Assembly (NCBI GenBank): GCA_947169285.1
Contig: CAMVPB010000005.1
Location: forward strand, 545 to 64,544
Length of the DNA stretch: 64,000 nt
DNA from: an uncultured bacterium
Lineage (GTDB): Bacteria > Bacillota_I > Bacilli_A > RF39 > UBA660
Direction: 5' to 3'
Shown here one piece after another: positions 1-64,000 of this stretch. Below the pieces are notes generated by a model that saw only the letters and a program-made list of their open reading frames with translations, had not been told where the DNA came from and did not search any database. How positions within the stretch are numbered: position 1 is the first letter of the stretch; each line of letters begins with the position of its first letter. The position numbers and the translations under genes were made by a program.

Positions 1-1644
<1,644 letters not shown>

Positions 1645-1882
1645 AAGAATTCTAAGGATACTCCTTAGTCACCGAAATCTTGTATGCGAAGCGTACAAGA
1701 TATCTAGGGGGTTATATATCTTGGATACCATGATATATTATTTAATAAGTAAATAAAATTATGACTTTATAGACTCTAAATGCGCTATATATTTTAGGCT
1801 ATTTAAGAAAGCCAATAAGGTTAAGCTTGACACAGCGTATCAAATGTGATATAATAAAACCAATTTTTAAGGGGGAATTTTA

Positions 1883-2599
1883 ATGATAATTCAAAGTTTA
1901 AATATGGACATGTTAATGCCAGATGATCAAATAGAATATGAAAAACAAAAAGAAGAAGAAAGACGCAAAAAATTAAAATCAGAAATGGAAGAAATTATAT
2001 GCGAAAAATTTTCTGATAAAGATTTAAGTGAAATACAACACTATAAGAAAGAAATATTTGATTATTTAGTTCTTAATGGTAATTTGGACTTAACAGATAA
2101 TACTTCAAAATTAGAAATTTTTATTAAAACTTGTTATAGAATATTAAGCAAAAAAGACGTTTCTTTAAATGAATATGTTTTATTACAATCTTTATCAAGA
2201 ACATCTAAAAATGAAGTGGCGGAGGAAATACAAAGACAATATAAAGAAGCTAAAGATATTGTAATTTCAGTTGCAACAGAAAAATGTATAGAACAAGGTG
2301 AAACAACTTTGGATGATGATTCTATTAATAAAACTGTTGATGAATTAGTTGAACAATACAAAACTGGAAATTTAGATGAAATTGGATTTAATGCTGTTTA
2401 TGAAAAATATAAAGATGAATCTAATGAAGTCAAAGCACTTATTTGTAAATCTTTAGGTTTTACTTCATTCGAGGAATTAGAAAGCAATAATTCACTTACT
2501 AACGCTATAGCAACAATTATATATTTAGAATCAAATACTGATTTAGGTTTAAATTCTCATTTGAGAGACACAAAATTAAAATTACAAAAAGTTAAATAA
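1883..2599 (+). CDS. Hypothetical acidic protein, 238 aa
   Basis: Long ORF preceded by an RBS (aagggggaa). Composition is glutamate/aspartate-rich, with no recognisable motif. Confidence 0.5.
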   Translation: MIIQSLNMDMLMPDDQIEYEKQKEEERRKKLKSEMEEIICEKFSDKDLSEIQHYKKEIFDYLVLNGNLDLTDNTSKLEIFIKTCYRILSKKDVSLNEYVLLQSLSRTSKNEVAEEIQRQYKEAKDIVISVATEKCIEQGETTLDDDSINKTVDELVEQYKTGNLDEIGFNAVYEKYKDESNEVKALICKSLGFTSFEELESNNSLTNAIATIIYLESNTDLGLNSHLRDTKLKLQKVK

Positions 2600-2651
2600 A
2601 AAATAGAAGTCACAGTTAACAATAAAAATTGTGACTTTTTAAATGGTAAAA

Positions 2652-2875
2652 TATACTCCCACAAAGAGCATGTTTTTTTACTTTTTTATATCAGGATAAG
2701 AGGTGCGGTATCGCAACACTAGAATTTAAAGATAAATTCTAGTGTTTTTGTGACACCACTTATTTTGCACTTGCAAAATTGCTCCCACAGAGCATTTTAG
2801 TTTAATGAATCTCTTTATTTAAAAGAAATAAATGCTCCCGTTTTTGATTTTTTTAGAAAATCTGTGGGAGCAAAT
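2652..2875 (+). repeat. Copy 1 of a ~220-bp interspersed structured noncoding repeat (the 220-bp repeat family)
   Basis: Aligns with 7316..7533 (inverted), 8566..8776 and 13237..13426. It contains the ctcccacaaagagc / gctcccacagagc / tctgtgggagc motifs and a hairpin acactagaattt...aaattctagtgt followed by a T-tract. Confidence 0.8.
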
Positions 2876-3107
2876 TTTCATTTAATTATCTCTTTTTTTA
2901 TCAATTTGAGAAATATTTAGACTAGTAAAAAACAAAAGATTGTGTTATATTGTATTTAGAAATGGTATTTATTAGTTGTTCTTTTAGATATAAGTGTTCA
3001 AAATAGGCTCTTGTATCGCACCATTATGGATTAAACAAACAACAAGTTTGTTTTTTTATTTGGTATAAAATTAACATTTTAGTAAATCATATTAGTGGAG
3101 GACTAAT

Positions 3108-3536
3108 ATGGGTGAAAATATAAATGCTTTAGATGAAATACACAAAGGATCATGCATGGGTTGTGACGCTATTAGTTTTGTTTTAGATAAAGTTGAAGAT
3201 AGAGAATTTAAAAGTGAACTTGAAAGTGAGTTTAATTTTTATAAATCTATTGAAAGTAGGGTAGACAAAATTTACTCAAAGTATGATGATGGGGAACCGC
3301 ATGAAACTGGAATTATGACTAAAGCTATGACTTGGTCAGGAATTGAAATGAAAACAATGAGTGATCATAGTAATTCTAAAATAGCTGAACTTTTGCTTCA
3401 AGGTGTTAACATGGGAATAATTGAGGGAAGAAGAATACTTAATAAAAAGAAAATAAATAACGAAGTAAGTAAAATAGTTTCAGAATATGTTGAAACACAA
3501 GAAAAATTTATGGAAACACTAAAAAGATATTTATAA
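3108..3536 (+). CDS. Hypothetical protein, 142 aa
   Basis: ORF with RBS (gtggaggact) upstream. No confident family assignment. Confidence 0.45.
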   Translation: MGENINALDEIHKGSCMGCDAISFVLDKVEDREFKSELESEFNFYKSIESRVDKIYSKYDDGEPHETGIMTKAMTWSGIEMKTMSDHSNSKIAELLLQGVNMGIIEGRRILNKKKINNEVSKIVSEYVETQEKFMETLKRYL

Positions 3537-3602
3537 TATCACTATAGAAAAGTGATATTTTATTTTTTTTAAAATATGTGTTAATATAATATTGGTGATA
3601 AT

Positions 3603-3962
3603 ATGAAAAAAGGTTTTACATTAGTTGAAGTATTAGTAGTAATAGTGCTTTTGTCAATAATAATTGCAATTGCCATCCCTTCTATATCAAAAATTAGAGA
3701 GAATATAATTGACAAAGAAGAACAAACACAAATAAAAGAAATTAAATCAGCAGCATCTTTTTATGCAAGAGATGAAAAAAAATCAAACTGTTGTATAACT
3801 GTTTCTGAATTAGTATCAAAAGGATATTTAAAAGGTAATGAAGAAAGTAAAGTAATTAATCCTAAAACTCATGAAGAAATAAATGTTAAAATTTATATAG
3901 ATAACAACAAAAAAATAACATATGATTATAGTGAAACTTGTGGAAATTGTGAAAACAATTAA
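3603..3962 (+). CDS. Prepilin-type N-terminal cleavage/methylation domain protein (type IV pilin/pseudopilin-like), 119 aa
   Basis: N-terminus MKKGFTLVEVLVVIVLLSIIIAIAIPS is the classic G|FTLxE prepilin leader plus hydrophobic helix. It is a lone gene with no pilus assembly neighbours. Confidence 0.6.
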   Translation: MKKGFTLVEVLVVIVLLSIIIAIAIPSISKIRENIIDKEEQTQIKEIKSAASFYARDEKKSNCCITVSELVSKGYLKGNEESKVINPKTHEEINVKIYIDNNKKITYDYSETCGNCENN

Positions 3963-4016
3963 TATTTAACTTGCTAATTATTAAATTTTATGTTATATTA
4001 CTATTGCTTTTGAAAT

Positions 4017-4092
4017 GGCGGTATTGGTGAAGTGGTAACACGGTAGATTGTGGCTCTATTATGCGTGGGTTCGATTCCCACATACCGCCCCA
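4017..4092 (+). tRNA. tRNA-His (anticodon GTG), with the extra G-1 and encoded CCA
   Basis: A cloverleaf was read by hand. Acceptor is GCGGTAT/ATACCGC with G-1 opposite C73. Anticodon stem is GTAGA/TCTAT and the loop TTGTGGC gives anticodon GTG. The T-arm is GTGGG-TTCGATT-CCCAC. Confidence 0.85.
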
Positions 4093-4248
4093 TATTGAAA
4101 TCCCGTCGAACTTTTATAGTTTGACTTGGCATATATAAGGTTTTTCGATAGAAAAACTTTTTTTGTTGTTTATAAAAGAGTGTTTAGTAATACTAAAAAC
4201 AAATAAATTATATAAAAAACATAAAATAATGGTATAATATTAATTAAT

Positions 4249-5166
4249 TTGGAGATGGAAACTATGTATAAGACAAATATTAATTTGAATTTATATAAAA
4301 CATTTTATGATGTAGCTAAATATGGTAGTATTTCAAAAGCAGCACAGTATGGATTTACATCACAACCTGCAATAAGTAAATCAATTAAAAAACTTGAAGA
4401 AGAACTTGGAGTTAAACTATTCTATAGAAATTTAAATGGAGTAGAATTAACAGATAAAGGTAAAGAACTATTATATTTTGTTGAAAAGTCATATAGTAAT
4501 TTAGTTATAGCAGAAAGAACTATGCTAGAAACTGAAAATCTTGAAAGAGGTAAACTATCTATTGGTATGCCATCTAATATTGGGTCATTTTACTTATTTG
4601 ATAAAATAATTAATTTTCATAAAAAGTATCCTAAAATAGAAATAACAATAATAACAGGTTCAACTTCACAATTAATTAATTTACTAGATTCTCACAAAGT
4701 TGATTTTGTTATAGATACTTCTCCAATTAATATAAAAAAGAATGATGAAATTAAAATAGCAAAGTTAGATGAAGTGAGTTATTGCTTTGTTGCTAAAAAT
4801 GAAAAATATAAGAATATAACTACATTAAGTGATTTAAAAGATAAACCTTTAATATTACCAATACCAGGAACAGCTAATAGAAAAGATTTAGATGAACTAT
4901 TAATAAATAAAAAAGTAGAAATAGAAAATGTTATAAATATACATACTAGTGAAATGATAATTTCAGCTGTGAAAAAAGATTTAGGAATAGGTTATATAAT
5001 TTATAATCTTATTGAAGATGATATTAAAAATAATGAATTAATAAAATTAGATATTAAAGAAGAATTACCGACTGTTCAAATAAATATTGTTTACAACAAA
5101 AATTTCTTAACAACTGCTCCTAAGAAATTTATTGAAGATTATATAGATAATAATTTCAAATTATAG
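4249..5166 (+). CDS. LysR-family transcriptional regulator (likely true start at the Met at 4264)
   Basis: N-terminal HTH region LNLYKTFYDVAKYGSISKAAQYGFTSQPAISKSIKKLEEELGVKLFYR is typical of LysR. The C-terminal substrate-binding portion is ~300 aa. A hairpin terminator follows at 5215..5250. Confidence 0.8.
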   Translation: MEMETMYKTNINLNLYKTFYDVAKYGSISKAAQYGFTSQPAISKSIKKLEEELGVKLFYRNLNGVELTDKGKELLYFVEKSYSNLVIAERTMLETENLERGKLSIGMPSNIGSFYLFDKIINFHKKYPKIEITIITGSTSQLINLLDSHKVDFVIDTSPINIKKNDEIKIAKLDEVSYCFVAKNEKYKNITTLSDLKDKPLILPIPGTANRKDLDELLINKKVEIENVINIHTSEMIISAVKKDLGIGYIIYNLIEDDIKNNELIKLDIKEELPTVQINIVYNKNFLTTAPKKFIEDYIDNNFKL

Positions 5167-5277
5167 AATCTATATTAAAAAGTTATACCTATAATTTAAA
5201 ATAATATAAAACATGAAAAACGGATATTTGTAAAAAATATCCGTTCATTTTATAATTTATTTGAAAGGAAGAAAATT

Positions 5278-6267
5278 ATGATTAAAAATTTAGGAACATT
5301 TAAAGATTTTTGCGATGGGACTTTAAAAACAGTTTTTGATGTTGGCAATAAAAAAATAATTGAAATGTCATTATTATTTAATAAAGCAGATAAAGATGTT
5401 GTATGTGTACCAACGCATCATTTCTGTAATTTAGGATGTAAGATGTGTCATTTAACTAATAAAGGATTAAATAAAAAAATGACTCCAATAAATTCAGAAG
5501 ACTTTATGGAATGTTTATATAAGTCACTAACAAAAGATAATATAAGGAAAACTGATAAAGATAAATTGCTCATATCATTTATGGGAGTGGGGGAACCTTT
5601 ATTAAATCTTAAATTAATAGAAGAAGTTTATAAAAATGAAAATATAATAAAAGAAAAATTGGGGTATAAAGATATAGGATATGCTATTGCGACTATGATG
5701 CCTAATGATAATATTTTAAAATTAAAAGAGATGGTTTGTAGATTAAATATACCACTTAAAGTTCATTTTTCATTGCATACTCCAATTGATAATGAAAGGC
5801 GTAATTTAATACCAAGCACAAACGTTTCTGTAGAGGATGCATTAGCCTATTTAGTTAATTATAGAAATAGTTTACAATCAAATAAAGAATTGATGGAAAA
5901 ATATATTAAATTACACACTACAAATGATCCGATTGAGATTCATTATACTTTAATCAAAGGAGTAAACGATCAAAAAGAGGAATTGGCTAAATTATGCGAA
6001 TTACTACATAAGTATAATATTCCAATTAAGTTTATTAGATTTAATCCAACACAAGATATGCAAAGAAGTGAAAATGAAGAAAAATGGGTCAATGAAATTT
6101 CTAATAGTGTGCCTGGACTTAGGATTAAAACATATTCTCCACCTGGTAAAGAAGTAGGTAGTTCTTGTGGTGAATTTACAAAACATTATTATCATGAAGA
6201 AATTGAAACTGAAGCTCAAAAAGAAGAATTTGAAAAATGGAAAGTAAAACATTTAGTGCTTGAATAG
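5278..6267 (+). CDS. Radical SAM enzyme of the RlmN/Cfr family (rRNA/tRNA adenine C2/C8 methyltransferase-like), 329 aa
   Basis: It has the CNLGCKMC CxxxCxxC cluster motif, an upstream Cys in VVCVPT and a C-terminal GSSCGEF. Blocks ISFMGVGEPLLNL, HFSLHTPIDNERRNLIP, IHYTLIKGVNDQ and IKFIRFNP parallel RlmN blocks, including both mechanistic cysteines. Confidence 0.7.
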   Translation: MIKNLGTFKDFCDGTLKTVFDVGNKKIIEMSLLFNKADKDVVCVPTHHFCNLGCKMCHLTNKGLNKKMTPINSEDFMECLYKSLTKDNIRKTDKDKLLISFMGVGEPLLNLKLIEEVYKNENIIKEKLGYKDIGYAIATMMPNDNILKLKEMVCRLNIPLKVHFSLHTPIDNERRNLIPSTNVSVEDALAYLVNYRNSLQSNKELMEKYIKLHTTNDPIEIHYTLIKGVNDQKEELAKLCELLHKYNIPIKFIRFNPTQDMQRSENEEKWVNEISNSVPGLRIKTYSPPGKEVGSSCGEFTKHYYHEEIETEAQKEEFEKWKVKHLVLE

Positions 6268-6281
6268 GAGGAAAAAATAAT

Positions 6282-6680
6282 ATGAATAAAGAATATATGG
6301 AAGTAAGAGAATTTCATAAAGCGTTTAATCATCCAGTTGCTGATAAGCCAACACAATTAACGTTTGAAAGGGCTAAAAAAAGATATTTGTGGATGCTAGA
6401 AGAAATAAATGAATTTATTGAAGCCGTTAAAAATAAAGATATAGTAGAACAAGCAGATGCAATGATAGATACAATTTATTTTGCCCTTGGAACTTTAGTG
6501 GAGATGGGAATTGAACCAGATGCTTTGTTTGAAATAGTTCAAAAAGCAAATATGAGTAAATTATTTCCTGATGGCAAACCTCATTATAATGAAATGGGAA
6601 AAGTAATTAAACCACAAAATTGGGAAGATCCGCATCCCAAATTAGAGCTAACCATAAAAAATATGAATAATTCTAATTAG
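6282..6680 (+). CDS. MazG-like all-alpha nucleoside triphosphate pyrophosphohydrolase family protein, 132 aa
   Basis: Acidic helix pattern LEEINEFIEAVKNKDIVEQADAMIDTIYFALG is typical of the MazG/HisE-like NTP-PPase fold. Confidence 0.5.
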   Translation: MNKEYMEVREFHKAFNHPVADKPTQLTFERAKKRYLWMLEEINEFIEAVKNKDIVEQADAMIDTIYFALGTLVEMGIEPDALFEIVQKANMSKLFPDGKPHYNEMGKVIKPQNWEDPHPKLELTIKNMNNSN

Positions 6681-6775
6681 AAAAGATATTATAAAAAAAT
6701 AAGATACTTTAATAAAAGATTTTAAGGATTGGTTTTATTTAAAAAGATACTAAAACATAGTATAATGTTATTGAG

Positions 6776-7297
6776 ATGAGCAATATGGAAACAATAGTAA
6801 TAAACAATAACAATTTGACTGATAAAGATATTAATGAATATGGTAAAAAAGTAAGAGCAGTTTTATTTGATGAAGAAAAAATATTAATATCTTGTTATGG
6901 TGGAGTTATATTATTGCCTGGTGGAAGTATTGATAAAAATGAAACTTCAGATCAAGCAATTGTAAGAGAATTAAAAGAAGAAACAGGTATTATATATAAT
7001 ATAAAAGACTTGAAAAAGTTACTAGTTGTTAAGCATTATCAACAAAATTATCTGACTAGAAATGAATCCATTAAAAATAGATTAATAAGCACTGAATATT
7101 ATATTGGAAAATATCAAGGAATTAATTTAGATGAAACTCACATGACAGATAAAGAATTAAAAGATAACTTTAATTTGAAATTAGTAAATATAAATGAATT
7201 ACAAAATTTATTAAATAAAATAACAAATAATCCAAGAAAAAATTTTTTTGATGAAGAAATAAGAGAAGTTATTCACACTTTAACTCTTAAAAAGTAA
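6776..7297 (+). CDS. NUDIX hydrolase, 173 aa
   Basis: Nudix box GGSIDKNETSDQAIVRELKEETGI fits Gx5Ex7REUxEExGU. Confidence 0.8.
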   Translation: MSNMETIVINNNNLTDKDINEYGKKVRAVLFDEEKILISCYGGVILLPGGSIDKNETSDQAIVRELKEETGIIYNIKDLKKLLVVKHYQQNYLTRNESIKNRLISTEYYIGKYQGINLDETHMTDKELKDNFNLKLVNINELQNLLNKITNNPRKNFFDEEIREVIHTLTLKK

Positions 7298-7315
7298 TAA
7301 CATTATAAAATAATA

Positions 7316-7533
7316 TGCTCCCACAGATTTTTTAAAAAAATCAAAAATGGGAGCATTTATTTCTTTTAAATAAAGAGAATAATTAAGTTAAAATGCTTTG
7401 TGGGAGCAATTTTGCAAGTGCAAAATAAGTGGTGTCATAAAAATATAGGTATTTCCTAGAAATATTTATATTTTGACACCTCATACTTATCCTGATATAA
7501 AAAAGTAATATTTTATGTATTCTATAGGAGCAA
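7316..7533 (-). repeat. Copy 2 of the 220-bp repeat family, inverted relative to copy 1
   Basis: The reverse complement aligns with 2652..2875 over about 190 bp (gacaccacttattttgcacttgcaaaattgctcccaca...aaatctgtgggagc). The internal hairpin has a different sequence but the same position and is followed by a T-tract. Confidence 0.8.
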
Positions 7534-7555
7534 AAAAATATTATTTAAAATCTTA

Positions 7556-7609
7556 TTGAAATTAATATTTGTTTTATATATAATATTAAGACATAAGGGA
7601 GGTTTTAGG
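7556..7609 (+). promoter_or_regulatory. Conserved promoter plus RBS module (TTGAAA-17-TATAAT ... acataagggagg), duplicated at 10518..10571
   Basis: Near-identical ~50-nt sequences precede two unrelated ORFs. The six-frame track reads them as a shared fake N-terminus MKLI.VL.IILRHKGGF. Confidence 0.6.
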
Positions 7610-8353
7610 ATGTTAAAATATTTGAATTATGATAATTATAACGTAGATGAAGAACTTTTAAAAATTGAAAATTGTGAAGAAGCAGAAATAGTATTAGAAC
7701 CAAGGAATAAAAAATGTTTATTTATTTTAGGGATGCTATTTGTAAATGGAGTTAAGATAAAGATCTTGAATGAAAATGATTTGAATCTTGAAGAAACAAA
7801 TAAATCATTTTCTATGATGCCATATGTATGGAGTAAAATAGGTGATAATAGTTTTCCAGCACCTGATTATTCTAATGTAAGAACCGAAATGGATAGAAGA
7901 GTAGAAAATGTTAAAAGAATGGGTTGTAAAGTAAATAGAATAGAAAACAATCCAATAGATAATAAAATATTTTTGATTTGTCCTGTAAGAAATGCTACTG
8001 AAGAACAAAGAAAATGGATTGAAAACTTTACTAAAGAGAAATATAACAACGGATATATAATTCATGCTCCACATCTTCATACAAGACAAACGGATTTGTT
8101 TGGCGGATATGCTATATGCAAACAAAATGCAGAGGCAGTAGCTACTTCTGAAGAAATTTACATATACTATGATCAATCAAGTACAGGTAGTGTATTTGAT
8201 TTAGGAGTGGCTTATGCATTACATAAACCATTAAAAGTATTAAATAAAGAAGAAATAGTTTTTAATGAAGATGATTTCATAGATAATATTGTAAAGACTT
8301 GGCCTTATAATTTAAAGACAAAAGTAAGAACTTTATCTAAAGAAAATATGTAA
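7610..8353 (+). CDS. Hypothetical protein with C-terminal nucleoside 2-deoxyribosyltransferase-like (NDT/Rcl-like) domain, ~247 aa from internal ATG
   Basis: Motifs KIFLICPVRNATEEQ and DQSSTGSVFDLGVAYALHKPLKV resemble the NDT-family GP-loop and DxGTxFExG(Y/A)A blocks. The start is placed after the conserved promoter/RBS module. Confidence 0.5.
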   Translation: MLKYLNYDNYNVDEELLKIENCEEAEIVLEPRNKKCLFILGMLFVNGVKIKILNENDLNLEETNKSFSMMPYVWSKIGDNSFPAPDYSNVRTEMDRRVENVKRMGCKVNRIENNPIDNKIFLICPVRNATEEQRKWIENFTKEKYNNGYIIHAPHLHTRQTDLFGGYAICKQNAEAVATSEEIYIYYDQSSTGSVFDLGVAYALHKPLKVLNKEEIVFNEDDFIDNIVKTWPYNLKTKVRTLSKENM

Positions 8354-8504
8354 AGAGAATCTGCACTTATGTTTTAAAAAATTGACTTTGCAAAATCAAA
8401 AAAATATGATAATATTAGTTCAGTTAGTAATATATACTACTATTTTAAAGCATTATCTTGTTGCTCTACACAATTAAGATACGTGCTATAATGTTATTAG
8501 CGAT

Positions 8505-8565
8505 TAGTTGTATTAGCAACTTTCTTTAAAAGCAATAAGTTTTAAATCATCTTATTTATTGCTTA
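8505..8565 (+). repeat. Short palindromic repeat (agttgtattagcaact ... gcaataag-N-cttatttattgc), second copy at 14497..14557
   Basis: Direct sequence similarity between the two loci. Both lie just downstream of a gene. Confidence 0.55.
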
Positions 8566-8776
8566 CTAAAGAGCGTGTTTTTTTAACTATTTATATGAGA
8601 GCTGCGGTATCACAACACTAGAATTTGTTTGTAAATTCTAGTGTTTTTGTGACATCAATCTTATTTTGCGCTTGCAAAATTGCTCCCTAGAAATAATGTA
8701 CTTAATATTTATTGCCTTAAATACTAATGAAAATTGTTCCCAAAATGTCATTTTTTTGAAAAATGCGAGGGAGTAA
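8566..8776 (+). repeat. Copy 3 of the 220-bp repeat family
   Basis: Shares aaagagcgtgttttttt, gcggtatcacaacactagaattt...aaattctagtgtttttgtgaca, ttgcgcttgcaaaattgctccc and a gagggag right end with copies 1 and 4. Confidence 0.75.
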
Positions 8777-8875
8777 CTTTTTAACTGCTTTCCAAAATAT
8801 TTGACTTATTTTTTTGTTTACAATCATAATAAATATACTTATAATATTTTTGTAAAAAGGTGTATTATGCAAAAA

Positions 8876-8970
8876 GATAATATGCTAAAGCGCTAAATAA
8901 AGAAATTATTTATTACACTGATTTAAAAGAAGAAAATTTAGAAACTCAAATTCGAAAAAAATTAGTCTAG
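8876..8970 (+). pseudogene. Remnant 3' end of an NDT-like gene (YAKALNKEIIYYTDLKEENLETQIRKKLV*), duplicate of 11545..11640
   Basis: About 90% nucleotide identity to the 3' end of the frameshifted NDT-like gene at 11292..11637. The following attttaaagagtgttatttgatattaaaggag junction is shared as well. Confidence 0.6.
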
Positions 8971-9008
8971 ATTTTAAAGAGTGTTATTTGATATTAAAGG
9001 AGAAAATT

Positions 9009-9752
9009 ATGATGAATGTAAACAAAGAATTAATTGAGTATGTAGAAAATAATATAAAACCCATATATGTAAACAACAATTATGCTGGTCATGGTTGGGA
9101 ACATATTCAAAATGTAATAAGTCGTAGTTTTGAGTTAATGGAAAAATTCAAGTTAGAAATTAACCCTAATATGGTTTATGTTATAGCAGCATATCATGAT
9201 ATTGGTTATAAAGAAAATCCTGAAAATCATGAACAAGTATCAAGTGAAATGTTTTTACAAAATAAAGAAATTCAACATTTTTTTAGTGAAGAAGAAAATA
9301 GAATAATTGCTGAAGCTATAGTAGATCATAGAGCAAGTTTAGAATATGAAGCAAGAAGTGTCTACGGAAAATTAGTTTCCTCTGCTGATAGAGCTATTGA
9401 TGTTAATAATATGTTAGAAAGGTCAATTTCTTTTCAATATGAAAAGCATAAATTAGAAAATCCAACGATTCAAGATATTATTGAATATTCTTATAAGAAA
9501 CTATCAAGTAAATATGGAAATGGTGGATATGCTAAAATGTATTTTCAAGATGATAAATATTTAGAATATTTAAAAAAAGTGAATTTATTATTTTCAGACA
9601 AAGAAGAATTTATTAAAGCAGAGATGAATATTATTGCTAATAATTCACAATTATTACAAAAAATATATGTGAATCCAGAATTGAGAACATTATTAGAAGA
9701 TAAAGAAAAGAACATAAGTACTAAAAGAGTATATATAAAAAATAAAAAATGA
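9009..9752 (+). CDS. HD-domain metal-dependent phosphohydrolase, ~247 aa
   Basis: H...HD signature (GHGWEHIQNV ... VIAAYHDIGY). Start ATG at 9009 after RBS aaaggag; the track's TTG start at 8988 is less likely. Confidence 0.65.
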   Translation: MMNVNKELIEYVENNIKPIYVNNNYAGHGWEHIQNVISRSFELMEKFKLEINPNMVYVIAAYHDIGYKENPENHEQVSSEMFLQNKEIQHFFSEEENRIIAEAIVDHRASLEYEARSVYGKLVSSADRAIDVNNMLERSISFQYEKHKLENPTIQDIIEYSYKKLSSKYGNGGYAKMYFQDDKYLEYLKKVNLLFSDKEEFIKAEMNIIANNSQLLQKIYVNPELRTLLEDKEKNISTKRVYIKNKK

Positions 9753-9798
9753 AAACATAAATTTATTGATTATGTTAGGGTAAATATAGGAGGATTTT

Positions 9799-10503
9799 AT
9801 GAAAAAAATAACAGAGTTATTTATGGCTTATAAAAACGATTTTGCTAATAGTAATTTAAAAGATAATGAATTAATAGAGTTTGTAATGCCTTTTAACTTT
9901 TCTGATTTAAGCGATGTTGTTAATGGAAATATATTTTTAAAAAGCTATAATCAAAAAATATCAATAAAAGAATCATTAGATTTATTAGATTTATCAATAA
10001 AAAATAATAATAGGATAAGAGTGTGGACTAGTCATGTTGACCCTGATTATTATTTGTTTTTATTATTTATATGTTTTTATGTAAAGAATAAGATTGAATG
10101 TTTAGAAGTCTTTTATTCTGATGAATACAAAAGTGAATGTACAAGTACCGGAATGATGACTTCAAAAGAATTAGATAAATTATCATTGATGGGTCATAAA
10201 ATAGAAAAAAATGAAATAGAAGAATATGCTAATAAATGGGAGTCTTTAATTCAAGATGGAAGTAAAATACATATTTTCGAGAATAATGAATTAATTGGTG
10301 TGCCATATGATTATATTTATGAACAAATAATAGATTTCATAAAAAAAGAAAACAAAGTTAAAGTTGTTGAAATAGTTTTTGAATTTTCAAAAAAATATAA
10401 TATTGATGTTGATTATTTAATAAAGCAACTAATAGAAGATAAAAAGATTAAAGTATTAGAAAGCAATGAAATATTTTCTAAAATCATTGTTGGATTAAGT
10501 TAA
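9799..10503 (+). CDS. Hypothetical protein, 234 aa
   Basis: ORF with RBS (taggagga). No recognisable motif. Confidence 0.45.
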   Translation: MKKITELFMAYKNDFANSNLKDNELIEFVMPFNFSDLSDVVNGNIFLKSYNQKISIKESLDLLDLSIKNNNRIRVWTSHVDPDYYLFLLFICFYVKNKIECLEVFYSDEYKSECTSTGMMTSKELDKLSLMGHKIEKNEIEEYANKWESLIQDGSKIHIFENNELIGVPYDYIYEQIIDFIKKENKVKVVEIVFEFSKKYNIDVDYLIKQLIEDKKIKVLESNEIFSKIIVGLS

Positions 10504-10571
10504 TCTTAAATGAAATTGTATTGAAATTAATAAAAGTGTTGTGTATAATATTGAGACATAAGGGAGGATTT

Positions 10572-11189
10572 ATGGATTTTATTAAAAAAAATGAGTCTTG
10601 TGAAAAATTTTATTCTGTTGACTATGATAAAGAGAAGTTAAATGAAATTTTAGAAAAGTTAAAAAACTATAATTATACGGCAATTGGTAAAGGCGAGATG
10701 GGTGGAGTAACTAATTGGCCTGCTACAGAGAAAAATATAAAAAGAAGAGTTACATCTTTCTTTAATGCTTGTATGCATGACCAAAATGCAACATTACATC
10801 CAGAGACAATAGTGCGTCATGATGATGACTATGTTTCATATGAATATTCTTATAATAAATTACCGGATCTATATGATTATATTGATTTAATTGTAAATAC
10901 ACAAAACCCTTTTAAACATAAAAGATTGTTTAAGAATTTTAGTGATGCTTATATTTGCTTTCACTGGGATCAAATAGTATTAGAAGGATTGCTAAATTAT
11001 GCAAATTCCCCAGAATTAACAAATCATAATTCTATAGAAAATAGTGAATCAAGTAAAGAAGAGTATGATTATAAAGGATTAAATGAATTATATATAGAGA
11101 CATTAAAATGTTTCAATTTCAATTTAATAGCAGTCAAAGAATATTTAAAAGAACCAAAATCAGTGAATGTTTTATCTTTAAAAAAATAA
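10572..11189 (+). CDS. Hypothetical protein, ~205 aa (start at internal ATG after the conserved promoter/RBS module)
   Basis: Preceded by the same TTGAAA-17-TATAAT ... taagggagg module as 7610. No recognisable family. Confidence 0.45.
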   Translation: MDFIKKNESCEKFYSVDYDKEKLNEILEKLKNYNYTAIGKGEMGGVTNWPATEKNIKRRVTSFFNACMHDQNATLHPETIVRHDDDYVSYEYSYNKLPDLYDYIDLIVNTQNPFKHKRLFKNFSDAYICFHWDQIVLEGLLNYANSPELTNHNSIENSESSKEEYDYKGLNELYIETLKCFNFNLIAVKEYLKEPKSVNVLSLKK

Positions 11190-11291
11190 ATTATTTGGTC
11201 ATAGTATAAAACAAAAACTATGGCTTTTTAATTGTTATATTAAAATTAGAATCATGATATAATAAAAAAGTAATTTGAAAGTTGGTGTGAA

Positions 11292-11637
11292 ATGAAAATA
11301 ATAACAGTTTGTGGAAGTTTAAGATTTTTTAAAGAAATGATGGAAATAACTGAAAAGAAGGAATTAGAGGGTAATTGTATGTTAGTTCCAATTTATAATC
11401 CTTTAAAACCAAATAAAGATAATTATAGTGAGAAAGGATGCACTTATGTTGGATAAGATGCATAAAGAAAGAATTAAACTATCTGATGCTATTTTAGTTG
11501 TTAATGTTAATAACTATATTGGTGATAGTACTAAAAGTGAAATAGAATATGCTAAATCATTAAATAAAGAAATTATTTATTACACTGATTTAAAAGAAGA
11601 AAGCTTAGAAACTAAAATTCGAAAAAAATTAGTTTAA
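11292..11637 (+). pseudogene. Frameshifted nucleoside 2-deoxyribosyltransferase-like gene (two overlapping ORFs 11292..11457 and 11428..11637)
   Basis: N-terminal part MKIITVCGSLRFFKEM... and C-terminal part LSDAILVVNVNNYIGDSTKSEIEYAKSLNKEIIYY together fit the NDT-family pattern but lie in different frames. Confidence 0.5.
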
Positions 11638-11677
11638 ATTTTAAAGAGAGTTATTTGATATTAAAGGAGGAATTGAT

Positions 11678-12277
11678 ATGAAATTAATTTTAACATCTAG
11701 AGTGTTCGGTGATGCTATTGCAACTGAAAAAGTATTAAATGAATTAAATATGGATATTTCAAAAGCAAAAATACTTTTAATAGCAACTCCAAGATTGCCT
11801 TATGAAGGGCCAGAAAGTTCTTTTGAAAGTTTAGTTTATTGGGGATTTAAAGAAGAAAACATCGTAATATTTGATCATAATAAAGCAGAAGAATATTGTA
11901 ATTTAGATATAGATATTATTTATGTTACAGGAGGAAACACTTTTACAGGTTTAAAATTACTTAAAGAATGCAGATTTGATAAAGAAATTATTAAATATAT
12001 AAATAATGGCGTAATCTATTTAGGAAAAAGTGCTGGTTCACATATAGTATCTAAAAATATTGAACATGTTATAGGATTTGATCCAAATGAAGTAGGGTTA
12101 ACTGACTTTGAAGGGTTAGGATTATTTAATGGAATATTAGTTTGTCATTATAGTGATGAAAGAAAACCATGTTATGATAGATTATTATCAGAAAAAAAGT
12201 ATCCTGTGTATACTTTAACTGACCAAGATATGATAGTGTATGATGATAGTTTAGTAAAAAAATTAAAAAAGTATTAA
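11678..12277 (+). CDS. Peptidase S51 (dipeptidase E-like) family protein, 199 aa
   Basis: IIYVTGGNTFTGLKLL ... GVIYLGKSAGSHIV matches the S51 GGNTF / SAGS serine motif. Confidence 0.55.
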   Translation: MKLILTSRVFGDAIATEKVLNELNMDISKAKILLIATPRLPYEGPESSFESLVYWGFKEENIVIFDHNKAEEYCNLDIDIIYVTGGNTFTGLKLLKECRFDKEIIKYINNGVIYLGKSAGSHIVSKNIEHVIGFDPNEVGLTDFEGLGLFNGILVCHYSDERKPCYDRLLSEKKYPVYTLTDQDMIVYDDSLVKKLKKY

Positions 12278-12367
12278 GAGAAGATTTTACAAATAAAAAT
12301 ATTTGTGTTAATATGTGATTAGAAAAATCTTATATTTTTCTTTATGAGTTTAGCAATAGTTAAATTA

Positions 12368-12403
12368 TTGCCCCAGAAGGAAATCCGCTCGAACTTTTCG
12401 AGC
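12368..12403 (+). other. Degenerate direct repeat of the tRNA-His 3' end plus downstream hairpin (att-like); gctcgaacttttcgagc is a perfect hairpin
   Basis: gccccaGAAGGaaatccGCtcgaactttt versus gccccaTATTGaaatccCGtcgaactttt at 4087..4114 matches at about 25 of 29 positions, in the same orientation. Confidence 0.55.
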
Positions 12404-12465
12404 TTATATACAACTAATTCAGAAATGGATTAGTTTTTGGTTGTTAGAAACTATCCTAAGAAAGG

Positions 12466-12732
12466 ATGGTATTTATGGTAAATATTATTAAGCAAGAAGT
12501 TGTTATTGAAGAATCATTAAAGAAGAAGTTAAAACTAATATGTGAGTTTTCAAATACTACTTTAAAAATAATAAATGGTAGTATAAGAAAAATTGAAAAT
12601 AATAATCAAATTAGAGAAATAACTGAAGAAAATAGGAATGGATTCGATTTAATAGAAAAAGCAGAAAAAGAAATAAAATATATGGAAGGCCACAAAAAAC
12701 GCTTACAAAATAAATTATTAGTCATAGTTTAA
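12466..12732 (+). CDS. Hypothetical protein, 88 aa
   Basis: ORF with upstream RBS (aggatgg). Lysine/glutamate-rich with a coiled-coil-like composition. Confidence 0.4.
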   Translation: MVFMVNIIKQEVVIEESLKKKLKLICEFSNTTLKIINGSIRKIENNNQIREITEENRNGFDLIEKAEKEIKYMEGHKKRLQNKLLVIV

Positions 12733-12827
12733 AATATAATAAAAACTATGACTTTTTAAATGGGATATACTTGACTTTTTAAGAAAAAAGCAGTATAATA
12801 TGGCCACATTTTAAGGAGGAAATTAGA

Positions 12828-13163
12828 ATGAGAACTCGTGTACCTGATAATCCACATCCAGTACCAATGCCGGATATGGATAATTTTAGCGAAGAAGAAA
12901 TAGATGATTTGTTAATAGACAATTTTTTAAAGAAATTAGAAGTTCATTCACATACGCCTAGAAATCCGCATCCAGTACCAATGCCGGATATGGATAATTT
13001 TAGCGAAGAAGAAATAGATGATTTGTTAATAGACAATTTTTTAAAGAAATTAGAAGTTCATTCACATGCGCCTAGAAATCCGCATCCAGTACCAATGCCA
13101 TCAATAGAAACAGATTATCAATCAAAAAAAGTTAAAAGAAGAATTAGAAGATTACTTAAATAG
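12828..13163 (+). CDS. Tandem-repeat protein (repeated 38-aa unit RNPHPVPMPDMDNFSEEEIDDLLIDNFLKKLEVHSH.P), 111 aa
   Basis: ORF with RBS (aaggagga). It contains a perfect 114-bp tandem duplication. Confidence 0.5.
   Translation: MRTRVPDNPHPVPMPDMDNFSEEEIDDLLIDNFLKKLEVHSHTPRNPHPVPMPDMDNFSEEEIDDLLIDNFLKKLEVHSHAPRNPHPVPMPSIETDYQSKKVKRRIRRLLK
12852..13103 (+). repeat. Tandem direct repeat, 114-bp unit x ~2.2, near-identical copies
   Basis: Units start at 12852, 12966 and 13080. Copies are identical except for single bases (acgcct versus gcgcct). Confidence 0.85.
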
Positions 13164-13236
13164 TTGTATGTTTTGACATGTAGCAAGGTTTGAAAAAAAT
13201 CTTGCTTTTGTTTGGGACTTAGATGATCAAAAATTT

Positions 13237-13426
13237 TTGCTCCCTCGAAAAGCATTTTTTATGCTATTTTTAATATCAGGATAAGAGGTGGTATCACATT
13301 ACTAAGATTTACCCATAAATCCTAATAATTTGTGACTCCAAACTTATATTTTATGTTTTTTTGACTCAAACGCTAACAACTTTTACTCCCAAAATGACTT
13401 TTTTTTGAAAAAGTTGAGGGAGCAAA
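13237..13426 (+). repeat. Copy 4 of the 220-bp repeat family (most diverged)
   Basis: ttgctccctcgaaaagcatttttt ... atatcaggataagaggtg ... a hairpin, then ttgtgac ... gttgagggagcaaaa. The end motifs co-vary (ccctcgaa/ttgaggg here versus cccacaaag/ctgtggg in copy 1). Confidence 0.7.
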
Positions 13427-13560
13427 AAATATAAATATAATAAAAATAATTGAAGAATTTTATAAAATGAATAGTAATTTTTTCAAATTATAAGATATAA
13501 CTTTAAATTTGACTTTAAGTCTCTGCTTTGATATAATATATAGCTATTAAGAGGGGGTTT

Positions 13561-14400
13561 ATGAGTGAAATTAATAAAGTTTTAAATGATGAATCAAAAA
13601 ATGATAAAGAACTAATTAAAGAGCTTAGTGTTTACGTTAAAAATCATAAGAATAAAAAGTTGCCAATAAATAAAGAATTTGTTAAAGGTATAATTGATAT
13701 ATCTTTGAGAAATAGTGAAGTTGACTTTAAAAAAATAGAATTTGTTAATGACATGAGTATTGGAGCTTCTTGGTTACCTGAAAGTATGGGGTTAGAATTT
13801 AATCTTACAGGAGCATTAAAATATGCTAGATTATTGAAAGATTATAGGTTTCATTCGAAAGTTGGTGATAACGATATATTTTTATATTATTCAGTTATAG
13901 AATTTGTAATTCATGAACTCACTCACGCAAGACAATATTACGTTAATTTGATAGAGAAAAACGAGGTTTATAATTCTTGTGAAGAATTAATTGAAAAAAA
14001 ATATGATGTATACCGAGTAAACCACGATAAAGTATTGATAGAAAGATATGCGCATTTAAGAGGTCATACGCTTGCATACGAGGTATTATCTTATATTTAT
14101 TCTATGGAGCAAATTCAAGAATTTAGAAGAATAATATATGTTTATTTGTTAATGGGATACAAAGTAAATCATAACGGGGATACTATTTCTGCTTTAGATA
14201 AATACAATGAATTAATGAAAGAAAACTCATTGCCAATAGTTAATATTGATTCTAATGATGATATGACATTATATGATAGACTTTATTTAGGACTTCCAAT
14301 AAGTACATTAGAATATCATAGATTAAAGCTCTTATATGCAGATATTTGGCATAATGATGACAAAACTCAAAGAGTAAAAACATTAATTAATAAATTATAA
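13561..14400 (+). CDS. Hypothetical protein with HExxH motif (IHELTHARQ), possible zinc metallopeptidase-like, 279 aa
   Basis: ORF with RBS (gagggggttt) and an HELTH motif. No further family assignment. Confidence 0.4.
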   Translation: MSEINKVLNDESKNDKELIKELSVYVKNHKNKKLPINKEFVKGIIDISLRNSEVDFKKIEFVNDMSIGASWLPESMGLEFNLTGALKYARLLKDYRFHSKVGDNDIFLYYSVIEFVIHELTHARQYYVNLIEKNEVYNSCEELIEKKYDVYRVNHDKVLIERYAHLRGHTLAYEVLSYIYSMEQIQEFRRIIYVYLLMGYKVNHNGDTISALDKYNELMKENSLPIVNIDSNDDMTLYDRLYLGLPISTLEYHRLKLLYADIWHNDDKTQRVKTLINKL

Positions 14401-14496
14401 AAGGATTTTAAAAAAGATATTGATTAACACAAACCAATATTTTTTCTTTTGAAAAGACTTTGACATTTATATAATTTATGATATTATGTTTATAGA

Positions 14497-14557
14497 AATT
14501 AGTTGTATTAACAACTTTCTTTAAAGATGGTAAGTTTTAAATCATCTTATTTGTTGC
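14497..14557 (+). repeat. Second copy of the short palindromic repeat seen at 8505..8565
   Basis: ttagttgtattaacaactttctttaaa...taagttttaaatcatcttatttgttgc, compared with 8505..8565. Confidence 0.55.
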
Positions 14558-14841
14558 CCAAATAAAAAAATAATGTCGCATAATGCGACTTTTTTTATTG
14601 GGGCTATAAATAAAATTATTCTTATAAAAAAGTGTTTTTGAATTATTTTGACTATAATATATATAGAGGAGACATAATATGAATAATGGAATAAAAAATG
14701 AAACTGAAATTGTTAATAGCATAAATGGCAAGAAGTTTAATGAATTAAATTAATAATTTTTGCTTTTAAATGTAAAATTTTTAAATCTTTAATATTTTTT
14801 TAATAAAAGATAGTAAAATTATTTTTGAAAGGAAGAAAAAT

Positions 14842-16596
14842 ATGAAAAGAATAACAAAAAATATAATTATGAGTATAGTATTAATTATATGTGTGATTGG
14901 AATGATACTTACAATTAATTATTATTCATCAAGTTCAAACAATAATGATGCTAGTGGTCAAATTCAAATGGGAGGGACTCCACCAGAGATGCCATCTGGT
15001 GAAAATGATAGTAATATGGGAACACCTCCAGAAAAGCCAGAAGGAAATGCAAACAGTGAATTTCAAAATACGCCTCCGGAGATGCCATCAAATGATAATT
15101 CGAATATGAAAACTCCACCGGAAATGTCACTTGAAAATAATACTGAATCATCGGTCTTAAAGTATCTTTTAATTGGTGGTATTAGTTTATTGGGAAGTTT
15201 AGATATATTATATTTAATATTATCTAAATTTAACAAAAGAACTTTAAAAGAAACTTTTTCATCATCTGATAAAATAGTAATATATTTTTTGGGAACAATT
15301 ATTTTAACTGGATGTTTAACTTTTGGAGTAAATCGTTTATCTAATAATATGATTTCATCAAATGCTAATCAAAATATGCCTGGTGGTGGAATGAATAGTA
15401 GGTCCGTTTCATATTCATCTCAAAAGGAAATAACAAGTGATGAAACAATAACAAATGGAAATTATACTTCATCATCATCTGATGAAAATGCAATTTTAGC
15501 TACTGGAGATATTGAAGTAAATATTTCTAATGTAACTGTCACAAAAACTGGAGACTCTGATGGAGGAGATTCTACAAGTTTTTATGGAACTAATTCTGGT
15601 GTACTTGCTAAAAGTGGGGCAAATGTAACAATAAAAAATGCTACTATTGAAACTAATGCAACTGGAGCTAACGGTGTATTTAGTTATGGTGGCTCTGCTA
15701 CTACAAGTAATTCAACAAGTGATGGAACAACTATAAATATAAGTGACTCAAAAATAACTACAACTAAAGATAACTCTGGAGGTATTATGACTACTGGTGG
15801 AGGTATTATGAATGCTACTAATCTAGAAATAAATACTGCAGGTACTTCTTCTGCAGCAATTAGATCTGATAGAGGAGGAGGCACTGTAAATGTTAATGGT
15901 GGAACTTATAAAACAACTGGACAAGGTTCACCAACCATTTATTCAACTGCAAATATTACAGTAAAAAATGCAACACTTGAAGCTACTGCATCAGAAGGAG
16001 TCGTTATCGAAGGAAAAAATAGTGTAGTATTAGATAGCTGTACTTTAACAGATACAAATAATAAATTAAATGGACAATCTACTACATATAAAAATATATT
16101 CTTATATCAATCAATGAGTGGAGATGCTGATACTGGAACTGCAGAGTTCACTGCCAAAAATAGTACAATCACTACAAATAAAGGTGACACTTTATATGTT
16201 ACAAATACAACTGCCTCTATAACTCTAGAAAATAACACTATAGTTAATAATGATTCTACTGGTAACTTTTTAAGAATTCAAAAAGATTCTTGGGGAAAAA
16301 GTGGTTCAAATGGCGGAGATGTAACGTTAAATCTCACAAATCAAAAAGCAATAGGCAATATAGTGGTTGACTCAATATCAACTTTAAAAATGACTGTTAA
16401 TGATAATTCTTATTATGAAGGCTCTATTAATAGTGATAATACAGCTAAATCAATCGCCATAGTATTAGATAAAACTTCTAAAATAAAATTAACTTCTAAT
16501 AGTTATGTAACATTGTTTGAAAATGCTGATTCAACTAATAGTAATATAGATTTTAATGGATATAAACTATATGTTAATGGTTCATCTATAAATTAA
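14842..16596 (+). CDS. Secreted/cell-surface repeat protein, 584 aa (N-terminal TM/signal, TPPEMP proline-rich repeats, Ser/Thr/Asn-rich beta-solenoid-like C-terminal region)
   Basis: Hydrophobic N-terminus with repeated GTPPEMPS / NTPPEMPS / KTPPEMS motifs. A second TM segment is followed by a long T/S/N/G-rich region with repeated NxT(I/V) patterns. Confidence 0.6.
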   Translation: MKRITKNIIMSIVLIICVIGMILTINYYSSSSNNNDASGQIQMGGTPPEMPSGENDSNMGTPPEKPEGNANSEFQNTPPEMPSNDNSNMKTPPEMSLENNTESSVLKYLLIGGISLLGSLDILYLILSKFNKRTLKETFSSSDKIVIYFLGTIILTGCLTFGVNRLSNNMISSNANQNMPGGGMNSRSVSYSSQKEITSDETITNGNYTSSSSDENAILATGDIEVNISNVTVTKTGDSDGGDSTSFYGTNSGVLAKSGANVTIKNATIETNATGANGVFSYGGSATTSNSTSDGTTINISDSKITTTKDNSGGIMTTGGGIMNATNLEINTAGTSSAAIRSDRGGGTVNVNGGTYKTTGQGSPTIYSTANITVKNATLEATASEGVVIEGKNSVVLDSCTLTDTNNKLNGQSTTYKNIFLYQSMSGDADTGTAEFTAKNSTITTNKGDTLYVTNTTASITLENNTIVNNDSTGNFLRIQKDSWGKSGSNGGDVTLNLTNQKAIGNIVVDSISTLKMTVNDNSYYEGSINSDNTAKSIAIVLDKTSKIKLTSNSYVTLFENADSTNSNIDFNGYKLYVNGSSIN

Positions 16597-16637
16597 GAAT
16601 TATGAAAATAATTCTTTTTTTGTGATAAACTATTTAT

Positions 16638-17117
16638 ATGAAGGTAATGCATAATTTAAAACCTATTTATAATGAAAATTCTAAAGTATTAATACTTGGC
16701 TCACTTCCTAGCGTTATTTCTCGTGAAAACAATTTTTATTATGCAAATAAAACGAATAGATTTTGGAAAATATTAGAAAGTATTTTTAATATTGAATTAA
16801 ATACAAATGAAGAAAAAGATAAATTTTTATTAAATAATTATATTGCTTTGTGGGATGTAATAGCTTCTTGTGATATAAAAGGTTCAAGTGATTTGTCTAT
16901 TAAAAATGTAAAAGCTAATAATATAGATTTGATTATTAATAAGAGTTCTATAAAACATATTTTTTGTACTGGCAAAGTTGCATATAATTTATTCAATAAA
17001 CACATAAAAACTAATATACCTGTTAGTTATTTATCAAGCCCATCAAGTGCAAATGCTAAGAAAAATTTAAATGATTTAATAAATGAATATAAAGTTATTA
17101 AAAAGTATTTAAAATAA
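16638..17117 (+). CDS. Mug/TDG-like member of the uracil-DNA glycosylase superfamily (possibly DNA-deoxyinosine glycosylase), 159 aa
   Basis: LILGSLPSVIS ... NRFWKIL ... SYLSSPSSAN parallel the Mug motifs GINPGL...NRFW...LPNPSGL. Confidence 0.55.
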   Translation: MKVMHNLKPIYNENSKVLILGSLPSVISRENNFYYANKTNRFWKILESIFNIELNTNEEKDKFLLNNYIALWDVIASCDIKGSSDLSIKNVKANNIDLIINKSSIKHIFCTGKVAYNLFNKHIKTNIPVSYLSSPSSANAKKNLNDLINEYKVIKKYLK

Positions 17118-17152
17118 TAAAATTTATTGATAAAATTAAAATAGAAAGGAAA

Positions 17153-17818
17153 GTGGATATGAAAAAATATTTAGCTGAATTTATCGGAACTTTAACACTA
17201 GTTTTATTTGGAACAGGAGTTGCAGTATTATCTGGTAACTTAGTTGCAACTTCACTTGCTTTTGGCCTTGCAATAGTAGCTTGTGCTTACGTTATAGGAG
17301 ATATTTCTGGTTGCCATGTTAACCCTGCTGTATCATTAAGTATGCTTTTAAGTAAAAAAATGACAGTTAAGGATTTCATTGGGTATGTTGCAGCACAAGT
17401 TTTAGGAGCATTTGCTGGTTCATTGCTTTTATATTTAATTCTTAAAAATTCTAATGTAGGTGTATTAAACTTAGGTGCTAATGGATATGGTGCTTTATCT
17501 GCCACAAATATTTCAATGTGGGTAGCATTAGTTACTGAAATAATTCTAACTTGCGTATTTGTTTACACAATATTGGGTGTTACAAGTGATGACAAGAAAT
17601 CAAATGTTGCAGGTATTGTAATAGGTTTAACTTTAATGTTTGTTCACTTATTTGGAATAAACTTAACTGGAACTTCTGTTAACCCAGCTCGTAGTTTAGC
17701 TCCTGCTGTTATTTTAGGCGGTAAGGCTTTATGCCAAGTTTGGGTATTTATAGTAGGACCATTTATCGGTTCAATAATCGCAACGCTTTTATTTAAATAT
17801 TTGAATAAAAGAAAATAA
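17153..17818 (+). CDS. MIP-family channel (aquaporin/glycerol facilitator), 221 aa
   Basis: Two NPA boxes (HVNPAVS and SVNPARS) in six hydrophobic segments. A hairpin terminator follows at 17827..17860. Confidence 0.85.
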   Translation: MDMKKYLAEFIGTLTLVLFGTGVAVLSGNLVATSLAFGLAIVACAYVIGDISGCHVNPAVSLSMLLSKKMTVKDFIGYVAAQVLGAFAGSLLLYLILKNSNVGVLNLGANGYGALSATNISMWVALVTEIILTCVFVYTILGVTSDDKKSNVAGIVIGLTLMFVHLFGINLTGTSVNPARSLAPAVILGGKALCQVWVFIVGPFIGSIIATLLFKYLNKRK

Positions 17819-17906
17819 TAATTTTAAAAAGATATTAGATTAATTTCTAATATCTTTTTTGCAATAATTTTTGTTTTTAAGTAAATAATAATATTAGGTG
17901 ATTTTA

Positions 17907-18653
17907 GTGGCTAATATACGCAGTAATATTTCTTTTGCTCTTGTAGATATTCCAGTTATCATGAATCCAATTATTAAAAACAATGATGCATCTTTTAATC
18001 AAATTCATGAGAAGTGTGGTAAAAGAGTATCTTATATAAAATATTGTCCTCATTGTAAAAAGAATATTAAAGAAAGTGAAATAATTAAAGGTTATCAATA
18101 TGAAGATAATGAATATGTTGTTTTTGATAAAGAAGAATTAAATAAGTTAAAACCTGAAAATGATCATGAAATAGAGATAATATCTTTTATTAGTATTAAA
18201 GATATAGATCCATATTATTTTGAAAAAAGTTATGTACTTGGTAGTACCGGAAAAGGTAAAAGTTATAATTTATTTTGTGAAGCTTTAAAGAAAAGTAAGT
18301 TAGTAGCTCTTTGTAAAACTGTTTTAAATGGTAAATTTTATTATTGCATTTTAAGATTTAATAAAAATAATATTATAATGACTACTTTATATTTTGAAGA
18401 AGAAATAAATATAGATAATGAAAAAAAGAAAGATATAAATATTAATAACAAAGAATTAAATCTTGCTATGAAATTAATTGATTCATTGAAAGGTAAATTT
18501 GAACCATCTAAATATAAAGATGAATATCAGGATAACATTAAAGATGCAATTAATTTAAAACTAGATGGTAAAACAATTAAAGGTAAAAAGAAAAAAGATA
18601 AAAAGCATATTAATGATTTAATGGAAGCTTTAGAAAAGAGTTTAAAAAAATGA
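17907..18653 (+). CDS. ku: Ku protein (NHEJ DNA end-binding); GTG start after RBS aggtga
   Basis: N-terminus ANIRSNISFALVDIPV matches the bacterial Ku start (SISFGLVNIPV). Length about 250 aa, with a lysine-rich C-terminal tail. Confidence 0.8.
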   Translation: MANIRSNISFALVDIPVIMNPIIKNNDASFNQIHEKCGKRVSYIKYCPHCKKNIKESEIIKGYQYEDNEYVVFDKEELNKLKPENDHEIEIISFISIKDIDPYYFEKSYVLGSTGKGKSYNLFCEALKKSKLVALCKTVLNGKFYYCILRFNKNNIIMTTLYFEEEINIDNEKKKDININNKELNLAMKLIDSLKGKFEPSKYKDEYQDNIKDAINLKLDGKTIKGKKKKDKKHINDLMEALEKSLKK

Positions 18654-28944: not shown

Positions 28945-29961
28945 ATGAAAAAGGAACAAGAAATAGGAAAAGAAGATAATAAAAAAGCAATAATAATTCT
29001 TTCAATTGCAATTGTTGTTGTTTTGGGGTTAATTATTTTAACGGCGCTTTTAAGTAAAAATGAAGAAGAAAAGAAATTAGATGATAATAATGGCACTCCA
29101 GTAAAAATTGATTTAAAAGATAAAGATTTATCAACCGAAACAAAAGAAGCTTCAAACGTTAAACAAGTTTCAAGTAAGATATATGTTGTTAAATATTTAG
29201 ATATTGATGGGGAGCAACTTGGAAAAACACAAAGGATTTCATCACTTGAAGATAGAGTTAATGAAAAGGCTCCTAGAATTGATGGTATGAGATTTGTGGA
29301 GTGGATTCAAAAATATGATGAAAATGAAGATGTATATTATTTTATAGCATCTTATAGACAAAATGTTGAAGCAGTTACAGAAGAAATTAAAGTAACACAC
29401 AAAACACCACCAACTTATAGTGCGACTGTAACACCAGTAGATAATGAAAACGCTGATAAACCAACATATGATGTCGATATTGAAGGAGAAGTTCCAGAAG
29501 CAGAGCTTGGAGAAGATGTATCAATATCAGAAGAATATGCTCATATTTTGGTGTTAAGATTTTATGCTCCAGAAGATGTAACAAAAGAACAAATAGAAAA
29601 TATGAAAGTAACTGTTCATGCTACTAATCCAAACGAAACAATTAATGAAGATCAATATTCATACAATGGAGAAGATACTAATAAATCTGGTAGAGAACTT
29701 CTAGATAGCACTGATGAAGAATATGAAAACGGAGTATTCTATTTTGATTATTATCAAGAAACAGATACTGGAACAAATACAACAATTGAAGTTTATTGGG
29801 GAAATGATCCTGATGCTAATGAAACGACTGAGCCAAAAGATGAATATGTTGAAGTGTATAATGTAAACATAGATAATGTAACTAATAGTCAAGAAACAGA
29901 AGAAAAGCCAGCAGAAGAATTAACGCCAGAGGAACCACAAGAAGATCAAGGACAAGAGTAA
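28945..29961 (+). CDS. Membrane-anchored acidic hypothetical protein, 338 aa
   Basis: Single N-terminal TM segment and a Glu/Asp/Thr-rich extracellular region. Confidence 0.45.
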   Translation: MKKEQEIGKEDNKKAIIILSIAIVVVLGLIILTALLSKNEEEKKLDDNNGTPVKIDLKDKDLSTETKEASNVKQVSSKIYVVKYLDIDGEQLGKTQRISSLEDRVNEKAPRIDGMRFVEWIQKYDENEDVYYFIASYRQNVEAVTEEIKVTHKTPPTYSATVTPVDNENADKPTYDVDIEGEVPEAELGEDVSISEEYAHILVLRFYAPEDVTKEQIENMKVTVHATNPNETINEDQYSYNGEDTNKSGRELLDSTDEEYENGVFYFDYYQETDTGTNTTIEVYWGNDPDANETTEPKDEYVEVYNVNIDNVTNSQETEEKPAEELTPEEPQEDQGQE

Positions 29962-30030
29962 TGTTCTTGTCTTTTTATTTTATATTTGATACAATGTATA
30001 TAGATGAAGAAAACTTCATATAATAAAAAG

Positions 30031-30107
30031 GACACACCTTAAAGAGTAGGTGTGCTCCGAGTTTTCGTTACACACTAGCCCTTGTTAAGGCTAGTGTGAT
30101 TTTTATT
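30031..30107 (+). ncRNA. Putative antisense RNA (type I antitoxin-like), copy 3
   Basis: Promoter aaacttcatataat. The terminator hairpin is again a different sequence (cacactagcccttgttaaggctagtgtg) plus T-tract. Confidence 0.4.
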
Positions 30108-30183
30108 TGGACAATAGTACTATAAATACTAGAGCAAACAAGAGGATGATTATTACAAAGTATGGGATTTCTTTTCTAGTCAT
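30103..30183 (-). CDS. Small hydrophobic peptide, 26 aa (MTRKEIPYFVIIILLFALVFIVLLSK), type I toxin-like paralogue
   Basis: Minus-strand ATG preceded by RBS ggaggtga. Minus-strand promoter TTGCAT-17-TAATAT retained at 30254..30282 with a diverged spacer. Confidence 0.55.
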   Translation of the reverse strand: MTRKEIPYFVIIILLFALVFIVLLSK

Positions 30184-30469
30184 AAATCATCACCTCCTCA
30201 AAATTTATAGTTTTAAGGAGCACACACTAACCTCTATTAAGATGTGTCTAAGTCATATTAACACAGTGAGTTTAGCTATGCAAATGCGTACTTTAAAGTT
30301 TTAATAATACAATAAATACATATAATTTAATTTCTGTTATATGTATTTTTTTAGTTTTAATTTATCAAATATTAAATATATACAAAATTTAATAATTTAC
30401 ACTGTAAATGTAAAATGTAAAACTAAAAAGTGCAGTTGATATATATATATATATATGGTATAATAGTCC

Positions 30470-31570
30470 ATGAAAGGTAGTGAAAATATGGAAGAAAAGA
30501 AAATGTCACCAATATTAATAGTTATACTATCAGTATTAGGTACATGTTTAGTAGGGTTTTGTGTATGGTATGGAGTAAACTATTTTAAAGATGATGTGGA
30601 GCCAGAAGGTCCAACCCCTGAAACTCCAGTTGAAGAACCAATAAACAATGTCACGGAAGATTATGTGGACGGAGAGTATCACACATACATTGTTTATTCA
30701 TCTAAAAACAGTGAAAACTATAAGAAAGTGGATTATAGCAAATTGTTTGTTTTAAAACCTTATGATGAAGCTGAAGAAGAAGTTTTAATAAGCGCTGATA
30801 ATGTAATTACTTTAAAGGGCTATCCTAATATTAAAGATAAATCATTAAAAGTAGATGAAAAAATAGTTTCTGCGTTAATTGATTCTGATTGTAGTGGTTC
30901 GATTTCAATTTATTACTTAACAGAATCTAAAAAACTATATTATGCTGATTTGTATTCAGATGAAGGCAATCATGAAGAGTTTAAAGCTAATTTAATTGAT
31001 ACTAATGTAGAAAAGATAGGATATGCAAATTTGAATAGATTTACTACTTGTGGTGGAAAAACTATTGCTTATAAAAAAGTTGGAGATGATAACAATTATA
31101 AGGCAATCGGATATTATGGTTTCGAACAAAAAAAGACAATCGTTGGGTCTAAAGATATGAAATATGAAAACTATGATGAAGCATTATACGATGGAGATTA
31201 TTCTAATATATTGGTATTATATAAGAACTATCCAAACAAAAAAATTGATGACAATTCAGTTATTTTAAAAGATTCAAAAGGAAAAGATTTATATATTAAG
31301 GGAGCATTTGTTAGTAGTGAGCAATATCAAAAGGAAAATAAGAATTATATATATTTCTTAGGTGAAGATGATTATTTATATCATTATCCATATGGATACT
31401 CTACTAAAAATGTAAAAGCAGTTAAATACAATGATTCAAAAGTTAAAAAAATAACACCTTCTAAAACGAAAGGCTGGGAACCTATTGTATTAACAATCGA
31501 ATATGAGAATGGTAAAACAGAAAAAATCAATGCAGATAGTTATGAAGGTTGTACTAATTTAGATTTATAA
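30470..31570 (+). CDS. Membrane-anchored hypothetical protein, 366 aa
   Basis: N-terminal TM segment (SPILIVILSVLGTCLVGFCVWYGV). No recognisable motif. Confidence 0.45.
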   Translation: MKGSENMEEKKMSPILIVILSVLGTCLVGFCVWYGVNYFKDDVEPEGPTPETPVEEPINNVTEDYVDGEYHTYIVYSSKNSENYKKVDYSKLFVLKPYDEAEEEVLISADNVITLKGYPNIKDKSLKVDEKIVSALIDSDCSGSISIYYLTESKKLYYADLYSDEGNHEEFKANLIDTNVEKIGYANLNRFTTCGGKTIAYKKVGDDNNYKAIGYYGFEQKKTIVGSKDMKYENYDEALYDGDYSNILVLYKNYPNKKIDDNSVILKDSKGKDLYIKGAFVSSEQYQKENKNYIYFLGEDDYLYHYPYGYSTKNVKAVKYNDSKVKKITPSKTKGWEPIVLTIEYENGKTEKINADSYEGCTNLDL

Positions 31571-31578
31571 GAGCATTC

Positions 31579-32262
31579 TTGCTCTTTTTTAATGATATAA
31601 AATTTGATATAATTAACTTGATGTATATGGAAGTTTTAATTGATGGAAAAAGTTATAAAGTTAATATAATTAGAAAGAATAATCGTAATACTTATCTTAG
31701 AGTTAAAAATGATTTACAAATATACATAACAACTAATTATTTAATGCCTAATTTTGGAATAGAAAAATTTATAAAAGAAAATATTCCATCAGTTAAAAAA
31801 ATGATTGATAGACAGATAAGAAAAAAAGAAAAAAATGAATCATTTTATTATTTAGGTAAAAAATATGATATAGTTATTTGTAATTCAATTAAAAAAGTTA
31901 CATTTGATGAAGATCATGTGTTTATAAATGATAAAAAGAAATTAGATAAATTTTTAAAAGATGAAACAATAAGAATATTTGAAGAAAGACTTAAAACTAA
32001 TTATGATAAGTTTGAAGAAAGGATACCTTATCCAATTCTTAAAATAAGAAAGATGAGAGCTAAATGGGGATATAATAGAAAACCTGGTAATGTAGTTATG
32101 CTTAATTCTGAATTAATAAAATATAGTATAGATGAAATTGATTATGTTATTGTTCATGAATTATGTCATTTTTTAGAGTTTAATCATTCAAGGAATTTTT
32201 GGAATTATGTTAAAAAATATAAACCGAATTATAAAGAAAATAGAAGAGTATTAAAGGAGTAA
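31579..32262 (+). CDS. M48/DUF45 (YgjP-like) zinc metallopeptidase family protein
   Basis: HExxH within VIVHELCHFLEFNHSRNFW near the C-terminus is typical of the WLM/DUF45 family. Confidence 0.55.
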   Translation: MLFFNDIKFDIINLMYMEVLIDGKSYKVNIIRKNNRNTYLRVKNDLQIYITTNYLMPNFGIEKFIKENIPSVKKMIDRQIRKKEKNESFYYLGKKYDIVICNSIKKVTFDEDHVFINDKKKLDKFLKDETIRIFEERLKTNYDKFEERIPYPILKIRKMRAKWGYNRKPGNVVMLNSELIKYSIDEIDYVIVHELCHFLEFNHSRNFWNYVKKYKPNYKENRRVLKE

Positions 32263-32265
32263 ATT

Positions 32266-33000
32266 ATGGTAATTGAAAGTGTTCAAAATGAAAAAATAAA
32301 ATATTTTAGAAAACTAAGAGAAACTAAATATATTAAAGAATACAAAGAATTTATAGTTGAAGGGGAACACCTTGTAGAAGAAGCTATTAAAAATGGATAT
32401 GCAAAGGAAATAATTTTATTAAATGGTAAAGATTATAATACTGATTTGAATAAAATATATGTATCTGATAATGTATTAAAAAGTATATCTTTATTAAAAA
32501 CTCCTCAATATATTATGGCCCTATGTAATGTAATAGACAATAAAGAAATAAAAGGAAGTAGATTATTACTTCTTGATAATGTATCTGATCCTGGTAATTT
32601 AGGAACTATTATAAGAAGTAGTGTTGCTTTTAATATAGATACAATTATATTAAGTGAAGATTCAGTTAATTTATATAATGACAAAGTAGTAAGATCATCA
32701 GAAGGTATGATATTTAATACTAACATAATTACCATGAATTTGAGTGATTCAATTAAAGAAATAAAAAATAAAGGTATAAAAGTATATGGGACAGATCTTA
32801 AAGGTAGTAAGTATTTACATGAATTTAATAAACCAACTTCTTTTGCTTTAATAGTAGGTAATGAAGGAATGGGTATGAAAAAAGAAATATTAGATTTATG
32901 TGATGAAAATATCAAAATAGAAATGAATAATAATTGTGAAAGTCTTAATGTAGGGGTTGCAACTTCTATTATTTTATATGAATGGAGTAATCATGAATAA
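32266..33000 (+). CDS. TrmH/SpoU-family RNA 2'-O-methyltransferase, 244 aa
   Basis: SpoU motifs LLLLDNVSDPGNLGTIIRSSVAF and IVGNEGMG. Confidence 0.75.
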   Translation: MVIESVQNEKIKYFRKLRETKYIKEYKEFIVEGEHLVEEAIKNGYAKEIILLNGKDYNTDLNKIYVSDNVLKSISLLKTPQYIMALCNVIDNKEIKGSRLLLLDNVSDPGNLGTIIRSSVAFNIDTIILSEDSVNLYNDKVVRSSEGMIFNTNIITMNLSDSIKEIKNKGIKVYGTDLKGSKYLHEFNKPTSFALIVGNEGMGMKKEILDLCDENIKIEMNNNCESLNVGVATSIILYEWSNHE

Positions 33001-33469
33001 GATAAAAGTAGGTGTAATAGTAAACACTCATGGTATTAAAGGTGAAATAAGAATAATAAGTAATTTTGATTATAAAGATAGAGTATTTAAAATAAATAAT
33101 ATTCTTTATACAGATGAAAATGAAGAGTTAAAAATAAACAGTTATAGAAAACATAAAAATTATGATATGATTACATTTAATAATATAAATGATATAAAAG
33201 ATGTATTAAAGTATAAAGGTAAATATGTTTATTTTGATAAAGATAAATTAGAATTGAATGATAATGAGTATTTAGATGATGATTTAATTGGATTAGATGT
33301 ATATTTTAATAATAACTTAATTGGTAAATTAGATGATATTGAAATAAATGGTAATAGAAAGTTATTCGTTATTAACAATAAATTAATACCATACAATGAT
33401 AATTTTATAGATAATATTGATATAACTAATAACAAAATAGTATTGAAAAATATAGAAGGTTTGATATAA
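32993..33469 (+). CDS. rimM: 16S rRNA processing protein RimM
   Basis: MNKIKVGVIVNTHGIKGEIRI is the RimM N-terminus. It lies in the conserved rimM-trmD-rplS arrangement. The track start at 32957 is likely too far upstream. Confidence 0.8.
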   Translation: MNKIKVGVIVNTHGIKGEIRIISNFDYKDRVFKINNILYTDENEELKINSYRKHKNYDMITFNNINDIKDVLKYKGKYVYFDKDKLELNDNEYLDDDLIGLDVYFNNNLIGKLDDIEINGNRKLFVINNKLIPYNDNFIDNIDITNNKIVLKNIEGLI

Positions 33470-33497
33470 TATATTTTAAAGAATTTTGGGGTGTAAT

Positions 33498-34160
33498 ATG
33501 AGAATAGATATTTTAACTCTTTTTCCTAGTATGTTTGATGGATTTTTAAATGAAAGTATTATTAAAAGGGCAAGAGAAAAAGGGCTAGTTGAAATTAACA
33601 TTATTAATATAAGAGATTTTACTCCATATAAGAATGGTCAAGTAGATGATTATGCTTTTGGAGGCGGAGCTGGGATGGTTTTAATGTGTGAACCAGTTTA
33701 TAATGCAATTAATAGTGTTAAAGATGGAAACTCCAAAATATTACTTACATCTCCAAGAGGAAATAAATTTAATCAAAAAAGGGCATTAGAATTAAAAAAT
33801 GAATCTCATTTAGTAATAGTGTGTGGTCATTATGAAGGATTTGATGAAAGAATTCTTAATTTTGTAGATGAAGAAATATCTATTGGGGATTATGTACTTA
33901 CTGGTGGCGAGATACCTTCAATGGTAATTACTGATGCAGTAACCAGATTAATAGATGGAGTTATAACAAAAGAATCATTAGATAATGAATCATTCAATGA
34001 TGAATTATTAGATTATCCAGTTTATACTAAACCAAGAGAATTTATGGGTATGGAAGTACCTGATGTATTATTAAGTGGTAATCATAAAAAGATAGATGAA
34101 TATAGGCAAAGTGAAAGAATAAGACTTACATCAAAATATAAAAATACTAAAGTGGAGTAG
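33498..34160 (+). CDS. trmD: tRNA (guanine37-N1)-methyltransferase TrmD
   Basis: MRIDILTLFPSMFDGFLNESIIKRA ... VCGHYEGFDERI ... LTGGEIPSMV are the TrmD SPOUT motifs. Confidence 0.9.
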   Translation: MRIDILTLFPSMFDGFLNESIIKRAREKGLVEINIINIRDFTPYKNGQVDDYAFGGGAGMVLMCEPVYNAINSVKDGNSKILLTSPRGNKFNQKRALELKNESHLVIVCGHYEGFDERILNFVDEEISIGDYVLTGGEIPSMVITDAVTRLIDGVITKESLDNESFNDELLDYPVYTKPREFMGMEVPDVLLSGNHKKIDEYRQSERIRLTSKYKNTKVE

Positions 34161-34163
34161 ATT

Positions 34164-34604
34164 ATGAAATATATATTAGACAATAAAAGCGATAAAGTAA
34201 AAAGTGTTACTGAAAATAAATTAAATGGTTTAGAAATAAAAACTAAAGGTGAAAATGTAATTGGTGCATCTAAAGTATTAATTGTTGATAGTGAATTAAA
34301 AGATTTATATATCAAAAATAAAATAAATAAGAAATTAGTTACCATATTAGCTAAAATGCAATATATATTGGATAGCGATGATAATGATACTACAAATGTA
34401 ACTTTAGTTTTAGGAGAAATAGATAGACTTAAAAGTATATTAATAAATAAATATAAAGAACATTTAAAAATAGAAGAATTTTCTTACTTATTAAAAAAAT
34501 TAATGATAATAGAAGAAGAGTTCAAATTAAAATATAATAGAAAACAAGTTTATAGAGAAATGTTGATGGAAGATTTAGATGAAATGATAGGGAAAGGCAG
34601 ATAG
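34164..34604 (+). CDS. Hypothetical protein, 146 aa
   Basis: ORF in the operon between trmD and rplS. Confidence 0.45.
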   Translation: MKYILDNKSDKVKSVTENKLNGLEIKTKGENVIGASKVLIVDSELKDLYIKNKINKKLVTILAKMQYILDSDDNDTTNVTLVLGEIDRLKSILINKYKEHLKIEEFSYLLKKLMIIEEEFKLKYNRKQVYREMLMEDLDEMIGKGR

Positions 34605-34728
34605 AAATTTGTCTTTTTTTGTTAAAGTACTTGTAAAAATAGTTTGTTTATGATAATATACCTTTGTTAATCCGCTTCTTATAATATGTATAAGTATGAT
34701 TAGAAAAACGCAGGAAGGAGTGAATATT

Positions 34729-35067
34729 ATGAATTTAATCGAAAAGATTAATGCACGTCAATTAAAAAGTGATGTTCCTGAATTTAGAGTAGGAGATACA
34801 GTTAGAGTTGATGTTAAAATTAAAGAAGGAAAAAGAGAAAGAATTCAAGCTTTTGAAGGTGTAGTAACATCTAGAAAAGGTGGAAGCGTTACTGAAACAT
34901 TTACAGTAAGAAAGAAAACTGGTAGTGTTGGAATTAATAGAGTATTTCCAGTACATAGTCCAGTAATTGAAAAAATCACCGTAGTTAAGAAGGGCAAAGT
35001 TAGAAGAGCTAAACTAAATTTCTTAAAAGGAATTAAAGGTGCATTTAAAATTAAAGAAAGAAATTAG
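34729..35067 (+). CDS. rplS: 50S ribosomal protein L19
   Basis: MNLIEKINARQLKSDVPEFRVGDTVRV... is the canonical L19. RBS aggaagga. Confidence 0.9.
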   Translation: MNLIEKINARQLKSDVPEFRVGDTVRVDVKIKEGKRERIQAFEGVVTSRKGGSVTETFTVRKKTGSVGINRVFPVHSPVIEKITVVKKGKVRRAKLNFLKGIKGAFKIKERN

Positions 35068-35099
35068 GTTTAACACCTAATTTTTATTTAGGAGATAAT

Positions 35100-35588
35100 A
35101 TGAATAAAAAGATAAAAGAAATAATGTCATATATAATAATTATAATTGTTGTAGTATTGATTAGATCATTTATAATAACTCCAGCTAGGGTTGATGGAGA
35201 AAGTATGGAAAACACTTTATACAATGGTGAAATAGTTTTATTTAATAAAATAGGTTTAAAGGTAAACGGTCTTAAAAGATTTGATATAGTTGTATTTAAA
35301 CAAGAAAAAGATTTACTTATTAAAAGAGTAATAGGCTTACCTGGTGAAACAGTTGAATATATTAATAATGAACTTTATGTAAATTATAAAAAAGTTGATG
35401 TGCCTTTTGAATTCGAATATACAAAAGATTTTAAATATCAAATACCTACTGATGAGTATTTTATTTTAGGTGATAATAGAGATAATTCAAAAGATAGTAG
35501 ATATTTTGGAGGCATAAAATTTAAGAATATAAAAGGTAAAGTTAATTTTATATTATTTCCATTTAATAGAATAGGTAAAGTTAAATAA
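35100..35588 (+). CDS. lepB: Signal peptidase I
   Basis: N-terminal TM segment, catalytic Ser in VDGESMENTL, and KRVIGLPGE...GDNRDNS boxes. Confidence 0.85.
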   Translation: MNKKIKEIMSYIIIIIVVVLIRSFIITPARVDGESMENTLYNGEIVLFNKIGLKVNGLKRFDIVVFKQEKDLLIKRVIGLPGETVEYINNELYVNYKKVDVPFEFEYTKDFKYQIPTDEYFILGDNRDNSKDSRYFGGIKFKNIKGKVNFILFPFNRIGKVK

Positions 35589-35644
35589 TAGTAACTTTGC
35601 CTTTTTAAATACGCCAATATATGATACAATTTTATTGATGTAGT

Positions 35645-36658
35645 ATGAAAAAGCGAATTGTTTGGATTGATATATTAAGAATGATTGGGGTTTTTGGCGT
35701 AATATTAATGCATGTAGTGGGTAATACAATTAACACATATGGAAATCTTTCTAAAACCGCTAATTACATTTATGTTTTTATTGGGATATTATTTCAATTT
35801 TCAGTACCATTATTTGTAATGATTAGTGGGATGATGTTTTTAGGCAAGAAAGATATTACTTTTAAAGAAATGTTTAAAAAATATATTATTAAAATAATAC
35901 TAATTATTTTAATAATTGGAACTTGCATGATATTAATGGAAGAAGTGTTTTTTAATAAAAATATATCAGTAAGTTTGATAAAAAGAGTATTTATTAGATT
36001 GATTACTGGAAATATATGGGCTCATATGTGGTATTTGTATTTAATATTGGGTTTATATTTAATAACACCCACTTTAGTTCTTATTACTAACAACATAAAG
36101 CAGCAGGATTATAAAATGTTACTAATTGTGTTATTTGTAATCACTGTATTATTATCAACTTTAAATAGAATATTTAGTATAAATATAGCTTTAAATACAA
36201 TAGGAATTTCTGGATATATTTTTTATTATTTTTATGGTTATTATTTATATAAATATGATATATCTAAAAAATATAAAGTTTTAAACTATATTCTATCGTT
36301 ATTTAGTTTTATATTTTTAATTTATTATGTAAATAAATATGCATCATTAAGTGCTTCATTTAGTTATACAACATTTATTCCTTTTATATTTGCTGGTTCG
36401 TGTATACTATTATTTAAAAATAAAGATATTAAATTAAAGATAAATAATTTAATTAATTCAATAGGAATATGTGGTCTTGGAATATATGTATTACATCAAT
36501 TTTTTATTAATATAATTTACAAACTATTAAAATTTAGATATATAGTATATCACCCATATACAGGCTTAGTTTTTTATACATTAATGATATTTATTATTTC
36601 CTATATAATTACATATCTTTTAAGAAAAATAAAAATAATAAGGAAGTATTTATTATAA
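35645..36658 (+). CDS. Acyltransferase family 3 integral membrane protein, 337 aa
   Basis: MKKRIVWIDILRMIGVFGVILMHV start is typical, with about 10 TM segments. Confidence 0.55.
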   Translation: MKKRIVWIDILRMIGVFGVILMHVVGNTINTYGNLSKTANYIYVFIGILFQFSVPLFVMISGMMFLGKKDITFKEMFKKYIIKIILIILIIGTCMILMEEVFFNKNISVSLIKRVFIRLITGNIWAHMWYLYLILGLYLITPTLVLITNNIKQQDYKMLLIVLFVITVLLSTLNRIFSINIALNTIGISGYIFYYFYGYYLYKYDISKKYKVLNYILSLFSFIFLIYYVNKYASLSASFSYTTFIPFIFAGSCILLFKNKDIKLKINNLINSIGICGLGIYVLHQFFINIIYKLLKFRYIVYHPYTGLVFYTLMIFIISYIITYLLRKIKIIRKYLL

Positions 36659-36659
36659 A

Positions 36660-37370
36660 CTATCTAGTTTGAATAAATTTTATACTTCCTTTTTCTTTTT
36701 TATTATTTAATAAATTACTCTCTTTTAATAAATGTTTGACTCTTTTAGCCGTTCCCTTATTCCCATCTACAATTTTTATGGTTTTAAAATATTTTTTAAT
36801 ATCATTTTTTATGATTGGATAATGAGTACATCCAAGTACTATAGAGTCTATATTACAATTTTTATATTTATTTAAATTATCATTTAATATTCTACTAATT
36901 CTCTTTTTATCATTGTTTTCTATTGCGTTAGCTAAACCCTCACAAGGCAATAAATATATATTTTGTTTTTCCTTTTTGTTTTTATTTATTAATTCTTTTG
37001 TTCTTTGTGATGATATTGTGTTAGGAGTAGCCATTAAAAGTATATTTTTATAATCATTGTCGCAAGCCACTTTAATAGCTGGTTCAACTCCAACAAATAA
37101 AATATTTGGATAATCTTTTCTTAATGTATTAATAAATTTAGTTGTAACTGTATTACAAGCAATTACTATTAATTTAACATTATATTTTAATAGTTCATTA
37201 ATAATATTGTGTACTATTTTATCTAATTCTTTCTTACTTTTTTCACCAAAAGGATTATTTTTTGAATCTGCATAATAAATATAGTCTTCATTGGGAAGAA
37301 TTCTTCTTATTTCTTTTAAAGTTGTTAATCCTCCAATTCCAGAGTCAAATATTCCAATACTTTTATTCAT
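36660..37370 (-). CDS. murI: Glutamate racemase
   Basis: IGIFDSGIGGLT ... IVIACNTVTT ... VLGCTHYP motifs. Confidence 0.85.
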   Translation of the reverse strand: MNKSIGIFDSGIGGLTTLKEIRRILPNEDYIYYADSKNNPFGEKSKKELDKIVHNIINELLKYNVKLIVIACNTVTTKFINTLRKDYPNILFVGVEPAIKVACDNDYKNILLMATPNTISSQRTKELINKNKKEKQNIYLLPCEGLANAIENNDKKRISRILNDNLNKYKNCNIDSIVLGCTHYPIIKNDIKKYFKTIKIVDGNKGTAKRVKHLLKESNLLNNKKEKGSIKFIQTR

Positions 37371-37423
37371 AATAAATATTATACATAATTTTTAAAATAA
37401 ATGCTATTTTATGCTATAATTAA

Positions 37424-37921
37424 ATGGGTGATATTATGAGCAAAATAAAAGAATTATTAAAAGATAAAAATAGTGTGTTAGTATTTGATGTAGATGGAGT
37501 ACTTGCATTATTAGAGTTTGGAGAATATAATCATTATTATGCCTCAGATGAAGATTGGGATAAGTTTGTAAATGAAAATAACAATTTATATACTACAGAT
37601 AAAGTAAGCAAAAAAATGCAAAAATTTTTAAATAGAGTTGATAAAAATAGAGTTTATGTTATAACAGCAATAGGAGTTAATAAAGAAGGGGAATACAAAA
37701 AAGAATATGTTGAAAAATATTATGGAATAAATTCAAACAATGTTTATTATGTAGATAGAAATACTAGTAAAATAGATAATCTTAATGAAATAAAAAATAA
37801 ACATCCAGAAATAGAAGATTATCAATTAATAATGATAGATGATACTCCTGATGTTCTTACAGAAATACAAAATAATACTAATTATTCAACAGCACATATA
37901 AGTTCATTTTTAGATATTTAG
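37424..37921 (+). CDS. HAD-like hydrolase/nucleotidase-like protein (likely start 37436)
   Basis: VLVFDVDGVLA DxDG motif of HAD phosphatases. Confidence 0.5.
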   Translation: MGDIMSKIKELLKDKNSVLVFDVDGVLALLEFGEYNHYYASDEDWDKFVNENNNLYTTDKVSKKMQKFLNRVDKNRVYVITAIGVNKEGEYKKEYVEKYYGINSNNVYYVDRNTSKIDNLNEIKNKHPEIEDYQLIMIDDTPDVLTEIQNNTNYSTAHISSFLDI

Positions 37922-37929
37922 GTGAAATT

Positions 37930-38265
37930 ATGGATCAAATATTTAATAAATTAGTTAGAGATAATATTCCAAATATTATTAAAAATAATGGTGAAGAATC
38001 AATTATAAGAATATTAGATGCTGCAGAATATAGAAAAGAATTGTATAAAAAGTTATTAGAAGAATGTAATGAAGTAATTAATTCAAAAAATAAAGGAGAA
38101 TTATTAGAAGAACTTGCAGATGTATTAGAAGTTATAAGATCTATTGCAAAATTAGAGAATAATGAATTGGATGATGTAATAGAAATATCGGATCAAAAAA
38201 AACTTAAACGCGGTGGTTTTGAAAAAAGAATATTTTTAGAAAAAACATATAAAAAGGAACAATAA
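37930..38265 (+). CDS. MazG-like nucleotide pyrophosphohydrolase family protein, 111 aa
   Basis: EECNEVINS...ELLEELADVLEVIRSIA acidic helix pattern of the MazG/HisE-like fold. Confidence 0.5.
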   Translation: MDQIFNKLVRDNIPNIIKNNGEESIIRILDAAEYRKELYKKLLEECNEVINSKNKGELLEELADVLEVIRSIAKLENNELDDVIEISDQKKLKRGGFEKRIFLEKTYKKEQ

Positions 38266-38594
38266 TGGAATATAGAAATTATTTAAATATATTTAATAGT
38301 AATTACAATTTTGCTGATTTGGGATATGCTGATGGGTATGCAGACTTACCTAGTGATGAAAAAACAATACTTTCACAATTATATGGTAAAATCAAAGAGG
38401 AAGAATTAGTCTATTCTCTAGATATGTATTTACAAGGATATGATTTAGGGAGTTGGTTAAGTCAAAATGCAGATACAATATATGATGAAGATGGGAATTT
38501 ATATGATAATATAAATCTTGATACATTATCATATAAAACACAAGCTAAACAATTAATAATTAATTATATAAAAAGTTATACAAAAAAGTACTAA
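38265..38594 (+). CDS. Hypothetical protein, 109 aa
   Basis: ORF overlapping the preceding stop, within a likely operon. Confidence 0.4.
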   Translation: MEYRNYLNIFNSNYNFADLGYADGYADLPSDEKTILSQLYGKIKEEELVYSLDMYLQGYDLGSWLSQNADTIYDEDGNLYDNINLDTLSYKTQAKQLIINYIKSYTKKY

Positions 38595-38603
38595 ATAAAC
38601 TGA

Positions 38604-39164
38604 TTGATTAATTTTATCAAGTATAAAATAAAAAATGAGGTGAATAATGTGACAACTTTAGATGAATACAAGGAATATTTAATAAATTATTATAGGTGGC
38701 CAATTGATAATAATGAAGATAGAAGAAAAGAAAGGGCAATCTATTTATCAGAACGATATTCAGATCAATATCTTCAAAAAATAATTGATGATACTTATAG
38801 TTTTATTAAAGATATATTTTTATCAGACACTATAAAAAAAGGATATTGTATGTTTGATGTAGATGAGAACCCTTCATCATATATAAAGCTTGCGATTCAT
38901 GGCGGTGGATTTTCAGACAATATTTATATAGATTCAGAAAAAAGATGTGTAAGTGAATATCTTTTAAAACGGATATTTGGAGAGTATTTAATTGTTGAAT
39001 TAAGAGAAAATGAGATAGAATATGAATCTGGTGATGATATTTTTGGAATAAGATGTGAATATTCTTTGTATATGCAAGGATTTCCTCAAAATGTAGATGA
39101 AATTAAAGAAAAACTGTTCGGAAAAAATAAAAAGTTAATAAAAGGAGTTGATCTGAGTGCTTGA
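38604..39164 (+). CDS. Hypothetical protein, 186 aa
   Basis: ORF within an operon. No recognisable motif. Confidence 0.4.
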   Translation: MINFIKYKIKNEVNNVTTLDEYKEYLINYYRWPIDNNEDRRKERAIYLSERYSDQYLQKIIDDTYSFIKDIFLSDTIKKGYCMFDVDENPSSYIKLAIHGGGFSDNIYIDSEKRCVSEYLLKRIFGEYLIVELRENEIEYESGDDIFGIRCEYSLYMQGFPQNVDEIKEKLFGKNKKLIKGVDLSA

Positions 39165-39408
39165 AAATAAAACTAATATAAACTGGTTGATTTCAATTTA
39201 ATTAAGAACACTCTTAAAACCTTATAAAATAAGGAAAAATGCAAAAATACATCTTGCATATTTTTAATAAAAATAGCTAAAAAATGATAAATATTATTAA
39301 AAATAGGTAAAAATCAGTGATTTTTTATTAAGAAGTTGCATGGTGATTACAAAAGTTAAGAACATATATGCAACAATATGTTATAATTAATTAAACAGGA
39401 GGGTTCAT

Positions 39409-40011
39409 ATGGAAAAAAGATATTTGTTAGATTTAGGAGATTTAATTAGTAATTTATTTCTCATATTAATGGAAAATGAAATTGATGTTGATAAAATTAC
39501 ATATAGTCAAATAGAACAATTTAGAGAAATTCTTGAAAAAGAAGCAGAGAATAATGAAATGAAATTATCATTTATATTAAGTAGAGATGAAACTGCAAAG
39601 TTCTTTAGTTACAATAGATCTACTTTTGAAAAACAAGATGATAATACAATTATAATAAAAGAAGGTGTAACACCAATTCATTTGATTTATGATTATAGAT
39701 CATCTTTACCTTTAGATGTTCTATTACTTATTATAAGTGATGAAGTTAGAACTAAAACCCTTAATATAATGGGATATGAAAAATTAAAAGAACCAGCAAC
39801 AAAAGATATTGAGTATTATATAAATAACTTAAAAGAATCAATTAATTCTTATGCATCAAAAATGGAATTTGAAAAATGTATAGAATTAAGAGAAAATTTG
39901 CGTAGACTTAATTTTATTCAAAATCTCATGAATCCAGCTCAAGAAGAAACAAAAAGTGAAAAAGGAAAAACTTATATAAAAATTAATAAAGATAAAAAAT
40001 CACAAGACTAG
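39409..40011 (+). CDS. Hypothetical protein with UVR-like motif, 200 aa
   Basis: FEKCIELRENLRRL resembles a UvrB/UvrC-type UVR motif. A hairpin terminator (agactagataaaactagtct) follows. Confidence 0.4.
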   Translation: MEKRYLLDLGDLISNLFLILMENEIDVDKITYSQIEQFREILEKEAENNEMKLSFILSRDETAKFFSYNRSTFEKQDDNTIIIKEGVTPIHLIYDYRSSLPLDVLLLIISDEVRTKTLNIMGYEKLKEPATKDIEYYINNLKESINSYASKMEFEKCIELRENLRRLNFIQNLMNPAQEETKSEKGKTYIKINKDKKSQD

Positions 40012-40054
40012 ATAAAACTAGTCTTTTTTATGTTATAATGTATTAAGTTAGGAG

Positions 40055-40918
40055 TTGATCCAAATGAATGAAAATAAAACTAATATAAATTGGTATCCAG
40101 GACATATGGCTAAAACTAAAAGAGAAATTAAAGAATTAATTGATACTATTGATATAGTAATATCTTTAGTTGATGCTAGAATTCCTATTAGTTCTTATAT
40201 TAAAGATTTAAATGAATTAATTAAAAATAAAAAAGTTATTATAGTATTTAATAAATATGATTTATGTGATAAAGATAAAACAGATAAATTTATTGAATAT
40301 TATGAAGGCAAATATTTTAAAGTAGTAACTTGTGATTCTAAAAATAGTAATGATTATAAAAAAATTGTTTCTACTTGCGAAGATGCAATGAAAGATATTA
40401 ATTTTAAAAGAAAAGAAAAAGGATTGTTACCTAAGAAAGCAAAATGTTTAATAATAGGAGTTCCTAATGTTGGAAAGAGTACTTTAATTAATAAAATAGT
40501 TGGTAAAAAAGTTGCCAACGTTGGTAATAAACCTGGTGTCACTAAGAATTTAAATACTCTTAGAATAAATGATAAAATTGATCTTGTGGATAGTCCAGGA
40601 ATATTATGGCCTAAGCTTGATAATGATGAAATTGCTTTAAATCTTGCTAGTATGGGAATTATTAAAGAAGAGATACTTCCCATTGATAAGGTTGCTGTTC
40701 ATATATTAAAAAAATTAAATGAATCATATAAAGATATACTTAATAAAGAATTAGGTATTAAAGAGTTTGAAATTGATGATATAGTTAATATGTATGAAAT
40801 AATCTCTAAATATAGAAATATCCCATTTAAAGATGGAGAAGCAGATTATGATAGAATAAGTTCTTTAATATTAAATCTTGTAAAAAATGAAACTATAAAA
40901 AATATAACTTTTGATTAA
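40055..40918 (+). CDS. rbgA: Ribosome biogenesis GTPase A (YlqF/RbgA)
   Basis: NWYPGHMAKTKRE start and a circularly permuted GTPase (DARIP ... GVPNVGKST). Confidence 0.8.
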   Translation: MIQMNENKTNINWYPGHMAKTKREIKELIDTIDIVISLVDARIPISSYIKDLNELIKNKKVIIVFNKYDLCDKDKTDKFIEYYEGKYFKVVTCDSKNSNDYKKIVSTCEDAMKDINFKRKEKGLLPKKAKCLIIGVPNVGKSTLINKIVGKKVANVGNKPGVTKNLNTLRINDKIDLVDSPGILWPKLDNDEIALNLASMGIIKEEILPIDKVAVHILKKLNESYKDILNKELGIKEFEIDDIVNMYEIISKYRNIPFKDGEADYDRISSLILNLVKNETIKNITFD

Positions 40919-40929
40919 AAGGAGTAAAT

Positions 40930-41733
40930 ATGGAAAAATTATTAGATAAACTTATAAATCTTGGCATAGAATACGGGACTAAATTATTAATAGCATTAAT
41001 TATTTTATTAATAGGAAATAGATTAATTAAATTATTAGATAAATTTTTAAAAAAAGAGCACAAATTTTCTAAAATAGATCCTAGTGTTAAAGATTTTATA
41101 GTTAGTTTTATTAATATTTCATTAAAAGTATTATTATTTATAACTATACTTAGTATTCTTGGGATACCAATGACTTCGCTAATAACAATCCTTGGTTCAG
41201 CTGCAGTTGCAATTGGTCTTGCTCTTCAAGGCGGACTTTCTAACTTAGCGGGTGGTTTAATGATACTTATATTTAAGCCGTTTAAAGTTGGGGATTATAT
41301 TGAGGCAAATGGTAAAGAAGGAACAGTAAAATCTATATCCTTATTTTATACATCAATTATAACTATTGATAATAAAGTTATACAACTTCCTAATGGTGGA
41401 CTTTCTAATACGCCAATTACAAATTATACAATGAATAAAAAAAGACTACTTGATGTCATAATATCAGTTTCTTATAAATCAAATATTGATAAAACTAAAA
41501 AAGTGATAATTGATACATTAAATAGTATTGATACAATATTAAAAGATGAATCAATTTTAGTAAGGCTTAAAACTCATAATTCATCATCGCTTGATTTTGT
41601 TGTAAGAGCCTGGGTAAATACACCTGATTATTGGAATACATATTATGAATTTATGGAGGAAGTTAAAAAGAATCTGGATAAAAATAAAATTGAAATACCT
41701 TATCCACAAATGGATGTGCACATTACAAAATAA
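40930..41733 (+). CDS. Small-conductance mechanosensitive channel (MscS family)
   Basis: TM segments followed by LSNLAGGLMILIFKPFKVGDYIE and a beta-domain. Confidence 0.75.
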   Translation: MEKLLDKLINLGIEYGTKLLIALIILLIGNRLIKLLDKFLKKEHKFSKIDPSVKDFIVSFINISLKVLLFITILSILGIPMTSLITILGSAAVAIGLALQGGLSNLAGGLMILIFKPFKVGDYIEANGKEGTVKSISLFYTSIITIDNKVIQLPNGGLSNTPITNYTMNKKRLLDVIISVSYKSNIDKTKKVIIDTLNSIDTILKDESILVRLKTHNSSSLDFVVRAWVNTPDYWNTYYEFMEEVKKNLDKNKIEIPYPQMDVHITK

Positions 41734-41812
41734 TGTGTTTTTATTTGTTTTAATTGACATTTGTTTACATTTGTGTTATAATTATACCAGTTTTTAAAGG
41801 GGGGGATTAAAA

Positions 41813-42451
41813 ATGAATAATTATAATAATAATTATATTCAAAAAAGAAATGCAGAAAAGAATTCTAAAATGATGGGAAAGGATATAGCTGAAGCTGAAC
41901 ATTATAAAGAAATAAAAAAAGTGATTAGTGAATGTGCAAATATAATCGCTAAAAAGTATGGATTTTCACAAAACACATGTGAAAGAATTATATCATTAAT
42001 TTATGAGGATAAGGGCGCAGTAACTGAATTACCATTAAGAATCAACTATGTTGTAAATATTTTAGAGAAATATGGTTATTCTTCAGAACAAGCTATTGAT
42101 GTTATTGATTCAAACTTTTCGCTAATAAAACAAAAACCACTTAGTTTATTACATAATTTAGCAATAGCTAATCAATATGGATTTGATGAAGAATTATTAA
42201 TTAATAATGCAAAATATTCAAATATTAATGAAAAAGAATTATATGCATTAATAGAACAATTAAAAGAAAATGGTTCTAATGTAACTTTAGAAAATGTATT
42301 AGAATTAAATGTTAAATTTAGAAACAATAGAAAAATGTCAAATCTTATAGAAAAACATCAATTAGAAAAAAGAAAACTTTATGTATATCTTACTCTATAT
42401 GAAAGAAATATGAATTGTGATATAAATAAAGATATAATATTAACTAAATAA
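41813..42451 (+). CDS. Hypothetical protein, 212 aa
   Basis: ORF with RBS (aagggggg). Confidence 0.45.
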
Positions 42452-42470
42452 GTGTGAAAACACTTATTTT

Positions 42471-43112
42471 TTGTTGTATAATAATTTTATGGAAATGTTG
42501 GGATTTGAAAAAAAATTATATAAAAAAGGATATAACTTAATAGGAGGTATTGATGAAGTTGGAAGAGGACCGTTAGTTGGACCGGTAGTCGCTGCTTGTG
42601 TTATACTTCCTAAAAATTTTTATCATGAAAGTATTAAAGATTCTAAAAAGTTATCTGAGAAAAAAAGAGAAGAATTGTATGATATCATTATGAACAATGC
42701 TATTGATGTTGGAATAGGTATTATAGATTCAAAAAGAATAGATGAAATAAATATATATGAAGCTACTAAAGAAGCTATGCTAACGGCAATTAATAATATG
42801 AAGCTAAAACCCGAATATTTATTAATTGATGCTATGAAATTAAATACTAATATTCCATATGAAGCAATTATAAAAGGCGATGCTAAAAGTGAGTCAATTG
42901 CTGCCGCTTCTATAATTGCAAAAGTTACAAGGGATAGAATGCTAATTGAACTAGATAAAGAGTATCCTATGTATAACTTTAAAAAAAATAAAGGCTATGG
43001 TACAAAAGAACATATAGAAGCAATTAATAAGTATGGAGTACTTGATAGTCATAGGAGAAGTTTCAAACCAGTAATGGATGTAATATTAAAAGAAAAAGTA
43101 GAACAAAAGTAG
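42471..43112 (+). CDS. rnhB: Ribonuclease HII
   Basis: [15 protein letters not shown] and DSKKLS motifs. Confidence 0.9.
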
Positions 43113-43149
43113 TTAGTATGTTATAATTTACTAGGAAAGAGGTTATATT

Positions 43150-44325
43150 ATGAAAATTTTAAGTATTAATGCAGGAAGTTCATCTTTAAAATACACTTTA
43201 TTTGAAATGCCAGAAGAAAAAGTTTTGGTTTCAGGTGTATTTGAAAGAATAGGCATGGATAAAAGTATGTATTCAATTAAAATAAATGGAGAAAAGCAAG
43301 TTATTGAAACCCCACTTAAAGATCATAAACAAGCTTTTGAAATTCTTATTAATGAACTTATTAAAAATAATATAGTAGAAAGTTTAGATGAAATAAAAGG
43401 GATAGGGCATAGAGTTGCTCATGGTGGATCTTATTTTGATAAAACAGTAGTTGTTGATGAAGATGTTATTTCTAAAATTGAAGAATTAATAGCTTTAGCT
43501 CCACTTCATAATGGACCAGCTGTAACTGGTATAAGAGCTGCACAATCTGTTATACCAAATGCAGTAAATACAGTTGTATTTGATACAGCATTTCATCAAA
43601 CAATGGATGAAGAGAACTATTTATATGCTGTTCCTTATGAATGGTGTAAAGATTACAAAATAAGAAGATATGGTATGCATGGTACATCTCATAAATATGT
43701 AGCTAGTTATGCTAATAAATTACTAGGAAGAATGGATACCAAATTAATTACTTGTCATATTGGTAATGGGGCAAGTATTTCAGCAGTTAAAGGTGGTAAA
43801 TGTATAAATACTTCAATGGGACTTACACCAAATGCGGGATTAATCATGGGAACACGTTCAGGTGATATTGATGCTTCAATAGTTCCTTATATGATGAAAC
43901 AAATGAATTTATCTCCTGATGAAATAGATACTATTTTAAATAAGAAAAGTGGTTTACTTGGAATAAGTGGAGTAAGTTCTGATTCAAGAGATATTGAAGA
44001 AGGTATTTATGCTGGTAATGAAAGATGTGTTTTAGCTCAAAAAATGTATGTAAGAAGAATAATAGATTATATAGCTAAATATTATGTTGAACTTGAAGGC
44101 TGTGATGCAATTATATTTACAGCAGGAGTTGGAGAAAATTCAATTCACACTAGAAAAGAAGTTGTTAATGGTTTATCTGTTTTAGGTGTAAGACTTAATG
44201 AAGAAGCAAATAATTGCAGAGGTAAAGTACAAAAAATATCAACAGATGATTCATCAATACCAGTATATGTAATACCAACTGATGAAGAATTAATGATAGC
44301 AAGAGACACATTTAATTTAATATAA
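43150..44325 (+). CDS. ackA: Acetate kinase
   Basis: ILSINAGSSSLKY start, HRVAHGG and TCHIGNGASI motifs. Confidence 0.9.
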   Translation: MKILSINAGSSSLKYTLFEMPEEKVLVSGVFERIGMDKSMYSIKINGEKQVIETPLKDHKQAFEILINELIKNNIVESLDEIKGIGHRVAHGGSYFDKTVVVDEDVISKIEELIALAPLHNGPAVTGIRAAQSVIPNAVNTVVFDTAFHQTMDEENYLYAVPYEWCKDYKIRRYGMHGTSHKYVASYANKLLGRMDTKLITCHIGNGASISAVKGGKCINTSMGLTPNAGLIMGTRSGDIDASIVPYMMKQMNLSPDEIDTILNKKSGLLGISGVSSDSRDIEEGIYAGNERCVLAQKMYVRRIIDYIAKYYVELEGCDAIIFTAGVGENSIHTRKEVVNGLSVLGVRLNEEANNCRGKVQKISTDDSSIPVYVIPTDEELMIARDTFNLI

Positions 44326-44353
44326 AAGATAAAGAAATAGAAAGGGTTAGTAA

Positions 44354-45316
44354 ATGATAACCATAAGTAAAAAAATATATAATGAAATAAAAAAATATAA
44401 TACTATTTACATTGCAAGACATATAGGACCAGATCCTGATGCGATGGGTAGTCAAATGGGATTAAAAGAATCTATTTCTATAACTTTTCCATCTAAAAAA
44501 GTTTATGCAGTTGGTTCTTCAGTTGCAAGATTTAAATATTTTGGAAAGCTGGATAAAGTAGATAAATATGATTATGAAAACTCACTTTTAATATGTGTAG
44601 ATGTACCAGATTTTAAAAGAATAGATATTCCATATATTGAAAGATTTAAAAATGTTATAAAAATTGATCATCATCCTATTGTAGATAAATTTGGCGAAAT
44701 TGAATGTGTTGATATTAATGCTACAAGTGCAGCAGAAGTTGTATTAAAAGTAATTAGTGATACTAAACTTAAGATGAATAAAAGAGTGGCTGAAAACTTA
44801 TTTATAGGCATTATGTCTGACTCAAATAGATTAATGTTTTCACCGGTGGGATATAAACAATTCTATTTAGTTTCACAACTTATATATAAATATAAATTAG
44901 ATATACAAGAATTATATTCAAAATTATATAAAAGACCTTTATCAGAAGTAAGACTTATGGGCTATATTGCATCTAACCTAAAAGTAACCAAAAACAAATT
45001 TGCTTTTATAGAATTAGAAGAAGATATAATAACATCTTTAAAAGCAGATGTATCAAGTGCATCTAATATGATAAATGAATTTAATAATATTGATGAAATT
45101 CTTGTGTGGATGTTTATTTCACGAGATGAAAAAAATGATATGTTTAGAATAAACATTAGGAGTAGAGGTCCATCTATCAATGAAATAGCTACTAAATATA
45201 ATGGTGGTGGTCACAAATATGCTTCAGGTGTTAGGACTAAAAGTAGAGAAGATATTGAATTAATTGAAAATGATCTTGATGAGTTATGTAAAAATTATTT
45301 AAAAGAAAACGAATAA
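44354..45316 (+). CDS. nrnA: DHH-family phosphoesterase (NrnA-like oligoribonuclease/pAp phosphatase)
   Basis: DHH motif IKIDHHPI and DHHA1 GGGH (NGGGHKYASG). Confidence 0.75.
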   Translation: MITISKKIYNEIKKYNTIYIARHIGPDPDAMGSQMGLKESISITFPSKKVYAVGSSVARFKYFGKLDKVDKYDYENSLLICVDVPDFKRIDIPYIERFKNVIKIDHHPIVDKFGEIECVDINATSAAEVVLKVISDTKLKMNKRVAENLFIGIMSDSNRLMFSPVGYKQFYLVSQLIYKYKLDIQELYSKLYKRPLSEVRLMGYIASNLKVTKNKFAFIELEEDIITSLKADVSSASNMINEFNNIDEILVWMFISRDEKNDMFRINIRSRGPSINEIATKYNGGGHKYASGVRTKSREDIELIENDLDELCKNYLKENE

Positions 45317-45388
45317 GGTCAAAGTGTTAAAAGATAATTAACAATTATCTTTTTTTGTGGTAAGATATTCTATGAAGGGAAGATTATT

Positions 45389-45910
45389 ATGACAAGCAAA
45401 AAAAAGACAATAAAAAAAGTTAATAAAAAGGTAGATAAAAAAGTTGAAGAAGAAAATGAAATGAAAAGTTTACTTAAAACAATTATTATTGTTTTGATTT
45501 CATTTTTGATATGCTATTTATTATTTTTATTAATGGGAAAAGCAGGTATGTTTGAAAAAGGATATGAGAAACCAAATAACGCTTCTAATGATTTCACATA
45601 TGATACAGCAATAATAGGTACCGTATTTAATAGACCAGAGAATGAGTATTATGTGGCATTTGATGAAGAAAATGGAAGCAAGTATTTTGAATCATTACTT
45701 GGCTTATATAAAGGGTCTTTACAAATTTACAAAGTTAATATGTCACTGGGTATTAATGCTAAATATAAGAGTGAAATAGGTAATAAGAAAGCTATTAGGC
45801 CAAACGAATTAAAAATAGCTACTCCAACTTTAATTAAAATTAAAAATGGTAGTATTGTTAAATATTTAGAGAGCATTAATGATATTGAATCTGAATTAAG
45901 TAATAATTAG
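45389..45910 (+). CDS. Hypothetical membrane-anchored protein, 173 aa
   Basis: Lysine-rich N-terminus followed by a TM helix. Confidence 0.45.
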   Translation: MTSKKKTIKKVNKKVDKKVEEENEMKSLLKTIIIVLISFLICYLLFLLMGKAGMFEKGYEKPNNASNDFTYDTAIIGTVFNRPENEYYVAFDEENGSKYFESLLGLYKGSLQIYKVNMSLGINAKYKSEIGNKKAIRPNELKIATPTLIKIKNGSIVKYLESINDIESELSNN

Positions 45911-45920
45911 TACATTTTAT

Positions 45921-46691
45921 ATGTACTTTTTATTTTGTAGTGATATAATAAATTTAAATTTATTTGAGGTGTATATGCAACAATATTTTGGTGAATCTAA
46001 AAAGGGGAATATAATTAATCTTAACAAAAAAGATTTTAATCATATAAAAAATGTTATGAGAATGAAAGGCTTTGAGGAAGTCTTTGTAGTAATGGATAAT
46101 AAAAGGTATTTGTGTTCTATGAATGAAGACTTAAAGAGTGTCACTATTAAAGAAGAATTACAAACTAAAATGAAAGCTAAAAAAAGAGAAATACTTTTAT
46201 ATGTGCCATTTTTACAAGATGAAAAAATGAGTCTAATATTTCAAAAAGGTACTGAACTTGGCGTAACTAAATTCATTGTTGTTGATTTTGAACATTCAAA
46301 ATACAAATTAGATATTGATAAAAAAACAAAAAAGCTAGAAAGATGGAATAAAATAATTGTTGAAGCATCTGAACAATCTTATAGAAATGATATACCAGTA
46401 TTAGAAAAATTTGTTAGTGTTGAAGAAATAAAGCCTGTAAAGGGAATGAATATTGTTTGTTCACTTGACACTTCTTGTGTAAAAATGATATCTGAAGTAA
46501 TAAATAGTGATACTTTATGTGATAAAATATCTATAGTATTTGGACCAGAAGGCGGTATATCCAAATCAGAAGAAGATATTATAGTTTCTCTTGGCTTTGA
46601 AAGAGTAAGCCTTGGTAAGAATGTACTTAGAACTGAAACAGCTGGGTTATATGTAATATCTATAATAAAATATCTTGAAGGATGTGAATAA
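45921..46691 (+). CDS. rsmE: 16S rRNA (uracil1498-N3)-methyltransferase RsmE family (possible start 45975)
   Basis: VFGPEGGISKSEEDI and the C-terminal RTETAG SPOUT motif. Confidence 0.7.
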   Translation: MYFLFCSDIINLNLFEVYMQQYFGESKKGNIINLNKKDFNHIKNVMRMKGFEEVFVVMDNKRYLCSMNEDLKSVTIKEELQTKMKAKKREILLYVPFLQDEKMSLIFQKGTELGVTKFIVVDFEHSKYKLDIDKKTKKLERWNKIIVEASEQSYRNDIPVLEKFVSVEEIKPVKGMNIVCSLDTSCVKMISEVINSDTLCDKISIVFGPEGGISKSEEDIIVSLGFERVSLGKNVLRTETAGLYVISIIKYLEGCE

Positions 46692-47346
46692 TATGGATAA
46701 TATAATTAATTTCTTATATGTATTCTTTAACGGAGATTTTTTTGTAGTCATAATTGTGGCTTTAATATTGATTTTGGCTGTAGTTTTATTTGGACTTGTT
46801 AAAACACAAAGAGAATATGAAAAATTATTAGAAGAAAAAGAATCTAAAAAAGAAGAAATAGAAAAAACTGAGAGTGTTGAAGAAAGTAATAAACTAGTAG
46901 AAGAAAACATAAATGAATCTTTAAAAGAAGAAAAAATTGTTAAAGAAAATGTTGAACCTATTTTAGAGATAGAAAATACTAAAGAAATTAATCCAATTGA
47001 AGCATATGAACTTGATGAAGAGGCTAATGCTGTTATAAGTACTAAAGAACTTGAAAGTATTGAAAAAGAAAGAGATGAGTTGTATGGTGCTGAAAACAAT
47101 GCAAAATTAATTGAAGAATATGAAACAGAACAAGAGAATAAAGCAATAATAAGTTATAGTGAATTACTTAAAAATGCCAATAGTTTAGAATTAGAATACA
47201 TTGAGAAGCCAAAAGAAGATGAGGAAGCACCAGTAGTTAAACAAGTCGAAGTAAAGCAATCCTTTAAAGGGGTTACCTATGTTGCTGAAGAAGAATATTT
47301 AAAACTATTAAAAGAATTGAGGAAGAATTTAACTTTAAATGGATAA
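46675..47346 (+). CDS. Hypothetical membrane-anchored Glu-rich protein, 223 aa
   Basis: N-terminal TM segment and a coiled-coil-like acidic region. Confidence 0.45.
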   Translation: MKDVNNMDNIINFLYVFFNGDFFVVIIVALILILAVVLFGLVKTQREYEKLLEEKESKKEEIEKTESVEESNKLVEENINESLKEEKIVKENVEPILEIENTKEINPIEAYELDEEANAVISTKELESIEKERDELYGAENNAKLIEEYETEQENKAIISYSELLKNANSLELEYIEKPKEDEEAPVVKQVEVKQSFKGVTYVAEEEYLKLLKELRKNLTLNG

Positions 47347-48589
47347 AACAGTATGTGTTAAAAATTTGGGTTGTAAAGTAAATGCTTATGAGTGTGAATT
47401 TATCATGAGCCTTTTTTTGAGTGAGGGATATAAAATAACAGATGAAAATGCTAGTGTATATGTAATAAATACTTGTACTGTTACTAATGAGGCTGATAAG
47501 AAAAGTAGAAAGACTATAAATAGTATAAAGAAACATAATCCAAATTCTGTTGTTATTGCAGTTGGATGTTATACTCAAAATTTATATAATACTAATAAAA
47601 ATATTGATATAAATGCAGATATTATTTTAGGTAATAAAGATAAAAGTAAAATAATTGAATATTTAAATGAGTATTTAAAGAATAAAGAAAAAATATCTAA
47701 ATTTTATGATGCCAAATATACTAAGTTTGAAGATATGGAAATAAATCATTTAGAAAGTCATACAAGAGCTTTTATTAAAATTCAAGATGGCTGTGATAAT
47801 TATTGCTCTTATTGTGTTATTCCATATGTAAGAGGAGATGTAAAAAGTAAAAATAAAGATAAAGTATTAGAAGAAGTAAAGTCTTTAGTTAATAATGGTT
47901 ATAAAGAAATAGTTTTAACTGGTATACATACTGGTAAATATGGAACTGATTTAAATAATTATAATTTATATAATCTTTTATTAGATTTAATTGAAATAGA
48001 TAAATTAAAAAGAATAAGGATAAGTTCAATAGAAATAGTTGAAGTAGATGATAGAATAATATCGCTTTTAAATAATCCTAAAATTGCTGATCATCTTCAT
48101 TTGCCTCTTCAAAGCGGCTGTGATAAGATTTTAAAATTAATGAATAGAAGATATGATAAAAAATATTATGAAGAAAGAATAAATTTAATAAGAAAAGCAA
48201 ACCCAAATATATCAATAACAACAGATGTTATAGTTGGTTTTTCCGGAGAAACAGAAGAAGATTTTAATGAAACTTATGAGTTTTGTAATCGTATAGGATT
48301 TTCTAAAATACATGTATTCCCATATTCTGATAGAGATGGAACAAAGTCTTCTATGATGGATAATAAAGTGGATGATTTAGTAAAAAAAGAAAGAGTAAAA
48401 AAATTAATTGAACTTTCTAATTTATTAGAAAAAGAATATAGGAATAAATTTAATAATAAAAAACTTGATGTTTTATTTGAAAGAAAAAAACTTTTAACAT
48501 ATACAGGTTATTCTTCAAATTATATTGAAGTTAAAAAAATAGGTTTTTATAAATTAAATAATATTTATAAAGTTAAATATAAATGTTAA
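47339..48589 (+). CDS. mtaB: MiaB-like tRNA methylthiotransferase (MtaB/YqeV type)
   Basis: MTTase N-terminal domain (VKNLGCKVNAYE) and radical SAM CDNYCSYC, without a C-terminal TRAM extension typical of MiaB proper. Confidence 0.75.
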   Translation: MDKTVCVKNLGCKVNAYECEFIMSLFLSEGYKITDENASVYVINTCTVTNEADKKSRKTINSIKKHNPNSVVIAVGCYTQNLYNTNKNIDINADIILGNKDKSKIIEYLNEYLKNKEKISKFYDAKYTKFEDMEINHLESHTRAFIKIQDGCDNYCSYCVIPYVRGDVKSKNKDKVLEEVKSLVNNGYKEIVLTGIHTGKYGTDLNNYNLYNLLLDLIEIDKLKRIRISSIEIVEVDDRIISLLNNPKIADHLHLPLQSGCDKILKLMNRRYDKKYYEERINLIRKANPNISITTDVIVGFSGETEEDFNETYEFCNRIGFSKIHVFPYSDRDGTKSSMMDNKVDDLVKKERVKKLIELSNLLEKEYRNKFNNKKLDVLFERKKLLTYTGYSSNYIEVKKIGFYKLNNIYKVKYKC

Positions 48590-48598
48590 AATATTCAT

Positions 48599-50746
48599 AT
48601 GAGTGATTATGTAATTGGTAAAATAATTAGAATTATATATGAAAATAATACTAACTCCTATAAAGTAGGAGTTTTTAAGGTTAAAGATTCTAGTGGAAAC
48701 TTAAAAGAATATATTAATCATTCAATATCTTTTGTTGGAAATTTTAATAATTTAAGTAATGAAGTATTTTATAAATTTTATGGTAATATTGTTGAACACC
48801 CTAAATATGGAGAACAATTAAATGTTAATAATTATGAGATATGTAACCCAACTGATGAAGAAGAAATTATATCATATTTAGGTAGCGGTTTATTTAAAGG
48901 AATAGGTATTAAAACTGCTGAAAAAATAGTTGATAAATATGGTAATAAAACTATTGAAACAATAAAAAAAGATCCTTATGCTCTTAGTAAAATAAATGGA
49001 ATAAGTGTTAAAACATCATTATATATTCATGAAAAATTAAATTCACTTACTTATGAAGAAGAATTAATATCTAATTTAACTAAAATGGGTTTTGGTGTTA
49101 ATGAAAGTGTTAAAATAGTAAAAACTTGCGCCTTAAATTTACCGGATATAATTAAAAATAATTTATATATTTTAACTAATATAATTGATTTTGATAAAGT
49201 TGATTCAATATATAAAAAATATAATGATCAAAATAGTGATTTAAGAGTAGAAAATGTTATAACTCATTCTATTAAAAACGTTTGTTATAAAACTGGTAAT
49301 ACTTTGGCAAGCATAGAAGAAGTTTATATTGAAGTATTAAAATATTTTGATAATGATTTTAAATTATCAAGTTTCAAAATATATTTAAAAAATCTAATTG
49401 AGCAATTTAAAATTTATGAGTTTGATAATTATTTAATGCTTAATTATTTTTATGATACAGAAGAATACATAGGAGAAAGAATTAATTTATATAATAGAAT
49501 AAAAATAAAAGAAAGCGTTTCTAAGATTAAAAAATATCTTAATAAATTTGAAAAGAAAAACAATATTATTTTAAATGATGATCAAAAAGAAGCGATAATT
49601 GAAAGTATTAATAATAATTTATTTATAATAACAGGTGGACCTGGTACAGGTAAAACAACTATTATAAAAGCTATAGTAGATTACTATGAAGATAAAAATT
49701 CTATTGCTTTATTAGCTCCGACTGGGAGAAGTGCTAAAAGAATGTCTTATTCAGTTGGGGTTAATGCTTCAACTATACATAAATTCTTAAAATGGGATAA
49801 AGAGACAAGTACATTTGGATTAAACGAATATAATCAAAGTAAGGCAAAAATAGTAATAATAGATGAATTTAGTATGGTAGATATATTCTTGTTTTCTTCA
49901 CTTTTGAAATCTTTAAAGGACACAGTAAAACTCATATTAGTTGGAGACGCTAATCAACTTCCTAGTATCAATCCAGGTGATGTTTTATATGATTTATTAA
50001 ATTCAAATAACATAAATAAAAAATATTTAACTCAAATATATAGAACTAATGAAAAATCTTTTATAAATATTTTAGCTAATAGAATTAAAAACAAAGAATT
50101 AATTGAAGATGCAAATGATTATAATGATTTTAGATTTATTGAATCATCTGATAATAATATAATCAATAATTTAAAAGTAATATGTGAGAGTATTAAAAAT
50201 AAAAAAATGTCACTAGATGAATTTCAAGTATTAGTTCCAATGTATAAAGGGATAAATGGAATTGATAATTTAAATAAAATAATGCAAAATATATTTAATC
50301 CAAATAACAATGATATAGAAGAGTTAATAATAGGTAACACTATTTATAGAGAAAATGATAAAGTCATACAATTAATAAATGATGTTGATAATAATGTATT
50401 TAATGGTGATATAGGATATATTGAGAGGGTAAATAGCTATCCTAAAAAAAGTATAATAATAAATTTTTCTTCTCATAAAGTAGAATATGAACAAAATGAT
50501 TTTGATAAATTTAATTTAGCATATGCAGTAAGTATACATAAGTCTCAAGGTAGTGAGTATGATAATGTTGTCGTAATTATTTCAAATTCTCATAAAAGAA
50601 TGTTTTATAATAAATTGATTTATACCGCTTGTACAAGAGCTAAAAAGAATTTAATTGTAGTAGGTCAAAAAGATAATTTTAATTATTCAATAATGTCAAA
50701 TTATTCTGAAAAACGTATTACTCATTTAAAAGAATTTATAAAATAG
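48599..50746 (+). CDS. recD2: RecD2-like ATP-dependent DNA helicase (SF1B)
   Basis: Walker A GGPGTGKTT, DEFSMVD, a helix-hairpin-helix region, and C-terminal VSIHKSQGSEYD. Confidence 0.85.
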   Translation: MSDYVIGKIIRIIYENNTNSYKVGVFKVKDSSGNLKEYINHSISFVGNFNNLSNEVFYKFYGNIVEHPKYGEQLNVNNYEICNPTDEEEIISYLGSGLFKGIGIKTAEKIVDKYGNKTIETIKKDPYALSKINGISVKTSLYIHEKLNSLTYEEELISNLTKMGFGVNESVKIVKTCALNLPDIIKNNLYILTNIIDFDKVDSIYKKYNDQNSDLRVENVITHSIKNVCYKTGNTLASIEEVYIEVLKYFDNDFKLSSFKIYLKNLIEQFKIYEFDNYLMLNYFYDTEEYIGERINLYNRIKIKESVSKIKKYLNKFEKKNNIILNDDQKEAIIESINNNLFIITGGPGTGKTTIIKAIVDYYEDKNSIALLAPTGRSAKRMSYSVGVNASTIHKFLKWDKETSTFGLNEYNQSKAKIVIIDEFSMVDIFLFSSLLKSLKDTVKLILVGDANQLPSINPGDVLYDLLNSNNINKKYLTQIYRTNEKSFINILANRIKNKELIEDANDYNDFRFIESSDNNIINNLKVICESIKNKKMSLDEFQVLVPMYKGINGIDNLNKIMQNIFNPNNNDIEELIIGNTIYRENDKVIQLINDVDNNVFNGDIGYIERVNSYPKKSIIINFSSHKVEYEQNDFDKFNLAYAVSIHKSQGSEYDNVVVIISNSHKRMFYNKLIYTACTRAKKNLIVVGQKDNFNYSIMSNYSEKRITHLKEFIK

Positions 50747-50805
50747 TATAAATTAATATTAATAAGTAAACACTAATAATAAGGAGAGTGATTACTATAA
50801 AATTT

Positions 50806-50928
50806 ATGGAAAATATGCTTTATCTAGGAATTGGAGTTGGAGTTGGATATGTTTGTACTAAGTATGATAAAGGTATAACAAAAACATATAATAAAATGAA
50901 AAATAAAATGATGAAAAAGAGTTCGTAA
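50806..50928 (+). CDS. Possible small protein, 40 aa (MENMLYLGIGVGVGYVCTKYDKG...)
   Basis: RBS aaggagag 9 nt upstream, one hydrophobic segment. Not in the track because it is under 60 aa. Confidence 0.3.
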   Translation: MENMLYLGIGVGVGYVCTKYDKGITKTYNKMKNKMMKKSS

Positions 50929-50987
50929 TAGGACTTTTTTTTAAAATTAAAGCATGATATAATTATAAATAGAATGGAGAGATAAAA

Positions 50988-52145
50988 ATGAAAAAAGAAA
51001 AAGAAAATATCTCAAAAACAAAAAAATTAGATGTAAGTAGATTGAATAATTTAATGAATGTGGGTAATAAAATATTAAAAATATTATATATTCTTTTAAT
51101 ATTTTTACTTGTGTATTTAGGTATAATTTTATTAAAAGAGTTCAACATTCTTTCTATAATATTAAAGATTATATCAGTTATAAGTCCATTATTTATAGGA
51201 TTTATAATAGCGTGGTTATTAAATCCATTAGTTAATAGACTAACAAATAAAGGATTAAACAGAACTGTTTCTGTTATATTGTTATATGCACTATTAATTA
51301 TAATCTTATATTTGTTTACGTTAATAGTTTTACCTGCTCTTGCTAATCAAATAAAGGATATAGTAGGAACTATTCCAACAATATTAAGTGATTTAAAATC
51401 ATGGGTAGAAGGTATATTTGATAAAATATCTGATATGAGTTTAGAAAACTTAGATACAACAAAAACTCATTTCTTTGATGCAATAGAGAAAATTGGAACA
51501 AATTTACAAACAAATTTACCGCAAACAGCTCTTAATATAATTTCTTCATTAGTAAGCGGAGTTGGAAAAATTTTATTAAGTTTCATAGTTGGATTTTATA
51601 TATTATTTAACTTTAATGAAGTATCAGATGGTTTTGTAAAGCTTCTTCCTAAAAAGTGGAGAAAAGATGCTAATATGTTACTTTCACAAGTTAGTACAAT
51701 GACTTATGATTATGTAAAAGGTACATTAGTTATTTCTCTTATACTTATGATTATTTCATTTATAGGATTTGCAATTATCGGATTAAAAGCGCCTTTATTA
51801 ATAGCAATGTTTTGTGCGATAACAAATTTAATTCCATATATTGGACCTTATATGGGTGCTGCAGTAGCTGGATTAGTTGGTTTTTCTCAATCAAATGTAA
51901 TAGGTATTTTAACTTTAGTATTTATATTAATAGTCCAAACTTTAGAAGGAAATTTCTTAACCCCATTATTTATGAGTAAAAAAATGAATCTACATCCAGT
52001 AACAATACTTATTTCATTATTAATATTTGGATATTTCTTTGGAATAATAGGTATGGTAATTGCTACACCATTGACAGCACTTTTAAAAATAGTATTTAAT
52101 TTCTTGGATCAAAAATTTAAATTCTTTGAGTACACAAAGGATTAA
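50988..52145 (+). CDS. AI-2E family transporter (PerM/YhhT-like)
   Basis: About 8 TM segments with the characteristic length and layout. A bidirectional hairpin terminator follows at 52158..52182. Confidence 0.7.
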   Translation: MKKEKENISKTKKLDVSRLNNLMNVGNKILKILYILLIFLLVYLGIILLKEFNILSIILKIISVISPLFIGFIIAWLLNPLVNRLTNKGLNRTVSVILLYALLIIILYLFTLIVLPALANQIKDIVGTIPTILSDLKSWVEGIFDKISDMSLENLDTTKTHFFDAIEKIGTNLQTNLPQTALNIISSLVSGVGKILLSFIVGFYILFNFNEVSDGFVKLLPKKWRKDANMLLSQVSTMTYDYVKGTLVISLILMIISFIGFAIIGLKAPLLIAMFCAITNLIPYIGPYMGAAVAGLVGFSQSNVIGILTLVFILIVQTLEGNFLTPLFMSKKMNLHPVTILISLLIFGYFFGIIGMVIATPLTALLKIVFNFLDQKFKFFEYTKD

Positions 52146-52185
52146 AACAAAATAAAAAAATCTCTGTGAAGGAGATTTTTTTTAT

Positions 52186-52392
52186 TTAGTCATGTAAATC
52201 ATGTAAAGGAGCAACTAATAAACCAATATTAATTAATCCAGCAACACCAACAAAAGTGTAAATAATTCTTGATAGAATTGAATCAACACCGAAGATTGCA
52301 CTTACTAGGTTAAAATCAAGAAGTCCAATTAGCCCCCAGTTAATTGCACCAATTATTGTAAATGCAAGTGCTACTCTTTGAAGAATTTTCAA
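52186..52392 (-). CDS. DUF378-family small membrane protein, 68 aa
   Basis: Two TM helices. AINWGLIGL...VGVAGL is the DUF378 pattern. Confidence 0.55.
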   Translation of the reverse strand: MKILQRVALAFTIIGAINWGLIGLLDFNLVSAIFGVDSILSRIIYTFVGVAGLINIGLLVAPLHDLHD

Positions 52393-52501
52393 CTTATAAT
52401 CCTCCTTCCTTATAACTATTAATAGTTTAAACTTTTTTAAGAAAAATATTCATAAATATGTATAAAAAAAATATAATTTATTGTAAATCAAAGGGAGGGT
52501 T

Positions 52502-53494
52502 ATGAAAAAAATATTTGTATTACTTGTAAGCATATGCTTAGTTATGTGTGGCTGTGGTTCTTATAACCAAGAAAAGGCAGTAAAAGATTTTAAAAATCTT
52601 GTAGATAATAATAAAAGTTATTATTTAGAAGGAAATATGTCAATTGTAAGTGGTGAAAAAAACTATACTTATGATGTTAGTGTTTCTTATATGCAAGGGA
52701 GTTATTATAAAGTTAATTTATTAAATACTGATAATTCACATGAACAAATAATTCTTAAAAATGATGAAGGTGTTTATGTTATAACACCAGATTTAAATAA
52801 GAGTTTTAAATTCCAAAGTGATTGGCCTAACAATAGTTCACAAGCTTATATTTTAGAAACAATACTTAATGATATTGAAAAAGATAGTTCAAGATCTTTT
52901 GAAGAAAAAGATGGAAAGTATTATATAACTAGTGGAGTTAATTATCCTAATAATAGTAACTTTAAAACACAAAAAGTAACATTTAATAAAAAAATGGAAC
53001 CAGAAAAAGTAGAAATATTAAGTACTGATGGAACTACTGGTATAACAATGAATTTTACTAAAATAGAATGGAGCAAAAAATTTGAAAAGGATTACTTTAC
53101 TTTAAATGCCAATATTAAAGAAGATTGTTGTAAGGAAACAAAAGAAACTGGAAGTATAGAAGATATAATATATCCGATGTATATTCCAGTAGGGACTAAA
53201 TTTCAAAATCAAGAAGTAGTTAAGTCAGATGGTTCTGAAAGAGTAATACTTACATTTGAAGGTGAAAAACCATTTATATTAGTAGAAGAATTATCAAATG
53301 CATCAAAAGAATTTGAAGTAACCTCTGCAACAGGGGATTTGGTCTTTTACGAAACAATACTTGGTGCTTTAACAGATACATCAGTTAGTTGGTCAAATGG
53401 TGGAAGAGATTATTATATAATTGGTCAAAATTTATCTAATGAAGAACTTTTACAAATAGCATCATCTACTGCATCAGTTGCAGTTGTTAAGTAG
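52502..53494 (+). CDS. Lipoprotein (LolA-like/DUF4367-like fold suspected), 330 aa
   Basis: Lipobox LVMCGCGS after a signal peptide. Confidence 0.5.
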   Translation: MKKIFVLLVSICLVMCGCGSYNQEKAVKDFKNLVDNNKSYYLEGNMSIVSGEKNYTYDVSVSYMQGSYYKVNLLNTDNSHEQIILKNDEGVYVITPDLNKSFKFQSDWPNNSSQAYILETILNDIEKDSSRSFEEKDGKYYITSGVNYPNNSNFKTQKVTFNKKMEPEKVEILSTDGTTGITMNFTKIEWSKKFEKDYFTLNANIKEDCCKETKETGSIEDIIYPMYIPVGTKFQNQEVVKSDGSERVILTFEGEKPFILVEELSNASKEFEVTSATGDLVFYETILGALTDTSVSWSNGGRDYYIIGQNLSNEELLQIASSTASVAVVK

Positions 53495-53551
53495 AATAAA
53501 AAATATTCTACTTTTTTTAATGTATGTTATAATTAAAATAGAGGTGAATAT

Positions 53552-54739
53552 ATGAGAGATGTAGGTACAGTTGTAAGGGGGATTAGAACAGGAGTTATCA
53601 AAGAAGGAGATAACTTAGCTGAGAGAGTTGTTGATTCAGTTTTAAAAGCAAGTGAATCTGAAAACTTTAAATTAGAAGATAGAGATATAATAGCAATTAC
53701 TGAAGCAGTAGTTGGTATTTCCGAAGGAAACTATGCAACTCTTGATCAAATTGCAAAAGATGTTAAAAATAAATTTAACACAAATGAAATAGGAATAGTA
53801 TTCCCAATATTAAGTCGTAATAGATTTGCAGTTTGTCTACAAGCATTTGCAAGAGCAATGGATAAATTAACTATATTACTTAGTTATCCTTCTGATGAAG
53901 TTGGAAATGATATTTTAGATAGAAATTTATTAAAAGAATATAATATTAATCCTTATAGTGATGTTATAAGTGAAAGTGAATATACTAAAAAATTCGGAAC
54001 ATTTAAACATATATTTACAGGTGTAAATATGGTTGATTTTTATAGAGATTTAGTTAAAAAAGAAAATTGTGAAGTTGAATTTGTATTTAGTAATAATCCA
54101 CTTACAATACTTGGATATACTAAAAATGTATTATGTGCAGATATTCATACAAGATTCGAAACAAAAGAACTTCTTAAAAATAATGGAGCAAATATAGTTC
54201 TTGGTATGGATGATATATTAACTTCATCAGTTGATGGAAGTGGATACAATTCAAAATACGGATTACTTGGAACAAATAGATCTACTGAAGATAAAGTAAA
54301 ATTATTCCCAGAAAACGGTCAAGTTTTAGTTGAAAAAGTTCAAAGTATGATAAAAGAAAAAACAGGTGCAACTGTTGAAGTGATGGTTTATGGAGATGGA
54401 GCATTTAAAGATCCAGTAGGAAAAATTTGGGAACTAGCTGACCCAGTTGTATCCCCAGCATATACTTCTGGTTTGGAAGGAAGTCCTAATGAATTAAAAC
54501 TTAAATACTTATCAGATAATAAATTTAAAGACTTAAAAGGTGAAGAATTAAATAATGCAATTAGAGAAGAAATTAAATCAAAAGATAAAGATTTAAAAGG
54601 TCAAATGGCAACTCAAGGTACAACTCCAAGAAGATATACAGATTTAATCGGTTCTCTATGTGATCTTACATCTGGATCAGGTGATAAAGGAACTCCAGTT
54701 GTATTAATTCAAAGATACTTTACTAATTATGGGGAGTGA
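53552..54739 (+). CDS. CofE-like (F420-0:gamma-glutamyl ligase family) protein, 395 aa
   Basis: N-terminal VIKEGDNLAERV...IIAITEAVVGISEGN and C-terminal GTPVVLIQRY parallel CofE-family blocks. The family assignment is tentative. Confidence 0.4.
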   Translation: MRDVGTVVRGIRTGVIKEGDNLAERVVDSVLKASESENFKLEDRDIIAITEAVVGISEGNYATLDQIAKDVKNKFNTNEIGIVFPILSRNRFAVCLQAFARAMDKLTILLSYPSDEVGNDILDRNLLKEYNINPYSDVISESEYTKKFGTFKHIFTGVNMVDFYRDLVKKENCEVEFVFSNNPLTILGYTKNVLCADIHTRFETKELLKNNGANIVLGMDDILTSSVDGSGYNSKYGLLGTNRSTEDKVKLFPENGQVLVEKVQSMIKEKTGATVEVMVYGDGAFKDPVGKIWELADPVVSPAYTSGLEGSPNELKLKYLSDNKFKDLKGEELNNAIREEIKSKDKDLKGQMATQGTTPRRYTDLIGSLCDLTSGSGDKGTPVVLIQRYFTNYGE

Positions 54740-54778
54740 TAACTTGTAAAAGTTATCATTTTTTTTTATAATGAATTT

Positions 54779-55960
54779 ATGGAAATATTAATAGAAAAAC
54801 TTGATAATGAAGGTAATGGTTTATCACATATAAATGGTAAAATTATTTTTATACCTAAATGTTTGGAAGGTGAACTCGTAGATATTGATATAGTAAAAGA
54901 AACTAAAAAGTATTATATTGGTAAACTTAATAAAATAATTATTCCTTCTAAAAAAAGAATAAATAGTCCTTGTAAATATTTTAATAAATGTAATGGATGT
55001 AACTTATTAAATATGAATTATGAAGATACTATAAGTTATAAAGAAAACAAAATTAAAGAGATATTTAAAAAGTATTTAAATTATAATTTAAATGTAAATG
55101 TTATTGAATGTGATAATTATTATAATTATAGAAATAAAGTTTTATTACATATTAAAGATAAATCTATTGGATTTATAAATGAAGATAAAATTACTAATAT
55201 TGATGAATGCAAAATAATAAATAATAATTTAAATAATACAATTAAATTTATTAAATCATTAAATATAATAAATGGTAAAGTTTTATTAAGAGTAAATTAT
55301 TTAAATGAAATATTAATATTAATAGATACAAAAGATAATATAAATTTTAATAAAGTTGGTTCCAATATAAAAGGCATTATATTAAATAATAAAGTTATAT
55401 ATGGACAAGATCATTTTATTGATACTGTTAATGATTTAAAATTTAAGGTAAGTTATAATTCTTTCTTTCAAGTAAATAAAGATGTAAATAGTAAATTATT
55501 TAATATAATAAAAGATAATATAAATGATAAAGATAATGTACTAGATTTATATTGTGGAGTAGGTACTTTAGGAATAAATGCATCTTTAAAAGCTAGTAGT
55601 GTTTTAGGAATAGATAACTTAGAAAGTAATATAAAAGATGCTAATGAAAATAAGAAATTAAATAATATAAAAAATATTGAATTTATTTATGGAGATGCAA
55701 GTATATTTCCTAAATATATAAATAAAAATATTGATGCAATTATAGTAGATCCTCCTAGAAATGGATTAAATAAATTTACACTTAAAAATATAATAGAATA
55801 TAAACCAAATAAAATAATATATGTATCATGTGATCCTTTTACATTAGTAAGAGATTTAAAGGAATTAATGAACATTTATAGTATGGATAAATACTATTTA
55901 TTAGATATGTTTCCTTTTACACATCACATCGAAAGCCTAATGGTTTTAGAAAGGAAATAA
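54779..55960 (+). CDS. 23S rRNA (uracil-C5)-methyltransferase RumA/RlmD family
   Basis: TRAM-like N-terminus, Cys cluster CKYFNKCNGC, SAM motif LDLYCGVGTLG, DPPRNG. Confidence 0.75.
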   Translation: MEILIEKLDNEGNGLSHINGKIIFIPKCLEGELVDIDIVKETKKYYIGKLNKIIIPSKKRINSPCKYFNKCNGCNLLNMNYEDTISYKENKIKEIFKKYLNYNLNVNVIECDNYYNYRNKVLLHIKDKSIGFINEDKITNIDECKIINNNLNNTIKFIKSLNIINGKVLLRVNYLNEILILIDTKDNINFNKVGSNIKGIILNNKVIYGQDHFIDTVNDLKFKVSYNSFFQVNKDVNSKLFNIIKDNINDKDNVLDLYCGVGTLGINASLKASSVLGIDNLESNIKDANENKKLNNIKNIEFIYGDASIFPKYINKNIDAIIVDPPRNGLNKFTLKNIIEYKPNKIIYVSCDPFTLVRDLKELMNIYSMDKYYLLDMFPFTHHIESLMVLERK

Positions 55961-55962
55961 CT

Positions 55963-57048
55963 ATGAATAGAGAAATAAATTGTATAGATTTAATAGAAAT
56001 TTTTTTGAATTATTCTATTCCTGATATTAAATTAGAAAAGGAAACTCCAAATATTAATTTTATATTTGGACAAGATGGTTTTAATTTATTTAAAAAAATT
56101 ATTAATGATGGTGAAAATAGACCACATCACTCAAATAAAACTGATTTAGATTTTTTAATTGAGCATTCTAATGATAACTGTTTAAGTATTCAAATAGATG
56201 ATGCAGAACATTTTTTTAAACATTTAACAACTATAACAAACGAGACAATAAAATTATTTGATGAATATGGTGATAAAATGAATCCTAGAGAAACAACTAG
56301 ATATTTACTTAGACGTATTTGGCTTCGTATGGGAATAAGTGATATTGAAAATATAGATTCTTTTTTAGAAAAACAACTGCAGTTTGTAAAGAATAGAACT
56401 TTTGATTCAATTGAGTCAAAAAATATAGGTACTTTTGATGGATATAATGTTTTAATGAAAACAAAATTAAATGATTTGTGGGATGAAACAACTAGAAGTA
56501 TGGTGTTTACTATTGAAAATTGTGGTGATGAATATGAATTACCTTATGTTTTATATGATATAGATGATGATAATAATTGCTATATATATGGTGTTCAAAA
56601 TAAAGGAATAAATAAAAGTAAAAAAATTGAAAGAAAGCTTTATAAATTAAACAAAGGTATTAATAACCCTAGTGTTCATCCAAGTAAAATTTGTGCTTTG
56701 TTATTATTTGTTGGGCAATTAAAAGCTAAAGGAATTTCAAAAATAATAGTACCTAGTATGCAAGTGTTATCATATCATTATCATGAATTATTGTCAGCAG
56801 AAGCAAAAAAGAATTACGAAGATATAAAAAAGCAATATATTCAACATCCTAATGATGATTATATTAAACATAGATATGATTATCTAAAGAATTGGTATGA
56901 TCATGTATATAAAAAGCAAGATATAATAAGTTATTTAAAAACAGAAGAACTCATGAATTTAATGTATAGGTTAACTGAACATGATACGAGTATAGAAATA
57001 ACTAATGATGTAAATATACAAGGAGATAGTTTAAATATTAAGTTATAG
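55963..57048 (+). CDS. Hypothetical protein, 361 aa
   Basis: ORF immediately after the preceding gene. Confidence 0.45.
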   Translation: MNREINCIDLIEIFLNYSIPDIKLEKETPNINFIFGQDGFNLFKKIINDGENRPHHSNKTDLDFLIEHSNDNCLSIQIDDAEHFFKHLTTITNETIKLFDEYGDKMNPRETTRYLLRRIWLRMGISDIENIDSFLEKQLQFVKNRTFDSIESKNIGTFDGYNVLMKTKLNDLWDETTRSMVFTIENCGDEYELPYVLYDIDDDNNCYIYGVQNKGINKSKKIERKLYKLNKGINNPSVHPSKICALLLFVGQLKAKGISKIIVPSMQVLSYHYHELLSAEAKKNYEDIKKQYIQHPNDDYIKHRYDYLKNWYDHVYKKQDIISYLKTEELMNLMYRLTEHDTSIEITNDVNIQGDSLNIKL

Positions 57049-57063
57049 TTTTTTGAAAGGGAA

Positions 57064-57756
57064 ATGATTGTGAAAAATATAAAAGATAAATTATTTGAAT
57101 TACAGGATAAAAAATATCGAGATTTTCAAATTAAATTAATTCCAAATATTAGTTCTAATAATATAATAGGGGTGCGTACTCCAGAACTTAGAAGTTATGC
57201 AAGAGAATTAGTTAAAAGTAATAATTATAAAATGTTTTTAGAAAATCTACCTCATAAATACTTTGATGAAAATCAATTACATGCTTTTATTATTTCACAG
57301 ATAAAAGATTATGATGAATGTATAAAGTATATAAATAAATTTTTACCATATGTAGATAACTGGGCAACTTGTGATCAAATGTCACCTAAAATATTTAAAA
57401 AACATAGTGACAAGCTATTAATTCAAATCAAAAAGTGGATTAAATCAAAAGAAACATATACTATTCGTTTTGGAATAGGTATGCTTATGCAATATTATTT
57501 AGATGATAATTTCAAAGTAGAATACTTAGAAATGGTTGCTAGTATTAAATCAAAAGAGTATTATGTAAATATGATGATAGCGTGGTATTTTGCAACAGCT
57601 TTGGCAAAGCAATATGATTTAACGATATCATTCATTGAAAATCAAAAACTTGATATATGGACACATAATAAAGCAATTCAAAAAGCTATAGAGAGTTATC
57701 GTATTGCAGATGAAAAGAAAGATTATTTAAAAAGTTTAAAAAGAAAAGAAAAATGA
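57064..57756 (+). CDS. DNA alkylation repair enzyme (AlkD-like HEAT-repeat) family protein
   Basis: Length and helical-repeat composition typical of the family. Assignment moderate. Confidence 0.5.
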   Translation: MIVKNIKDKLFELQDKKYRDFQIKLIPNISSNNIIGVRTPELRSYARELVKSNNYKMFLENLPHKYFDENQLHAFIISQIKDYDECIKYINKFLPYVDNWATCDQMSPKIFKKHSDKLLIQIKKWIKSKETYTIRFGIGMLMQYYLDDNFKVEYLEMVASIKSKEYYVNMMIAWYFATALAKQYDLTISFIENQKLDIWTHNKAIQKAIESYRIADEKKDYLKSLKRKEK

Positions 57757-57773
57757 TTATATAGGAGGATATT

Positions 57774-58262
57774 ATGGAAAAAATAGAAAGTTTTAAAGTG
57801 AATCATGAATTATTAAAAAGAGGAATATATGTATCTAGAAGAGACTATGATAATGATACAAATAAGGTAATAGCAACAACGTTTGATATTAGAATGAAAG
57901 AGCCAAATAAAGAGCCTGTAATGAATACAGCAGAATTACACACTATTGAACATTTGGGCGCAACTTTTCTAAGAAATCATGAAGTTTATAAAAAAGAAAC
58001 AATATACTTTGGACCAATGGGGTGTAGAACAGGATTTTATGCAATATTCAAAGGAGATTTAAATTCTACTGATATAATAGATATTATTAAAGAGATGTTT
58101 AAATTTATTTCAGAATATGAAGGAGATATTCCTGGAGCTGATGCAAAATCGTGTGGAAATTATTTGGATCAAAACTTACCATTCGCTAAATATGAAGCAA
58201 ATAAATTTTATAATGAAGTACTTTTGAATTTAAAAGAAGAAAACCTTATCTATCCAAATTAA
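57774..58262 (+). CDS. luxS: S-ribosylhomocysteine lyase
   Basis: HTIEHL metal-binding motif and CGN near the C-terminus. Confidence 0.85.
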   Translation: MEKIESFKVNHELLKRGIYVSRRDYDNDTNKVIATTFDIRMKEPNKEPVMNTAELHTIEHLGATFLRNHEVYKKETIYFGPMGCRTGFYAIFKGDLNSTDIIDIIKEMFKFISEYEGDIPGADAKSCGNYLDQNLPFAKYEANKFYNEVLLNLKEENLIYPN

Positions 58263-58317
58263 GCAAATACTATATAAATGTTGAAAGTTTAATTTAAATA
58301 ATAAGGAGAATCAAAAA

Positions 58318-58773
58318 ATGATAAATTTCATTTATAAGTTTAAAAAATTTATGTATAATAGATATGGTAGTGATGAGTTATCTAAAGCTTTATTTTATTT
58401 ATACATTTTACTAGTATTAGTTAATTTATTTGTTAGATTTAATATTATATTTTATATTGAACTAATACTAATGATTATAATATTATTAAGATATTTTTCT
58501 AAGAATATAAGTAAAAGAGAAAAAGAAAATATAATATTTTTAAAGAGCAAAACATTTATATTAAAACCATTTAAAAATATTATTAGAAATTTAAAAGATA
58601 AAAATAATGTATATAAAAAATGTCATAAATGTAAAACAATTTTAAAACTACCACTACCTAGTAAAATTGGATTTAAAATAGTTAAATGTCCAGAATGTAA
58701 TTATAGGAATAAGTTTTTGGTTTTAAGAAAACAAAAAATAAAAATAATAAGAAAAAAGAAAGGAAATGATTAA
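58318..58773 (+). CDS. Hypothetical small membrane protein with C-terminal zinc-ribbon (CHKC...CPEC)
   Basis: One TM segment followed by CxxC...CxxC. Confidence 0.4.
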   Translation: MINFIYKFKKFMYNRYGSDELSKALFYLYILLVLVNLFVRFNIIFYIELILMIIILLRYFSKNISKREKENIIFLKSKTFILKPFKNIIRNLKDKNNVYKKCHKCKTILKLPLPSKIGFKIVKCPECNYRNKFLVLRKQKIKIIRKKKGND

Positions 58774-59659
58774 TATGTCAAAAGTATATTTTACAAAAGA
58801 AATTACGCCTGAAAGCTTAATTAAAATTTATGAAGCTTTAGGAGTAGAATTGAAAGGTAAAGTAGGAGTTAAAGTTTCTACAGGAGAAGATGGAGCTAAA
58901 GGATATTTAAAAGCTGATTTGATTGGACCTTTTGTTAAAAAACTTAATGGTACAATATTAGAATGTAATACTGCATATCCAGGAGCTAGAAATAATTATG
59001 AAGATCATATAAAAGTTGCTGAAAAACATGGATTTACAACATTTGCAGATGTAGATATCATGGATAAAGATGGAGAATTTAAAATTCCTGTTAATAAGGG
59101 TAAACATCTTAAATATGATATTGTTGGTGAAAGTTTTAAAAACTATGATTCAATTGTAAATCTTGCTCATGGTAAAGGTCATGCAATGGGAGGATTTGGA
59201 GCAAATTTAAAAAATCAATCAATAGGTATCGCTTCAAGAAATGGAAAAGCATATATTCATAGTTGTGGACAAGATGAAAATCCAGATACAGCTTGGGGTA
59301 GACCTTATGAACAAATAGAATTTATTGAATCAATGACAGAAGCTGCAAAAGCAGTATCTGATTATTTGAAAGAGAATAATAAACAAATAGTTTATATAAC
59401 TGTAATGAATGCATTATCAGTTGATTGTGATTGTGACTGTAATCAAGGTGATCCTGTAATGGAAGATTTAGGCATAGTTGCTTCACTTGATCCAGTCGCT
59501 AATGATCAAGCATTTATAGATATGGTCTGGGCTTCAAAAGATGAAGGATCACATTTACTTAGAGAAAGAATTGATAGACAACTTGGAAGAAAAATACTTC
59601 CTTATGCAGAATCTTTAGGTCTAGGATCAACAAAATATGAACTAATTGAAATAAAATAA
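58766..59659 (+). CDS. DUF362 domain protein
   Basis: Conserved GxG/SVDCDCDCN region and length typical of DUF362. Confidence 0.5.
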   Translation: MINMSKVYFTKEITPESLIKIYEALGVELKGKVGVKVSTGEDGAKGYLKADLIGPFVKKLNGTILECNTAYPGARNNYEDHIKVAEKHGFTTFADVDIMDKDGEFKIPVNKGKHLKYDIVGESFKNYDSIVNLAHGKGHAMGGFGANLKNQSIGIASRNGKAYIHSCGQDENPDTAWGRPYEQIEFIESMTEAAKAVSDYLKENNKQIVYITVMNALSVDCDCDCNQGDPVMEDLGIVASLDPVANDQAFIDMVWASKDEGSHLLRERIDRQLGRKILPYAESLGLGSTKYELIEIK

Positions 59660-59717
59660 TAAAAAGTACTAGAAATTTGAATTTGCATTTGATATAATAC
59701 ATTTGCAAATTTGAAAT

Positions 59718-59794
59718 GGCGATGTAGCTCAGCTGGTTAGAGCGCACGGTTCATACCCGTGAGGTCGTGAGTTCGATCCCCACCGTCGCTACCA
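59718..59794 (+). tRNA. tRNA-Met (anticodon CAT), elongator type, CCA encoded
   Basis: Hand-folded cloverleaf. Acceptor GGCGATG/CGTCGCT, D-arm GCTC-AGCTGGTTA-GAGC, anticodon stem CACGG/CCGTG with loop TTCATAC, T-loop TTCGATC. Confidence 0.85.
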
Positions 59795-59806
59795 ATATGA
59801 TAAGAA

Positions 59807-59866
59807 GCTCGAACTTTTTTGTTTCGAGAGTAATAAATTGCTAACTAGAAATAGTTAGTTTTTTTG
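59807..59866 (+). terminator. Two hairpins after tRNA-Met: gctcgaa-ctttttgt-ttcgag, then ctaact-agaaat-agttag plus T-tract
   Basis: Inverted repeats read directly from the sequence. The first shares the tcgaactttt motif with 4105..4114 and 12390..12399. Confidence 0.6.
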
Positions 59867-59880
59867 TACTTTTAAAGAAA

Positions 59881-60180
59881 GTGAGAGTGATTATTATGTA
59901 TGAAAATATAACTAAACCTTTACAAATAAGTAAAGAATTAAACAATAAGATTGGTTTTATATGCCGGTTTGCTTGTGTTAAGTATGAATTAATACCAGGT
60001 AATATTATATTGGTTAATAATACTAATATTTGCTATGTAAGACCACATATATTAAAAGTTAAAGGAAATGATTATCTTATATTTGAAAACTCTGATATGG
60101 TCTTTAAAAATGGTTATAAAGAAAAAATAAGACTAATAGACTTAGAAACTGAACTAAAAAGCATTGACAACTCAAAATAA
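59881..60180 (+). CDS. Hypothetical protein, 99 aa (possible start 59896)
   Basis: ORF between tRNA-Met and the recombinase gene. Confidence 0.4.
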   Translation: MRVIIMYENITKPLQISKELNNKIGFICRFACVKYELIPGNIILVNNTNICYVRPHILKVKGNDYLIFENSDMVFKNGYKEKIRLIDLETELKSIDNSK

Positions 60181-60336
60181 ATGTTTATAATAAAGAATCA
60201 ATAAAAGAAGAAGTATCTTCGGAAATGGAGGTACATCATGATTAGACTGAAGAATCAGTTATTTAAAAATATTTATATAAGCGTTTTAAGAGGAGTTAAT
60301 GCCCTATGTCAGTAGGATGTTGACCCCTCTTTTTAA

Positions 60337-62235
<1,899 letters not shown>

Positions 62236-62350
62236 TCGAAGGCTCTAAAGAATTAGTCCACGGACTAATTGTATGCTCTGCGTACAATTATCCTAGGGGG
62301 TTAGAGTTTTTGACAATAATAAATTATTCAAAAAAGAAAGGGGATTTTAT

Positions 62351-63739
62351 ATGAGTGATTTATCTTATTCTTTACATTTAGGAAGTGATAAGAATAGAAA
62401 AAATATTTCTAGATCAAATAATAATTTAAGTAATACTACATCATTATCTAATAATGCTATTCAAAATAAAAGACAACTATCAAAAGTGGATAATCATAAT
62501 GCAAGAAAGTATGATAATGATACTGATAAAATATCTATATTGAAAGGTACTAATTCAGTATACAATGATGTTGAAAAATTATATAAAGATATATTTGATA
62601 AATCTAGAATAGAATATAACAAAAAACAAACTAGACCAAGTAGAATGATAGATAATTATTTTGATAAGATATCTAATGATGAAAAAAGAGATCTTGCTTG
62701 TGAAATAATAATTGAACTTGGAGATAAAGATTTTTGGGAAGATAAAGATACTTTCTATAAAGCAAAAATGGAAGAAGTTTTTGAAAAGCAAATATCAGAT
62801 TTAGAAAAATTGGTTCCTAATTTTAAAATAGCAAATGCAATAGTTCATTATGATGAAACTAGTCCACATTTACATATAGTAGGAGTTCCAATTAAAGAAG
62901 GAAATAAAAATGGTATGTCACTTCAAGTTGGTAAGTCTGATGTATTTACAAAAGAGTCATTAGCTGATATTCAATTGAATATGAGAGACTTGTGTATCCA
63001 AAAGTTTAACGAAGTATATCAAACTAATTATGAGTTAAAAGAGAAAGTATTAGGAAGAAATAAAGATATACATGTTATGGATATGGTAGACTATAAAGAA
63101 ACTATGAAAGAAATAGAAACAAATAGACAAAGTATTAAAAAGACAACTAATTCTATAAATGAAATAAAAGAACAATCAAAAGAAATAAAAAATATATTAG
63201 AAAGTTTAGATTCTAACTTATTAAATTATAAATTATCTAAAAGAGATAAATATAAAATAGAAAAGTATGTTAATGAAATGAATAAGTTAAATGAACAATA
63301 TGAAGAATTATTTAAAATATCTTCATCTATTCAAGCAATTAAAAGTAATAATGATGAATTAAAATCTAGTTATAAACATGAGAAATTTCAAAATACAGTT
63401 TTAACTAGTCAATTAATGAGTTTGCATGATAAAGTTAGTAATGAAAATGATAGAAATGCAATATTAGAATATAAACTCGAAGAAGCAAAAGATAATAAAT
63501 TATTATTTATTAAATCTTTAAGTGAAGCAATACATAATAATTCAAAAGATAAGTTTCCTAGAGAATTTGCTAAAAGATTATATGAGAAAAGAGTATTAAA
63601 TAGATCAGAATATAGATGTATTATTGATACTAATTTATCATTTTTCAATCCAAGTGAAGTAGAAGCAGTATTACATAAATTAAATCGAGAAGCAGAACAA
63701 GCAGCAGAAGAATTTTATAATATGCATAGTAGTTTATGA
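62351..63739 (+). CDS. MobV-family (Pre/Mob) plasmid recombination/mobilisation relaxase, 462 aa
   Basis: Motif VHYDETSPHLHIVGVP fits HxDE...PHxH. The C-terminal half is a long coiled coil. Confidence 0.65.
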   Translation: MSDLSYSLHLGSDKNRKNISRSNNNLSNTTSLSNNAIQNKRQLSKVDNHNARKYDNDTDKISILKGTNSVYNDVEKLYKDIFDKSRIEYNKKQTRPSRMIDNYFDKISNDEKRDLACEIIIELGDKDFWEDKDTFYKAKMEEVFEKQISDLEKLVPNFKIANAIVHYDETSPHLHIVGVPIKEGNKNGMSLQVGKSDVFTKESLADIQLNMRDLCIQKFNEVYQTNYELKEKVLGRNKDIHVMDMVDYKETMKEIETNRQSIKKTTNSINEIKEQSKEIKNILESLDSNLLNYKLSKRDKYKIEKYVNEMNKLNEQYEELFKISSSIQAIKSNNDELKSSYKHEKFQNTVLTSQLMSLHDKVSNENDRNAILEYKLEEAKDNKLLFIKSLSEAIHNNSKDKFPREFAKRLYEKRVLNRSEYRCIIDTNLSFFNPSEVEAVLHKLNREAEQAAEEFYNMHSSL

Positions 63740-63812
63740 TGTTTAATTTGACATATTGTATCAAATATGTTATAATATAATCACATTTTAAAAAGGGGGA
63801 GGAATATTTAAA

Positions 63813-64000: not shown

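Follow-up and report, generated by a model that had tools for sequence, protein, structure and literature searches.

Folded intergenic repeats as candidate oriT sites in a serine-recombinase island and in ICE backbones of uncultured bacteria

The stretch of DNA analyzed here (the window) comprises 64 kb from an uncultured bacterium and begins within a large serine recombinase gene, the 5' end of which, like the left end of the island that it borders, lies beyond the window. This island holds four copies of a 235-bp repeat (c1 to c4; Table 1). When a profile built from the four copies was used in an nhmmer search of the 64 kb, exactly four matches were obtained (E 5e-71 to 3e-45), and a degenerate pattern describing the right end matched the same four sites and nowhere else in the window, with shuffles predicting 0. 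The four copies proposed in an earlier sequence-only reading were thus recovered, essentially where it had placed them, as were all of the blocks that it had named, namely, atatcaggataag, a variable hairpin, tttttgtgacacc, ttgcacttgcaa and a GGGAGC end. The same reading held that no ORF lies within the repeat; nothing suggests a gene there, although a mechanical ORF of 51 aa, showing no sign of being a gene, overlaps c3. A metagenome scan revealed 19 further copies.

Table 1. Positions of the repeat copies, their parts and neighboring features in the window (caret, predicted cut; strand of a copy, functional strand).
Feature	Position	Strand	Remarks
Large serine recombinase gene	1-1644	+	left edge of the island with the four copies
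Copy c1, complete	2637-2872	-	nhmmer match 2637-2895 (+)
c1 X end, TGCTCCCACAG	2862-2872	-	
c1 near GGGAGCA	2833-2839	-	
c1 X'	2780-2790	-	
c1 palindrome P4	2762-2779	-	
c1 hairpin P5	2707-2757	-	
c1 nick motif TATCCTG^A	2691-2698	-	
c1 X''	2654-2664	-	
Copy c2, complete	7316-7550	+	nhmmer match 7292-7551 (-)
c2 X	7316-7326	+	
c2 near GGGAGCA	7349-7355	+	
c2 X'	7398-7408	+	
c2 P4	7409-7426	+	
c2 P5	7431-7480	+	
c2 nick motif TATCCTG^A	7488-7495	+	predicted cleavage between 7494 and 7495
c2 X''	7522-7532	+	
Promoter TTGAAA-17-TATAAT and ribosome-binding module after c2	7537-7607	+	
Copy c3, defective	8538-8775	-	nhmmer match 8540-8800 (+)
c3 X	8765-8775	-	
c3 X'	8681-8691	-	
c3 P4	8663-8680	-	
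c3 P5	8606-8656	-	
Mechanical ORF	8717-8872	-	
Fossil-like stretch beside the c3 X end	8777-8815	-	read from sequences
Second promoter/ribosome-binding module	10502-10572		
Copy c4, partial	13217-13424	-	nhmmer match 13216-13447 (+)
c4 X	13414-13424	-	
c4 P5	13290-13339	-	
c4 nick motif TATCCTG^A	13276-13283	-	
c4 X''	13238-13248	-	
MobV relaxase gene	62351-63739		part of a second island

On the functional strand, the repeat reads, 5' to 3', as a domain closed by a stem (X:X'), an invariant 18-nt palindrome (P4; ATTTTGCAAGTGCAAAAT), a long hairpin of variable sequence (P5) and the invariant CTTATCCTG^ATA, with P5 ending 14-15 nt 5' of the predicted cut. The invariance of P4 is partly circular in 16 metagenome loci because the pattern used to retrieve them lay inside the palindrome, such that an unbiased comparison involves only three independent lineages (L037, L041 and L042). 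Copies c1 and c2 appear intact, while c3 and c4 have lost the nick motif and the palindrome, respectively. In c3, a 6-nt deletion took out the ATCCTG nick motif, most of the atatcaggataag block is missing and P4 shows one loop change (AAGC); in c4, a deletion of ~36 nt took out P4 and X', and ttgcacttgcaa and the internal motif are absent. Copy c1 is a mosaic, its P5 half resembling c3-type copies and its X..X' half resembling c2-type copies.

When the functional strand was folded as single-stranded DNA, P4 and P5 both formed, leaving the nick motif unpaired 3' of the hairpin. Across 22 distinct copies, both sides were changed in 13 of 30 P5 pairs, with one P5 pair appearing as G-C, G.T or A-T in different lineages, and 91.8% of cells were paired, as compared to 42-55% in slid controls; none of 500 shuffles equaled the observed value. 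As such, the earlier descriptions of a hairpin that differs in its stem but pairs in each copy, and of a structured noncoding element, are supported by true compensatory changes. The right end indeed covaries, as had been claimed, but its true partner is an internal motif adjoining ttgcacttgcaaaatt rather than the left end; the left-end motif matches in certain copies, whereas L033b, L021a and L035b show no such match. P1 is found as CCCACAG:CTGTGGG, CCTATGG:CCATAGG, TTCCTA:TAGGAA or CCCAAAA:TTTTGGG.

The sequence-only reading had suggested a folded RNA or a structured recombination site. As an RNA, the repeat would act as the 3' UTR or terminator of the upstream gene, maybe with processing or antitermination of the sort seen with canT of Tn916, and then as the promoter region of the next gene. 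Structured antiterminator RNAs are known in integrative conjugative elements (ICEs) and most copies have their X end right at the stop codon of a gene in the same orientation (M23, recombinase, SSB-like or NUDIX), while in c2-type copies, X and the near GGGAGC form a hairpin followed by a U-rich run. Furthermore, the functional strand folds better in 19 of 20 copies, by ~6.5 kcal/mol, when RNA parameters are used; because DNA energy parameters have both strands folding about equally, this asymmetry offers weak support for a DNA form. By contrast, c1, c4 and the L025 group run antisense to every gene that flanks them, copies occur in both orientations relative to these genes with no conserved promoter before them, the U-run is not kept across types, and in L042, another strong hairpin separates the element from the stop codon. 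Moreover, no known Rfam family was matched, with nothing at the gathering score in the window or in nine loci and only chance-level matches at E up to 10. Pairing also fails to explain the two invariant blocks, these being a nick-site consensus and a palindrome and not pairing partners, and the variable hairpin tracks the clade of a DNA-binding accessory protein, as described below. Any terminator activity of the 5' domain would, at the same time, be compatible with an oriT. A folded RNA is therefore less likely than a structured DNA site, and the RNA role outlined above seems improbable.

In 11 contigs (L028, L029, L034 and L037-L044), the element is found at one fixed ICE position, following the final type IV secretion gene and preceding two ribbon-helix-helix (RHH) genes and a gene for a MobA/VirD2-type relaxase. 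The gene order, namely, VirB4-like, small gene, M23 hydrolase, element, optional cargo, RHH1 (55 aa), RHH2, relaxase and coupling protein, was seen in L028, L029 and L034, as well as in all eight contigs fetched only via M23 homologs (64-79% identity) and not via the repeat. The usual place for an oriT is the first large intergenic region preceding the relaxase operon (bioRxiv 10.64898/2026.01.13.699239), and the element lies there in the 11 ICE contigs; no such relaxase is present in the window. The ICE relaxase matched Pfam PF03432 (MobA/VirD2 nuclease) with 32 bits (cut-off 24.6) and carries the histidine motif HTNTSHPHFH, with two RHH-like proteins being encoded upstream. Its best NCBIfam matches, MobP3 and MobP2, were both far below their cut-offs, making it only distantly MOBP-like, and no sequence match to solved relaxase structures was obtained.

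Hairpin type follows the accessory protein. Stems containing GATACCAC go with a short RHH2 (L028, L034 and L041), whereas GGTGTCA stems go with a long RHH2 (L029, L021, L037 and L042). The P5 stem type thus follows the RHH2 clade and not the upstream secretion module. Indeed, the M23 proteins of L028 and L042 are 96% identical, yet RHH2 and the hairpin both differ, arguing that the element travels with the mobilization module. RHH1, on the other hand, is 84-89% identical across all lineages, in step with the invariant palindrome.

These observations bear on the possibility that the repeat is a MITE- or BOX-like non-autonomous intergenic repeat with terminal inverted repeats bound by a transposase encoded elsewhere. 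Such an element would account for the 12-bp inverted repeat at the termini (TGCTCCCACAGA, present at either end in many copies), for several, always intergenic copies per locus in both orientations, and for the modular, mosaic build reminiscent of BOX elements. However, inspection of 13 pairs of ends in the alignment revealed no target-site duplication, and no empty site or transposase-bearing parent was seen in 29 loci; homologs of the flanked gene occur elsewhere without the element, but in unrelated contexts. The ends are of different types in L033b, L021a and L035b, the end covaries with an internal motif and not with the other terminus, and the right-end pattern is absent from 185,579 species-representative genomes. 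Finally, the element occupies a single orthologous site across ICE backbones that have diverged to 64-79% protein identity and covaries with a neighboring protein. In agreement with the earlier rejection of an ordinary transposase-bound element, a mobile repeat of this kind is thus quite unlikely.

The second invariant block, CTTATCCTGAT, contains TATCCTG and is unchanged in 21 of 22 distinct copies, including the three lineages found without using the repeat. MOBP relaxases nick at the consensus (C/T)ATCCTG(C/T), which is directly preceded on its 5' side by an inverted repeat (PMC3772185). The element shares the ATCCTG core with a 5' pyrimidine, and P5 provides an inverted repeat 5' of the predicted nick that is more variable than the nick region itself; an A, rather than the pyrimidine of YATCCTG^Y, follows TATCCTG in every copy. 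In RP4, the hairpin lies 8 nt from the nick, a shorter distance than the 14-15 nt seen here. Within the ICE loci, YATCCTG has no intergenic occurrence other than that of the element, and in L037, it occurs only once in 12 kb.

Another single-strand DNA signal, either a single-strand origin (sso) priming complementary strand synthesis or an Frpo-like single-strand promoter driving early expression of adjacent cargo, would suit the size, noncoding nature and heavy folding of the repeat, its context in an ICE or mobilizable island with SSB genes, and the strand bias of wobble pairs in P5 (G.T versus A.C on the functional strand, 60 versus 31). In the case of Frpo, the functional strand of c2-type copies carries TTGACA-17-TGATATAAA, its -35 falling within P5, and a variable cargo gene follows the element in ICEs. 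Still, this pair is limited to c2-type copies, such that -35 and -10 boxes are not conserved; the -10-like box reads GATATTTAAA in L037 and L041 and TAGAAA or TAAAAA elsewhere, with the last T missing throughout. The conserved block is CTTATCCTGAT and not promoter boxes, the element is found in both orientations relative to genes despite such signals being orientation-specific by nature, and neither signal predicts a hairpin that follows the RHH2 clade. The repeat had no match in phage and plasmid collections, and as blastn revealed no similarity to any plasmid, there is none to known plasmid sso's. Such a signal is accordingly considered unlikely.

Taken together, the repeats probably represent a family of conjugative transfer origins (oriT), belonging to a conjugative element of uncultured AT-rich Firmicutes. 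The wobble-pair bias in P5, the pair that varies as G-C, G.T or A-T and the better folding of the functional strand speak for this reading as well. The earlier suggestion of a structured recombination site came close in spirit, since at an oriT, one strand is cut and resealed by a relaxase. In the proposed mechanism, cutting after TATCCTG would fall to the MobA/VirD2-type relaxase whose gene lies downstream in the ICE, assisted by the highly conserved RHH1, which probably binds the invariant palindrome, and by the variable RHH2, which may bind the variable hairpin. The cut strand would be transferred 5' to 3', and the hairpin, refolding on the transferred strand, would mark the site for the closing cut. 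Against this stands the fact that relaxase genes lying 3' of the nick would enter first, unlike what occurs with IncP or F plasmids. The X..X' domain, roughly 95 nt long, is assigned no role in this model.

Within the window, tblastn searches of the 64 kb with the ICE relaxase, RHH, coupling protein, VirB4 and M23 sequences found none of these. The island thus contains a recombinase and candidate oriTs without a cognate relaxase, coupling protein or secretion genes; as such, its copies are read as orphan oriTs of an "iOriT"-type hitcher, which a resident ICE could mobilize in trans, as a whole or in pieces. This would allow an island without transfer genes of its own to hitch transfer by a conjugative element. 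Copy c2 and the ICE-backbone copy of L029 share 86.5% identity across 327 nt, and the promoter/ribosome-binding module that follows c2 is also attached to c2-type copies in L029, L032 and L035, with a second copy in the window standing without an element. In L033 and L035, a homologous serine recombinase gene is directly followed by the element; next to c3, on its X side, a short stretch is similar to the 3' terminus and flanking sequence of the recombinase gene abutting the element in L035, and hence has the look of a fossilized recombinase-then-element junction.

Four copies within 11 kb, in both orientations and with pairs flanking single genes, are unusual for oriTs, such that the additional assumption of accretion and recombination is needed. 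The array would most likely stem from several islands that accreted and decayed, their copies recombining with one another. The repeats had been described as separating gene modules, which is right as a description, yet better explained by accreted or decayed mobilizable islands and by cargo slots beside oriT.

The proximity of the recombinase gene, directly adjacent in L033 and L035 and ~100 nt away in L021, could instead point to an attachment or crossover site used by the large serine recombinase, with the palindrome TTTTGCA-CT-TGCAAAA as its core, bounding exchangeable or invertible cassettes. The asymmetric central dinucleotide of the palindrome, mosaic-copy breakpoints at or near it, and a cassette between inverted copies that is oriented oppositely relative to the recombinase in L033 and L035 all fit. 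Nonetheless, in ICE backbones, the element adjoins the relaxase operon and lies at least 6 kb away from the recombinase, serine recombinase sites of ~40-50 bp need no 235-bp structured region, the ATCCTG block and the RHH2 link go unexplained, and breakpoints at the core are equally expected from homologous or relaxase-mediated exchange. An attachment site is hence highly improbable. It is also unlikely, yet conceivable, that the orphan copies are not passive relics but working boundaries of a conjugation-coupled cassette system. Here, a relaxase would initiate at one copy and terminate at the following one, in the manner of VirD2 at T-DNA borders, or else recombine two copies, with the modules in between being excised, transferred, inverted or swapped. 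If true, this would account for mosaic copies with breakpoints at the conserved core, for the variable cargo slot right after the nick in ICEs, and for the opposite orientations of cassettes bracketed by inverted copies in L033 and L035.

Among known systems, BOX (Streptococcus pneumoniae), Correia and bcr repeats are, like the element, modular, highly folded, multi-copy and intergenic, with complementary ends; they are scattered across the whole genome, with copy numbers in the tens to hundreds, and are not known to accompany a relaxase operon. The element, by contrast, is confined to mobile islands, with a fixed backbone position and a nick-site consensus. With ssoA, ssoU, ssoT, sso1 of ICEBs1 and Frpo, the element has in common a noncoding region (150-350 nt) of conjugative or rolling-circle elements and one-strand folding. 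Those signals are, however, strictly orientation-specific and defined by RNA-polymerase or primase recruitment, whereas the conserved core of the element is a relaxase nick consensus, with no conserved -35/-10 pair.

The oriTs of MOBP systems (RP4/R751 TraI, Ti-plasmid VirD2 with the T-DNA borders and Helicobacter pylori tfs4 VirD2) have in common with the element the ATCCTG core with a 5' pyrimidine and the inverted repeat immediately 5' on the nicked strand (PMC3772185). They also share an intergenic position upstream of a relaxase with a MobA/VirD2 nuclease, with small DNA-binding accessory proteins beside it. The element differs in having an A instead of C/T after the cut, longer hairpin spacing, two additional parts (the invariant palindrome and the 95-nt stem-closed domain), a host of the low-GC Gram-positive type, and a remotely related relaxase with its genes 3' of the nick; outside the hexamer region, there is no sequence similarity. 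T-DNA borders read CAGGATA, as does the opposite strand of the element, and in the staphylococcal pWBG749 family, the oriT hairpin covaries with an accessory protein. With iOriT islands and other oriT-only hitchers (Ares-Arroyo et al., bioRxiv 10.64898/2026.01.13.699239), as with oriT mimics of staphylococcal plasmids, the window island shares an integrated state, an integrase-type recombinase, a helper-like oriT and the absence of oriT-matching relaxase and mating-pore genes, helper and hitcher having little in common beyond oriT. Whereas the iOriT survey addressed six nosocomial species, the hosts here are uncultured rumen- or gut-type Bacillota, and the window island carries four copies, two of them damaged, in both orientations, together with a large serine recombinase.

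A profile of the four copies (c1-c4) of the ~220-bp repeat described in the sequence-only reading matched exactly four places in the window, with E values of 5e-71 to 3e-45, thereby bearing out the copy number. A degenerate right-end pattern likewise matched only these copies in the window, the GC content of which is 24.8%; no matches were expected in shuffled sequences. The sequence blocks singled out earlier can be read directly in the copies, where they align with one another. A scan of the window against Rfam returned no family for the element, whether gathering scores or E values up to 10 were used as the limit, and blastn with one copy against phage and plasmid collections returned no similar record. 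The right-end pattern gave 0 matches in viral contigs, with two further viral scans yielding nothing real, and 16 in species-representative genomes, all chance matches with similarity confined to the pattern. A metagenome scan using a 22-mer around ttgcacttgcaa as query revealed 16 contigs (23-27% GC) bearing 19 further copies, three of the contigs carrying two each. The host had been presumed to be related to Clostridium, an assignment not upheld by the seryl-tRNA synthetase encoded in the window, which is ~75% identical to proteins of MAGs labelled Bacilli, Mollicutes or Erysipelotrichaceae; relatives of 93-100% identity were found in metagenome contigs only.

Coordinates of element copies and other features in the window and in metagenome loci (L numbers)
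Feature	Sequence	Coordinates	Remarks
c1	window	2637-2872	functional strand minus; profile match 2637-2895 (+)
c2	window	7316-7550	functional strand plus; profile match 7292-7551 (-)
c3	window	8538-8775	functional strand minus; profile match 8540-8800 (+)
c4	window	13217-13424	functional strand minus; profile match 13216-13447 (+)
Large serine recombinase gene	window	1-1644	heads first island
MobV relaxase gene	window	62351-63739	second island; C-terminal end 63542-63733
Stretch shared by both islands	window	1819-1883; 63741-63821	first upstream of gene 1883-2599; second just downstream of MobV gene
Counterparts of shared stretch	L021; L024	1151-1223; 1360-1439
Post-recombinase unit	window; L021	1648-1715, 62240-62310; 232-308
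Slot genes	L028; L029; L034; L037; L041	1936-2838; 7475-7867; 4107-5945; 7117-8895; 7129-8910
Gene bracketed by c2 and c3	window	7610-8353
Deoxyribosyltransferase-like gene	window	11292-11637	ORFs 11292-11456 and 11428-11637
Partial duplicate of that gene	window	8873-9010	upstream of HD-domain gene
Element with different 5' end	L025	1148-1402	example of subgroup
~330-nt repeats	window	23798-24126; 24263-24594; 30005-30289	two in tandem upstream of aspS; one upstream of gene 30470-31570
Piece related to ~330-nt repeats	L030	1394-1470	downstream of oriT-like copy
T-box	window	24728-24880	48 bits, E 2e-8
79-nt unit	window	8484-8562; 14479-14557	second copy followed by terminator 14575-14589
114-nt tandem duplication	window	12849-13076	within ORF 12828-13163

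The functional strand of the element was defined as the reverse complement of the orientation in which it had originally been read. On this strand, the 5' end carries motif X (TGCTCCCACAG in most copies), followed by two small A/U hairpins and a second GGGAGC motif, then X' (CTGTGGGAGCA), which pairs with X, the 18-nt palindrome P4 (ATTTTGC-AAGT-GCAAAAT) with AAG behind it, P5, a hairpin of 45-55 nt, the nick block CTTATCCTGATA, a short hairpin and, last, X'', a further GGGAGC-type motif. In many copies, X and X'' form a 12-bp terminal inverted repeat. The co-variation of the ends noted in the sequence-only reading was confirmed, except that X co-varies consistently with X' and not with the opposite end. 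The paired X/X' variants are CCCACAG/CTGTGGG, CCTATGG/CCATAGG, TTCCTA/TAGGAA, CCCAAAA/TTTTGGG and CCCAT/ATGGG, and the X'' type differs from the X type in three metagenome copies (L033b, L021a and L035b).

Both strands of the element fold far better than do shuffled sequences (z = -6.3 and -9.7). When RNA parameters were used, the functional strand was more stable in 19 of 20 copies (summed, -1203 vs. -1072 kcal/mol), and wobble pairs in P5 on that strand number 60 for G.T vs. 31 for A.C; as the two strands fold about equally with DNA parameters, the asymmetry is modest evidence only. RNAalifold detected almost no consensus when all types were simply aligned with MAFFT, because the hairpin arms are then out of register, and a covariance-model alignment was used instead. 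In the P4-P5 alignment of 22 distinct copies so obtained, 91.8% of the cells are paired (slid controls, 42-55%) and both sides change in 13 of 30 pairs, a level of covariation reached in 0 of 500 shuffles. One P5 pair, for instance, is G-C in nine copies, G.U in eight and A-U in five, while P4 is uninformative on pairing since it never varies. In a single-stranded DNA fold of the functional strand, P4 and P5 are formed and the nick motif is unpaired just 3' of P5. Were the element to act as RNA, namely as a terminator, 3' UTR or antiterminator, both the strand asymmetry under RNA parameters and the position right behind stop codons would be accounted for, unlike the antisense copies and the nature of the invariant blocks, which argue against such a role. 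A terminator in the 5' domain was demoted to a possible side function, as its U-run varies; it could act alongside an origin of transfer (oriT), the reading preferred here.

The neighbors of the element in the metagenome contigs are conjugation genes of integrative conjugative elements (ICEs). Three loci (L028, L029 and L034) present the order VirB4-like ATPase, small gene, M23 hydrolase, element and variable gene, and then genes encoding 55-aa and 74-105-aa proteins, a 420-aa relaxase (MobA/VirD2 nuclease domain) and a VirD4-type coupling protein, with a serine recombinase closing the order in L029. The bias of the search pattern was removed by fetching contigs via homologues of the M23 protein (three clusters, 64-79% identity). 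In each of the eight contigs so retrieved (three distinct sequences), the element lies directly after the M23 gene in the same orientation; in L042-L044, where the cargo gene is absent, it is found ~110 nt upstream of the gene for the 55-aa protein. P4 and CTTATCCTGATA are unchanged in these unbiased copies, and X, X' and P5 are changed with compensation. A MITE would present the inverted ends and copy number seen here, although the element shows no target duplications, holds a fixed orthologous position and has an internal covarying partner for its end.

The gene that occupies the slot between element and relaxosome genes varies from one ICE lineage to the next (the kinds seen being DUF5655, an AbiA-like RT-HEPN protein, an AAA_15/AAA_21 ATPase and a 130-aa protein), and in L042-L044 the slot is empty. 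The predicted nick is thus immediately next to a hot spot for cargo.

The motif TATCCTG, which forms the core of the nick region in IncP/Ti-type origins of transfer, lies within an invariant sequence, CTTATCCTG followed by ATA; the nick region reads ...ACCTCATACTTATCCTGATATAAA, with the cut predicted after TATCCTG. In the ICE loci, the only intergenic YATCCTG is that of the element, and in 12 kb of L037 this is the sole occurrence anywhere. The ICE relaxase, encoded for example at 5620-6885 in L029, passes Pfam PF03432 and contains the histidine motif HTNTSHPHFH, its best NCBIfam matches being MobP3 and MobP2, both below cut-off. The two small proteins encoded upstream of the relaxase, which are without a family match, are read from their sequences as putative ribbon-helix-helix proteins (RHH1 and RHH2). 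Across seven ICE lineages, RHH2 falls into two clades, the short form (71-77 aa; L028, L034 and L041) occurring with P5 stems GATACCAC/GTGGTATC and the long form (96-105 aa; L029, L021, L037 and L042) with GGTGTCA/TGA(C/T)ACC. The M23 proteins of L028 and L042 are 96% identical, yet RHH2 clade and P5 type both differ, which places a module boundary between M23 and the element and assigns the latter to the mobilization module. Across all lineages, the 55-aa RHH1 retains 84-89% identity, above the relaxase (60-72%), and its conservation parallels that of the invariant palindrome and nick block; RHH1 is the predicted partner of P4, and RHH2 that of P5. The folding and setting of the element also agree with a single-strand origin or Frpo-like promoter; its mixed orientations, the unconserved -10-like box and the link to RHH2 do not.

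Other candidates were considered. CTTATCCTGATATAAA as an extended -10 promoter was dropped, given that the A-run is not conserved in unbiased copies. Integron attC, retron, CRISPR, IS200/IS605 omega-RNA, bridge RNA, DnaA box, CodY and cre sites were considered unlikely for want of the defining neighbors or of a motif fit.

In the window, the copies sit between co-directional genes of an island headed by a large serine recombinase, with cargo comprising a LysR regulator, a radical SAM protein, MazG-like and NUDIX proteins, a nucleoside deoxyribosyltransferase-like protein, an HD protein and a tRNA-His gene; PADLOC revealed no convincing defence system in this cargo. No homologue of the ICE relaxosome or secretion proteins was found anywhere in the window, and the MobV relaxase encoded there is part of a second island (tRNA-Met, small ORF, recombinase and MobV). 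The four copies are, therefore, orphans. Whereas c1 and c2 are anatomically complete, c3 lost ATCCTG through a 6-nt deletion and c4 lost P4 and X'. Copy c2 shares 86.5% identity over 327 nt, including the promoter module that follows, with the backbone copy of L029.

A stretch near the start of the first island resembles one flanking the MobV gene, with counterparts in two metagenome loci; as such, the first island looks like a derivative of the second type without its MobV relaxase. At its C-terminal end, MobV weakly resembles (E 0.003-0.005) the MOBP-like ICE relaxases at theirs, and this common region could be where the coupling protein docks. Directly after both serine recombinase stop codons lies a conserved unit of two short perfect hairpins (for example, CTAAGGA..TCCTTAG and ATCTTGTA..TACAAGAT) and then TAGGGGGTTA. 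Since the second of these units is just upstream of the MobV gene, it could be the oriT of that relaxase or a recombinase site.

The element immediately follows a serine recombinase gene in L033 and L035, with ~100 nt between the two in L021, and the flank of c3 looks like what is left of the 3' end of a recombinase gene of this kind. This adjacency, together with the palindrome, would suit a serine-recombinase site; the backbone position beside the relaxase operon would not, and favors an oriT. In three loci (c2/c3 of the window, L033 and L035), one or two genes lie between a c2-type copy and a c3-type copy in inverted orientation; with respect to the recombinase, the segment so bracketed points one way in L033 and the other way in L035. 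Moreover, c1 is a mosaic of both types, and the breaks in L021b and c4 are at or next to P4. The array is read as accreted, partly deleted mobilizable islands whose copies underwent exchange with one another, be it homologous, relaxase- or recombinase-mediated. Within the first island, the deoxyribosyltransferase-like small gene appears frameshifted, and its 3' end and downstream region recur at 90% identity upstream of the HD-domain gene, providing further evidence of module reshuffling.

A tie between the element and the bracketed gene was rejected, as homologues occur in other AT-rich genomes without the element nearby. The family of the protein encoded between c2 and c3 is highly conserved and widespread (>200 clusters at 64-89% identity, from MAGs labelled Clostridia, Bacilli and even Dojkabacteria), the only annotation of the protein being a weak Nuc_deoxyrib_tr match; fusions to PF24585 or PF02805 occur among its relatives. 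In a subgroup of element copies (L025, L026, L030, L023 and L036), the 5' end is of another kind (ATATCCCAC...) and a terminator hairpin lies upstream; 0.6-1 kb without ORFs follows, in contexts that look chromosomal (gyrB in L025, a tRNA in L036). These copies may be orphan oriTs or sites of another nature.

Further repeats are present in the window. A second non-coding family of ~330 nt, without an Rfam match, has three copies there and a related piece in L030; a sub-threshold T-box is separate from these. Two copies of a 79-nt unit, 84% identical, each comprise a promoter-like start and two small hairpins, one leading to a clean terminator and the other running straight into c3; the unit could be a small RNA gene. 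Finally, a perfect-register 114-nt tandem duplication (98% identical) results in a protein in which a 38-residue unit is present twice.

As a structured DNA element, the repeat is both real and conserved. It probably, if with considerable room for doubt, represents a previously undescribed candidate oriT family, the copies in the window being orphans in a hitcher island. To our knowledge, very few integrative elements have a known transfer origin, and hardly any of these elements come from uncultured low-GC bacteria of the gut or rumen. If recognizable by a covariance model and nick motif, an oriT family would make it possible to annotate ICEs and relaxase-less "hitcher" islands in such metagenomes, and would offer a natural example of co-variation between oriT hairpin and accessory protein, the determinant of mobilization specificity. 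If functional, the multi-copy arrangement would show how cargo modules get shuffled at oriT.

At MOBP nick sites, the consensus is 5'-(C/T)ATCCTG(C/T)-3', of which RP4 TraI, Agrobacterium VirD2 and H. pylori Tfs4 VirD2 need ATCCTG in order to cleave; such sites are directly preceded on the 5' side by an inverted repeat and are usually intergenic, upstream of the relaxase (PMC3772185). The element resembles a MOBP oriT in its core, its 5' inverted repeat and its intergenic site upstream of the relaxase, but differs in the base after the predicted cut, which is A rather than C/T. The island in the window, in turn, fits the recently described class of oriT-only integrated islands hitching on ICEs (bioRxiv 10.64898/2026.01.13.699239).

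Follow-up and report, generated by a model that had tools for sequence, protein, structure and literature searches.

Organization of the tRNA-His locus

Within the 64,000-nucleotide stretch of DNA analysed here (the window), an intact tRNA-His gene is followed by two islands in tandem, termed island A and island B, and by a displaced terminator-type flank (Table 1). Island A starts at 4093, where it abuts the intact 3′ end of the tRNA as a tRNA island does, and its left end contains the sequence TCGAACTTTT at 4106–4115, placing the beginning of the family motif CGAACTTTT 14 nt past the CCA. The GC content showed no step at either boundary of island A, with values of ~0.21–0.27 across 1–15000.

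Table 1 Features of the tRNA-His region and of the tRNA-Met island in the window.
Feature	Position	Strand	Remarks
Large serine recombinase (LSR), truncated N-terminally at window start	1..1644	+	Pfam Recombinase, Zn_ribbon_recom, Resolvase
Probable right end of upstream LSR island, B-type	2960..3023	+	Ends ...TATCGCACCA, then hairpin and T-run; alignment
tRNA-His (GTG)	4018..4092	+	Intact, encoded CCA, attachment site; ARAGORN; Rfam RF00005, 64 bits
Island A left end	4093..4179	+	87 bp, two hairpins; identical from CCA on in window, L003, L023, L025, L027, L001
LysR-family regulator, cargo	4264..5166	+	Pfam HTH_1, LysR_substrate; 95–97% nucleotide identity to L001, L003
RlmN/Cfr-like class A radical SAM methylase without N-terminal domain, cargo	5278..6267	+	NCBIfam, PDB matches
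MazG-like PRA-PH protein (6282–6680) and NUDIX hydrolase (6776–7297)	6282..7297	+	Pfam; missing from L001, L003
~230-bp island-associated repeat element copy	7288..7503	+	At cassette boundary
Nucleoside deoxyribosyltransferase-like ORF, weak	7556..8353	+	Pfam Nuc_deoxyrib_tr, E 0.0015, below cut-off
B-type island right-end remnant inside island A	8484..8562	+	Without CCA; 84% identical to 14479–14557
~230-bp repeat element copy	8570..8801	-	
Further cargo, missing from L001	8988..12277	+	Pfam; L001 jumps from window-8801 equivalent to 12268
HD-domain protein	8988–9752	+	Pfam
DUF3658 protein	9799–10503	+	Pfam
222-aa ORF, then short remnants	within 8988..12277	+	
S51 peptidase-like protein	11678–12277	+	Pfam
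Island A right end	12268..12377	+	Ends ...AAATTATTGCCCCA; 6-nt tRNA-His 3′ copy at 12372–12377; matches L001
Left end of decayed island B	12378..12465	+	Two hairpins, TCGAACTTTT at 12389–12398; second repeat copy
ORF90-family gene, truncated	12466..12732	+	Homology confined to first 44 codons
Island B interior	12733..14478	+	Tandem 114-bp repeats (12849–13076), repeat-element copy (13219–13425), 279-aa ORF; no recombinase
B-type right end of island B	14479..14556	+	...CTTATTTGTTGCCCA; aligns with L029 island right end
Displaced terminator-type flank	14557..14600	+	GTCGCATAATGCGAC and T-run; counterpart of hairpin directly after tRNA-His in L016–L019
Intact family member, runs off window	59718..63739	+	Elements in the rows below
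tRNA-Met	59718–59794	+	Heads intact family member
TCGAACTTTT in left end	59809–59818	+	After tRNA-Met; left-end module from 59795
ORF94	59896–60180	+	Intact tRNA-Met island
LSR	60355–62235	+	Intact tRNA-Met island
Mob_Pre relaxase	62351–63739	+	Intact tRNA-Met island

The radical SAM ORF of island A scored 95 bits against NCBIfam RlmN, under the cut-off of 290, matched Cfr and RlmN in the PDB with E values of 7e-14 to 1e-9, and keeps the CX3CX2C motif together with both mechanistic cysteines. The MazG-like/NUDIX cassette behind it is missing from L001 and L003, which join window 6266 straight to 7291. The internal B-type right-end remnant indicates that island A is composite, and together with the repeat elements at cassette boundaries it forms a mosaic, indicating that homologous recombination also shaped the island.

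The original prediction that no integrase gene lies between the repeats was borne out. No recombinase domain was detected with Pfam in 15 ORFs of at least 54 aa between 4249 and 12277 (four short ORFs, mostly antisense overlaps, were left out), nor in any of the 11 ORFs scanned across 4093–14757 (minimum 50 aa; the one at 11428–11637 is overlapping). Searching by tblastn with four family recombinases yielded no remnant in 4093–14757, the only window matches being 1–1641 and 60355–62232, and neither approach gave a relaxase or an LSR in island A.

Island B (12378–14556, 2.2 kb) retains the left and right ends of the family and lies in tandem with island A at one target, an arrangement characteristic of CIMEs (cis-mobilizable elements). 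Its left end is 80% identical to that of an intact LSR island in L029, and tblastn with the ORF90 of L001 aligned to window 12475–12606 with 50% identity over 44 aa. The 279-aa ORF of its interior had no family match.

The LSR cut by the window start had been noted as the only nearby recombinase, outside the island. It does lie outside island A, but appears to be part of a separate upstream island with a probable right end at ~2960–3023, a segment that aligned with the B-type right ends at window 14479–14556 and L029 8140–8213 in one four-sequence alignment. This LSR is 54% identical to the island A LSR of L001, 61–63% to the LSRs of L029 and L022, and 44% to the tRNA-Met LSR of the window.

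The repeat pair and the island boundaries

The match that had drawn attention to the locus, put at about 25 of 29 positions, is real. The segments at 4087–4115 (GCCCCATATTGAAATCCCGTCGAACTTTT) and 12370–12398 (GCCCCAGAAGGAAATCCGCTCGAACTTTT) share 24 of 29 positions in the same orientation, whereas the first 29-mer, compared with both strands of 300 first-order Markov simulations of the window, matched at 22 of 29 positions at most, and at that many only once. The sub-pattern GAAATCCNNTCGAACTTTT occurs exactly twice in the window, with 0.25 occurrences expected. As tRNA-His ends at 4092, only six repeat bases, GCCCCA at 4087–4092, are derived from the tRNA, and the other 23 nt lie downstream of it. 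These match because a further island of the same family, decayed and lying in tandem, begins at 12378 with the conserved left end. The repeat is therefore two parts joined, namely a 6-nt tRNA copy at the right end of island A and the homologous left-end module of island B. The description as a classic footprint of integration into a tRNA 3′ end thus holds in that the island abuts the tRNA, but not for the tRNA 3′ segment, which is not duplicated beyond GCCCCA.

The original prediction had also considered that the second copy might belong to a widespread motif unrelated to tRNA-His. This applies by half, because the 23 nt are the left-end sequence of the family and the TCGAACTTTT/CGAACTTTT motif is not specific to tRNA-His, being found after tRNA-Met, tRNA-Thr, tRNA-Gly and tRNA-Leu as well. 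It is, however, an island-end motif and not a generic terminator. The window holds only three occurrences of TCGAACTTTT (0.11 expected), every one after a CCA junction (4106–4115, 12389–12398 and 59809–59818).

Both ends of island A coincide with breakpoints in relatives, confirming that the repeat copies mark the ends of an 8.3-kb, horizontally acquired island (4093–12377) at the tRNA-His 3′ end. In four contigs of the same species (L016–L019), 99.5% identical to the window over 3442–4101, tRNA-His runs straight into a terminator-like hairpin of the GTCGCACCATGCGAC type, and homology to the window picks up again at 14758 in L016 and L017. The DNA extra over these contigs is therefore not the 8.3 kb originally proposed but 10.46 kb (4093–14556). 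The search for an empty tRNA-His site in close relatives was answered in part: L016–L019 lack this whole segment, but a strictly empty attB was not found among the compared contigs. The post-tRNA hairpin of L016 resembles the left end of another island subtype (L029 8214), and so it is possibly an older remnant instead of the native flank.

The right boundary was defined by L001, which is identical to the window from ~12272 through 12379 and unrelated beyond. In L001, ORF90 and a 635-aa LSR sit between the left end and the LysR gene of the same island, directly after the tRNA. Island A keeps both ends of this LSR-bearing copy without LSR or relaxase, as CIMEs do, and the presence of the LSR in L001 but not in the window makes island A a derivative and not a full member of the LSR elements. 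Between the window and L001, identity is 95% in the LysR and radical SAM genes but only 89% across the whole tRNA-His stretch with its identical downstream flank counted in, and the two acceptor stems are not the same; cargo closer than the tRNA-His stretch points to horizontal transfer of island A.

The left end of island A follows tRNA-His in the window and L001, tRNA-Gly(TCC) in L023 and tRNA-Gly(GCC) in L025, and is preceded by remnants ending ...TTGCTCCA in L003 and L027. Upstream of the CCA these contexts are unrelated, with identity beginning at the CCA. L003 corresponds to an L023-type site (tRNA-Gly-TCC, then A′) carrying a 6.5-kb insert exactly at the CCA, and no right end of its island A copy could be recognised within 10 kb. 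The recombinase-free junction between left end and LysR occurs at no fewer than three different tRNA genes, a distribution that suggests mobilisation in trans. Island A thereby fits the appearance of a decayed or trans-mobilised element originally ascribed to it.

Serine recombinases near tRNA genes

Homologues of the LSR number at least 7,912 at E ≤ 1e-30. We sampled loci solely by homology to the tRNA-Met LSR of the window, which gave 11 informative loci, and in 10 of these ORF90 is preceded on its own strand by a tRNA gene (Thr, Gly-GCC, Gly-TCC or Leu) that ends ~100 bp away. The left-end module, consisting of the CCA, 14–15 nt and the CGAACTTTT hairpin, was invariant in eight aligned left ends, and CGAACTTTT follows tRNA-Thr, tRNA-Gly and tRNA-Leu in other genomes. 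The LSR is paired with Mob_Pre in the tRNA-Met island of the window, L029, L030–32 and L041–44. Identical proteins are located at more than one tRNA: P0181 occurs both at Gly-GCC and at Gly-TCC, and P0164 occurs at Leu-CAA as well as at Thr-GGT.

Both ends share the core GCCCCA in the window; in L029 the core is CGCTCCA, present on both sides of an intact island that is followed by a second ORF90-LSR island. As the same left end follows both GCC-CCA and GCT-CCA, the exchange should take place within or next to the CCA, and we infer a crossover within the CCA itself, with the LSR as the catalyst of insertion. The reconstructed attP (...AAATTATTGCCCCA joined to TATTGAAATCCCGTCGAACTTTT...) showed no convincing dyad symmetry.

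A complete element begins after the tRNA CCA with a ~90-bp left end (14–15 nt, the CGAACTTTT hairpin and a second terminator hairpin). A ~90-codon gene of unknown fold comes next and, behind a conserved leader, the LSR, often accompanied by a Mob_Pre relaxase; cargo follows, and the right end closes with a 6–7-nt copy of the tRNA terminus. Insertion would keep the tRNA intact and supply it with a new terminator. Every newcomer would insert at the same CCA and shift older islands away from the tRNA, which would yield the order found in the window: tRNA-His, island A as the newest, the decayed island B, and the older terminator flank. In canonical LSR systems attP recombines with attB but not with attL-like sites, and tandem accretion would therefore require that island left ends be usable as B′ arm.

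Origin of island A

Taken together, 4093–12377 is probably an integrase-less, CIME-like derivative of integrative and often mobilizable elements that LSRs would insert exactly at tRNA CCA 3′ ends, and it may move by an LSR supplied in trans. Alternatively, island A may be a static decayed remnant that came with ORF90 and LSR as in L001, lost them by deletion and is now immobile, its copies at other tRNAs having arisen when related resident islands exchanged DNA by homologous recombination or gene conversion. Gene conversion could in principle spread a recombinase-less form in place of trans-mobilisation, and a remnant would be consistent with the mosaic region, with its ~230-bp repeat elements and duplicated promoter regions at cassette boundaries, with the internal right-end remnant at 8484–8562 and with the L003 copy lacking a right end. 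It would also agree with the contig scans for an excised circle or attP junction, where the viral contigs gave nothing and the metagenome matches lacked a junction of the A right end with the A left end. However, the recombinase-free junction breaks exactly at the CCA every time it recurs after a further tRNA gene, homologous exchange needs common flanks upstream of the CCA where those flanks are unrelated, and the 87-bp left end is a scant substrate for it. We regard a static remnant as unlikely.

Far less probable is a classic tyrosine-integrase island whose integrase gene was later deleted, the LSR association being coincidental. Position at a tRNA 3′ end and a direct repeat are the usual signature of such islands, and tRNA 3′ ends are listed as tyrosine-integrase targets in a review of IMEs (PMC5704250). 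Against this, the repeat holds just 6 nt of tRNA where at least 15 nt are typical, no tyrosine-recombinase domain was found in the 19 ORFs scanned in 1–16.6 kb, the L001 copy of the same island has its LSR right after the tRNA, and 10 of 11 loci chosen by LSR homology alone have the tRNA ~100 bp upstream. That the match is a mere shared terminator-type motif downstream of tRNA-like ends, delimiting no island, is hardly tenable, for although TCGAACTTTT also follows tRNA-Met in the window and is part of a hairpin in which the 3′ strand, read by eye, co-varies from locus to locus, comparative breakpoints fall on both repeat copies, the segment from tRNA-His to 14556 is missing in same-species contigs, and the motif occurs at island left ends only.

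The reading of island A as an integrase-less derivative of LSR elements agrees with the accretion of CIMEs related to ICESt1 and ICESt3, where related elements lie in tandem at one target with the newest beside it, and the scenario set out in the review, three steps leading from integration through decay to accretion, fits the layout of tRNA-His, A, B and old flank (PMC5704250). The described CIME cases involve tyrosine integrases and longer direct repeats, whereas here an LSR and a 6–7-nt core ending in CCA are found, and the integrase-less form occurs at several different tRNA genes. The ssrA islands of Dehalococcoides provide an analogy only: there too, multiple islands stand in tandem behind the gene of a small stable RNA, between repeats of that gene's 3′ end and with a serine-recombinase module adjoining attL, and about half of them (15 of 31) lack an integration module and their cargo is highly variable (PMC3146451). 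They target tmRNA, however, where insertion falls in the T-loop region and the repeat spans 20 bp, and their module, on the reverse strand, comprises a CcrB-like DsiB, a small DsiA and further genes (PMC3146451), in contrast to the many tRNA genes, the very CCA end and the single LSR with a ~90-codon gene seen here. Membership of that family was rejected on account of both the target, here tRNA genes, and the module, here ORF90 with one LSR. The tycheposons of Prochlorococcus likewise bring cargo to tRNA genes and show tandem junctions, but are overwhelmingly tyrosine-recombinase elements (an LSR is encoded in 27 of 937) of marine cyanobacteria with an unrelated module architecture (bioRxiv 10.1101/2020.12.28.424599). 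Tn4451/Tn4453 of Clostridia, with the LSR TnpX and the Mob_Pre relaxase TnpZ, resemble the present family in an LSR near one end together with Mob_Pre, in a low-GC Firmicute host and in the very short core, identical at the two ends (PMC5704250). Tn4451 differs in its low target specificity, GA core and lack of tRNA targeting, of ORF90 and of a conserved tRNA-terminator-like left end, and island A itself differs from both in having neither LSR nor relaxase.

Island A is one of a large and so far little-described group of gut-bacterial elements whose serine recombinases appear to insert exactly at the tRNA CCA end and which stack in tandem. There is an even chance that this is an abundant, essentially undescribed LSR family of human and animal gut Firmicutes whose attB is the universal tRNA CCA end, with specificity residing mainly in the last 6–7 nt, so that one enzyme would serve several tRNA species and occupied sites would be tolerated, giving tandem arrays and integrase-less cassettes, such as island A, mobilised in trans. 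Textbooks assign tRNA genes to tyrosine integrases and protein-coding genes to serine integrases. If correct, an LSR family at tRNA CCA ends would break this division of targets and would provide LSRs whose natural landing site is conserved.

Tandem islands behind tRNA-His

The stretches 4087-4115 and 12370-12398 form a direct repeat with 24 of 29 identical positions, confirming the repeat that the original prediction had placed at the tRNA-His 3' end. Among 300 windows simulated with a Markov model, none contained a match to the first 29-mer better than 22, and the sub-pattern GAAATCCNNTCGAACTTTT occurs in the two repeat copies only (0.25 expected). The view of this repeat as a duplicated tRNA terminus held only for its first six bases, GCCCCA, as the remaining 23 lie downstream of the CCA end. 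The repeat is a 6-nt tRNA copy at the right end of one island (island A) followed by the left-end module of its tandem neighbour (island B), a family motif homologous to the left end of island A. Likewise, the proposed 8.3-kb island is real, but the extra DNA amounts to 10.46 kb and is divided between two islands.

Based on comparison with related contigs, the left boundary of island A was delineated in five contexts, where identity runs from the CCA onward and the upstream DNA is unrelated: the window tRNA-His, a complete tRNA-Gly(TCC) in contig L023, a complete tRNA-Gly(GCC) in contig L025, and contigs L003 and L027, whose left junctions carry the remnants ...AATTGCTCCA and ...AGTTGCTCCA, respectively. 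In L001, an ENA scaffold from a relative, a different tRNA-His is followed by the same 87 bp. On the right side, the window matches L001 from ~12272 through 12379 (...AAATTATTGCCCCAGA), the sequences being unrelated beyond. Contigs of the same species (L016-L019) share 99.5% identity with window 3442-4101, and their tRNA-His passes straight into TATGTAAATTAGTCGCACCATGCGACTTTTTT; L016 and L017 become homologous to the window again only at 14758, and contig L020 exhibits a third arrangement after the same tRNA-His. In base composition, neither GC nor skew showed a step at the ends of the islands.

Island B starts with a second island left end comprising two hairpins, after which comes an ORF. 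Over its 44 initial codons, this ORF shows homology to the gene that immediately follows tRNA-His in L001. The left end of island B is 80% identical to that of the intact island in contig L029, and its right end at 14479-14556 (hereafter B-type) is a homologue of the L029 right end, with the terminus ...TTGTTGCCCA. Beyond 14556 follows a GTCGCATAATGCGAC hairpin with a T-run, resembling the hairpin found directly after tRNA-His in L016. A 111-aa ORF of island B contains two tandem 114-bp units that are 98% identical (12849-13076).

Features of the islands, their relatives and the predicted junctions (window positions unless a contig is named; / marks a junction)
Feature	Position	Strand	Remark
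tRNA-His (GTG)	4018-4092	+	Rfam 64 bits
Island A	4093-12377		8,285 bp
LysR regulator	4264-5166	+	
RlmN/Cfr-like radical SAM methylase	5278-6267	+	N-terminal domain absent; CX3CX2C and both mechanistic cysteines
MazG-like protein	6282-6680	+	
NUDIX hydrolase	6776-7297	+	
Nucleoside deoxyribosyltransferase-like ORF	7556-8353	+	weak
HD-domain protein	8988-9752	+	
DUF3658 protein	9799-10503	+	
222-aa ORF	10521-11189	+	
Short remnants	11292-11637	+	
S51 peptidase-like protein	11678-12277	+	
Island B	12378-14556		2,179 bp, decayed
Older terminator-type flank	from 14557		
~230-bp repeat element, further copies	2647-2900; 13219-13425	-; -	
~230-bp repeat element in relatives	L001 9291-9537, 10553-10817; L003 2560-2703, 10989-11238; L027 287-551		
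tRNA-Met element	59718-63739		integrative mobilizable, apparently intact; leaves window end
tRNA-Met element, order	tRNA 59718-59794; LSR 60355-62235; Mob_Pre relaxase 62351-63739		tRNA, left end, ORF94, leader, LSR, relaxase
Predicted circle junction of island A			...GTTAAATTATTGCCCCA/TATTGAAATCCCGTCGAAC...
Predicted A-deleted junction			tRNA-His...CCGCCCCA/GAAGGAAATCCGCTCGAAC
Predicted A+B-deleted junction			...CCGCCCCA/AATAAAAAAATAATGTCGC

A large serine recombinase family at tRNA CCA ends

Neither island encodes a recombinase, in agreement with the original prediction of an island without its own integrase. No recombinase domain was present among the scanned ORFs of island A, and tblastn matches of four family recombinases to the window were confined to 1-1641 and 60355-62232. 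The enzyme of the family is a serine and not a tyrosine recombinase. In the L001 copy of the island, the 87-bp left end and LysR are separated by a 90-codon ORF (ORF90) and a 635-aa large serine recombinase (LSR) with Resolvase, Recombinase and Zn-ribbon domains. ORF90 yielded neither a Pfam nor a fold match. The same order is found in the tRNA-Met element of the window, and GGAGGTACATCATGAT is common to the ORF-to-LSR leaders of this element and L001 as seen by eye. The leader, which spans 170-190 bp (window 60181-60354, L001 5120-5308), may represent a short upstream ORF or a regulatory RNA.

The LSR family is very large, with 7,912 or more proteins reaching E<=1e-30. The LSRs compared form two subclades, containing the window's first LSR, L001, L029 and contig L022 on the one side and the window tRNA-Met LSR and the proteins P0126, P0164 and P0181 on the other. 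For a survey of attachment sites, loci were selected solely by homology to the tRNA-Met LSR (three proteins, 60-67% identical). Wherever the contig covers the upstream DNA, a ~90-codon ORF lies ~200 bp before the LSR, and a same-strand tRNA gene (Thr-GGT, Gly-GCC, Gly-TCC or Leu-CAA) ends ~100 bp ahead of this ORF in ten of the 11 loci with enough upstream DNA, the eleventh having a ...GGCTCCA remnant junction. Identical copies of P0181 reside at Gly-GCC, at Gly-TCC and at a remnant, with GCTCCA common to all, and identical copies of P0164 at Leu-CAA and Thr-GGT with the common end GGCACCA.

The eight left ends compared share one architecture: the CCA, 14-15 nt, an invariant CGAACTTTT opening a hairpin, and a second hairpin with a T-run. 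In L030-32 a variant loop, CGGACACTTT, is placed on an unchanged stem, indicating that the hairpin is conserved by covariation. Within the window, TCGAACTTTT occurs at three sites (4106, 12389, 59809), each past a CCA junction, compared to 0.11 expected. In an Erysipelotrichaceae metagenome-assembled genome (L013, 8912-9050), a LysR/radical SAM pair of 71% identity lies directly after the CCA of tRNA-Leu(CAA); its left junction shows a single hairpin and lacks the CGAACTTTT motif, and this insertion may be an older or a different one.

The LSR at <1-1644 is also a family member, sharing 61-63% identity with the L029 and L022 enzymes and 54% with that of L001. A single alignment, of ~2960-3023 with B-type right ends (terminus ...TATCGCACCA, then a hairpin), suggests that this gene probably belongs to a separate island ending 1 kb before tRNA-His, making it a candidate helper outside island A. 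A remnant junction in L022, adjoining the 63%-identical LSR, likewise ends ...CGCACCA.

Mosaic cargo and transfer between hosts

Island A is a mosaic. Compared to L001 it gained 6267-7290 (MazG, NUDIX) and 8802-12267 (HD protein through S51 peptidase), and it is missing the ORF90-LSR pair, a KTSC gene and a 115-aa ORF. Copies of a ~230-bp repeat element at 7288-7503 (+) and 8570-8801 (-) bound the gained segments, and this element is found at the edges of the cassettes differing between the window and L001. It is structured, with the motifs GCTCCCACAGA..., GGGAGCAATTTTGCAAGTGCAAAAT, a GTGTCAC/GTGATACC hairpin and CTTATCCTGATA, and all window copies fall within the first 14 kb in both orientations. 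The core motif gave no match beyond 8.7 kb, no copy was found outside the island region, and Rfam returned no match. The element is a candidate MITE or cassette-exchange site. A B-type right-end remnant is also retained within island A (8484-8562). Two upstream regions are duplicated before different cargo genes, 8873-9010 and 11540-11677 (138 nt, 90% identity) as well as 7537-7607 and 10502-10572 (71 nt, 80% identity, with a promoter-like site and a ribosome-binding site), a pattern suggesting that cassettes are shuffled together with a portable expression module.

The radical SAM gene is the main conserved cargo, preceded by LysR and followed by MazG in several of the relatives checked (L001, L003-L006, L012, L013). 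Its product keeps C43, the C50/C54/C57 cluster and C297, and scores far under the Cfr and RlmN cut-offs; with 67-75 bits against 468-550 for the NCBIfam Cfr models, it is not the Cfr resistance gene. Some metagenomic homologues (P0059, P0074, P0087, P0116) are fused to a dCMP deaminase domain, and the substrate may be a nucleotide instead of rRNA. Identification as a defence system was rejected, as PADLOC gave weak sub-threshold matches only (pVip E 0.0017; NUDIX PDC-S07; Cas3-HD). Rfam searches for structured RNA at gathering and E<=1 thresholds returned the tRNAs and two chance-level matches only.

Between the window and L001, identity amounts to 95% over LysR and the radical SAM gene, whereas for the whole tRNA-His stretch, identical downstream flank included, it is only 89% and the acceptor stems differ, indicating that the island moved between hosts. 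In contig L004 (4054-6760, junctions on the - strand), tRNA-Gly(GCC) is followed by an island of 2.7 kb that has a B-type left end and in which LysR, the radical SAM gene and MazG lie inverted, showing that cargo modules travel between island scaffolds.

Accretion, probable mobilisation and significance

Tandem accumulation is evident in several relatives. L003 corresponds to an L023-type site, tRNA-Gly-TCC then the LysR island, with a 6.5-kb recombinase-free insert exactly at the CCA whose right end is ...AATTGCTCCA. L029 contains a complete 8.2-kb island with LSR and Mob_Pre, flanked by CGCTCCA on either side and directly followed by a second ORF90-LSR island, and L001 has a second junction, ...TTGCCCCA/GATA, at 15669. 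The recombinase-less form of island A shows the same junction of left end and LysR in L003, L023, L025 and L027, with a close variant in the window, and follows at least three different tRNA genes. Judged from these sequences, the simplest explanation of its spread is mobilisation by a recombinase acting in trans; recombination among resident islands could also account for it. In substance the original prediction was right, the island being real, without an integrase of its own and probably decayed or trans-mobilised. A phage origin was rejected, since megablast of 3500-13500 against a phage collection gave no match; scans of viral contigs with two LSRs retrieved only L021 (30% identical) and L022 (54%), and the left-end pattern had zero matches in viral contigs.

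As a mechanism, we propose that the LSR would catalyse attP x attB exchange. The occurrence of one left end behind both GCC-CCA and GCT-CCA would place the crossover within or adjoining the CCA. Recombinase-binding arms would be formed by the 6-7-nt tRNA copy of the right end and by the CGAACTTTT region of the left end, and occupied sites would stay targets, as island left ends mimic one another. ORF90 would be a directionality factor or regulator. A symmetry about the CCA was considered, in which TCGAAC of the left end and GTTCGA of the tRNA T-loop would be mirrored LSR half-sites. It lost weight because a tRNA-Leu with a GTTCAA T-loop (L041) is followed by the same LSR and left end and the spacing is unequal; the reconstructed attP showed no convincing dyad symmetry. 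The B-type right end contains an outward-facing promoter-like site at 14460-14487 (TTGACA, 16 nt, TATTAT, with TG), ~70 bp before the CCA junction, and the internal remnant a weaker version at 8465-8492 (TCTACA, 16 nt, TATAAT, with TG). By analogy to Tn4451, transcription from this site could extend into ORF90 and the LSR after circularisation, which is only a hint; the promoter scan total did not differ from shuffles (137 found, 127 expected).

In a review of integrative mobilizable elements (IMEs), tRNA 3' ends are attributed to tyrosine integrases, serine-recombinase IMEs are described as inserting in dispensable protein genes with very short repeats, and cis-mobilizable, integrase-less elements (CIMEs) and accretion are defined (PMC5704250). 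In a large LSR atlas, targets are sorted by clusters of protein genes and tRNA is nowhere mentioned (PMC10083194). The closest analogue are the Dehalococcoides ssrA islands, which have a serine-recombinase module by attL and occur in tandem, about half of them without the module (PMC3146451); LSRs are also found in a few tycheposons. In the literature searched, we found no prior description of this tRNA-CCA LSR family.

Islands of this kind would be missed by tools seeking a tyrosine integrase and a long tRNA-derived repeat, as well as by LSR surveys classing targets by protein-coding gene clusters. That the cargo of a mobile element combines a LysR regulator, nucleotide hydrolases and an RlmN/Cfr-like radical SAM enzyme merits a separate look. 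If their activity is confirmed, LSRs with a tRNA end as natural attB and a short core would be attractive landing-pad-free integrases. The locus illustrates how a tRNA CCA end can serve as a stacking site, where complete LSR elements, decayed remnants and integrase-less cassettes accumulate and exchange between hosts.

Follow-up and report, generated by a model that had tools for sequence, protein, structure and literature searches.

The DNA between positions 5278 and 12277 of the window (the whole 64,000-nucleotide stretch that was analyzed) lies in a mobile island assembled as a patchwork and does not constitute a single defence system. The only conserved unit of this island is a LysR-type regulator gene together with the gene of a radical-SAM methylase (rSAM). 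The rSAM family is an uncharacterized RlmN/Cfr-like methylase, and its repeated joining to dUMP-producing enzymes suggests that it may methylate a DNA building block. We tentatively propose, with somewhat less than even confidence, that rSAM, under LysR control, C-methylates a deoxypyrimidine monophosphate, converting dUMP to dTMP in the simplest case; the gene context points to this substrate, this product and this role of LysR. If true, thymidylate would be made by a route that needs no folate and that LysR switches on.

The region from position 1 to ~14.6 kb probably forms a mosaic integrative island whose cassettes would recombine at island-specific repeats. The first-pass annotation had noted a mobile-looking island, an impression borne out by a serine recombinase, a tRNA-His gene and these repeats (all features are on the + strand unless stated otherwise). 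The large serine recombinase gene (1..1644), matching Pfam Recombinase, Zn_ribbon_recom and the C-terminal part of Resolvase, is open from base 1 and extends beyond the left end of the window. It is 74% identical at the nucleotide level to the large serine recombinase gene of a mobilizable LysR-rSAM-MazG element (loci L001-L005). That element, in which resolvase, Mob_Pre relaxase and large serine recombinase genes surround LysR-rSAM-MazG (L001-L006), was found repeatedly, in several human gut metagenomes. A tRNA-His (GTG) gene is present at 4018..4092 (Rfam tRNA, 64 bits; ARAGORN), and the stretch shared with locus L007, at 97% identity, starts at 4087, the 3′ end of this tRNA. The repeats include a 167-nt inverted pair, with a left arm on the - strand (2673..2900) that carries a palindromic terminator-like hairpin and a right arm at 7288..7510; segments 2734-2900 and 7288-7454 are 86% complementary. 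Copies are confined to the 2.6-14.6 kb interval of the window and to L007, where the equivalent of 7288..7510 starts straight after the rSAM stop codon. A 71-nt promoter/RBS cassette is duplicated at 7537..7607 (promoter TTGAAA-17-TATAAT; promoter scan, 11/12) and 10502-10572, with 80% identity between the copies. Beyond the island lie chromosomal core genes (Ku/LigD, phosphoketolase, AspRS and SerRS).

All island genes of 5278-12277 are on the + strand, at the coordinates given below. The co-location of several nucleotide-acting families in a mobile island, pointed out in the first-pass annotation, was supported by our domain assignments: the MazG-like, NUDIX, HD and S51 calls matched PF01503, PF00293, PF01966 and PF03575, respectively. 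The idea that 5278-12277 acts as one module did not hold, as the nine genes were not conserved together in 143 other rSAM loci. Across these 63 genome and 80 metagenome rSAM-centered loci, we found no co-occurrence of rSAM with the NDT-like protein NDT1, the DUF3658 protein, the 10572..11189 protein or the S51 peptidase. Nor were housekeeping orthologues in syntenic positions found for the cluster, which was syntenic nowhere.

The same observations bear on the earlier suggestion of an anti-phage module that would deplete or chemically alter nucleotides during infection, which we consider highly improbable. It is consistent with the mobile-island location, with nucleotide-acting families known from defence systems, with the homologues of rSAM, MazG and HD carried by phages, and with weak PADLOC matches to pVip (E 0.0017), PDC-S07 (restricted to the Nudix box) and ThsB (TIR-like, E 2e-4). 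However, PADLOC models matched no further than generic domain cores (Nudix box, HD, TIR-like and radical-SAM core), in agreement with the earlier remark that no named system was recognizable. Conservation does not extend to the cluster as a unit, which also has no sensor or effector architecture, and no close rSAM member was found in IMG/VR. The rSAM family itself is 55-98% identical across the 143 loci, in gut Bacilli, Clostridia and a few DPANN archaea, and often occurs in core contexts (rplL-rpoB, engB), which fits a metabolic enzyme under purifying selection rather than an arms-race defence gene.

rSAM (5278..6267) has an RlmN/Cfr (class A) core. Its best NCBIfam matches were RlmN (TIGR00048, 95 bits) and then Cfr (75 bits), with scores far under the cut-offs (95 versus 290 for RlmN, 69-75 versus 530-550 for Cfr). 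Its AlphaFold model (pLDDT 93.7) matched RlmN best in the PDB (TM 0.68), followed by Cfr. The RlmN/Cfr-like assignment made at first pass was confirmed. There is no specific NCBIfam family for rSAM, NDT1, the DUF3658 protein or the 10572..11189 protein, and no description of the rSAM family was found in the literature searched or in curated family models. The rSAM profile aligned to RlmN residues 89-358 (match start at ~89), pairing dvvCVPthhfCnlgCkmC with atlCVSSQVGCALECKFC and SSCGef with AACGQL. The cluster cysteines C50, C54 and C57 are invariant in 44 sequences, down to 27% identity; C43 (C118 in RlmN) and C297 (C355) reach at least 90% conservation in that set and are invariant in the close family. 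rSAM keeps all five mechanistic cysteines of RlmN/Cfr and possesses their complete catalytic apparatus, namely the [4Fe-4S] CxxxCxxC motif, a cysteine to which the methyl group would be attached and the resolving cysteine. In contrast, the N-terminal RNA-binding domain of RlmN and Cfr is absent from rSAM, whose matches start at position 78 of 355 in the RlmN model, whereas a canonical RlmN of such genomes has RlmN_N.

It is quite unlikely that rSAM is an RNA methyltransferase, either a Cfr-like antibiotic resistance determinant or an RlmN paralogue, carried on mobile elements next to nucleotide enzymes by coincidence. RlmN and Cfr are its nearest relatives by sequence and fold, the L001-L006 element is mobile and such elements often carry resistance genes, and in some genomes rSAM sits between rplL plus an rRNA-methyltransferase-like gene and rpoB. 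Nevertheless, the low scores and the missing domain argue against this assignment, and the two independent dCMP deaminase fusions and one NDT fusion described below would be hard to explain for an rRNA enzyme. Control by LysR would also be unusual for genes of the cfr or erm type.

The LysR-type regulator (4249..5166; NCBIfam/Pfam LysR) is the conserved partner of rSAM. Its gene was found upstream of rSAM in 47 of 69 loci, mostly directly adjoining, with 50-98% identity, and in 24 of the 80 metagenome loci. The spacer between the two genes contains a TTATACCTATAA dyad (5183..5194) that may be a LysR box. Among 40 distinct LysR-rSAM spacers, 18 had a TTATA-N2-5-(A/T)ATAA box, compared with 4.4 in shuffles, and 11 of these 18 boxes have the same offset, 16 nt past the LysR stop codon. 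Further downstream, a promoter-like site (5228-5256) has its -35 region overlapped by a palindrome or hairpin (5219..5245; terminator-like match) located directly 5′ of TATAAT. This hairpin is kept at the same position in most loci, with arms that vary on both sides. LysR may control an operon that rSAM opens and that continues, in the island, with the genes of the MazG-like pyrophosphohydrolase and the NUDIX hydrolase.

The MazG-like gene (6282..6680; PF01503, 82 bits versus a cut-off of 21), coding for an all-alpha NTP pyrophosphohydrolase, starts 14 nt past the rSAM stop codon. The nearest solved structures are 3NL9 and Deinococcus radiodurans DR2231; the latter, the nearest characterized relative, is active exclusively on dUTP according to a title cited in PMC10014863. 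The MazG-like enzyme of the island would likewise supply substrate by turning dUTP into dUMP. MazG-like genes fill the slot right after rSAM in the window, in the L001-L006 element and in L009, L010 and L091-L093. MazG is absent from L007, L089 and L090 despite 97-98% identity, and LysR-rSAM pairs 97-98% identical to that of the island occur in other MAGs without MazG and NUDIX. The NUDIX gene (6776..7297; PF00293, 41 bits versus a cut-off of 21), the last one before the repeat, has an intact Nudix box, GGSIDKNETSDQAIVRELKEETGI, as read from the sequence. It is no conserved neighbor, with a single case near rSAM in the 143 other loci, 9 kb away.

In other genomes, rSAM is physically joined to nucleotide enzymes. 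A C-terminal fusion to a dCMP deaminase domain that matches human DCTD (E 1e-57) was seen in many clusters and in 7 genome and 20 metagenome loci. The distant relative P0263 has the deaminase at its N terminus, an independent fusion; the rSAM-dCMP deaminase fusion arose twice independently. In another relative, P0134, the fusion partner is an NDT domain. A classical trimeric dUTPase is encoded in L016 downstream of an rSAM-deaminase fusion (stop at 11482; ORF start at 11621; similarity from 11588), and in L057 a thymidylate-kinase-like gene overlaps the stop codon of such a fusion. Most loci, however, harbor rSAM without any nucleotide-enzyme neighbor, a point against the reading proposed here.

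We thus propose that rSAM might C-methylate a 2′-deoxypyrimidine 5′-monophosphate using two SAM, as RlmN does. The simplest version would be dUMP to dTMP; alternatively, dCMP could be converted to 5-methyl-dCMP, which dCMP deaminase would turn into dTMP. A classical dUTPase or the fused dCMP deaminase would take the substrate-supply role of MazG in other genomes, and the thymidylate-kinase-like enzyme would carry the product onward in one locus. The known class A enzymes methylate C2 or C8 of adenine in RNA. To our knowledge, pyrimidine methylation is unprecedented for class A radical-SAM methylases, and the nucleophilic methylene radical might prefer C6 over C5 of uracil, which counts against dUMP-to-dTMP conversion.

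Several contexts raise an alternative that we regard as unlikely, in which rSAM makes a non-canonical methylated deoxypyrimidine nucleotide instead of thymidylate (5-methyl-dCMP that is kept, 6-methyl-dUMP or a methylated 5-hmdUMP derivative) for use in DNA modification or in a nucleoside natural product, the role of the dUMP-supplying neighbors being unchanged. The neighbors of the fusion in L057 and L148 encode a 5-hmdU DNA kinase and a ThyA-like enzyme, along with two Tmk-like kinases, a formyltransferase-like protein and both AMP-ligases and carrier proteins. In L057, this setting resembles a 5-hmdU hypermodification cluster, and the product there might differ from dTMP. Phage relatives of rSAM are found in replication modules, adjoining UvsX/RecA and SbcCD genes, which could equally point to action on DNA. 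One of them, Tunturi_5 gp170 (31% identical), occurs together with a ThyX-type thymidylate synthase as well as a dCMP deaminase and a dUTPase, indicating that at least distant relatives are no thymidylate synthase replacements. The NDT-domain fusion also recalls N-glycosidases such as MilB, which release modified bases. However, in most cases the rSAM gene stands singly in a core bacterial context, without a dedicated kinase, polymerase or glycosylase nearby, and a small-genome bacterium with a non-canonical nucleotide in its pool would need further specialized genes, of which none recur.

The other genes of the segment, for NDT1, HD, the DUF3658 protein, the 10572..11189 protein, a broken NDT-like gene and S51, probably represent independent nucleotide-salvage, house-cleaning or unrelated cargo. 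NDT1 (7610..8353) is weakly NDT-like by sequence (PF05014, E 0.0012, under the cut-off). In its model (pLDDT 88), a C-terminal domain of divergent NDT/DNPH1 fold follows an N-terminal domain of ~110 residues with no match. Nucleoside 2-deoxyribosyltransferases, DNPH1/Rcl or an unnamed E. faecalis protein account for the top 38 PDB matches of the C-terminal domain and for 49 of the 50 listed. Members of the NDT1 family (~245 aa, 63-89% identical) have an invariant Asp197 in SVFDLG, which, placed by eye, appears to occupy the place of the Glu nucleophile in NDT. Relatives with 74-89% identity occur alone among mur genes or CAT/acetyltransferase cassettes. Two NDT-like proteins besides a pseudogene had been annotated initially, of which this divergent one stands and a second intact one was not found: what ORFs 10521-11189 and 7556-8353 have in common is limited to the 5′ leader, owing to the duplicated promoter/RBS cassette, and the proteins are unrelated. 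The pseudogene is a small frameshifted NDT-like gene, NDTb (11292..11637, break near 11440), with a GDSTKSEIEYA Glu motif. The rejoined protein covers nearly the whole PF05014 profile (E 0.0014), and L052 encodes an intact 103-aa homologue directly upstream of rSAM. A stop-interrupted ~100-bp remnant of the 3′ end of the same gene lies at 8873..8970, with 8873-9010 and 11540-11677 being 90% identical.

The HD-domain phosphohydrolase (9009..9752, alternative start at 8988; PF01966, 31 bits versus a cut-off of 22) matched phrog_3921 (E 1e-27) and, weakly, Lin1889 and 5DQV in the PDB. Two other loci have homologues near rSAM: the one in L022 adjoins LysR-rSAM, and in L049 the distance is 5.6 kb. 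The DUF3658 protein (9799..10503; PF12395) shows nothing nucleotide-related and is never near rSAM in other loci. The protein encoded behind the second promoter cassette (10572..11189) belongs to no assigned family, with no match in Pfam, NCBIfam, PADLOC or PHROGs. The PepE-like S51 peptidase (11678..12277; PF03575, 84 bits), in which a GKSAG serine motif can be read, was not found near rSAM in any other locus.

With three (d)NTP-pyrophosphohydrolase-type families within 3.5 kb, the whole island could be a general house-cleaning and salvage toolkit without a pathway link, in which MazG, NUDIX and HD sanitize (d)NTP pools, NDT-like proteins exchange or release bases and rSAM is another cargo gene. 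That every gene comes with a promoter-like cassette or a repeat boundary of its own, that NDT1 occurs alone in other genomes and that the hosts are small-genome gut Bacilli, which plausibly rely on salvage, agree with such a toolkit. Nevertheless, we judge it distinctly improbable, as it leaves unaccounted for both the repeated attachment of dUMP-producing enzymes to rSAM in particular, by fusion or in the slot right after it, and the 14-nt rSAM-MazG spacing.

Three small genes outside the 5278-12277 segment also recur around rSAM or its mobile element. A 142-aa protein of an unnamed family (3108..3536), with no Pfam or PHROG match, has homologues beside HD-LysR-rSAM in L022 and, in L047 and L142, downstream of rSAM. 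Homologues (48-50%) of a pseudopilin-like protein with an N-terminal methylation motif (3603..3962; PF07963) are encoded 0.6-3 kb downstream of rSAM-dCMP-deaminase fusions. Lastly, homologues of an 88-aa protein (12466..12732) flank the mobilizable LysR-rSAM-MazG element, with copies 48-57% identical adjoining recombinase genes in L001-L005 and L068.

The real interest of this locus is a class A radical-SAM methylase that is uncharacterized, widespread and in part mobile, and whose context is one of deoxypyrimidine nucleotides. Its gene (5278-6267, + strand) and that of a LysR-type regulator upstream of it (4249-5166, +) were assigned by ORF and profile searches. The radical-SAM protein shares approximately 21 to 27% identity with RlmN and Cfr. 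In curated family profile searches it scored 95 bits against TIGR00048 (RlmN), 75 bits against NF000424 and 69 bits against TIGR04432, by far below the cut-offs of 290 bits for RlmN and 530 to 550 bits for Cfr. The cysteines of its C50-x3-C54-x2-C57 motif are invariant in alignments A1 and A3, even among relatives with 27 to 45% identity, and the profile alignment places this CxxxCxxC [4Fe-4S]/SAM motif on the CALECKFC of RlmN. It also equates C43 with C118 of E. coli RlmN and C297 with C355; neither residue varies in the close family, and each is conserved to at least 90% across 44 diverse sequences. The AlphaFold2 model (pLDDT 93.7) retrieved RlmN and Cfr at ranks 1 to 11 of a Foldseek search of the PDB (E values 3e-16 to 9e-11), with TM scores of 0.59 to 0.68 against those structures. 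Judged by profiles and this high-confidence model, the protein is a class A radical-SAM methyltransferase. As the CxxxCxxC motif and both mechanistic cysteines are kept, the two-SAM 'methyl synthase' mechanism of methyl transfer is probably retained.

The protein lacks the RlmN_N domain. Its matches begin at position 78 of 355 in TIGR00048 and at about residue 89 of RlmN, and only some 11 residues precede them, whereas the canonical RlmN of a related genome carries PF21016 (RlmN_N). In the RlmN-tRNA structure, this N-terminal domain contacts RNA. The protein further differs from RlmN and Cfr by its pairing with LysR, by the fusion of family members to a dCMP deaminase or an NDT domain, and by dUTP pyrophosphatases located 3' of the gene. 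To our knowledge, the class A radical-SAM methylases known so far all have RNA adenines as their substrates. The protein has the fold, the CxxxCxxC motif and both mechanistic cysteines in common with RlmN and Cfr (23S rRNA A2503, tRNA A37). In view of the fusions and of the domain that is missing, we give only a low probability to an RNA methyltransferase or Cfr-like enzyme, and the substrate is probably not RNA.

We detected 679 clusters of this family, mostly in uncultured gut Bacilli, 'Tenericutes' and CAG-type Clostridia, with a few in DPANN archaea. None of the clusters carries a source name, no NCBIfam model covers the protein, and the family is undescribed in the literature searched. 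The IMG/VR scan returned no member of the close family; wider relatives of 285 to 300 aa include phage proteins of phrog_27142.

The associations of the family point to deoxypyrimidine nucleotides. In many members, the C-terminal domain is a genuine dCMP deaminase (E value of 1e-57 with human DCTD). One distant relative carries the deaminase N-terminally, which represents an independent fusion, and another is fused to an NDT domain. A MazG-like gene lies directly 3' of the radical-SAM gene in the window and in three other lineages, and at L016, a locus around one relative, the equivalent place is taken by a classical trimeric dUTPase. At L057, from a Lachnospiraceae MAG, the stop codon of a radical-SAM-deaminase fusion is overlapped by a thymidylate-kinase-like gene. 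Three unrelated dUMP-producing enzymes and one dTMP-phosphorylating candidate are thus attached to the radical-SAM protein, the neighborhood expected of a thymidylate synthase. The L016 locus also has a UDG-family gene 5' of LysR (8004-8690 of that locus), directly upstream of the LysR-radical-SAM-deaminase-dUTPase series; the window holds a UDG-superfamily gene at 16638-17117, approximately 10 kb downstream of its LysR-radical-SAM module. Pseudopilin-like genes were also seen nearby, at 3603-3962 in the window, and as homologues with 48 to 50% identity located 0.6 to 3 kb 3' of radical-SAM-dCMP-deaminase fusions (L056, L058 and L059 at approximately 12.5 to 13 kb; L157 to L168). This layout recalls that of comEB of Bacillus, which is located in the competence operon.

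From the anatomy of the protein and its associations we infer its substrate, product and regulation. It would be a radical-SAM C-methylase that acts, under the control of LysR, on a deoxypyrimidine monophosphate supplied by the hydrolysis of dUTP or the deamination of dCMP, and in the simplest case it would convert dUMP to dTMP. The proposed net reaction would be that of ThyA and ThyX, with which the family shares a neighborhood of dCMP deaminase, dUTPase and thymidylate kinase; in contrast, it has no sequence or fold kinship with them, and it would take the methyl group from SAM in place of methylene-tetrahydrofolate. Pfam searches gave no ThyA (PF00303) or ThyX (PF02511) match. The likeness is one of inferred function only, and we therefore do not file the protein as a member of the thymidylate synthases. 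Searches by tblastn with E. coli ThyA, M. tuberculosis ThyX, Tdk and FolA over the fetched loci, with flanks of 6 to 10 kb rather than whole genomes, found only the ThyA-like gene of L057 and L148.

It is conceivable, if rather unlikely, that this RlmN-like family devoid of the N-terminal domain forms a third, folate-independent class of thymidylate synthases. Such a radical-SAM 'methyl synthase' would make dTMP from dUMP, or from dCMP with a subsequent deamination. Its hosts would be gut Bacilli with small genomes and a few DPANN archaea, and mobilizable elements would also spread it with LysR as its regulator; on these it might relieve folate or thymidine dependence or blunt antifolate drugs. 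If the substrate were a free deoxypyrimidine nucleotide, class A chemistry would be extended to a new substrate class. If the product were dTMP, the enzyme would be a SAM-dependent, folate-independent thymidylate synthase, which would bear on the thymidylate supply of reduced-genome gut bacteria and DPANN archaea, on the response of gut microbes to antifolates and fluoropyrimidines, and on genes called 'missing' in metabolic reconstructions of uncultured lineages.

The family may instead make a product other than thymidylate, and its phage branch may act on DNA. Around the radical-SAM-deaminase fusion of L057 (3477-16154; also at L148 and L149) lies a thymidine-hypermodification-like cluster comprising a 5-hmdU DNA kinase (E value of 3e-107), the ThyA-like enzyme, two Tmk-like kinases, a formyltransferase-like protein, NTP_transf_5, AMP-ligases and carrier proteins. 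Phage deoxypyrimidine modification combines a dCMP deaminase, a dUTPase/dCTPase, a hydroxymethylase homologous to ThyA and a dNMP kinase (PMC8989533). The family resembles such pathways in that dUMP would be supplied to a base-modifying enzyme and its product phosphorylated, and L057 has both the 5-hmdU DNA kinase and the ThyA-like enzyme. It differs from them in that the modifier would be a radical-SAM methylase, and most members are bacterial and chromosomal, presumably under LysR control, rather than phage borne. The complete phage Tunturi_5 (L070) encodes ThyX, dCMP deaminase, dUTPase and Tmk alongside gp170, a relative with 31% identity, and the coexistence of these enzymes with gp170 would also be compatible with a different product. 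Since Tunturi_5 has ThyX, we rejected a simple 'replacement' of thymidylate synthase for the distant phage relatives. Those of L070, L088 and L081, one of which is fused to an NDT domain, are found in replication and recombination modules with UvsX/RecA, SbcCD, topoisomerase and clamp loader genes, and the adjoining UvsX/RecA and SbcCD genes would suit an action on DNA.

We examined the association with the LysR gene. It is located upstream of the radical-SAM gene, mostly directly adjacent, at 47 of 69 loci and at 24 of 80 metagenome loci. A box of the form TTATA-N2-5-(A/T)ATAA was present in 18 of 40 LysR-radical-SAM spacers, compared with 4.4 in shuffled sequences; the putative LysR box of the window, in the spacer 5167-5277, is TTATACCTATAA. 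The spacers of approximately 40 loci also contain a hairpin (box and hairpin within 5183-5245 in the window) directly 5' of the -10 box of the radical-SAM gene. Its arms covary, with arm pairs that differ on both sides between loci, such as CGGATATTT/AAATATCCG and AAGGTATTT/AATACCTT. The box and the hairpin are consistent with a control of the radical-SAM gene by LysR. An Rfam search of the first 17 kb of the window detected only the tRNA-His gene (4018-4092) just upstream of LysR, and no riboswitch. A stretch with 97% identity to L007, a locus from a related MAG, starts at 4087, the 3' end of this tRNA gene, which suggests that the LysR-radical-SAM unit integrated or recombined in association with the tRNA end.

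The first-pass annotation had proposed the genes of 5278-12277 as a cluster of nucleotide enzymes reminiscent of anti-phage modules. Its calls of nucleotide-related families held, with the exception of a second NDT-like protein. The MazG-like pyrophosphohydrolase (6282-6680, +) scored 82.2 bits against PF01503, for a gathering threshold of 21.3, and matched phrog_671 (E value of 3e-38). Its nearest characterized relative is the dUTP pyrophosphatase DR2231 of Deinococcus radiodurans, of the same PF01503 family, with which it aligned over residues 47 to 116 of 132 only (E value of 7e-8); it is much closer to the uncharacterized 3NL9 (E value of 3e-30), and a dUTP specificity would be assigned by homology only. 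DR2231 is exclusively dUTP active according to the title of a paper cited in PMC10014863, and PMC5122711 describes it as promiscuous, also cleaving dUTP. The NUDIX hydrolase (6776-7297, +; PF00293, 41.2 bits for a cut-off of 21.1) has a Nudix box, G-SIDKN-E-TSDQAIV-RELKEETGI in translation, that agrees with the consensus GX5EX7REUXEEXGU. The HD phosphohydrolase (9009-9752, +) scored 30.9 bits against PF01966 (cut-off, 22). The S51 peptidase (11678-12277, +) scored 84.3 bits against PF03575 (cut-off, 23.9), and the serine nucleophile motif GKSAG is present in its translation. The cluster also holds a DUF3658 protein (9799-10503, +) and a protein without family (10572-11189, +).

The NDT-like nature of the 247-aa protein encoded at 7610-8353 (+), hereafter NDT1, was borne out by its structural model. 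PF05014 gave 19.3 bits for NDT1 and 19.2 bits for a rejoined small NDT-like gene (11292-11637, +; frameshift near 11440), both below the cut-off of 28.8, and some relatives of NDT1 carry a precomputed PF05014 hit. In the model (pLDDT 88), the C-terminal domain retrieved NDT, DNPH1/Rcl or an unnamed E. faecalis protein as the top 38 matches and as 49 of the 50 PDB matches listed by Foldseek (probability 0.93 to 1.0, E values of approximately 0.01 to 0.25), the sole outlier among them being 5vaf_B at rank 39. NDT1 thus has the C-terminal fold of NDT and DNPH1 (Rcl), and it differs from them by an extra N-terminal domain of approximately 110 residues, which matched nothing in the structure search, by the subthreshold Pfam score and by an invariant Asp197, in SVFDLG, at the place that we equated by eye with that of the nucleophile Glu. 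The small frameshifted gene keeps a Glu, in GDSTKSEIEYA, in a motif of the kind used by NDTs and DNPH1. A profile comparison between NDT1 and this gene was not significant. The supposed second NDT-like protein is absent: the ORFs starting at 7556 and 10521 are alike only at spurious N termini, because a 71-nt promoter and RBS cassette is duplicated, and the proteins are unrelated. Paralogy of NDT1 with the ORF at 10572-11189 was likewise rejected, as direct comparison showed no relationship. Relatives of NDT1 form a well-conserved stand-alone family of approximately 245 aa with 63 to 89% identity; their neighbors are mur genes, small genes unrelated to one another and arranged in arrays, or CAT/acetyltransferase genes. 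At L079, the context of an NDT1-YunG fusion, small genes of unrelated kinds follow one another on the same strand in a long array (acetyltransferase, the YunG fusion, DUF3592, TfoX_N, MazE, DUF3781 and a metallo-beta-lactamase fold) that resembles the cassette-like layout of the window island.

We then compared the cluster with the surroundings of radical-SAM relatives at 63 genome and 80 metagenome loci, and with contexts retrieved by exact sequence matches. In the 63 and 80 loci, NDT1, the DUF3658 protein, the protein without family and the S51 peptidase were never found near the radical-SAM gene; an HD gene was near it twice and a NUDIX gene once, at 9 kb. The MazG-like gene is 3' of it in few lineages only. 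Three loci have a LysR-radical-SAM stretch 97 to 98% identical to that of the window and nothing else in common with it. At L007 an island repeat directly follows the radical-SAM stop codon, and the MazG-like and NUDIX genes therefore represent an insertion/deletion difference. Beyond the proposed methylase module, the genes of the island are best regarded as cargo independent of it. Some of them, namely the HD gene, the gene of a 142-aa protein (at 3108) and the small NDT-like gene, recur loosely near radical-SAM genes in other genomes, suggesting a common nucleotide theme rather than a fixed pathway. No window protein matched a system-specific model of PADLOC-DB v2 over most of its length; the partial matches were to generic domains (pVip over residues 46 to 118, PDC-S07 on the Nudix box, Cas3-HD and a ThsB tail). 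With an unconserved cluster and matches to generic domain cores only, the anti-phage interpretation received no positive support. A useful negative outcome is that the nine genes do not belong in a catalogue of candidate defense systems.

All these genes lie in a mosaic mobile island. The window has approximately 25% G+C, nearly all its genes are on the + strand, and it starts inside a large serine recombinase gene. Repeat families confined to 2.6 to 14.6 kb and to L007 were found at 2673-2900, 7288-7510, 8578-8790, 13230-13425 and 14479-14557. They contain palindromic, terminator-like hairpins (AACACTAGAATTT...AAATTCTAGTGTT), and they include a 167-nt inverted pair whose arms (2734-2900 and 7288-7454) enclose 3108-7297, up to the NUDIX gene. 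The 71-nt cassette (promoter TTGAAA-17-TATAAT, with RBS) precedes two unrelated genes, at 7537-7607 and 10502-10572, has related copies in L007 and creates the false common N terminus MKLI..RHKGGF in the longest ORFs. A 138-nt duplication with 90% identity (8873-9010 and 11540-11677) spans the end (3') of the small NDT-like gene together with a spacer and an RBS, and precedes both the HD and the S51 genes. It marks a cassette-swap junction, its first copy including a remnant of approximately 100 bp of the 3' end of an NDT-like gene (8873-8970). The same-direction cassettes and repeats had suggested an integron-like reading, but we observed no integrase of the IntI type, and the repeats resemble promoter or terminator segments.

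Another version of the module was found in human gut metagenomes (loci L001 to L006). LysR and the radical-SAM gene are accompanied there by a 38-aa ORF and the gene of a MazG-domain protein of 235 aa; genes for a resolvase, a Mob_Pre relaxase and a large serine recombinase flank this set, with a tRNA-Cys gene adjoining. The same protein has entries in 53 blocks of the collection (contigs read, 24), and this is therefore a circulating mobilizable element. Its large serine recombinase, resolvase and Mob/Pre relaxase probably liken it to mobilizable transposons of the Tn4451/Tn4453 type. The window recombinase and an 88-aa protein are homologous to parts of this element, but the window differs in having no relaxase, with extra cassettes and island-specific repeats instead. 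With one version of the module on a mobilizable element in several human gut metagenomes, its spread could have practical consequences.

The ORF at 12828-13163, with no family match, contains a 114-bp tandem duplication (12849-12962 and 12963-13076, 98% identical) encoding a repeated proline- and acid-rich peptide. A 279-aa protein at the right side of the island (13561-14400), also with no family match, has a HELTH (HExxH-like) motif. From approximately 16.6 kb onwards the genes are chromosomal (UDG, MIP channel, Ku/LigD, phosphoketolase, AspRS, SerRS and acetate kinase). Among them, Ku is followed at 17898-20879 by separate genes for the LigD ligase and the LigD phosphoesterase/primase-polymerase, a split NHEJ system in a gut-type genome of 25% G+C.

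Follow-up and report, generated by a model that had tools for sequence, protein, structure and literature searches.

The window, i.e., the whole 64-kb stretch of DNA analysed here, carries a gene for a radical-SAM methylase (rSAM) that resembles both RlmN and Cfr and lies beside a LysR-family regulator. RlmN is the C2-methyl synthase of A2503 in 23S rRNA and of A37 in tRNA, and Cfr and its variants Cfr(B,C,D,E) are C8-methyl synthases of A2503 that confer PhLOPSA resistance. The preliminary description had envisaged either a Cfr-like resistance determinant or a novel RNA C-methylase. Does rSAM belong to one of these types, and if not, on what does it act?

The catalytic apparatus of RlmN and Cfr is present in full, as the preliminary description had read from the sequence. 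Cys50, Cys54 and Cys57 form the cluster motif (CNLGCKMC, i.e., CxxxCxxC), Cys43 lies upstream in VVCVPT, and Cys297 lies in SSCGEF. In phmmer alignments to solved structures, the cluster cysteines align, Cys43 corresponds to RlmN C118, and Cys297 corresponds to RlmN C355 and to the 'AACGQ' motif of Cfr. Among 65 family members of 27 to 59% identity, there is no variation at C50, C54, C57, C297 or G298, and C43 shows at least 90% conservation; both motifs are kept in 117 of 119 close homologues. The RlmN model matches the protein with an E-value of 4e-27. A Foldseek search with the AlphaFold model (pLDDT 87, pTM 0.89) ranks structures of RlmN and Cfr first (E 1e-9 to 6e-13), with RlmN as the best structural match (TM 0.54 to 0.65); the best sequence match among solved structures is Cfr (9p0p, E 7e-14). 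Given the E-value of the RlmN model and the Foldseek ranking, a chance resemblance is excluded. The protein combines a CxxxCxxC motif within a radical-SAM fold (the partial TIM-barrel core of RlmN) with a carrier/resolving cysteine pair, the features of class A enzymes. These features place it in the RlmN/Cfr superfamily (class A radical-SAM methylases) as a divergent and uncharacterised member that has kept the two mechanistic cysteines.

However, rSAM is neither RlmN nor Cfr. At 329 aa it is shorter than the reference proteins (349 to 379 aa), a difference noticed earlier that is explained by the lack of any counterpart to the first ~77 positions of the RlmN profile. The profile alignment begins at position 78 of 355, and the alignment to RlmN 3rf9 begins at residue 89, with rSAM residue 12 already inside the core. 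In the AlphaFold model, a 4-strand sheet alone precedes the cluster loop, whereas RlmN carries an N-terminal domain of ~77 residues and Cfr has an N-terminal domain as well. Identity is 22 to 23% to RlmN, Cfr, Cfr(C) and Cfr(D) alike. The protein scores 95 bits against a curated cutoff of 290 (TIGR00048) for RlmN, and 75.2 against 530 (NF000424) and 69 against 550 (TIGR04432) for Cfr, thus falling 3- to 8-fold short; against a further RlmN model (NF008396) it scores 65.9 for a cutoff of 633. A neighbor-joining tree built from 55 sequences over 280 columns separates the RlmN and Cfr references from every short-type protein in 100 of 100 bootstraps, so that rSAM clusters neither with housekeeping RlmN nor with Cfr. 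No close relative was found among the 72,556 plasmids of PLSDB; each of the 241 matches was either a genuine cfr or rlmN gene or a radical-SAM relative still further away, none more than 27.6% identical, the best being cfr(D) and cfr (25 to 27% identical). Unlike Cfr, rSAM was found neither on plasmids nor beside resistance genes. Given the scores below the curated cutoffs, the lost domain, the position in the tree and the plasmid results, orthology of rSAM to RlmN or Cfr is rejected, and a Cfr-like resistance role is very unlikely. The family to which rSAM belongs is, on the phylogenetic evidence, a separate and uncharacterised short branch. Net charge and pI, used as a proxy for RNA binding, did not differ between rSAM and RlmN. 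No second rlmN-like gene was found within the 64-kb window or in the fetched loci.

The accessory setting beside a LysR gene, also proposed earlier, is borne out by the regulator directly upstream, a serine recombinase, repeated modules and variable gene content (Table 1). Small unrelated genes surround rSAM, spaced by the repeated intergenic modules. By blastn, the segment common to two near-identical relatives (L006 and L129) comprises only positions 4087 to 6266, with its left edge at the 3′ end of tRNA-His. Positions 6267 to 7290, which cover the MazG-like gene, are missing in both relatives, and the Nudix gene is part of this insertion. The rest of the window consists of chromosomal housekeeping genes. 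A mobile plasmid or phage origin was rejected after megablast of positions 4000 to 12500 matched no phage and, in a single plasmid, only the tRNA. An anti-phage defence system was likewise discarded, as PADLOC gave only a marginal pVip match (E 0.0017, 15.9 bits) that stems from the common radical-SAM core.

Table 1. Features of the rSAM locus, in window coordinates
Feature	Position	Strand	Details
Serine recombinase	115-1644		
tRNA-His (GTG)	4018..4092	+	ARAGORN and Rfam
LysR-family transcriptional regulator	4249..5166	+	HTH_1 5.7e-19, LysR_substrate 5.9e-30
Inverted repeat, 11-bp arms, AACGGATATTT-GTAAA-AAATATCCGTT	5219..5245	.	LysR-rSAM spacer; scored terminator-like
Promoter-like site TTGTAA, 17 nt, TATAAT	5228..5256	+	-35 hexamer inside inverted repeat
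Short-type class A radical-SAM methylase (rSAM), 329 aa	5278..6267	+	ATG start; Cys50/54/57, Cys43, Cys297; without N-terminal RlmN/Cfr domain
MazG-like all-alpha NTP pyrophosphohydrolase (PRA-PH family)	6282..6680	+	PF01503 3.7e-23; own AGGAGG
Nudix hydrolase	6776..7297	+	PF00293 2e-10
Weak nucleoside 2-deoxyribosyltransferase-like ORF	7610..8353	+	PF05014 E 0.0015, below cutoff; repeat D5
HD-domain phosphohydrolase	8988..9752	+	PF01966 3.7e-7

The LysR gene is the sole widely conserved neighbour of rSAM. Of the genome-derived loci, 47 of 69 have it immediately before rSAM in the same orientation, as do 27 of 80 metagenome loci, and the two genes diverge in step (47 to 98% identity). The core of the inverted repeat in the spacer, GATATTT-N5-9-AAATATC, is found again in many homologous loci (L002 to L008, L022, L030, L039, L041, L042, L046, L050 and L059), with its offset unchanged at ~55 nt within a spacer of ~111 nt. 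We infer that this repeat is a candidate LysR operator; alternatively, it could act as a weak terminator of the LysR gene. The promoter-like site that overlaps it is a consensus match only, and the count of such matches in the region does not exceed the shuffled expectation.

What the family is linked to elsewhere bears most directly on the substrate. The proteins of 280 to 340 aa to which rSAM belongs form a large family, to which Pfam and PHROGs give no functional name, in gut Bacilli and RF39-like MAGs and in phages. At E ≤ 1e-10 it comprises 318 clusters at 50% identity, from human-gut and rumen metagenomes and jumbo phages. Judging from the 68 to 100% identity of its best 120 relatives, the rSAM gene is under strong purifying selection. 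The clade of the window is chromosomal and occurs in small-genome gut bacteria; in one lineage the gene precedes rpoB/rpoC in a housekeeping neighbourhood, with an rRNA-type MTS methyltransferase close by, and in relatives L002 to L005 it is flanked by resolvase and Mob_Pre genes. Most members stand alone. Fusions of rSAM to a dCMP deaminase (491 to 509 aa), however, are common; they account for 9 of the best 120 matches and occur in 20 of 80 metagenome loci as well as in L001, L015 and L068. One protein of 33% identity (P0269) has the reverse order, deaminase before rSAM, which indicates an independent fusion. Two triple fusions (L021 and L164) join rSAM, deaminase and dUTPase; their dUTPase part retains all five trimeric-dUTPase motifs, and their deaminase part has lost the catalytic Glu and one zinc Cys. 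Since these triple fusions keep an intact dUTPase yet a degenerate deaminase, the pattern suggests that the task of the fusion partner is to deliver dUMP. A further fusion (P0135) joins rSAM to a Nuc_deoxyrib_tr domain (3.8e-8). One of the fusion proteins has been named 'dCMP deaminase' by JGI; the names of cluster members are otherwise uninformative.

Adjacent genes repeat this link. In the window, the MazG-like gene begins 14 nt past the rSAM stop codon, and its product matches PDB 3nl9 (3e-30) and Deinococcus radiodurans DR2231 (7e-8), which according to published work is dUTP-specific. The MazG-like protein is predicted to convert dUTP or dCTP to the monophosphate. Its homologues adjoin rSAM in about 12 other loci (L002 to L005, L008, L009, L130 to L132, L204, L206 and the phage loci L082 and L083). 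In L015 a dUTPase gene follows the fusion gene, and in L206 the order is LysR-MazG-fusion.

Furthermore, phage relatives at ~30% identity keep the link to dUMP enzymes. Phage 'Fe-S-cluster redox domain-containing' proteins (PHROG 27142; COG0820-like), exemplified by B3FJU2 of phage 201phi2-1, by those of Psa21 and Phabio and by gp170 of Tunturi_5, are likewise short, lack the N-terminal domain and fall in the same family as rSAM in profile and fold searches. They are 16 to 31% identical to the window protein and lie mostly in jumbo-phage replication modules, whereas the clade of the window is bacterial, LysR-paired and often deaminase-fused. In phage locus L082, the order is class II RNR, HNH, MazG, dCMP deaminase and rSAM, with the contig ending 1.6 kb past rSAM; two close relatives of this phage (L208 and L211) keep RNR, MazG and deaminase, the rSAM gene being absent. 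The deaminase gene lies directly upstream of rSAM in L101 and nearby in L072, L083 and L102, and a dUTPase gene lies directly downstream in the L093 group.

Fusion to dCMP deaminase and dUTPase makes an RNA substrate doubtful, because these enzymes act on free deoxynucleotides. Of the earlier proposal of a novel RNA C-methylase, the divergent RlmN/Cfr-superfamily methylase thus stands, and its RNA substrate does not fare well. Rather, rSAM is probably a methyl synthase of the RlmN type whose substrate is a free pyrimidine deoxynucleotide and not rRNA or tRNA. The best overall explanation, to which we assign a probability of about 45%, is that rSAM acts on dUMP and provides folate-independent synthesis of dTMP; conversion of dUMP to dTMP, with its presumed site of methylation, carries the same tentative weight. 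A little more tentative is the broader proposal that the family may constitute a third, independent thymidylate synthase of the radical-SAM type, requiring neither folate nor flavin, and supplying dTMP to gut Bacilli with reduced genomes and to some phages, either as their only route or as one induced through LysR. The physiological role of rSAM is likewise one that we infer. ThyA and ThyX are the only known kinds of thymidylate synthase, and both require folate.

The proposed steps follow the established chemistry of RlmN. A methylase that had lost the N-terminal RNA-recognition domain would receive dUMP from the adjacent MazG-like pyrophosphatase, working on dUTP or dCTP, or, in relatives, from a fused or adjacent dCMP deaminase or dUTPase. 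SAM would first methylate Cys297, and a second SAM would be cleaved at the [4Fe-4S] cluster held by Cys50, Cys54 and Cys57. The resulting 5′-deoxyadenosyl radical would take a hydrogen from the S-methyl group, and the thiomethylene radical would add to the base at its C5=C6 bond. Cys43 would then resolve the covalent enzyme-nucleotide adduct, leaving the methyl group in place, so that two SAM would be spent on each dTMP. LysR would switch the rSAM gene on, probably via the conserved palindrome over the -35 region. The known class A enzymes methylate only C2 or C8 of adenine in RNA. Besides, a nucleophilic thiomethylene radical might, on chemical grounds, prefer C6 of uracil over C5, and a bulk supply of dTMP sits awkwardly with radical-SAM methylases, which are slow and use two SAM per product. 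A gene fusion, moreover, is evidence of a functional link and not of the reaction.

Another reading is a product other than dTMP, such as 6-methyl-dUMP, 5-methyl-dCMP or another C-methylated dNMP, destined to be a modified DNA precursor (in phages), an antimetabolite, a free modified base or a regulatory molecule. The fusions and adjacencies speak for a nucleotide substrate equally in this case, and phage replication or nucleotide modules contain many of the relatives. Distant phage relatives coexist with thyA and folA or with thyX, which suggests a non-redundant product there. The Nuc_deoxyrib_tr-like fusion P0135 also resembles the enzyme pairing of the mildiomycin and bacimethrin pathways, in which an enzyme modifying C5 of a pyrimidine NMP works with an N-glycosidase that releases the free modified base. 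Such a product is nevertheless unlikely. The clade of the window is chromosomal, highly conserved and, in one lineage, embedded in a housekeeping setting, a distribution that a core metabolite fits better; no kinase, polymerase, transporter or immunity gene is conserved beside rSAM, and no anti-phage defence family was matched. Improbable, too, is a regulatory or structural link in which rSAM modifies or activates the deaminase, the dUTPase, another protein or a small molecule. The function of rSAM is deduced from context only, its family lacks a functional name in Pfam and PHROGs, and the degenerate deaminase of the triple fusions illustrates that a fused domain can be non-catalytic. Yet most members stand alone, so that the partner cannot be an obligatory substrate, and the two RlmN-type cysteines, both kept, argue for transfer of a methyl group to an sp2 carbon.

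An adenine C-methylase of RNA (or DNA) with altered target recognition, which would include C8 methylation of A2503 as by Cfr, is distinctly improbable. Among characterised proteins, RlmN and Cfr come closest to rSAM, and their catalytic apparatus is fully kept; the surroundings of the gene are variable and include a recombinase, with resolvase and Mob_Pre genes around it in L002 to L005, and in one lineage it neighbours the rRNA-type methyltransferase and rpoB/rpoC. Against this stand the absent N-terminal domain, scores 3- to 8-fold under the cutoffs and a position outside the RlmN and Cfr clade (100 of 100). Fusion to a dCMP deaminase or dUTPase would also make no sense for an rRNA methylase. 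All cfr variants are at most 27% identical to rSAM, the 72,556 plasmids yielded no close relative, and the fetched cfr loci have no dedicated LysR partner, unlike rSAM. The Cfr-like resistance version retains scarcely any probability. The rlmN locus of Staphylococcus aureus (L124), in turn, has an rsmB/stp1 setting, whereas the partners of the rSAM family are LysR, MazG, dCMP deaminase and dUTPase.

The likeness of rSAM to ThyA and ThyX is one of context alone, i.e., its linkage to the makers of dUMP (dCMP deaminase, dUTPase and the MazG-like dUTPase). That context is of the thymidylate-synthase type, with dCMP deaminase fusions in both orders, a dUTPase fusion, and MazG or dUTPase adjacency. 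Neither ThyA, which is folate-dependent, nor ThyX, which depends on flavin and folate, is related to rSAM in sequence or fold, and unlike them rSAM would take its methyl group from SAM via S-methylcysteine and radical chemistry, without folate. Probes for thyA, thyX, folA, tmk and tdk found none of these genes near rSAM in ~1.9 Mb of bacterial flanking DNA, which is uninformative at a coverage of ~1% of each genome (8 to 10 kb on either side of each rSAM gene). The same probes did detect their targets in phage loci: in 3 of 47, a distant family member lies within 8 kb of thyA and folA (L109 and L115) or of thyX (L112). Because thyA or thyX is nearby, that phage branch is not a simple replacement of thymidylate synthase. 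In a control scan of 80 phage dCMP-deaminase loci, thyX lay within 8 kb in 7 to 9 and thyA in none. Since so few control loci have thyX nearby, the proximity of thyA or thyX is uninformative, and the idea that rSAM occupies the thymidylate-synthase slot of phage modules was dropped, the control making the absence near rSAM non-significant.

If rSAM does make dTMP from dUMP and SAM, it would add a third means of carrying out a step on which DNA synthesis depends and help explain the thymidylate supply of small-genome uncultured gut bacteria and some phages. Neither antifolates nor inhibitors of ThyA and ThyX would affect such a third thymidylate synthase. It would also offer a way to tolerate trimethoprim/sulfonamide or fluoropyrimidine stress. 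Class A radical-SAM methylation would then extend from RNA adenines to free nucleotides. Even with another product, rSAM stands for a large, conserved and unnamed enzyme family whose fusions give a clear substrate hypothesis; we found no paper on a radical-SAM dUMP or dCMP methylase or on the short-type family. For resistance surveillance, the gene should not be flagged as cfr-like.

The genes further downstream in the window touch on nucleotide metabolism less consistently. The Nudix, deoxyribosyltransferase-like and HD-domain neighbours were considered as core partners of rSAM and set aside, being unconserved across loci. The Nudix gene, of which no homologue lies beside rSAM in other loci, is possibly an accessory nucleotide-sanitising gene. 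Whether the deoxyribosyltransferase-like ORF is part of the rSAM unit is uncertain; translation probably begins at the ATG that follows the repeated promoter/RBS module. Homologues of the HD-domain gene lie near LysR-rSAM in two other loci, directly upstream of LysR in L022 and nearby in L047.

The radical-SAM gene and its LysR-type neighbor were found where the preliminary description had placed them, and the cysteines noted there were confirmed: Cys50, Cys54 and Cys57 (CNLGCKMC), an upstream Cys43 (VVCVPT) and the C-terminal Cys297 (SSCGEF). In phmmer searches of solved structures, residues 12-306 aligned with Cfr (9p0p, E 7e-14) and RlmN (3rf9, E 5.5e-11). Cys43 corresponds to C118 of RlmN, Cys297 to C355, and Cys50/54/57 to the CxxxCxxC motif; by alignment, Cfr and RlmN have the same two extra cysteines and cluster motif. 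The AlphaFold model, with 23 homologues as input, was confident (pLDDT 87.1, pTM 0.89). In fold it most resembled RlmN-type enzymes and Cfr (TM 0.54-0.65); other radical-SAM folds were much more distant. The enzyme belongs to an already known mechanistic class, the RlmN/Cfr type.

The protein scored 95 bits against the NCBI curated RlmN model (cutoff 290) and 69-75 bits against the Cfr models (cutoffs 530-550). All profile alignments began at about position 75-80 of the models, indicating that the N-terminal domain present in both RlmN and Cfr is missing. In a 55-sequence tree, references from annotated plasmid records (cfr, cfr(C), cfr(D) and four rlmN genes) split from all such short-type proteins in every one of 100 bootstrap replicates, leaving the window protein outside both groups; its identity to every reference was 22-23%. 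Orthology with RlmN or Cfr was therefore rejected. Tblastn against 72,556 plasmids found no close relative; the 241 records retrieved were true cfr/rlmN genes or more distant relatives (≤27.6% identity). When the locus was compared with plasmids and phages by megablast, only the tRNA matched. Given these scores, the tree and both searches, the Cfr-like resistance proposed in the preliminary description finds no support beyond superfamily membership. Judged by sequence, this is not a cfr-like resistance gene; the gene is real and interesting, but the functional direction proposed for it was wrong.

Instead, the window protein represents a branch of RlmN/Cfr-type methyl synthases that is large and has no name. 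When 5.8 billion proteins were searched, 679 matched; the best 120 of these were 68-100% identical, almost all of ~329 aa, and had no precomputed Pfam domain. Among 1.84 billion cluster representatives, 318 clusters reached E ≤ 1e-10, of which 77 reached E ≤ 1e-30; leaving aside fragments and a small number of fused or extended proteins, the best 150 were 265-360 aa long and lacked the N-terminal domain. In 65 family members with identities of 27-59%, E29, C50, C54, C57, M102, G105, S165, H167, R174, H222, N230, C297 and G298 were invariant, and C43 was at least 90% conserved. These cysteines indicate that the RlmN-type two-cysteine apparatus is under selection across the whole family. The close clade comprised 66 loci in a species-level genome collection, nearly all from uncultured gut 'Bacilli', 'Tenericutes', 'Mollicutes' and 'Erysipelotrichaceae' MAGs, with two complete chromosomes of ~1.5 Mb; the metagenomes with matches were human-gut and other host-associated ones. 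Members at a greater distance (29-43% identity) were common on viral contigs (47 loci) and also occurred in cultured jumbo phages, labelled 'Fe-S-cluster redox domain-containing protein'.

The main finding is that genomic evidence ties this family, as far as sequence can tell, to dUMP supply. Nine of the best 120 relatives are fusions (~494-503 aa) whose C-terminal part is a eukaryote/T4-type dCMP deaminase, and such fusions occur at 20 of 80 metagenome loci and in loci L001, L015 and L068. In P0269 (33% identity) the deaminase precedes the radical-SAM domain, which points to an independent fusion event, and P0135 carries a nucleoside 2-deoxyribosyltransferase-like domain. Two loci, L021 and L164, encode 677-aa fusions of radical-SAM, dCMP deaminase and dUTPase domains. 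The dUTPase retains all five trimeric-dUTPase motifs, whereas the deaminase has lost its catalytic Glu (HAT versus HAE) and one zinc-binding Cys (PDYEC versus PCxxC) and looks like a pseudo-enzyme domain kept within the fusion; the deaminase motifs are intact in the other 33 fusions. Since substituting a dUTPase for an inactivated deaminase makes sense only if the partner serves to deliver dUMP, this arrangement favors dUMP as the substrate. The replacement of deaminase by dUTPase also argues against dCMP being methylated first and deaminated later.

In the window, a MazG-like pyrophosphatase gene starts 14 nt past the radical-SAM stop; solved relatives of its product are 3nl9 and DR2231, the latter a dUTP-specific enzyme. 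MazG-like homologues flank the gene in about a dozen other loci, and the order is LysR-MazG-fusion in L206 and LysR-fusion-dUTPase in L015. The link is kept in phage relatives at ~30% identity: in phage L082 the gene order is ribonucleotide reductase (class II), homing endonuclease, MazG-like gene, dCMP deaminase and radical-SAM gene, a deaminase gene lies directly upstream in phage locus L101, and a dUTPase gene directly downstream in the L093 group. The L082 reductase is split by an intein (L082:3723-7017), and the gene after it encodes an HNH/AP2 homing endonuclease. In L073 (5329-6387 and 9644-10204), a relative lies near genes for a Cas12f/TnpB-like protein, an SNF2 helicase and GTP cyclohydrolase I.

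In our view the window protein is a credible candidate for a thymidylate synthase that works without folate. That its substrate is a free pyrimidine deoxynucleotide has a probability of about 0.65-0.7; that the product is dTMP is more tentative, at slightly under even odds. On the established RlmN mechanism as a model, a first SAM would methylate Cys297, a second would be cleaved at the cluster, and the 5′-deoxyadenosyl radical would activate the S-methyl group. The resulting radical would add across the pyrimidine C5=C6 bond and Cys43 would resolve the adduct, converting dUMP to dTMP by C5 methylation. If dTMP is the product, the pathway role would be categorically new; our literature search, incomplete in coverage, found no account of a radical-SAM dUMP/dCMP methylase or of the short-type family.

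Attack at C6 of uracil rather than C5 is conceivable, and to our knowledge only adenine C2 and C8 are methylation sites of class A enzymes. Against the dTMP route, two SAM per dTMP and a slow enzyme would be expensive. Furthermore, thyA plus folA, or thyX, lay within 8 kb of a distant member in 3 of 47 phage loci, so that branch at least is no simple thymidylate-synthase substitute, and in close relatives of phage L082 the module is present but lacks the radical-SAM gene. ThyA, ThyX, FolA, Tmk and Tdk probes found no match in ~1.9 Mb of bacterial flanks, only ~1% of each genome. In a control of 80 phage deaminase loci, a thymidylate synthase was nearby in only 7-9; its absence beside deaminase-linked radical-SAM genes thus carries no weight.

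Positions of the features discussed (window coordinates unless a locus is named)
Feature	Position	Strand	Remark
LysR regulator gene	4249..5166		directly upstream of radical-SAM gene
Inverted repeat	5219-5245		in ~111-nt LysR/radical-SAM spacer; overlaps -35 of promoter-like site
Radical-SAM gene	5278..6267	+	ATG start, 329 aa
Repeat pair	7537-7607 ~ 10502-10572		-35/-10/RBS block
Repeat pair	8873-9010 ~ 11540-11677		intergenic module
Repeat pair	8484-8562 ~ 14479-14557		intergenic module
Repeat pair	8708-8776 ~ 13357-13425		intergenic module
Repeat pair	2696-2758 ~ 8595-8657		hairpin plus T-run
LigD-type primase-polymerase/phosphoesterase	19527-20879		non-homologous end joining
Phosphoketolase	21500-23806
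Triple fusions	L021:4291-6324; L164:3065-5098		677 aa

The LysR gene is the sole widely conserved neighbor: 47 of 69 genome-derived loci and 27 of 80 from metagenomes have it immediately upstream of the radical-SAM gene in the same orientation, and the two sequences diverge in step. The inverted repeat between them, whose core GATATTT-N5-9-AAATATC is found again with an identical offset in many homologous loci, is probably the LysR operator. In two near-identical relatives, L006 and L129 (96-97% DNA identity), the stretch in common with the window is precisely 4087-6266, from the tRNA-His end to the radical-SAM stop codon; sequence matching 7291-7503 comes next. These boundaries set LysR-radical-SAM apart as a self-contained unit and mark 6267-7290, with the MazG-like and Nudix genes, as an insertion in the window strain; that block, absent from both relatives, was gained or lost together. 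In the L137-L162 clade (72-74% identity), the gene has no LysR neighbor; DHHW/MBOAT genes lie on one side of it and, on the other, an MTS-type methyltransferase gene and then genes whose size (~1200 aa) would fit rpoB/rpoC. This setting suggests constitutive, housekeeping-like expression. In the human-gut lineage L002-L005 (about 7600-15600), the LysR-radical-SAM pair comes with a MazG-like gene of double length (235 aa). Around this group lie resolvase genes, a Mob_Pre relaxase and a large serine recombinase, a mobilisable setting on contigs of 0.08-1.26 Mb.

At window positions 2600-14600, repeated intergenic modules lie between small, unrelated genes that are all encoded on the + strand, and the stretch looks like a cassette-type variable region; L006 and L129 also carry these modules, in both orientations. 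The 'MKLI..LRHKGGF' N-termini common to the ORFs starting at 7556 and 10521 are translated promoter/RBS sequence. Within ORF 12828-13163, a 114-nt stretch is duplicated almost exactly in tandem (12849-12962 / 12963-13076), so that the peptide block RNPHPVPMPDMDNFSEEEIDDLLIDNFLKKLEVHSH appears twice, and a small ORF just upstream of tRNA-His (3603-3962) has a type IV pilin-like N-terminus (MKKGFTLVEVLVVIVLL). Elsewhere the window has the content of an ordinary chromosome (AspRS, SerRS, acetate kinase, RecD2, phosphoketolase, LigD), in a genome of 25% GC. Of two large serine recombinases, the one at 115-1644 covers no more than the end of the Resolvase catalytic domain and is thus probably truncated or mis-started; the other (60355-62235) closely follows tRNA-Met (59718-59794), a position that suggests an integrated element at the window's right end.

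Follow-up and report, generated by a model that had tools for sequence, protein, structure and literature searches.

Repeated regulatory junctions in front of unrelated genes in the cargo array of a probable mobilizable island

In a stretch of 64,000 nucleotides (the window), a promoter with its ribosome binding site and the tail of a gene with its spacer each occur twice, in front of genes that are unrelated to each other. The original prediction was that genes are swapped here as modules behind common junction sequences, which raises the question of whether such an exchange takes place and by what means. The host is a very AT-rich (~25% GC), Firmicute-like gut or rumen bacterium, and ~1-16.6 kb of the window is probably the cargo section of an integrative, mobilizable island (Table 1). 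The genes of the array lie on a single strand throughout, and the cargo units are mostly ORFans or nucleotide-handling genes (RlmN/Cfr-like radical SAM, MazG, NUDIX, two NDT-fold genes, HD and S51). A tRNA-His and a LysR gene were also seen inside the presumed cargo and, like the lack of a relaxase in the left-hand island, count against this reading.

Table 1 Features of the array and its junctions, with positions in the window.
Feature	Position	Strand	Description
Large serine recombinase	115..1644	+	5' end cut by window start; Pfam Resolvase/Recombinase/Zn_ribbon_recom
T element copy 1	2594..2655	+	Terminator hairpin GTCACAGTT..AATTGTGAC, then TTTTTAAATGG; BLAST family
Long junction repeat copy X	2690..2880	+	~200 nt, two hairpins, 28-nt core CTTATTTTGCACTTGCAAAATTGCTCCC
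Long junction repeat copy Y	7288..7454	-	Opposite orientation to X and Z; 167 nt with 86% complementarity to 2734-2900
P1 promoter/leader module	7537..7607	+	-35 TTGAAA 7556-7561, -10 TATAAT 7579-7584, SD 7595-7602
247-aa gene behind P1	7610..8353	+	Starts with ATG; weakly NDT-like, Pfam PF05014 E 1.2e-3, below cut-off
Short promoter-plus-hairpin unit (TGcTATAAT ...)	8484..8562	+	Second copy 14479-14557; 79 nt, 84%
Long junction repeat copy Z	8595..8790	+	Inverted pair with Y, enclosing P1 and the 247-aa gene
TTTACA-17-TATAAT promoter	8817..8845	+	Now heads HD-DUF3658 unit; 11/12 consensus match
Junction copy A	8873..9010	+	Headless 3' remnant of small NDT-fold gene, 33-nt spacer, SD AAAGGAG 8997-9003, HD ATG 9009
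HD-domain gene	9009..9752	+	Pfam HD
DUF3658 gene	9799..10503	+	Pfam
P2 promoter/leader module	10502..10572	+	-35 TTGAAA 10521-10526, -10 TATAAT 10544-10549, SD 10560-10567
205-aa ORFan behind P2	10572..11189	+	Starts with ATG; 57% aa / 72% nt to L016
T element copy 2	11178..11250	+	Hairpin 11199-11232; L016 and L005 homology blocks overlap here, 11198-11217
Small NDT-fold gene	11292..11637	+	114 codons, stop 11635-11637; frameshifted
Junction copy B	11540..11677	+	True 3' end of small NDT-fold gene, spacer, SD; S51 ATG at 11678
Peptidase S51 family gene	11678..12277	+	Pfam 1.2e-23; within 94.4% nt block common to L005
T element copy 3	12694..12770	+	TTGACT-17-TATAAT (12771-12799) directly behind: composite terminator-promoter junction
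Long junction repeat copy W	13240..13430	+	Internal deletion

A repeat search of the window aligned P1 with P2 at 80% identity over 71 nt, with 41 of 49 core positions identical (core 7551-7602 versus 10516-10567). The core pattern TATTGAAATTAATA-N-TATAATATTRAGACATAAGGGAGG was found at 7554-7602 and 10519-10567 and at no third site in the 64 kb searched, and gave 0 matches in 100 shuffles. As predicted from sequence, the module is a near-consensus sigmaA promoter (-35 to -10 spacing of 17 nt) followed by a strong SD (AAGGGAGG), and the 247-aa and 205-aa proteins encoded behind its two copies had no BLASTP similarity to each other. The duplication before unrelated genes was thus confirmed, with a trivial correction of 3 nt (the -35 of P2 begins at 10521 instead of 10518).

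The exact 24-nt string from the -10 to the SD is also present in 10 other metagenome contigs of ~25% GC. Including near-matches (≤3-4 mismatches), 17 P-module copies were counted across 11 contigs, with four copies in L009, all on one strand, two in L010 and two in L017, where a third, weaker copy was seen only by profile search. As the exact 24-mer was used to retrieve the metagenome modules, the apparently stronger conservation between -10 and SD is in part due to ascertainment. The 16 copies with a scorable downstream ORF precede 13 BLASTP-unrelated ORF families (Pfam matches in 0 of 10 ORFs tested), which bears out the proposal that genes are swapped as modules behind common junctions. Homology upstream of the modules pairs the contigs otherwise than the downstream gene does. 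Its 3' edge is sharp and always falls between SD and ATG, and its 5' edge varies from ~30 to >200 nt. An alternative explanation, which we regard as unlikely but worth weighing, is shared regulation, in which promoter, leader and SD are kept by selection, as one regulon or an optimal signal, while genes turn over by random illegitimate recombination and the junctions are mere products. The quality of the promoter and SD fits this explanation, as does the constant 3' edge, since selection for expression would place it there and could give the SD/ATG pattern without the junction being a recombination hotspot. However, 100-200 nt of upstream homology, including the tails of upstream genes and terminators, moves along with the module, and expression alone needs none of it.

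The second duplicated junction predicted originally, an NDT-like gene tail with spacer and RBS before the HD and S51 genes, was recovered as a 138-nt repeat of 90% identity (8873-9010 versus 11540-11677), whose 31-nt spacer pattern occurs at just two sites with 0 expected. Homology ends directly after the SD AAAGGAG (9003/11670), ahead of the two gene starts. The remnant in copy A spans ~30 codons; a TAA in the same frame lies immediately ahead of it, and it ends at a stop of its own (8968-8970). This non-functional 95-nt coding remnant is conserved to the same degree as the spacer, which also argues against conservation for expression alone. The parent gene, interrupted by one extra G at ~11436-11437 compared to intact homologues, has the predicted fold of the nucleoside 2-deoxyribosyltransferase/DNPH1 superfamily (pLDDT 75; Foldseek E 2e-4, TM ~0.6) with sub-threshold Pfam support only. 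A junction of the B type also precedes S51 in L005. Because these are the only three copies known, the case for a general linker role of this junction is weak.

Both repeat pairs could stem from a single old local segmental duplication of promoter module, gene, small NDT gene and junction, followed by decay and no ongoing exchange. The order is colinear (P1 to junction A 1320 nt, P2 to junction B 1024 nt) and each pair is a direct repeat whose copies lie a comparable distance apart (2965 and 2667 nt). We nevertheless consider this explanation improbable, as the supposed block consists of two units found separately elsewhere: P2, the 205-aa gene and T (10513-11217) recur in L016 without the small NDT gene, while T, promoter, small NDT gene and S51 stand behind unrelated genes in L005. 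The spread of the P module over 10 other contigs and 13 gene families also speaks against it, and the genes behind the junctions must have been replaced even so. Moreover, copy A is not nearer to copy B (90.6%) than to the L005 allele (93.0%), a weak comparison over only 128 nt.

Further repeats join the units of the array; like the P module and the A/B junction, they were not found in the other ~50 kb of the window. The T hairpins, predicted to act as intrinsic terminators as the P modules are predicted to act as promoters, are stable (z -2.7 to -4.4; copy 1, -12.9 kcal/mol, z -4.4) and belong to a family common to L005, L009, L010, L012, L013, L016 and L017. Composite T and P junctions exist in L009 (10522-10448) and L017 (2792-2878). 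In the long junction repeat, copy Y carries a hairpin (GCTCCCA..TGGGAGC; -18.8 kcal/mol, z -5.4) that is the predicted terminator of the rSAM-MazG-NUDIX operon; its other end adjoins P1, and the Y and P unit recurs at L017 345-569 before a different gene. Pieces related to the short promoter-plus-hairpin unit were found in L011 and L014.

A single fixed arrangement among the relatives, which would have refuted the original proposal, was not found: the arrangement differs in every related contig recovered (L004, L005, L008, L011, L016, L017). These are metagenome or Logan contigs, in which assembly chimeras at repeats are possible but made less likely by a module length below that of typical assembly k-mers. 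The window resolved into mosaic blocks matching L004 (6216-7344, 99.4%), L017 (7408-7604), L008 (7574-8269), L005 (8873-9016), L007 (9024-9703), L016 (10513-11217) and again L005 (11198-12277, 94.4%). Partners switch in the promoter core, in the terminator or between SD and ATG, and adjacent blocks overlap only within the P core (7574-7604) and the T hairpin (11198-11217), as crossovers there would give, which speaks against shared regulation alone. The small NDT-S51 unit matches L005 at 94%, against 85% for aquaporin and 82% for phosphoketolase among the flanking core genes, indicating lateral exchange of the unit. L005 has three additional genes after S51, and the 205-aa and NDT-like genes have different neighbours in L016, L008 and L017. 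The homologue of the 247-aa gene in L008 (82% nt) is followed by an HD gene as in the window, and no homologue of the DUF3658 gene was present in any comparison locus retrieved.

Several units are truncated. The HD gene corresponds only to the front half of a tandem HD-HD gene, its nearest relatives being 425-432-aa HD-HD fusions; homology stops at 9703 (9024-9703 matches L007 1475-2154 at 83%) and is followed by 16 unrelated codons. An internally deleted remnant of the 205-aa gene lies behind another gene in L011. In L004, from another sample, the promoter/SD (5240-5286) is retained, a 178-aa gene has taken the place of the first 610 nt of the radical SAM gene, and the remnant of the latter persists; a 14-nt direct repeat marks the step in identity from 81% to 99.4%. 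Truncated remnants and the microhomology deletion show that illegitimate joints occur, in agreement with the shared-regulation alternative, which is compatible with recombination at the junctions.

Could a dedicated recombinase act on the junctions instead? The recombinase at 115-1644 is the probable integrase of the array-bearing island and shares 35% aa identity with that of L015, where the order is recombinase, Mob_Pre relaxase, P module. A second serine recombinase (60355-62235) is accompanied by a Mob_Pre relaxase (62351-63739). The statement that there is no recognisable integrase or attC therefore held for IntI and attC-like hairpins and failed for these two serine recombinases, which look like whole-island integrases rather than cassette recombinases. 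The small NDT gene also occurs in human-gut contigs, where it closes the cargo and adjoins a 580-aa serine recombinase, and where the cargo upstream of it comes in three to four alternative sets; TnpV and a relaxase are present in related human-gut contigs. A site-specific cassette system, integron- or rAID-1-like, in which the adjacent serine recombinase or an unseen one acts on the P/T junctions, would agree with the presence of a large serine recombinase next to P-module arrays in two independent contigs (window, L015), with a P core (~50 nt) the size of a serine-recombinase site and with the sharp 3' edge. Against this stand the variable 5' edge, the lack of dyad symmetry or hairpin in either the P module or the A/B junction (z = +0.9 and -0.5 for folding of A and B, no attC-like hairpin), similar human-gut recombinases flanking cargo that lacks P modules, and the combination of recombinase, Mob_Pre and TnpV, which we take to match Tn4451-type whole-element integrases. 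No tyrosine recombinase was detected within the 17-kb island and no inversion system was found. We judge a dedicated system very improbable. With promoters of their own and one strand throughout, the units lend no support to the integron- or shufflon-like system suggested originally.

The account that we favour, with moderate confidence, is that the array is the cargo of a serine-recombinase mobilizable island and evolves by recombination at conserved regulatory junctions, leaving gene remnants behind. The cargo would be a string of small independent transcription units joined by a set of junctions: the P module (sigmaA-type -35/-10, short leader, SD), the T element, often followed by a promoter, the ~200-nt X/Y/Z/W repeat and the small-NDT-tail and SD junction. 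Because the junctions are met repeatedly within an island, across its sister islands in that genome and in the islands that related bacteria carry, they may serve as portable homology patches. RecA-type recombination within a junction would insert, delete or replace the gene behind it; alternatively, one junction would anchor the exchange and the second joint would be illegitimate, often at the SD or other microhomology. The incoming gene would gain ready-made expression signals, and one-sided events would leave truncated neighbours. P1 and P2 would then be two resident copies of a family-wide promoter module, and copy A the scar of a small-NDT-gene/S51-type unit that lost its head and had its downstream gene replaced by HD at the SD/ATG boundary. 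Directly observed are the repeats, how widely they occur, the differing arrangements and where homology breaks off; from these we infer that junctions act as the crossover substrate with no dedicated cassette recombinase involved. Even so, an illegitimate event at the SD/ATG is required to join each unrelated gene to the module for the first time.

Like an integron, the array is a same-strand series of exchangeable single-gene units between repeated sequences, but it is without IntI, attI or attC hairpins, its cassettes have their own promoters instead of Pc, and its homology boundaries vary rather than falling at a fixed site. Clostridial mobilizable transposons of the Tn4451/Tn4453 type carry the large resolvase TnpX, the Mob/Pre relaxase TnpZ and TnpV. 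These and other serine-recombinase mobilizable elements resemble the present islands in the recombinase and Mob_Pre at the cargo end (60355-63739; L015), whereas the cargo here is much larger, a variable array of many small units, and the left-hand island of the window is without a relaxase. In the linker or 'boundary sequence' model of phage mosaicism, reportedly put forward by Susskind and Botstein and by Clark and colleagues in 2001, short conserved sequences at gene borders are the crossover points. Homology-facilitated illegitimate recombination, said to have been described by de Vries and Wackernagel in 2002 in transformable bacteria, combines a one-sided homologous anchor with an illegitimate joint and yields truncated neighbours of the kind seen in copy A, L004 and L011. 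Both are general models, not defined systems.

The rAID-1 orphan-immunity arrays of Bacteroidales (Ross et al. 2019, bioRxiv 10.1101/471110) likewise consist of long runs of small genes of diverse kinds, acquired horizontally and all on one strand, with repeats between the genes and a recombinase at one end. They differ in their XerD-family tyrosine recombinase and recognisable immunity-gene homologues, compared to a serine recombinase in another phylum here, with no immunity (Imm) or defence family detected. The PeSL (promoter-early stem-loop) cassettes of T4-type phage hyperplastic regions (Arbiol et al. 2010, PMC2839356; Comeau et al. 2014, PMC4122927) provide a published precedent for the mode of exchange that we favour. 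They are built on a conserved ~100 bp intergenic motif that runs from the stop codon of the preceding gene through a terminator stem-loop, a sigma70-type -35/-10 and an SD to the start codon, lie mostly before ORFans, and cluster in variable regions, where they bound indels and replacements between relatives. In the literature searched, the term PeSL was not found applied to anything but phages. The present array differs in its setting, which is not a T4-type phage but the chromosome or an integrative island of a Firmicute-like bacterium of 25% GC. Its sequences are unrelated to those of PeSL, its terminators and promoters are also found apart from each other, and further junction types take part (gene tail with SD, 200-nt two-hairpin repeat). 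In both PeSL cassettes and the array of the window, the shuffled genes each retain their own promoter and terminator.

We confirmed that both duplications of the original prediction are real and as described: a promoter/leader/ribosome-site module (P module, copies P1 and P2) and a gene tail followed by a ribosome-site (SD) junction (copies A and B). In a repeat search, P1 and P2 were 80% identical over 71 nt, and their core, from the -35 to the SD, agreed at 41 of 49 positions; a degenerate pattern of this core matched just these two sites in 64 kb and nothing in 100 shuffles. Junctions A and B were 90% identical across 138 nt, and their spacer pattern was confined to the two sites in the window. 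The 247-aa product led by P1 and the 205-aa product led by P2 were unrelated by BLASTP, and A precedes an HD-domain gene while B precedes a peptidase S51 gene. A chance likeness of two strong promoters was rejected because approximately 22 of 30 non-consensus positions (outside the -35, -10 and SD) are identical and because the module recurs elsewhere; a riboswitch or leader RNA within the module was rejected because the leader spans merely ~15 nt. A consensus promoter scan of the window was not discriminating (112 sites vs 102 expected); promoter evidence was restricted to intergenic 11/12 matches, and consensus-grade promoters are predicted from sequence ahead of single units at 7556, 8817, 10521, 12771 and 13509.

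The duplications sit in a string of small units on a single strand, in an island that carries more shared junctions than originally noted (see table). The units run in the order LysR; RlmN/Cfr-like radical SAM, MazG and NUDIX; P1 with the 247-aa gene; remnant A, HD and DUF3658; P2 with the 205-aa ORFan; the frameshifted small NDT gene with S51; and more ORFans. All genes in 115-36658 lie on the + strand, and the chromosomal genes 3' of the island are aquaporin, Ku/LigD, phosphoketolase, AspRS, SerRS and RecD2. The hairpins of T, a terminator family, and of repeat Y are U-tailed predicted terminators whose placement relative to genes is not uniform. By profile search and BLAST, P and T copies were confined to the first 13 of the window's 64 kb, and no Rfam family matched the X/Y/Z/W repeat, the short promoter and hairpin unit or the junctions at the gathering threshold or at E<=1.

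Features of the island and of the second element (window coordinates)
Feature	Position	Remarks
Large serine recombinase	115-1644	left edge, window begins within its gene; Pfam
T hairpin family	2594-2655, 11178-11250, 12694-12770	
~200-nt two-hairpin repeat	X 2690-2880, Y 7288-7454, Z 8595-8790, W 13240-13430	Y inverted
tRNA-His	4018	
P1	7537-7607	leads 247-aa gene
Short promoter and hairpin unit	8484-8562, 14479-14557	
Junction A	8873-9010	before HD gene
P2	10502-10572	leads 205-aa gene
Small NDT gene	11292-11637	114 codons
Junction B	11540-11677	before S51 gene
Second element	59718-63739	tRNA-Met; 626-aa large serine recombinase, 60355-62235; Mob_Pre relaxase, 62351-63739

Copy B is the true 3' end of the small NDT gene, which an extra G at ~11436-11437 splits into two ORFs relative to the intact homologues in two related contigs (L005 and L006); as the window comes from a single MAG-like contig, this frameshift could be an assembly error. 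The repaired protein had 2737 database homologues which, among the matches listed, were mostly 102 aa long, 80-87% identical and without the final ~12 residues. The best 120 of these 2737 relatives (P0001-P0120) showed 79-91% identity over ~100 aa, an unusual conservation. Pfam PF05014 (nucleoside 2-deoxyribosyltransferase) scored 19 bits on the gene (cut-off 28.8), and a profile of the small NDT family matched no PDB sequence; the fold search alone succeeded, the AlphaFold model of an intact homologue (P0001; pLDDT 75) matching NDT, DNPH1 and BcmB folds (E 2e-4, TM ~0.56-0.6). On the strength of these model matches, the earlier label 'NDT-like' appears to hold at the fold level. Copy A retains ~30 codons of the gene and has lost its head; a stop codon in frame lies just upstream, and the 33-nt spacer and SD that follow are those of copy B. 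The A/B homology stops directly after AAAGGAG. Copy A matched the L005 allele at 93.0% and copy B at 90.6%. Neither junction folded better than shuffles (z +0.9 for A, -0.5 for B). In L006, the small NDT gene adjoins UDG, an RNase T-BRCT gene and a Gabija-like OLD/UvrD pair with a tyrosine integrase.

The comparators were metagenome or Logan contigs throughout; near-identical strains were not found and partial relatives were retrieved. Exact-protein look-ups for HD (both starts), S51, DUF3658 and UDG gave no match, so that the comparison is by these partial relatives, and a megablast of 7300-12400 against plasmid and phage collections and an IMG/VR scan with the P-module and A/B-junction patterns were empty (0 matches in the latter). 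The HD protein led to three distant loci in genome contigs (45-73% aa), all lacking the junction.

Alternative arrangements were found among the partial relatives. The radical SAM gene, which shares an operon with MazG and NUDIX, is replaced in another sample: a Logan contig (L004) is 99.4% identical to 6216-7344 (MazG, NUDIX) and retains the promoter/SD of 5240-5286, with a 178-aa gene in place of the 5'-most 610 nt of radical SAM. What remains of the radical SAM gene there is 81% identical, and a direct repeat of 14 nt marks its joint with the 99.4% block. The window's radical SAM protein (5278-6267) aligns to the catalytic part of RlmN/Cfr alone (model ~78-351; 95 bits, cut-off 290) and thus appears to be a distant, N-terminally short RlmN/Cfr-like enzyme. 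In L005 the small NDT gene is intact and comes with the same junction and S51 (94.4% to window 11198-12277); unrelated genes lie 5' of the T hairpin and three extra genes after S51. Since the flanking core genes of L005 are just 82-85% identical, the small NDT-S51 unit is younger than the host divergence. Other cargo lies there ahead of the same aquaporin gene, and an empty target site was not found. The window's Ku and LigD-type ligase/polymerase/phosphoesterase pair (17898-20879), between the aquaporin and DUF6512/phosphoketolase genes, is missing from the syntenic L005 (5964-5984), which suggests that the whole neighbourhood is indel-prone.

The closest relatives of the HD gene are tandem HD-HD fusions and homology to L007 ends at 9703, so the window gene is a truncated first half plus 16 foreign codons. 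HD modules (window and proteins P0121-P0137, P0142) occur singly, in tandem (HD-HD, 425-432 aa) and fused to NUDIX (~380 aa); as the window copy (9009-9752) is cut in the HD1-HD2 linker, the end of the HD domain appears to be a recurrent fusion and breakpoint site. L016 holds the P2, 205-aa gene and T unit without the small NDT gene, L008 has the 247-aa gene and then HD with a different intervening filler, and in L011 the P module is separated from a decayed 205-aa gene by another, inserted gene. One old segmental duplication would account for the fact that P precedes the junction, colinearly, in both copies; as the two units occur separately elsewhere and the P module is widely spread, we consider this origin quite unlikely.

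The exact 24-nt string from the -10 to the SD occurred in 10 contigs, all of ~25% GC, in a scan of JGI and other metagenome contigs, a 24-mer search that biases the choice of P copies seen. With a few mismatches allowed there were 17 P copies, four of them in L009, all on the same strand, and a pair each in L010 and L017; in L017 a profile search added a weaker third. The ORFs led by P copies fall into 13 unrelated families, and 10/10 of those tested from other contigs were without a Pfam match. The homology upstream of the module varies in length, and the contigs that it groups together are not those that share a downstream gene: the window (P1) and L017 have the Y repeat and P module in common and lead different genes, and a like mismatch of upstream homology and led gene is seen in L009/L012, L009/L014, L010/L013 and L008/L016. 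T hairpins recur in seven related contigs, some of them joined to P in a terminator-promoter junction of ~100 nt (window 12694-12799; L009 10522-10448; L017 2792-2878), and T and P also stand separately. Window blocks homologous to different contigs overlap solely in the P core (7574-7604) and in T (11198-11217), and blocks also change partner at the SD/ATG (9003-9024; 5286), in a small sample. Windowed global identity up- vs downstream of the P module was too noisy as a test (75% AT; background 64 +/- 5%).

Recombination at conserved regulatory junctions is the best-supported reading of these arrangements. P, T and long-repeat junctions recur within the island and between islands of related bacteria, and would do so between the genome's two islands; they supply 30-200 nt of homology at gene borders. 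Crossovers in these junctions, or an anchor in one junction combined with an illegitimate second joint, would then swap the gene behind a junction, and the swapped-in gene would keep the resident promoter, SD and terminator, with P and T presumably active. One-sided events would leave truncated neighbours, such as copy A, the truncated HD gene, the radical SAM remnant of L004 and the remnant in L011. The same logic, including the formation of mini-circles, has been demonstrated experimentally for the promoter/stem-loop (PeSL) cassettes of T4-type phages (PMC2839356, PMC4122927).

Selection for a common expression signal probably contributes, and explains the SD/ATG boundary; however, such selection acting on random illegitimate recombination leaves unexplained both the non-functional flanks that travel along and the block overlaps within junctions, and we regard it as an unlikely source of the pattern. 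A boundary as sharp as that at the SD/ATG, ahead of 13 or more unrelated gene families, could also be accounted for if a dedicated machinery for gene capture recognised the P/T junctions as its sites. In such a Firmicute counterpart of the integron, the island's large serine recombinase would excise and insert promoter-bearing single-gene cassettes. This is highly improbable, as the 5' homology edges vary, the sites have neither symmetry nor hairpins, and similar recombinases flank module-free cargo.

Two inverted pairs of the ~200-nt repeat enclose parts of the island. Y and Z share a 28-nt core (7402-7429 and 8660-8687; 96% complementary) and bracket exactly P1 and the 247-aa gene, and a 167-nt pairing of X (2734-2900) with Y (86%) flanks 4.4 kb that hold tRNA-His, LysR and the rSAM-MazG-NUDIX operon. 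Homologous recombination at either pair could invert the enclosed segment; no alternative orientation of these segments was seen. The short promoter and hairpin unit recurs at 12290-12379, in L005 (3755-3900) and in L011 (~11990-12060); built from an extended -10 promoter (TGnTATAAT or TTTACA-17-TAATAT), then ~80-100 nt and a terminator hairpin, it is a possible small RNA or leader. L005 has contiguous what the window splits between 12268-12379 and ~14575-14600. ORF 12828-13163, without a Pfam match, contains a 114-nt tandem repeat (2.2 copies, 98% identical) encoding repeats of ...PRNPHPVPMPDMDNFSEEEIDDLLIDNFLKKLEVHSH.... At 23798-24730 and 30005-30289 there are three copies (72-95% identical) of a promoter with a ~200-nt structured-looking unit and terminator, two in tandem 5' of the AspRS T-box and the third 5' of ORF 30470; Rfam returned the T-box alone in this region (24728-24880; 48 bits, below gathering), the repeated unit having no family.

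A Mob/Pre (MobV) relaxase is present in the right-hand element and in L015 and absent from the left-hand island that bears the finding, where ORF 1883-2599 is unrelated. L015 runs serine recombinase (35% aa to the window's), Mob/Pre relaxase, a gene and then a P module. On human-gut contigs, the cargo ends with the small NDT gene, next to a 580-aa serine recombinase, with several alternative upstream cargo sets, TnpV and relaxase genes nearby and no P modules. From these layouts and that of the window, the arrays appear to be cargo of serine-recombinase integrative, often mobilizable, elements, which we take to resemble the clostridial Tn4451 family. The sequence after the second element (63768-63823) resembles the start of L005.

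If recombination at conserved junctions is the true reading, the PeSL principle of phages, in which conserved terminator/promoter/SD junctions are both expression signals and recombination handles, would also work in bacterial mobile islands and would account for the way in which very AT-rich Firmicutes of the gut and rumen put together and exchange ORFan-rich cargo arrays with no integron machinery. The 24-nt string offers a practical handle to pull such arrays from metagenomes; judged from sequence, it would flag 13 or more uncharacterised gene families as moving together and probably being expressed together.

The locus had been likened to integron and shufflon cassettes, and neither comparison stood. 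A Pfam scan of ORFs >=100 aa and most smaller ones in 1-17.1 kb found no Phage_integrase and the large serine recombinase alone, which leaves no IntI; the original observation of no attC was borne out, the A/B junctions being without a hairpin and the T/Y hairpins being U-tailed terminators. Integron cassettes are promoterless under a common Pc, whereas predicted promoters stand here ahead of individual units. Shufflons have inverted sites, an invertase and genes or gene segments facing both ways; here both repeat pairs are direct and the genes share one orientation, which also led us to reject an invertible segment. The layout is similar to that of rAID-1 arrays, which carry a XerD-like recombinase and relatives of known immunity proteins; recombinase type and gene content differ here, with no tyrosine recombinase in the island and no Imm-type Pfam match. 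PADLOC identified no defence system, with weak domain-level matches only (NUDIX/PDC-S07 and HD/Cas3-HD), and a defence or immunity reading is unsupported by PADLOC and the Pfam Imm families. As in Tn4451-like mobilizable elements, a large serine recombinase lies at the element end. The junctions appear to work like PeSLs, which the literature consulted describes from phages only, but are not a member of that class, given the chromosomal genes and the lack of a near phage or plasmid match or of an IMG/VR match: PeSLs belong to T4-type phage genomes with phage early promoters, whereas the window carries AspRS, SerRS, phosphoketolase, Ku/LigD and RecD2. Common to both are a composite of terminator stem-loop, sigma70-type promoter and SD between genes, motifs mainly ahead of ORFans in a variable region and, in a small sample, indels and replacements between relatives that are bounded by the motifs.
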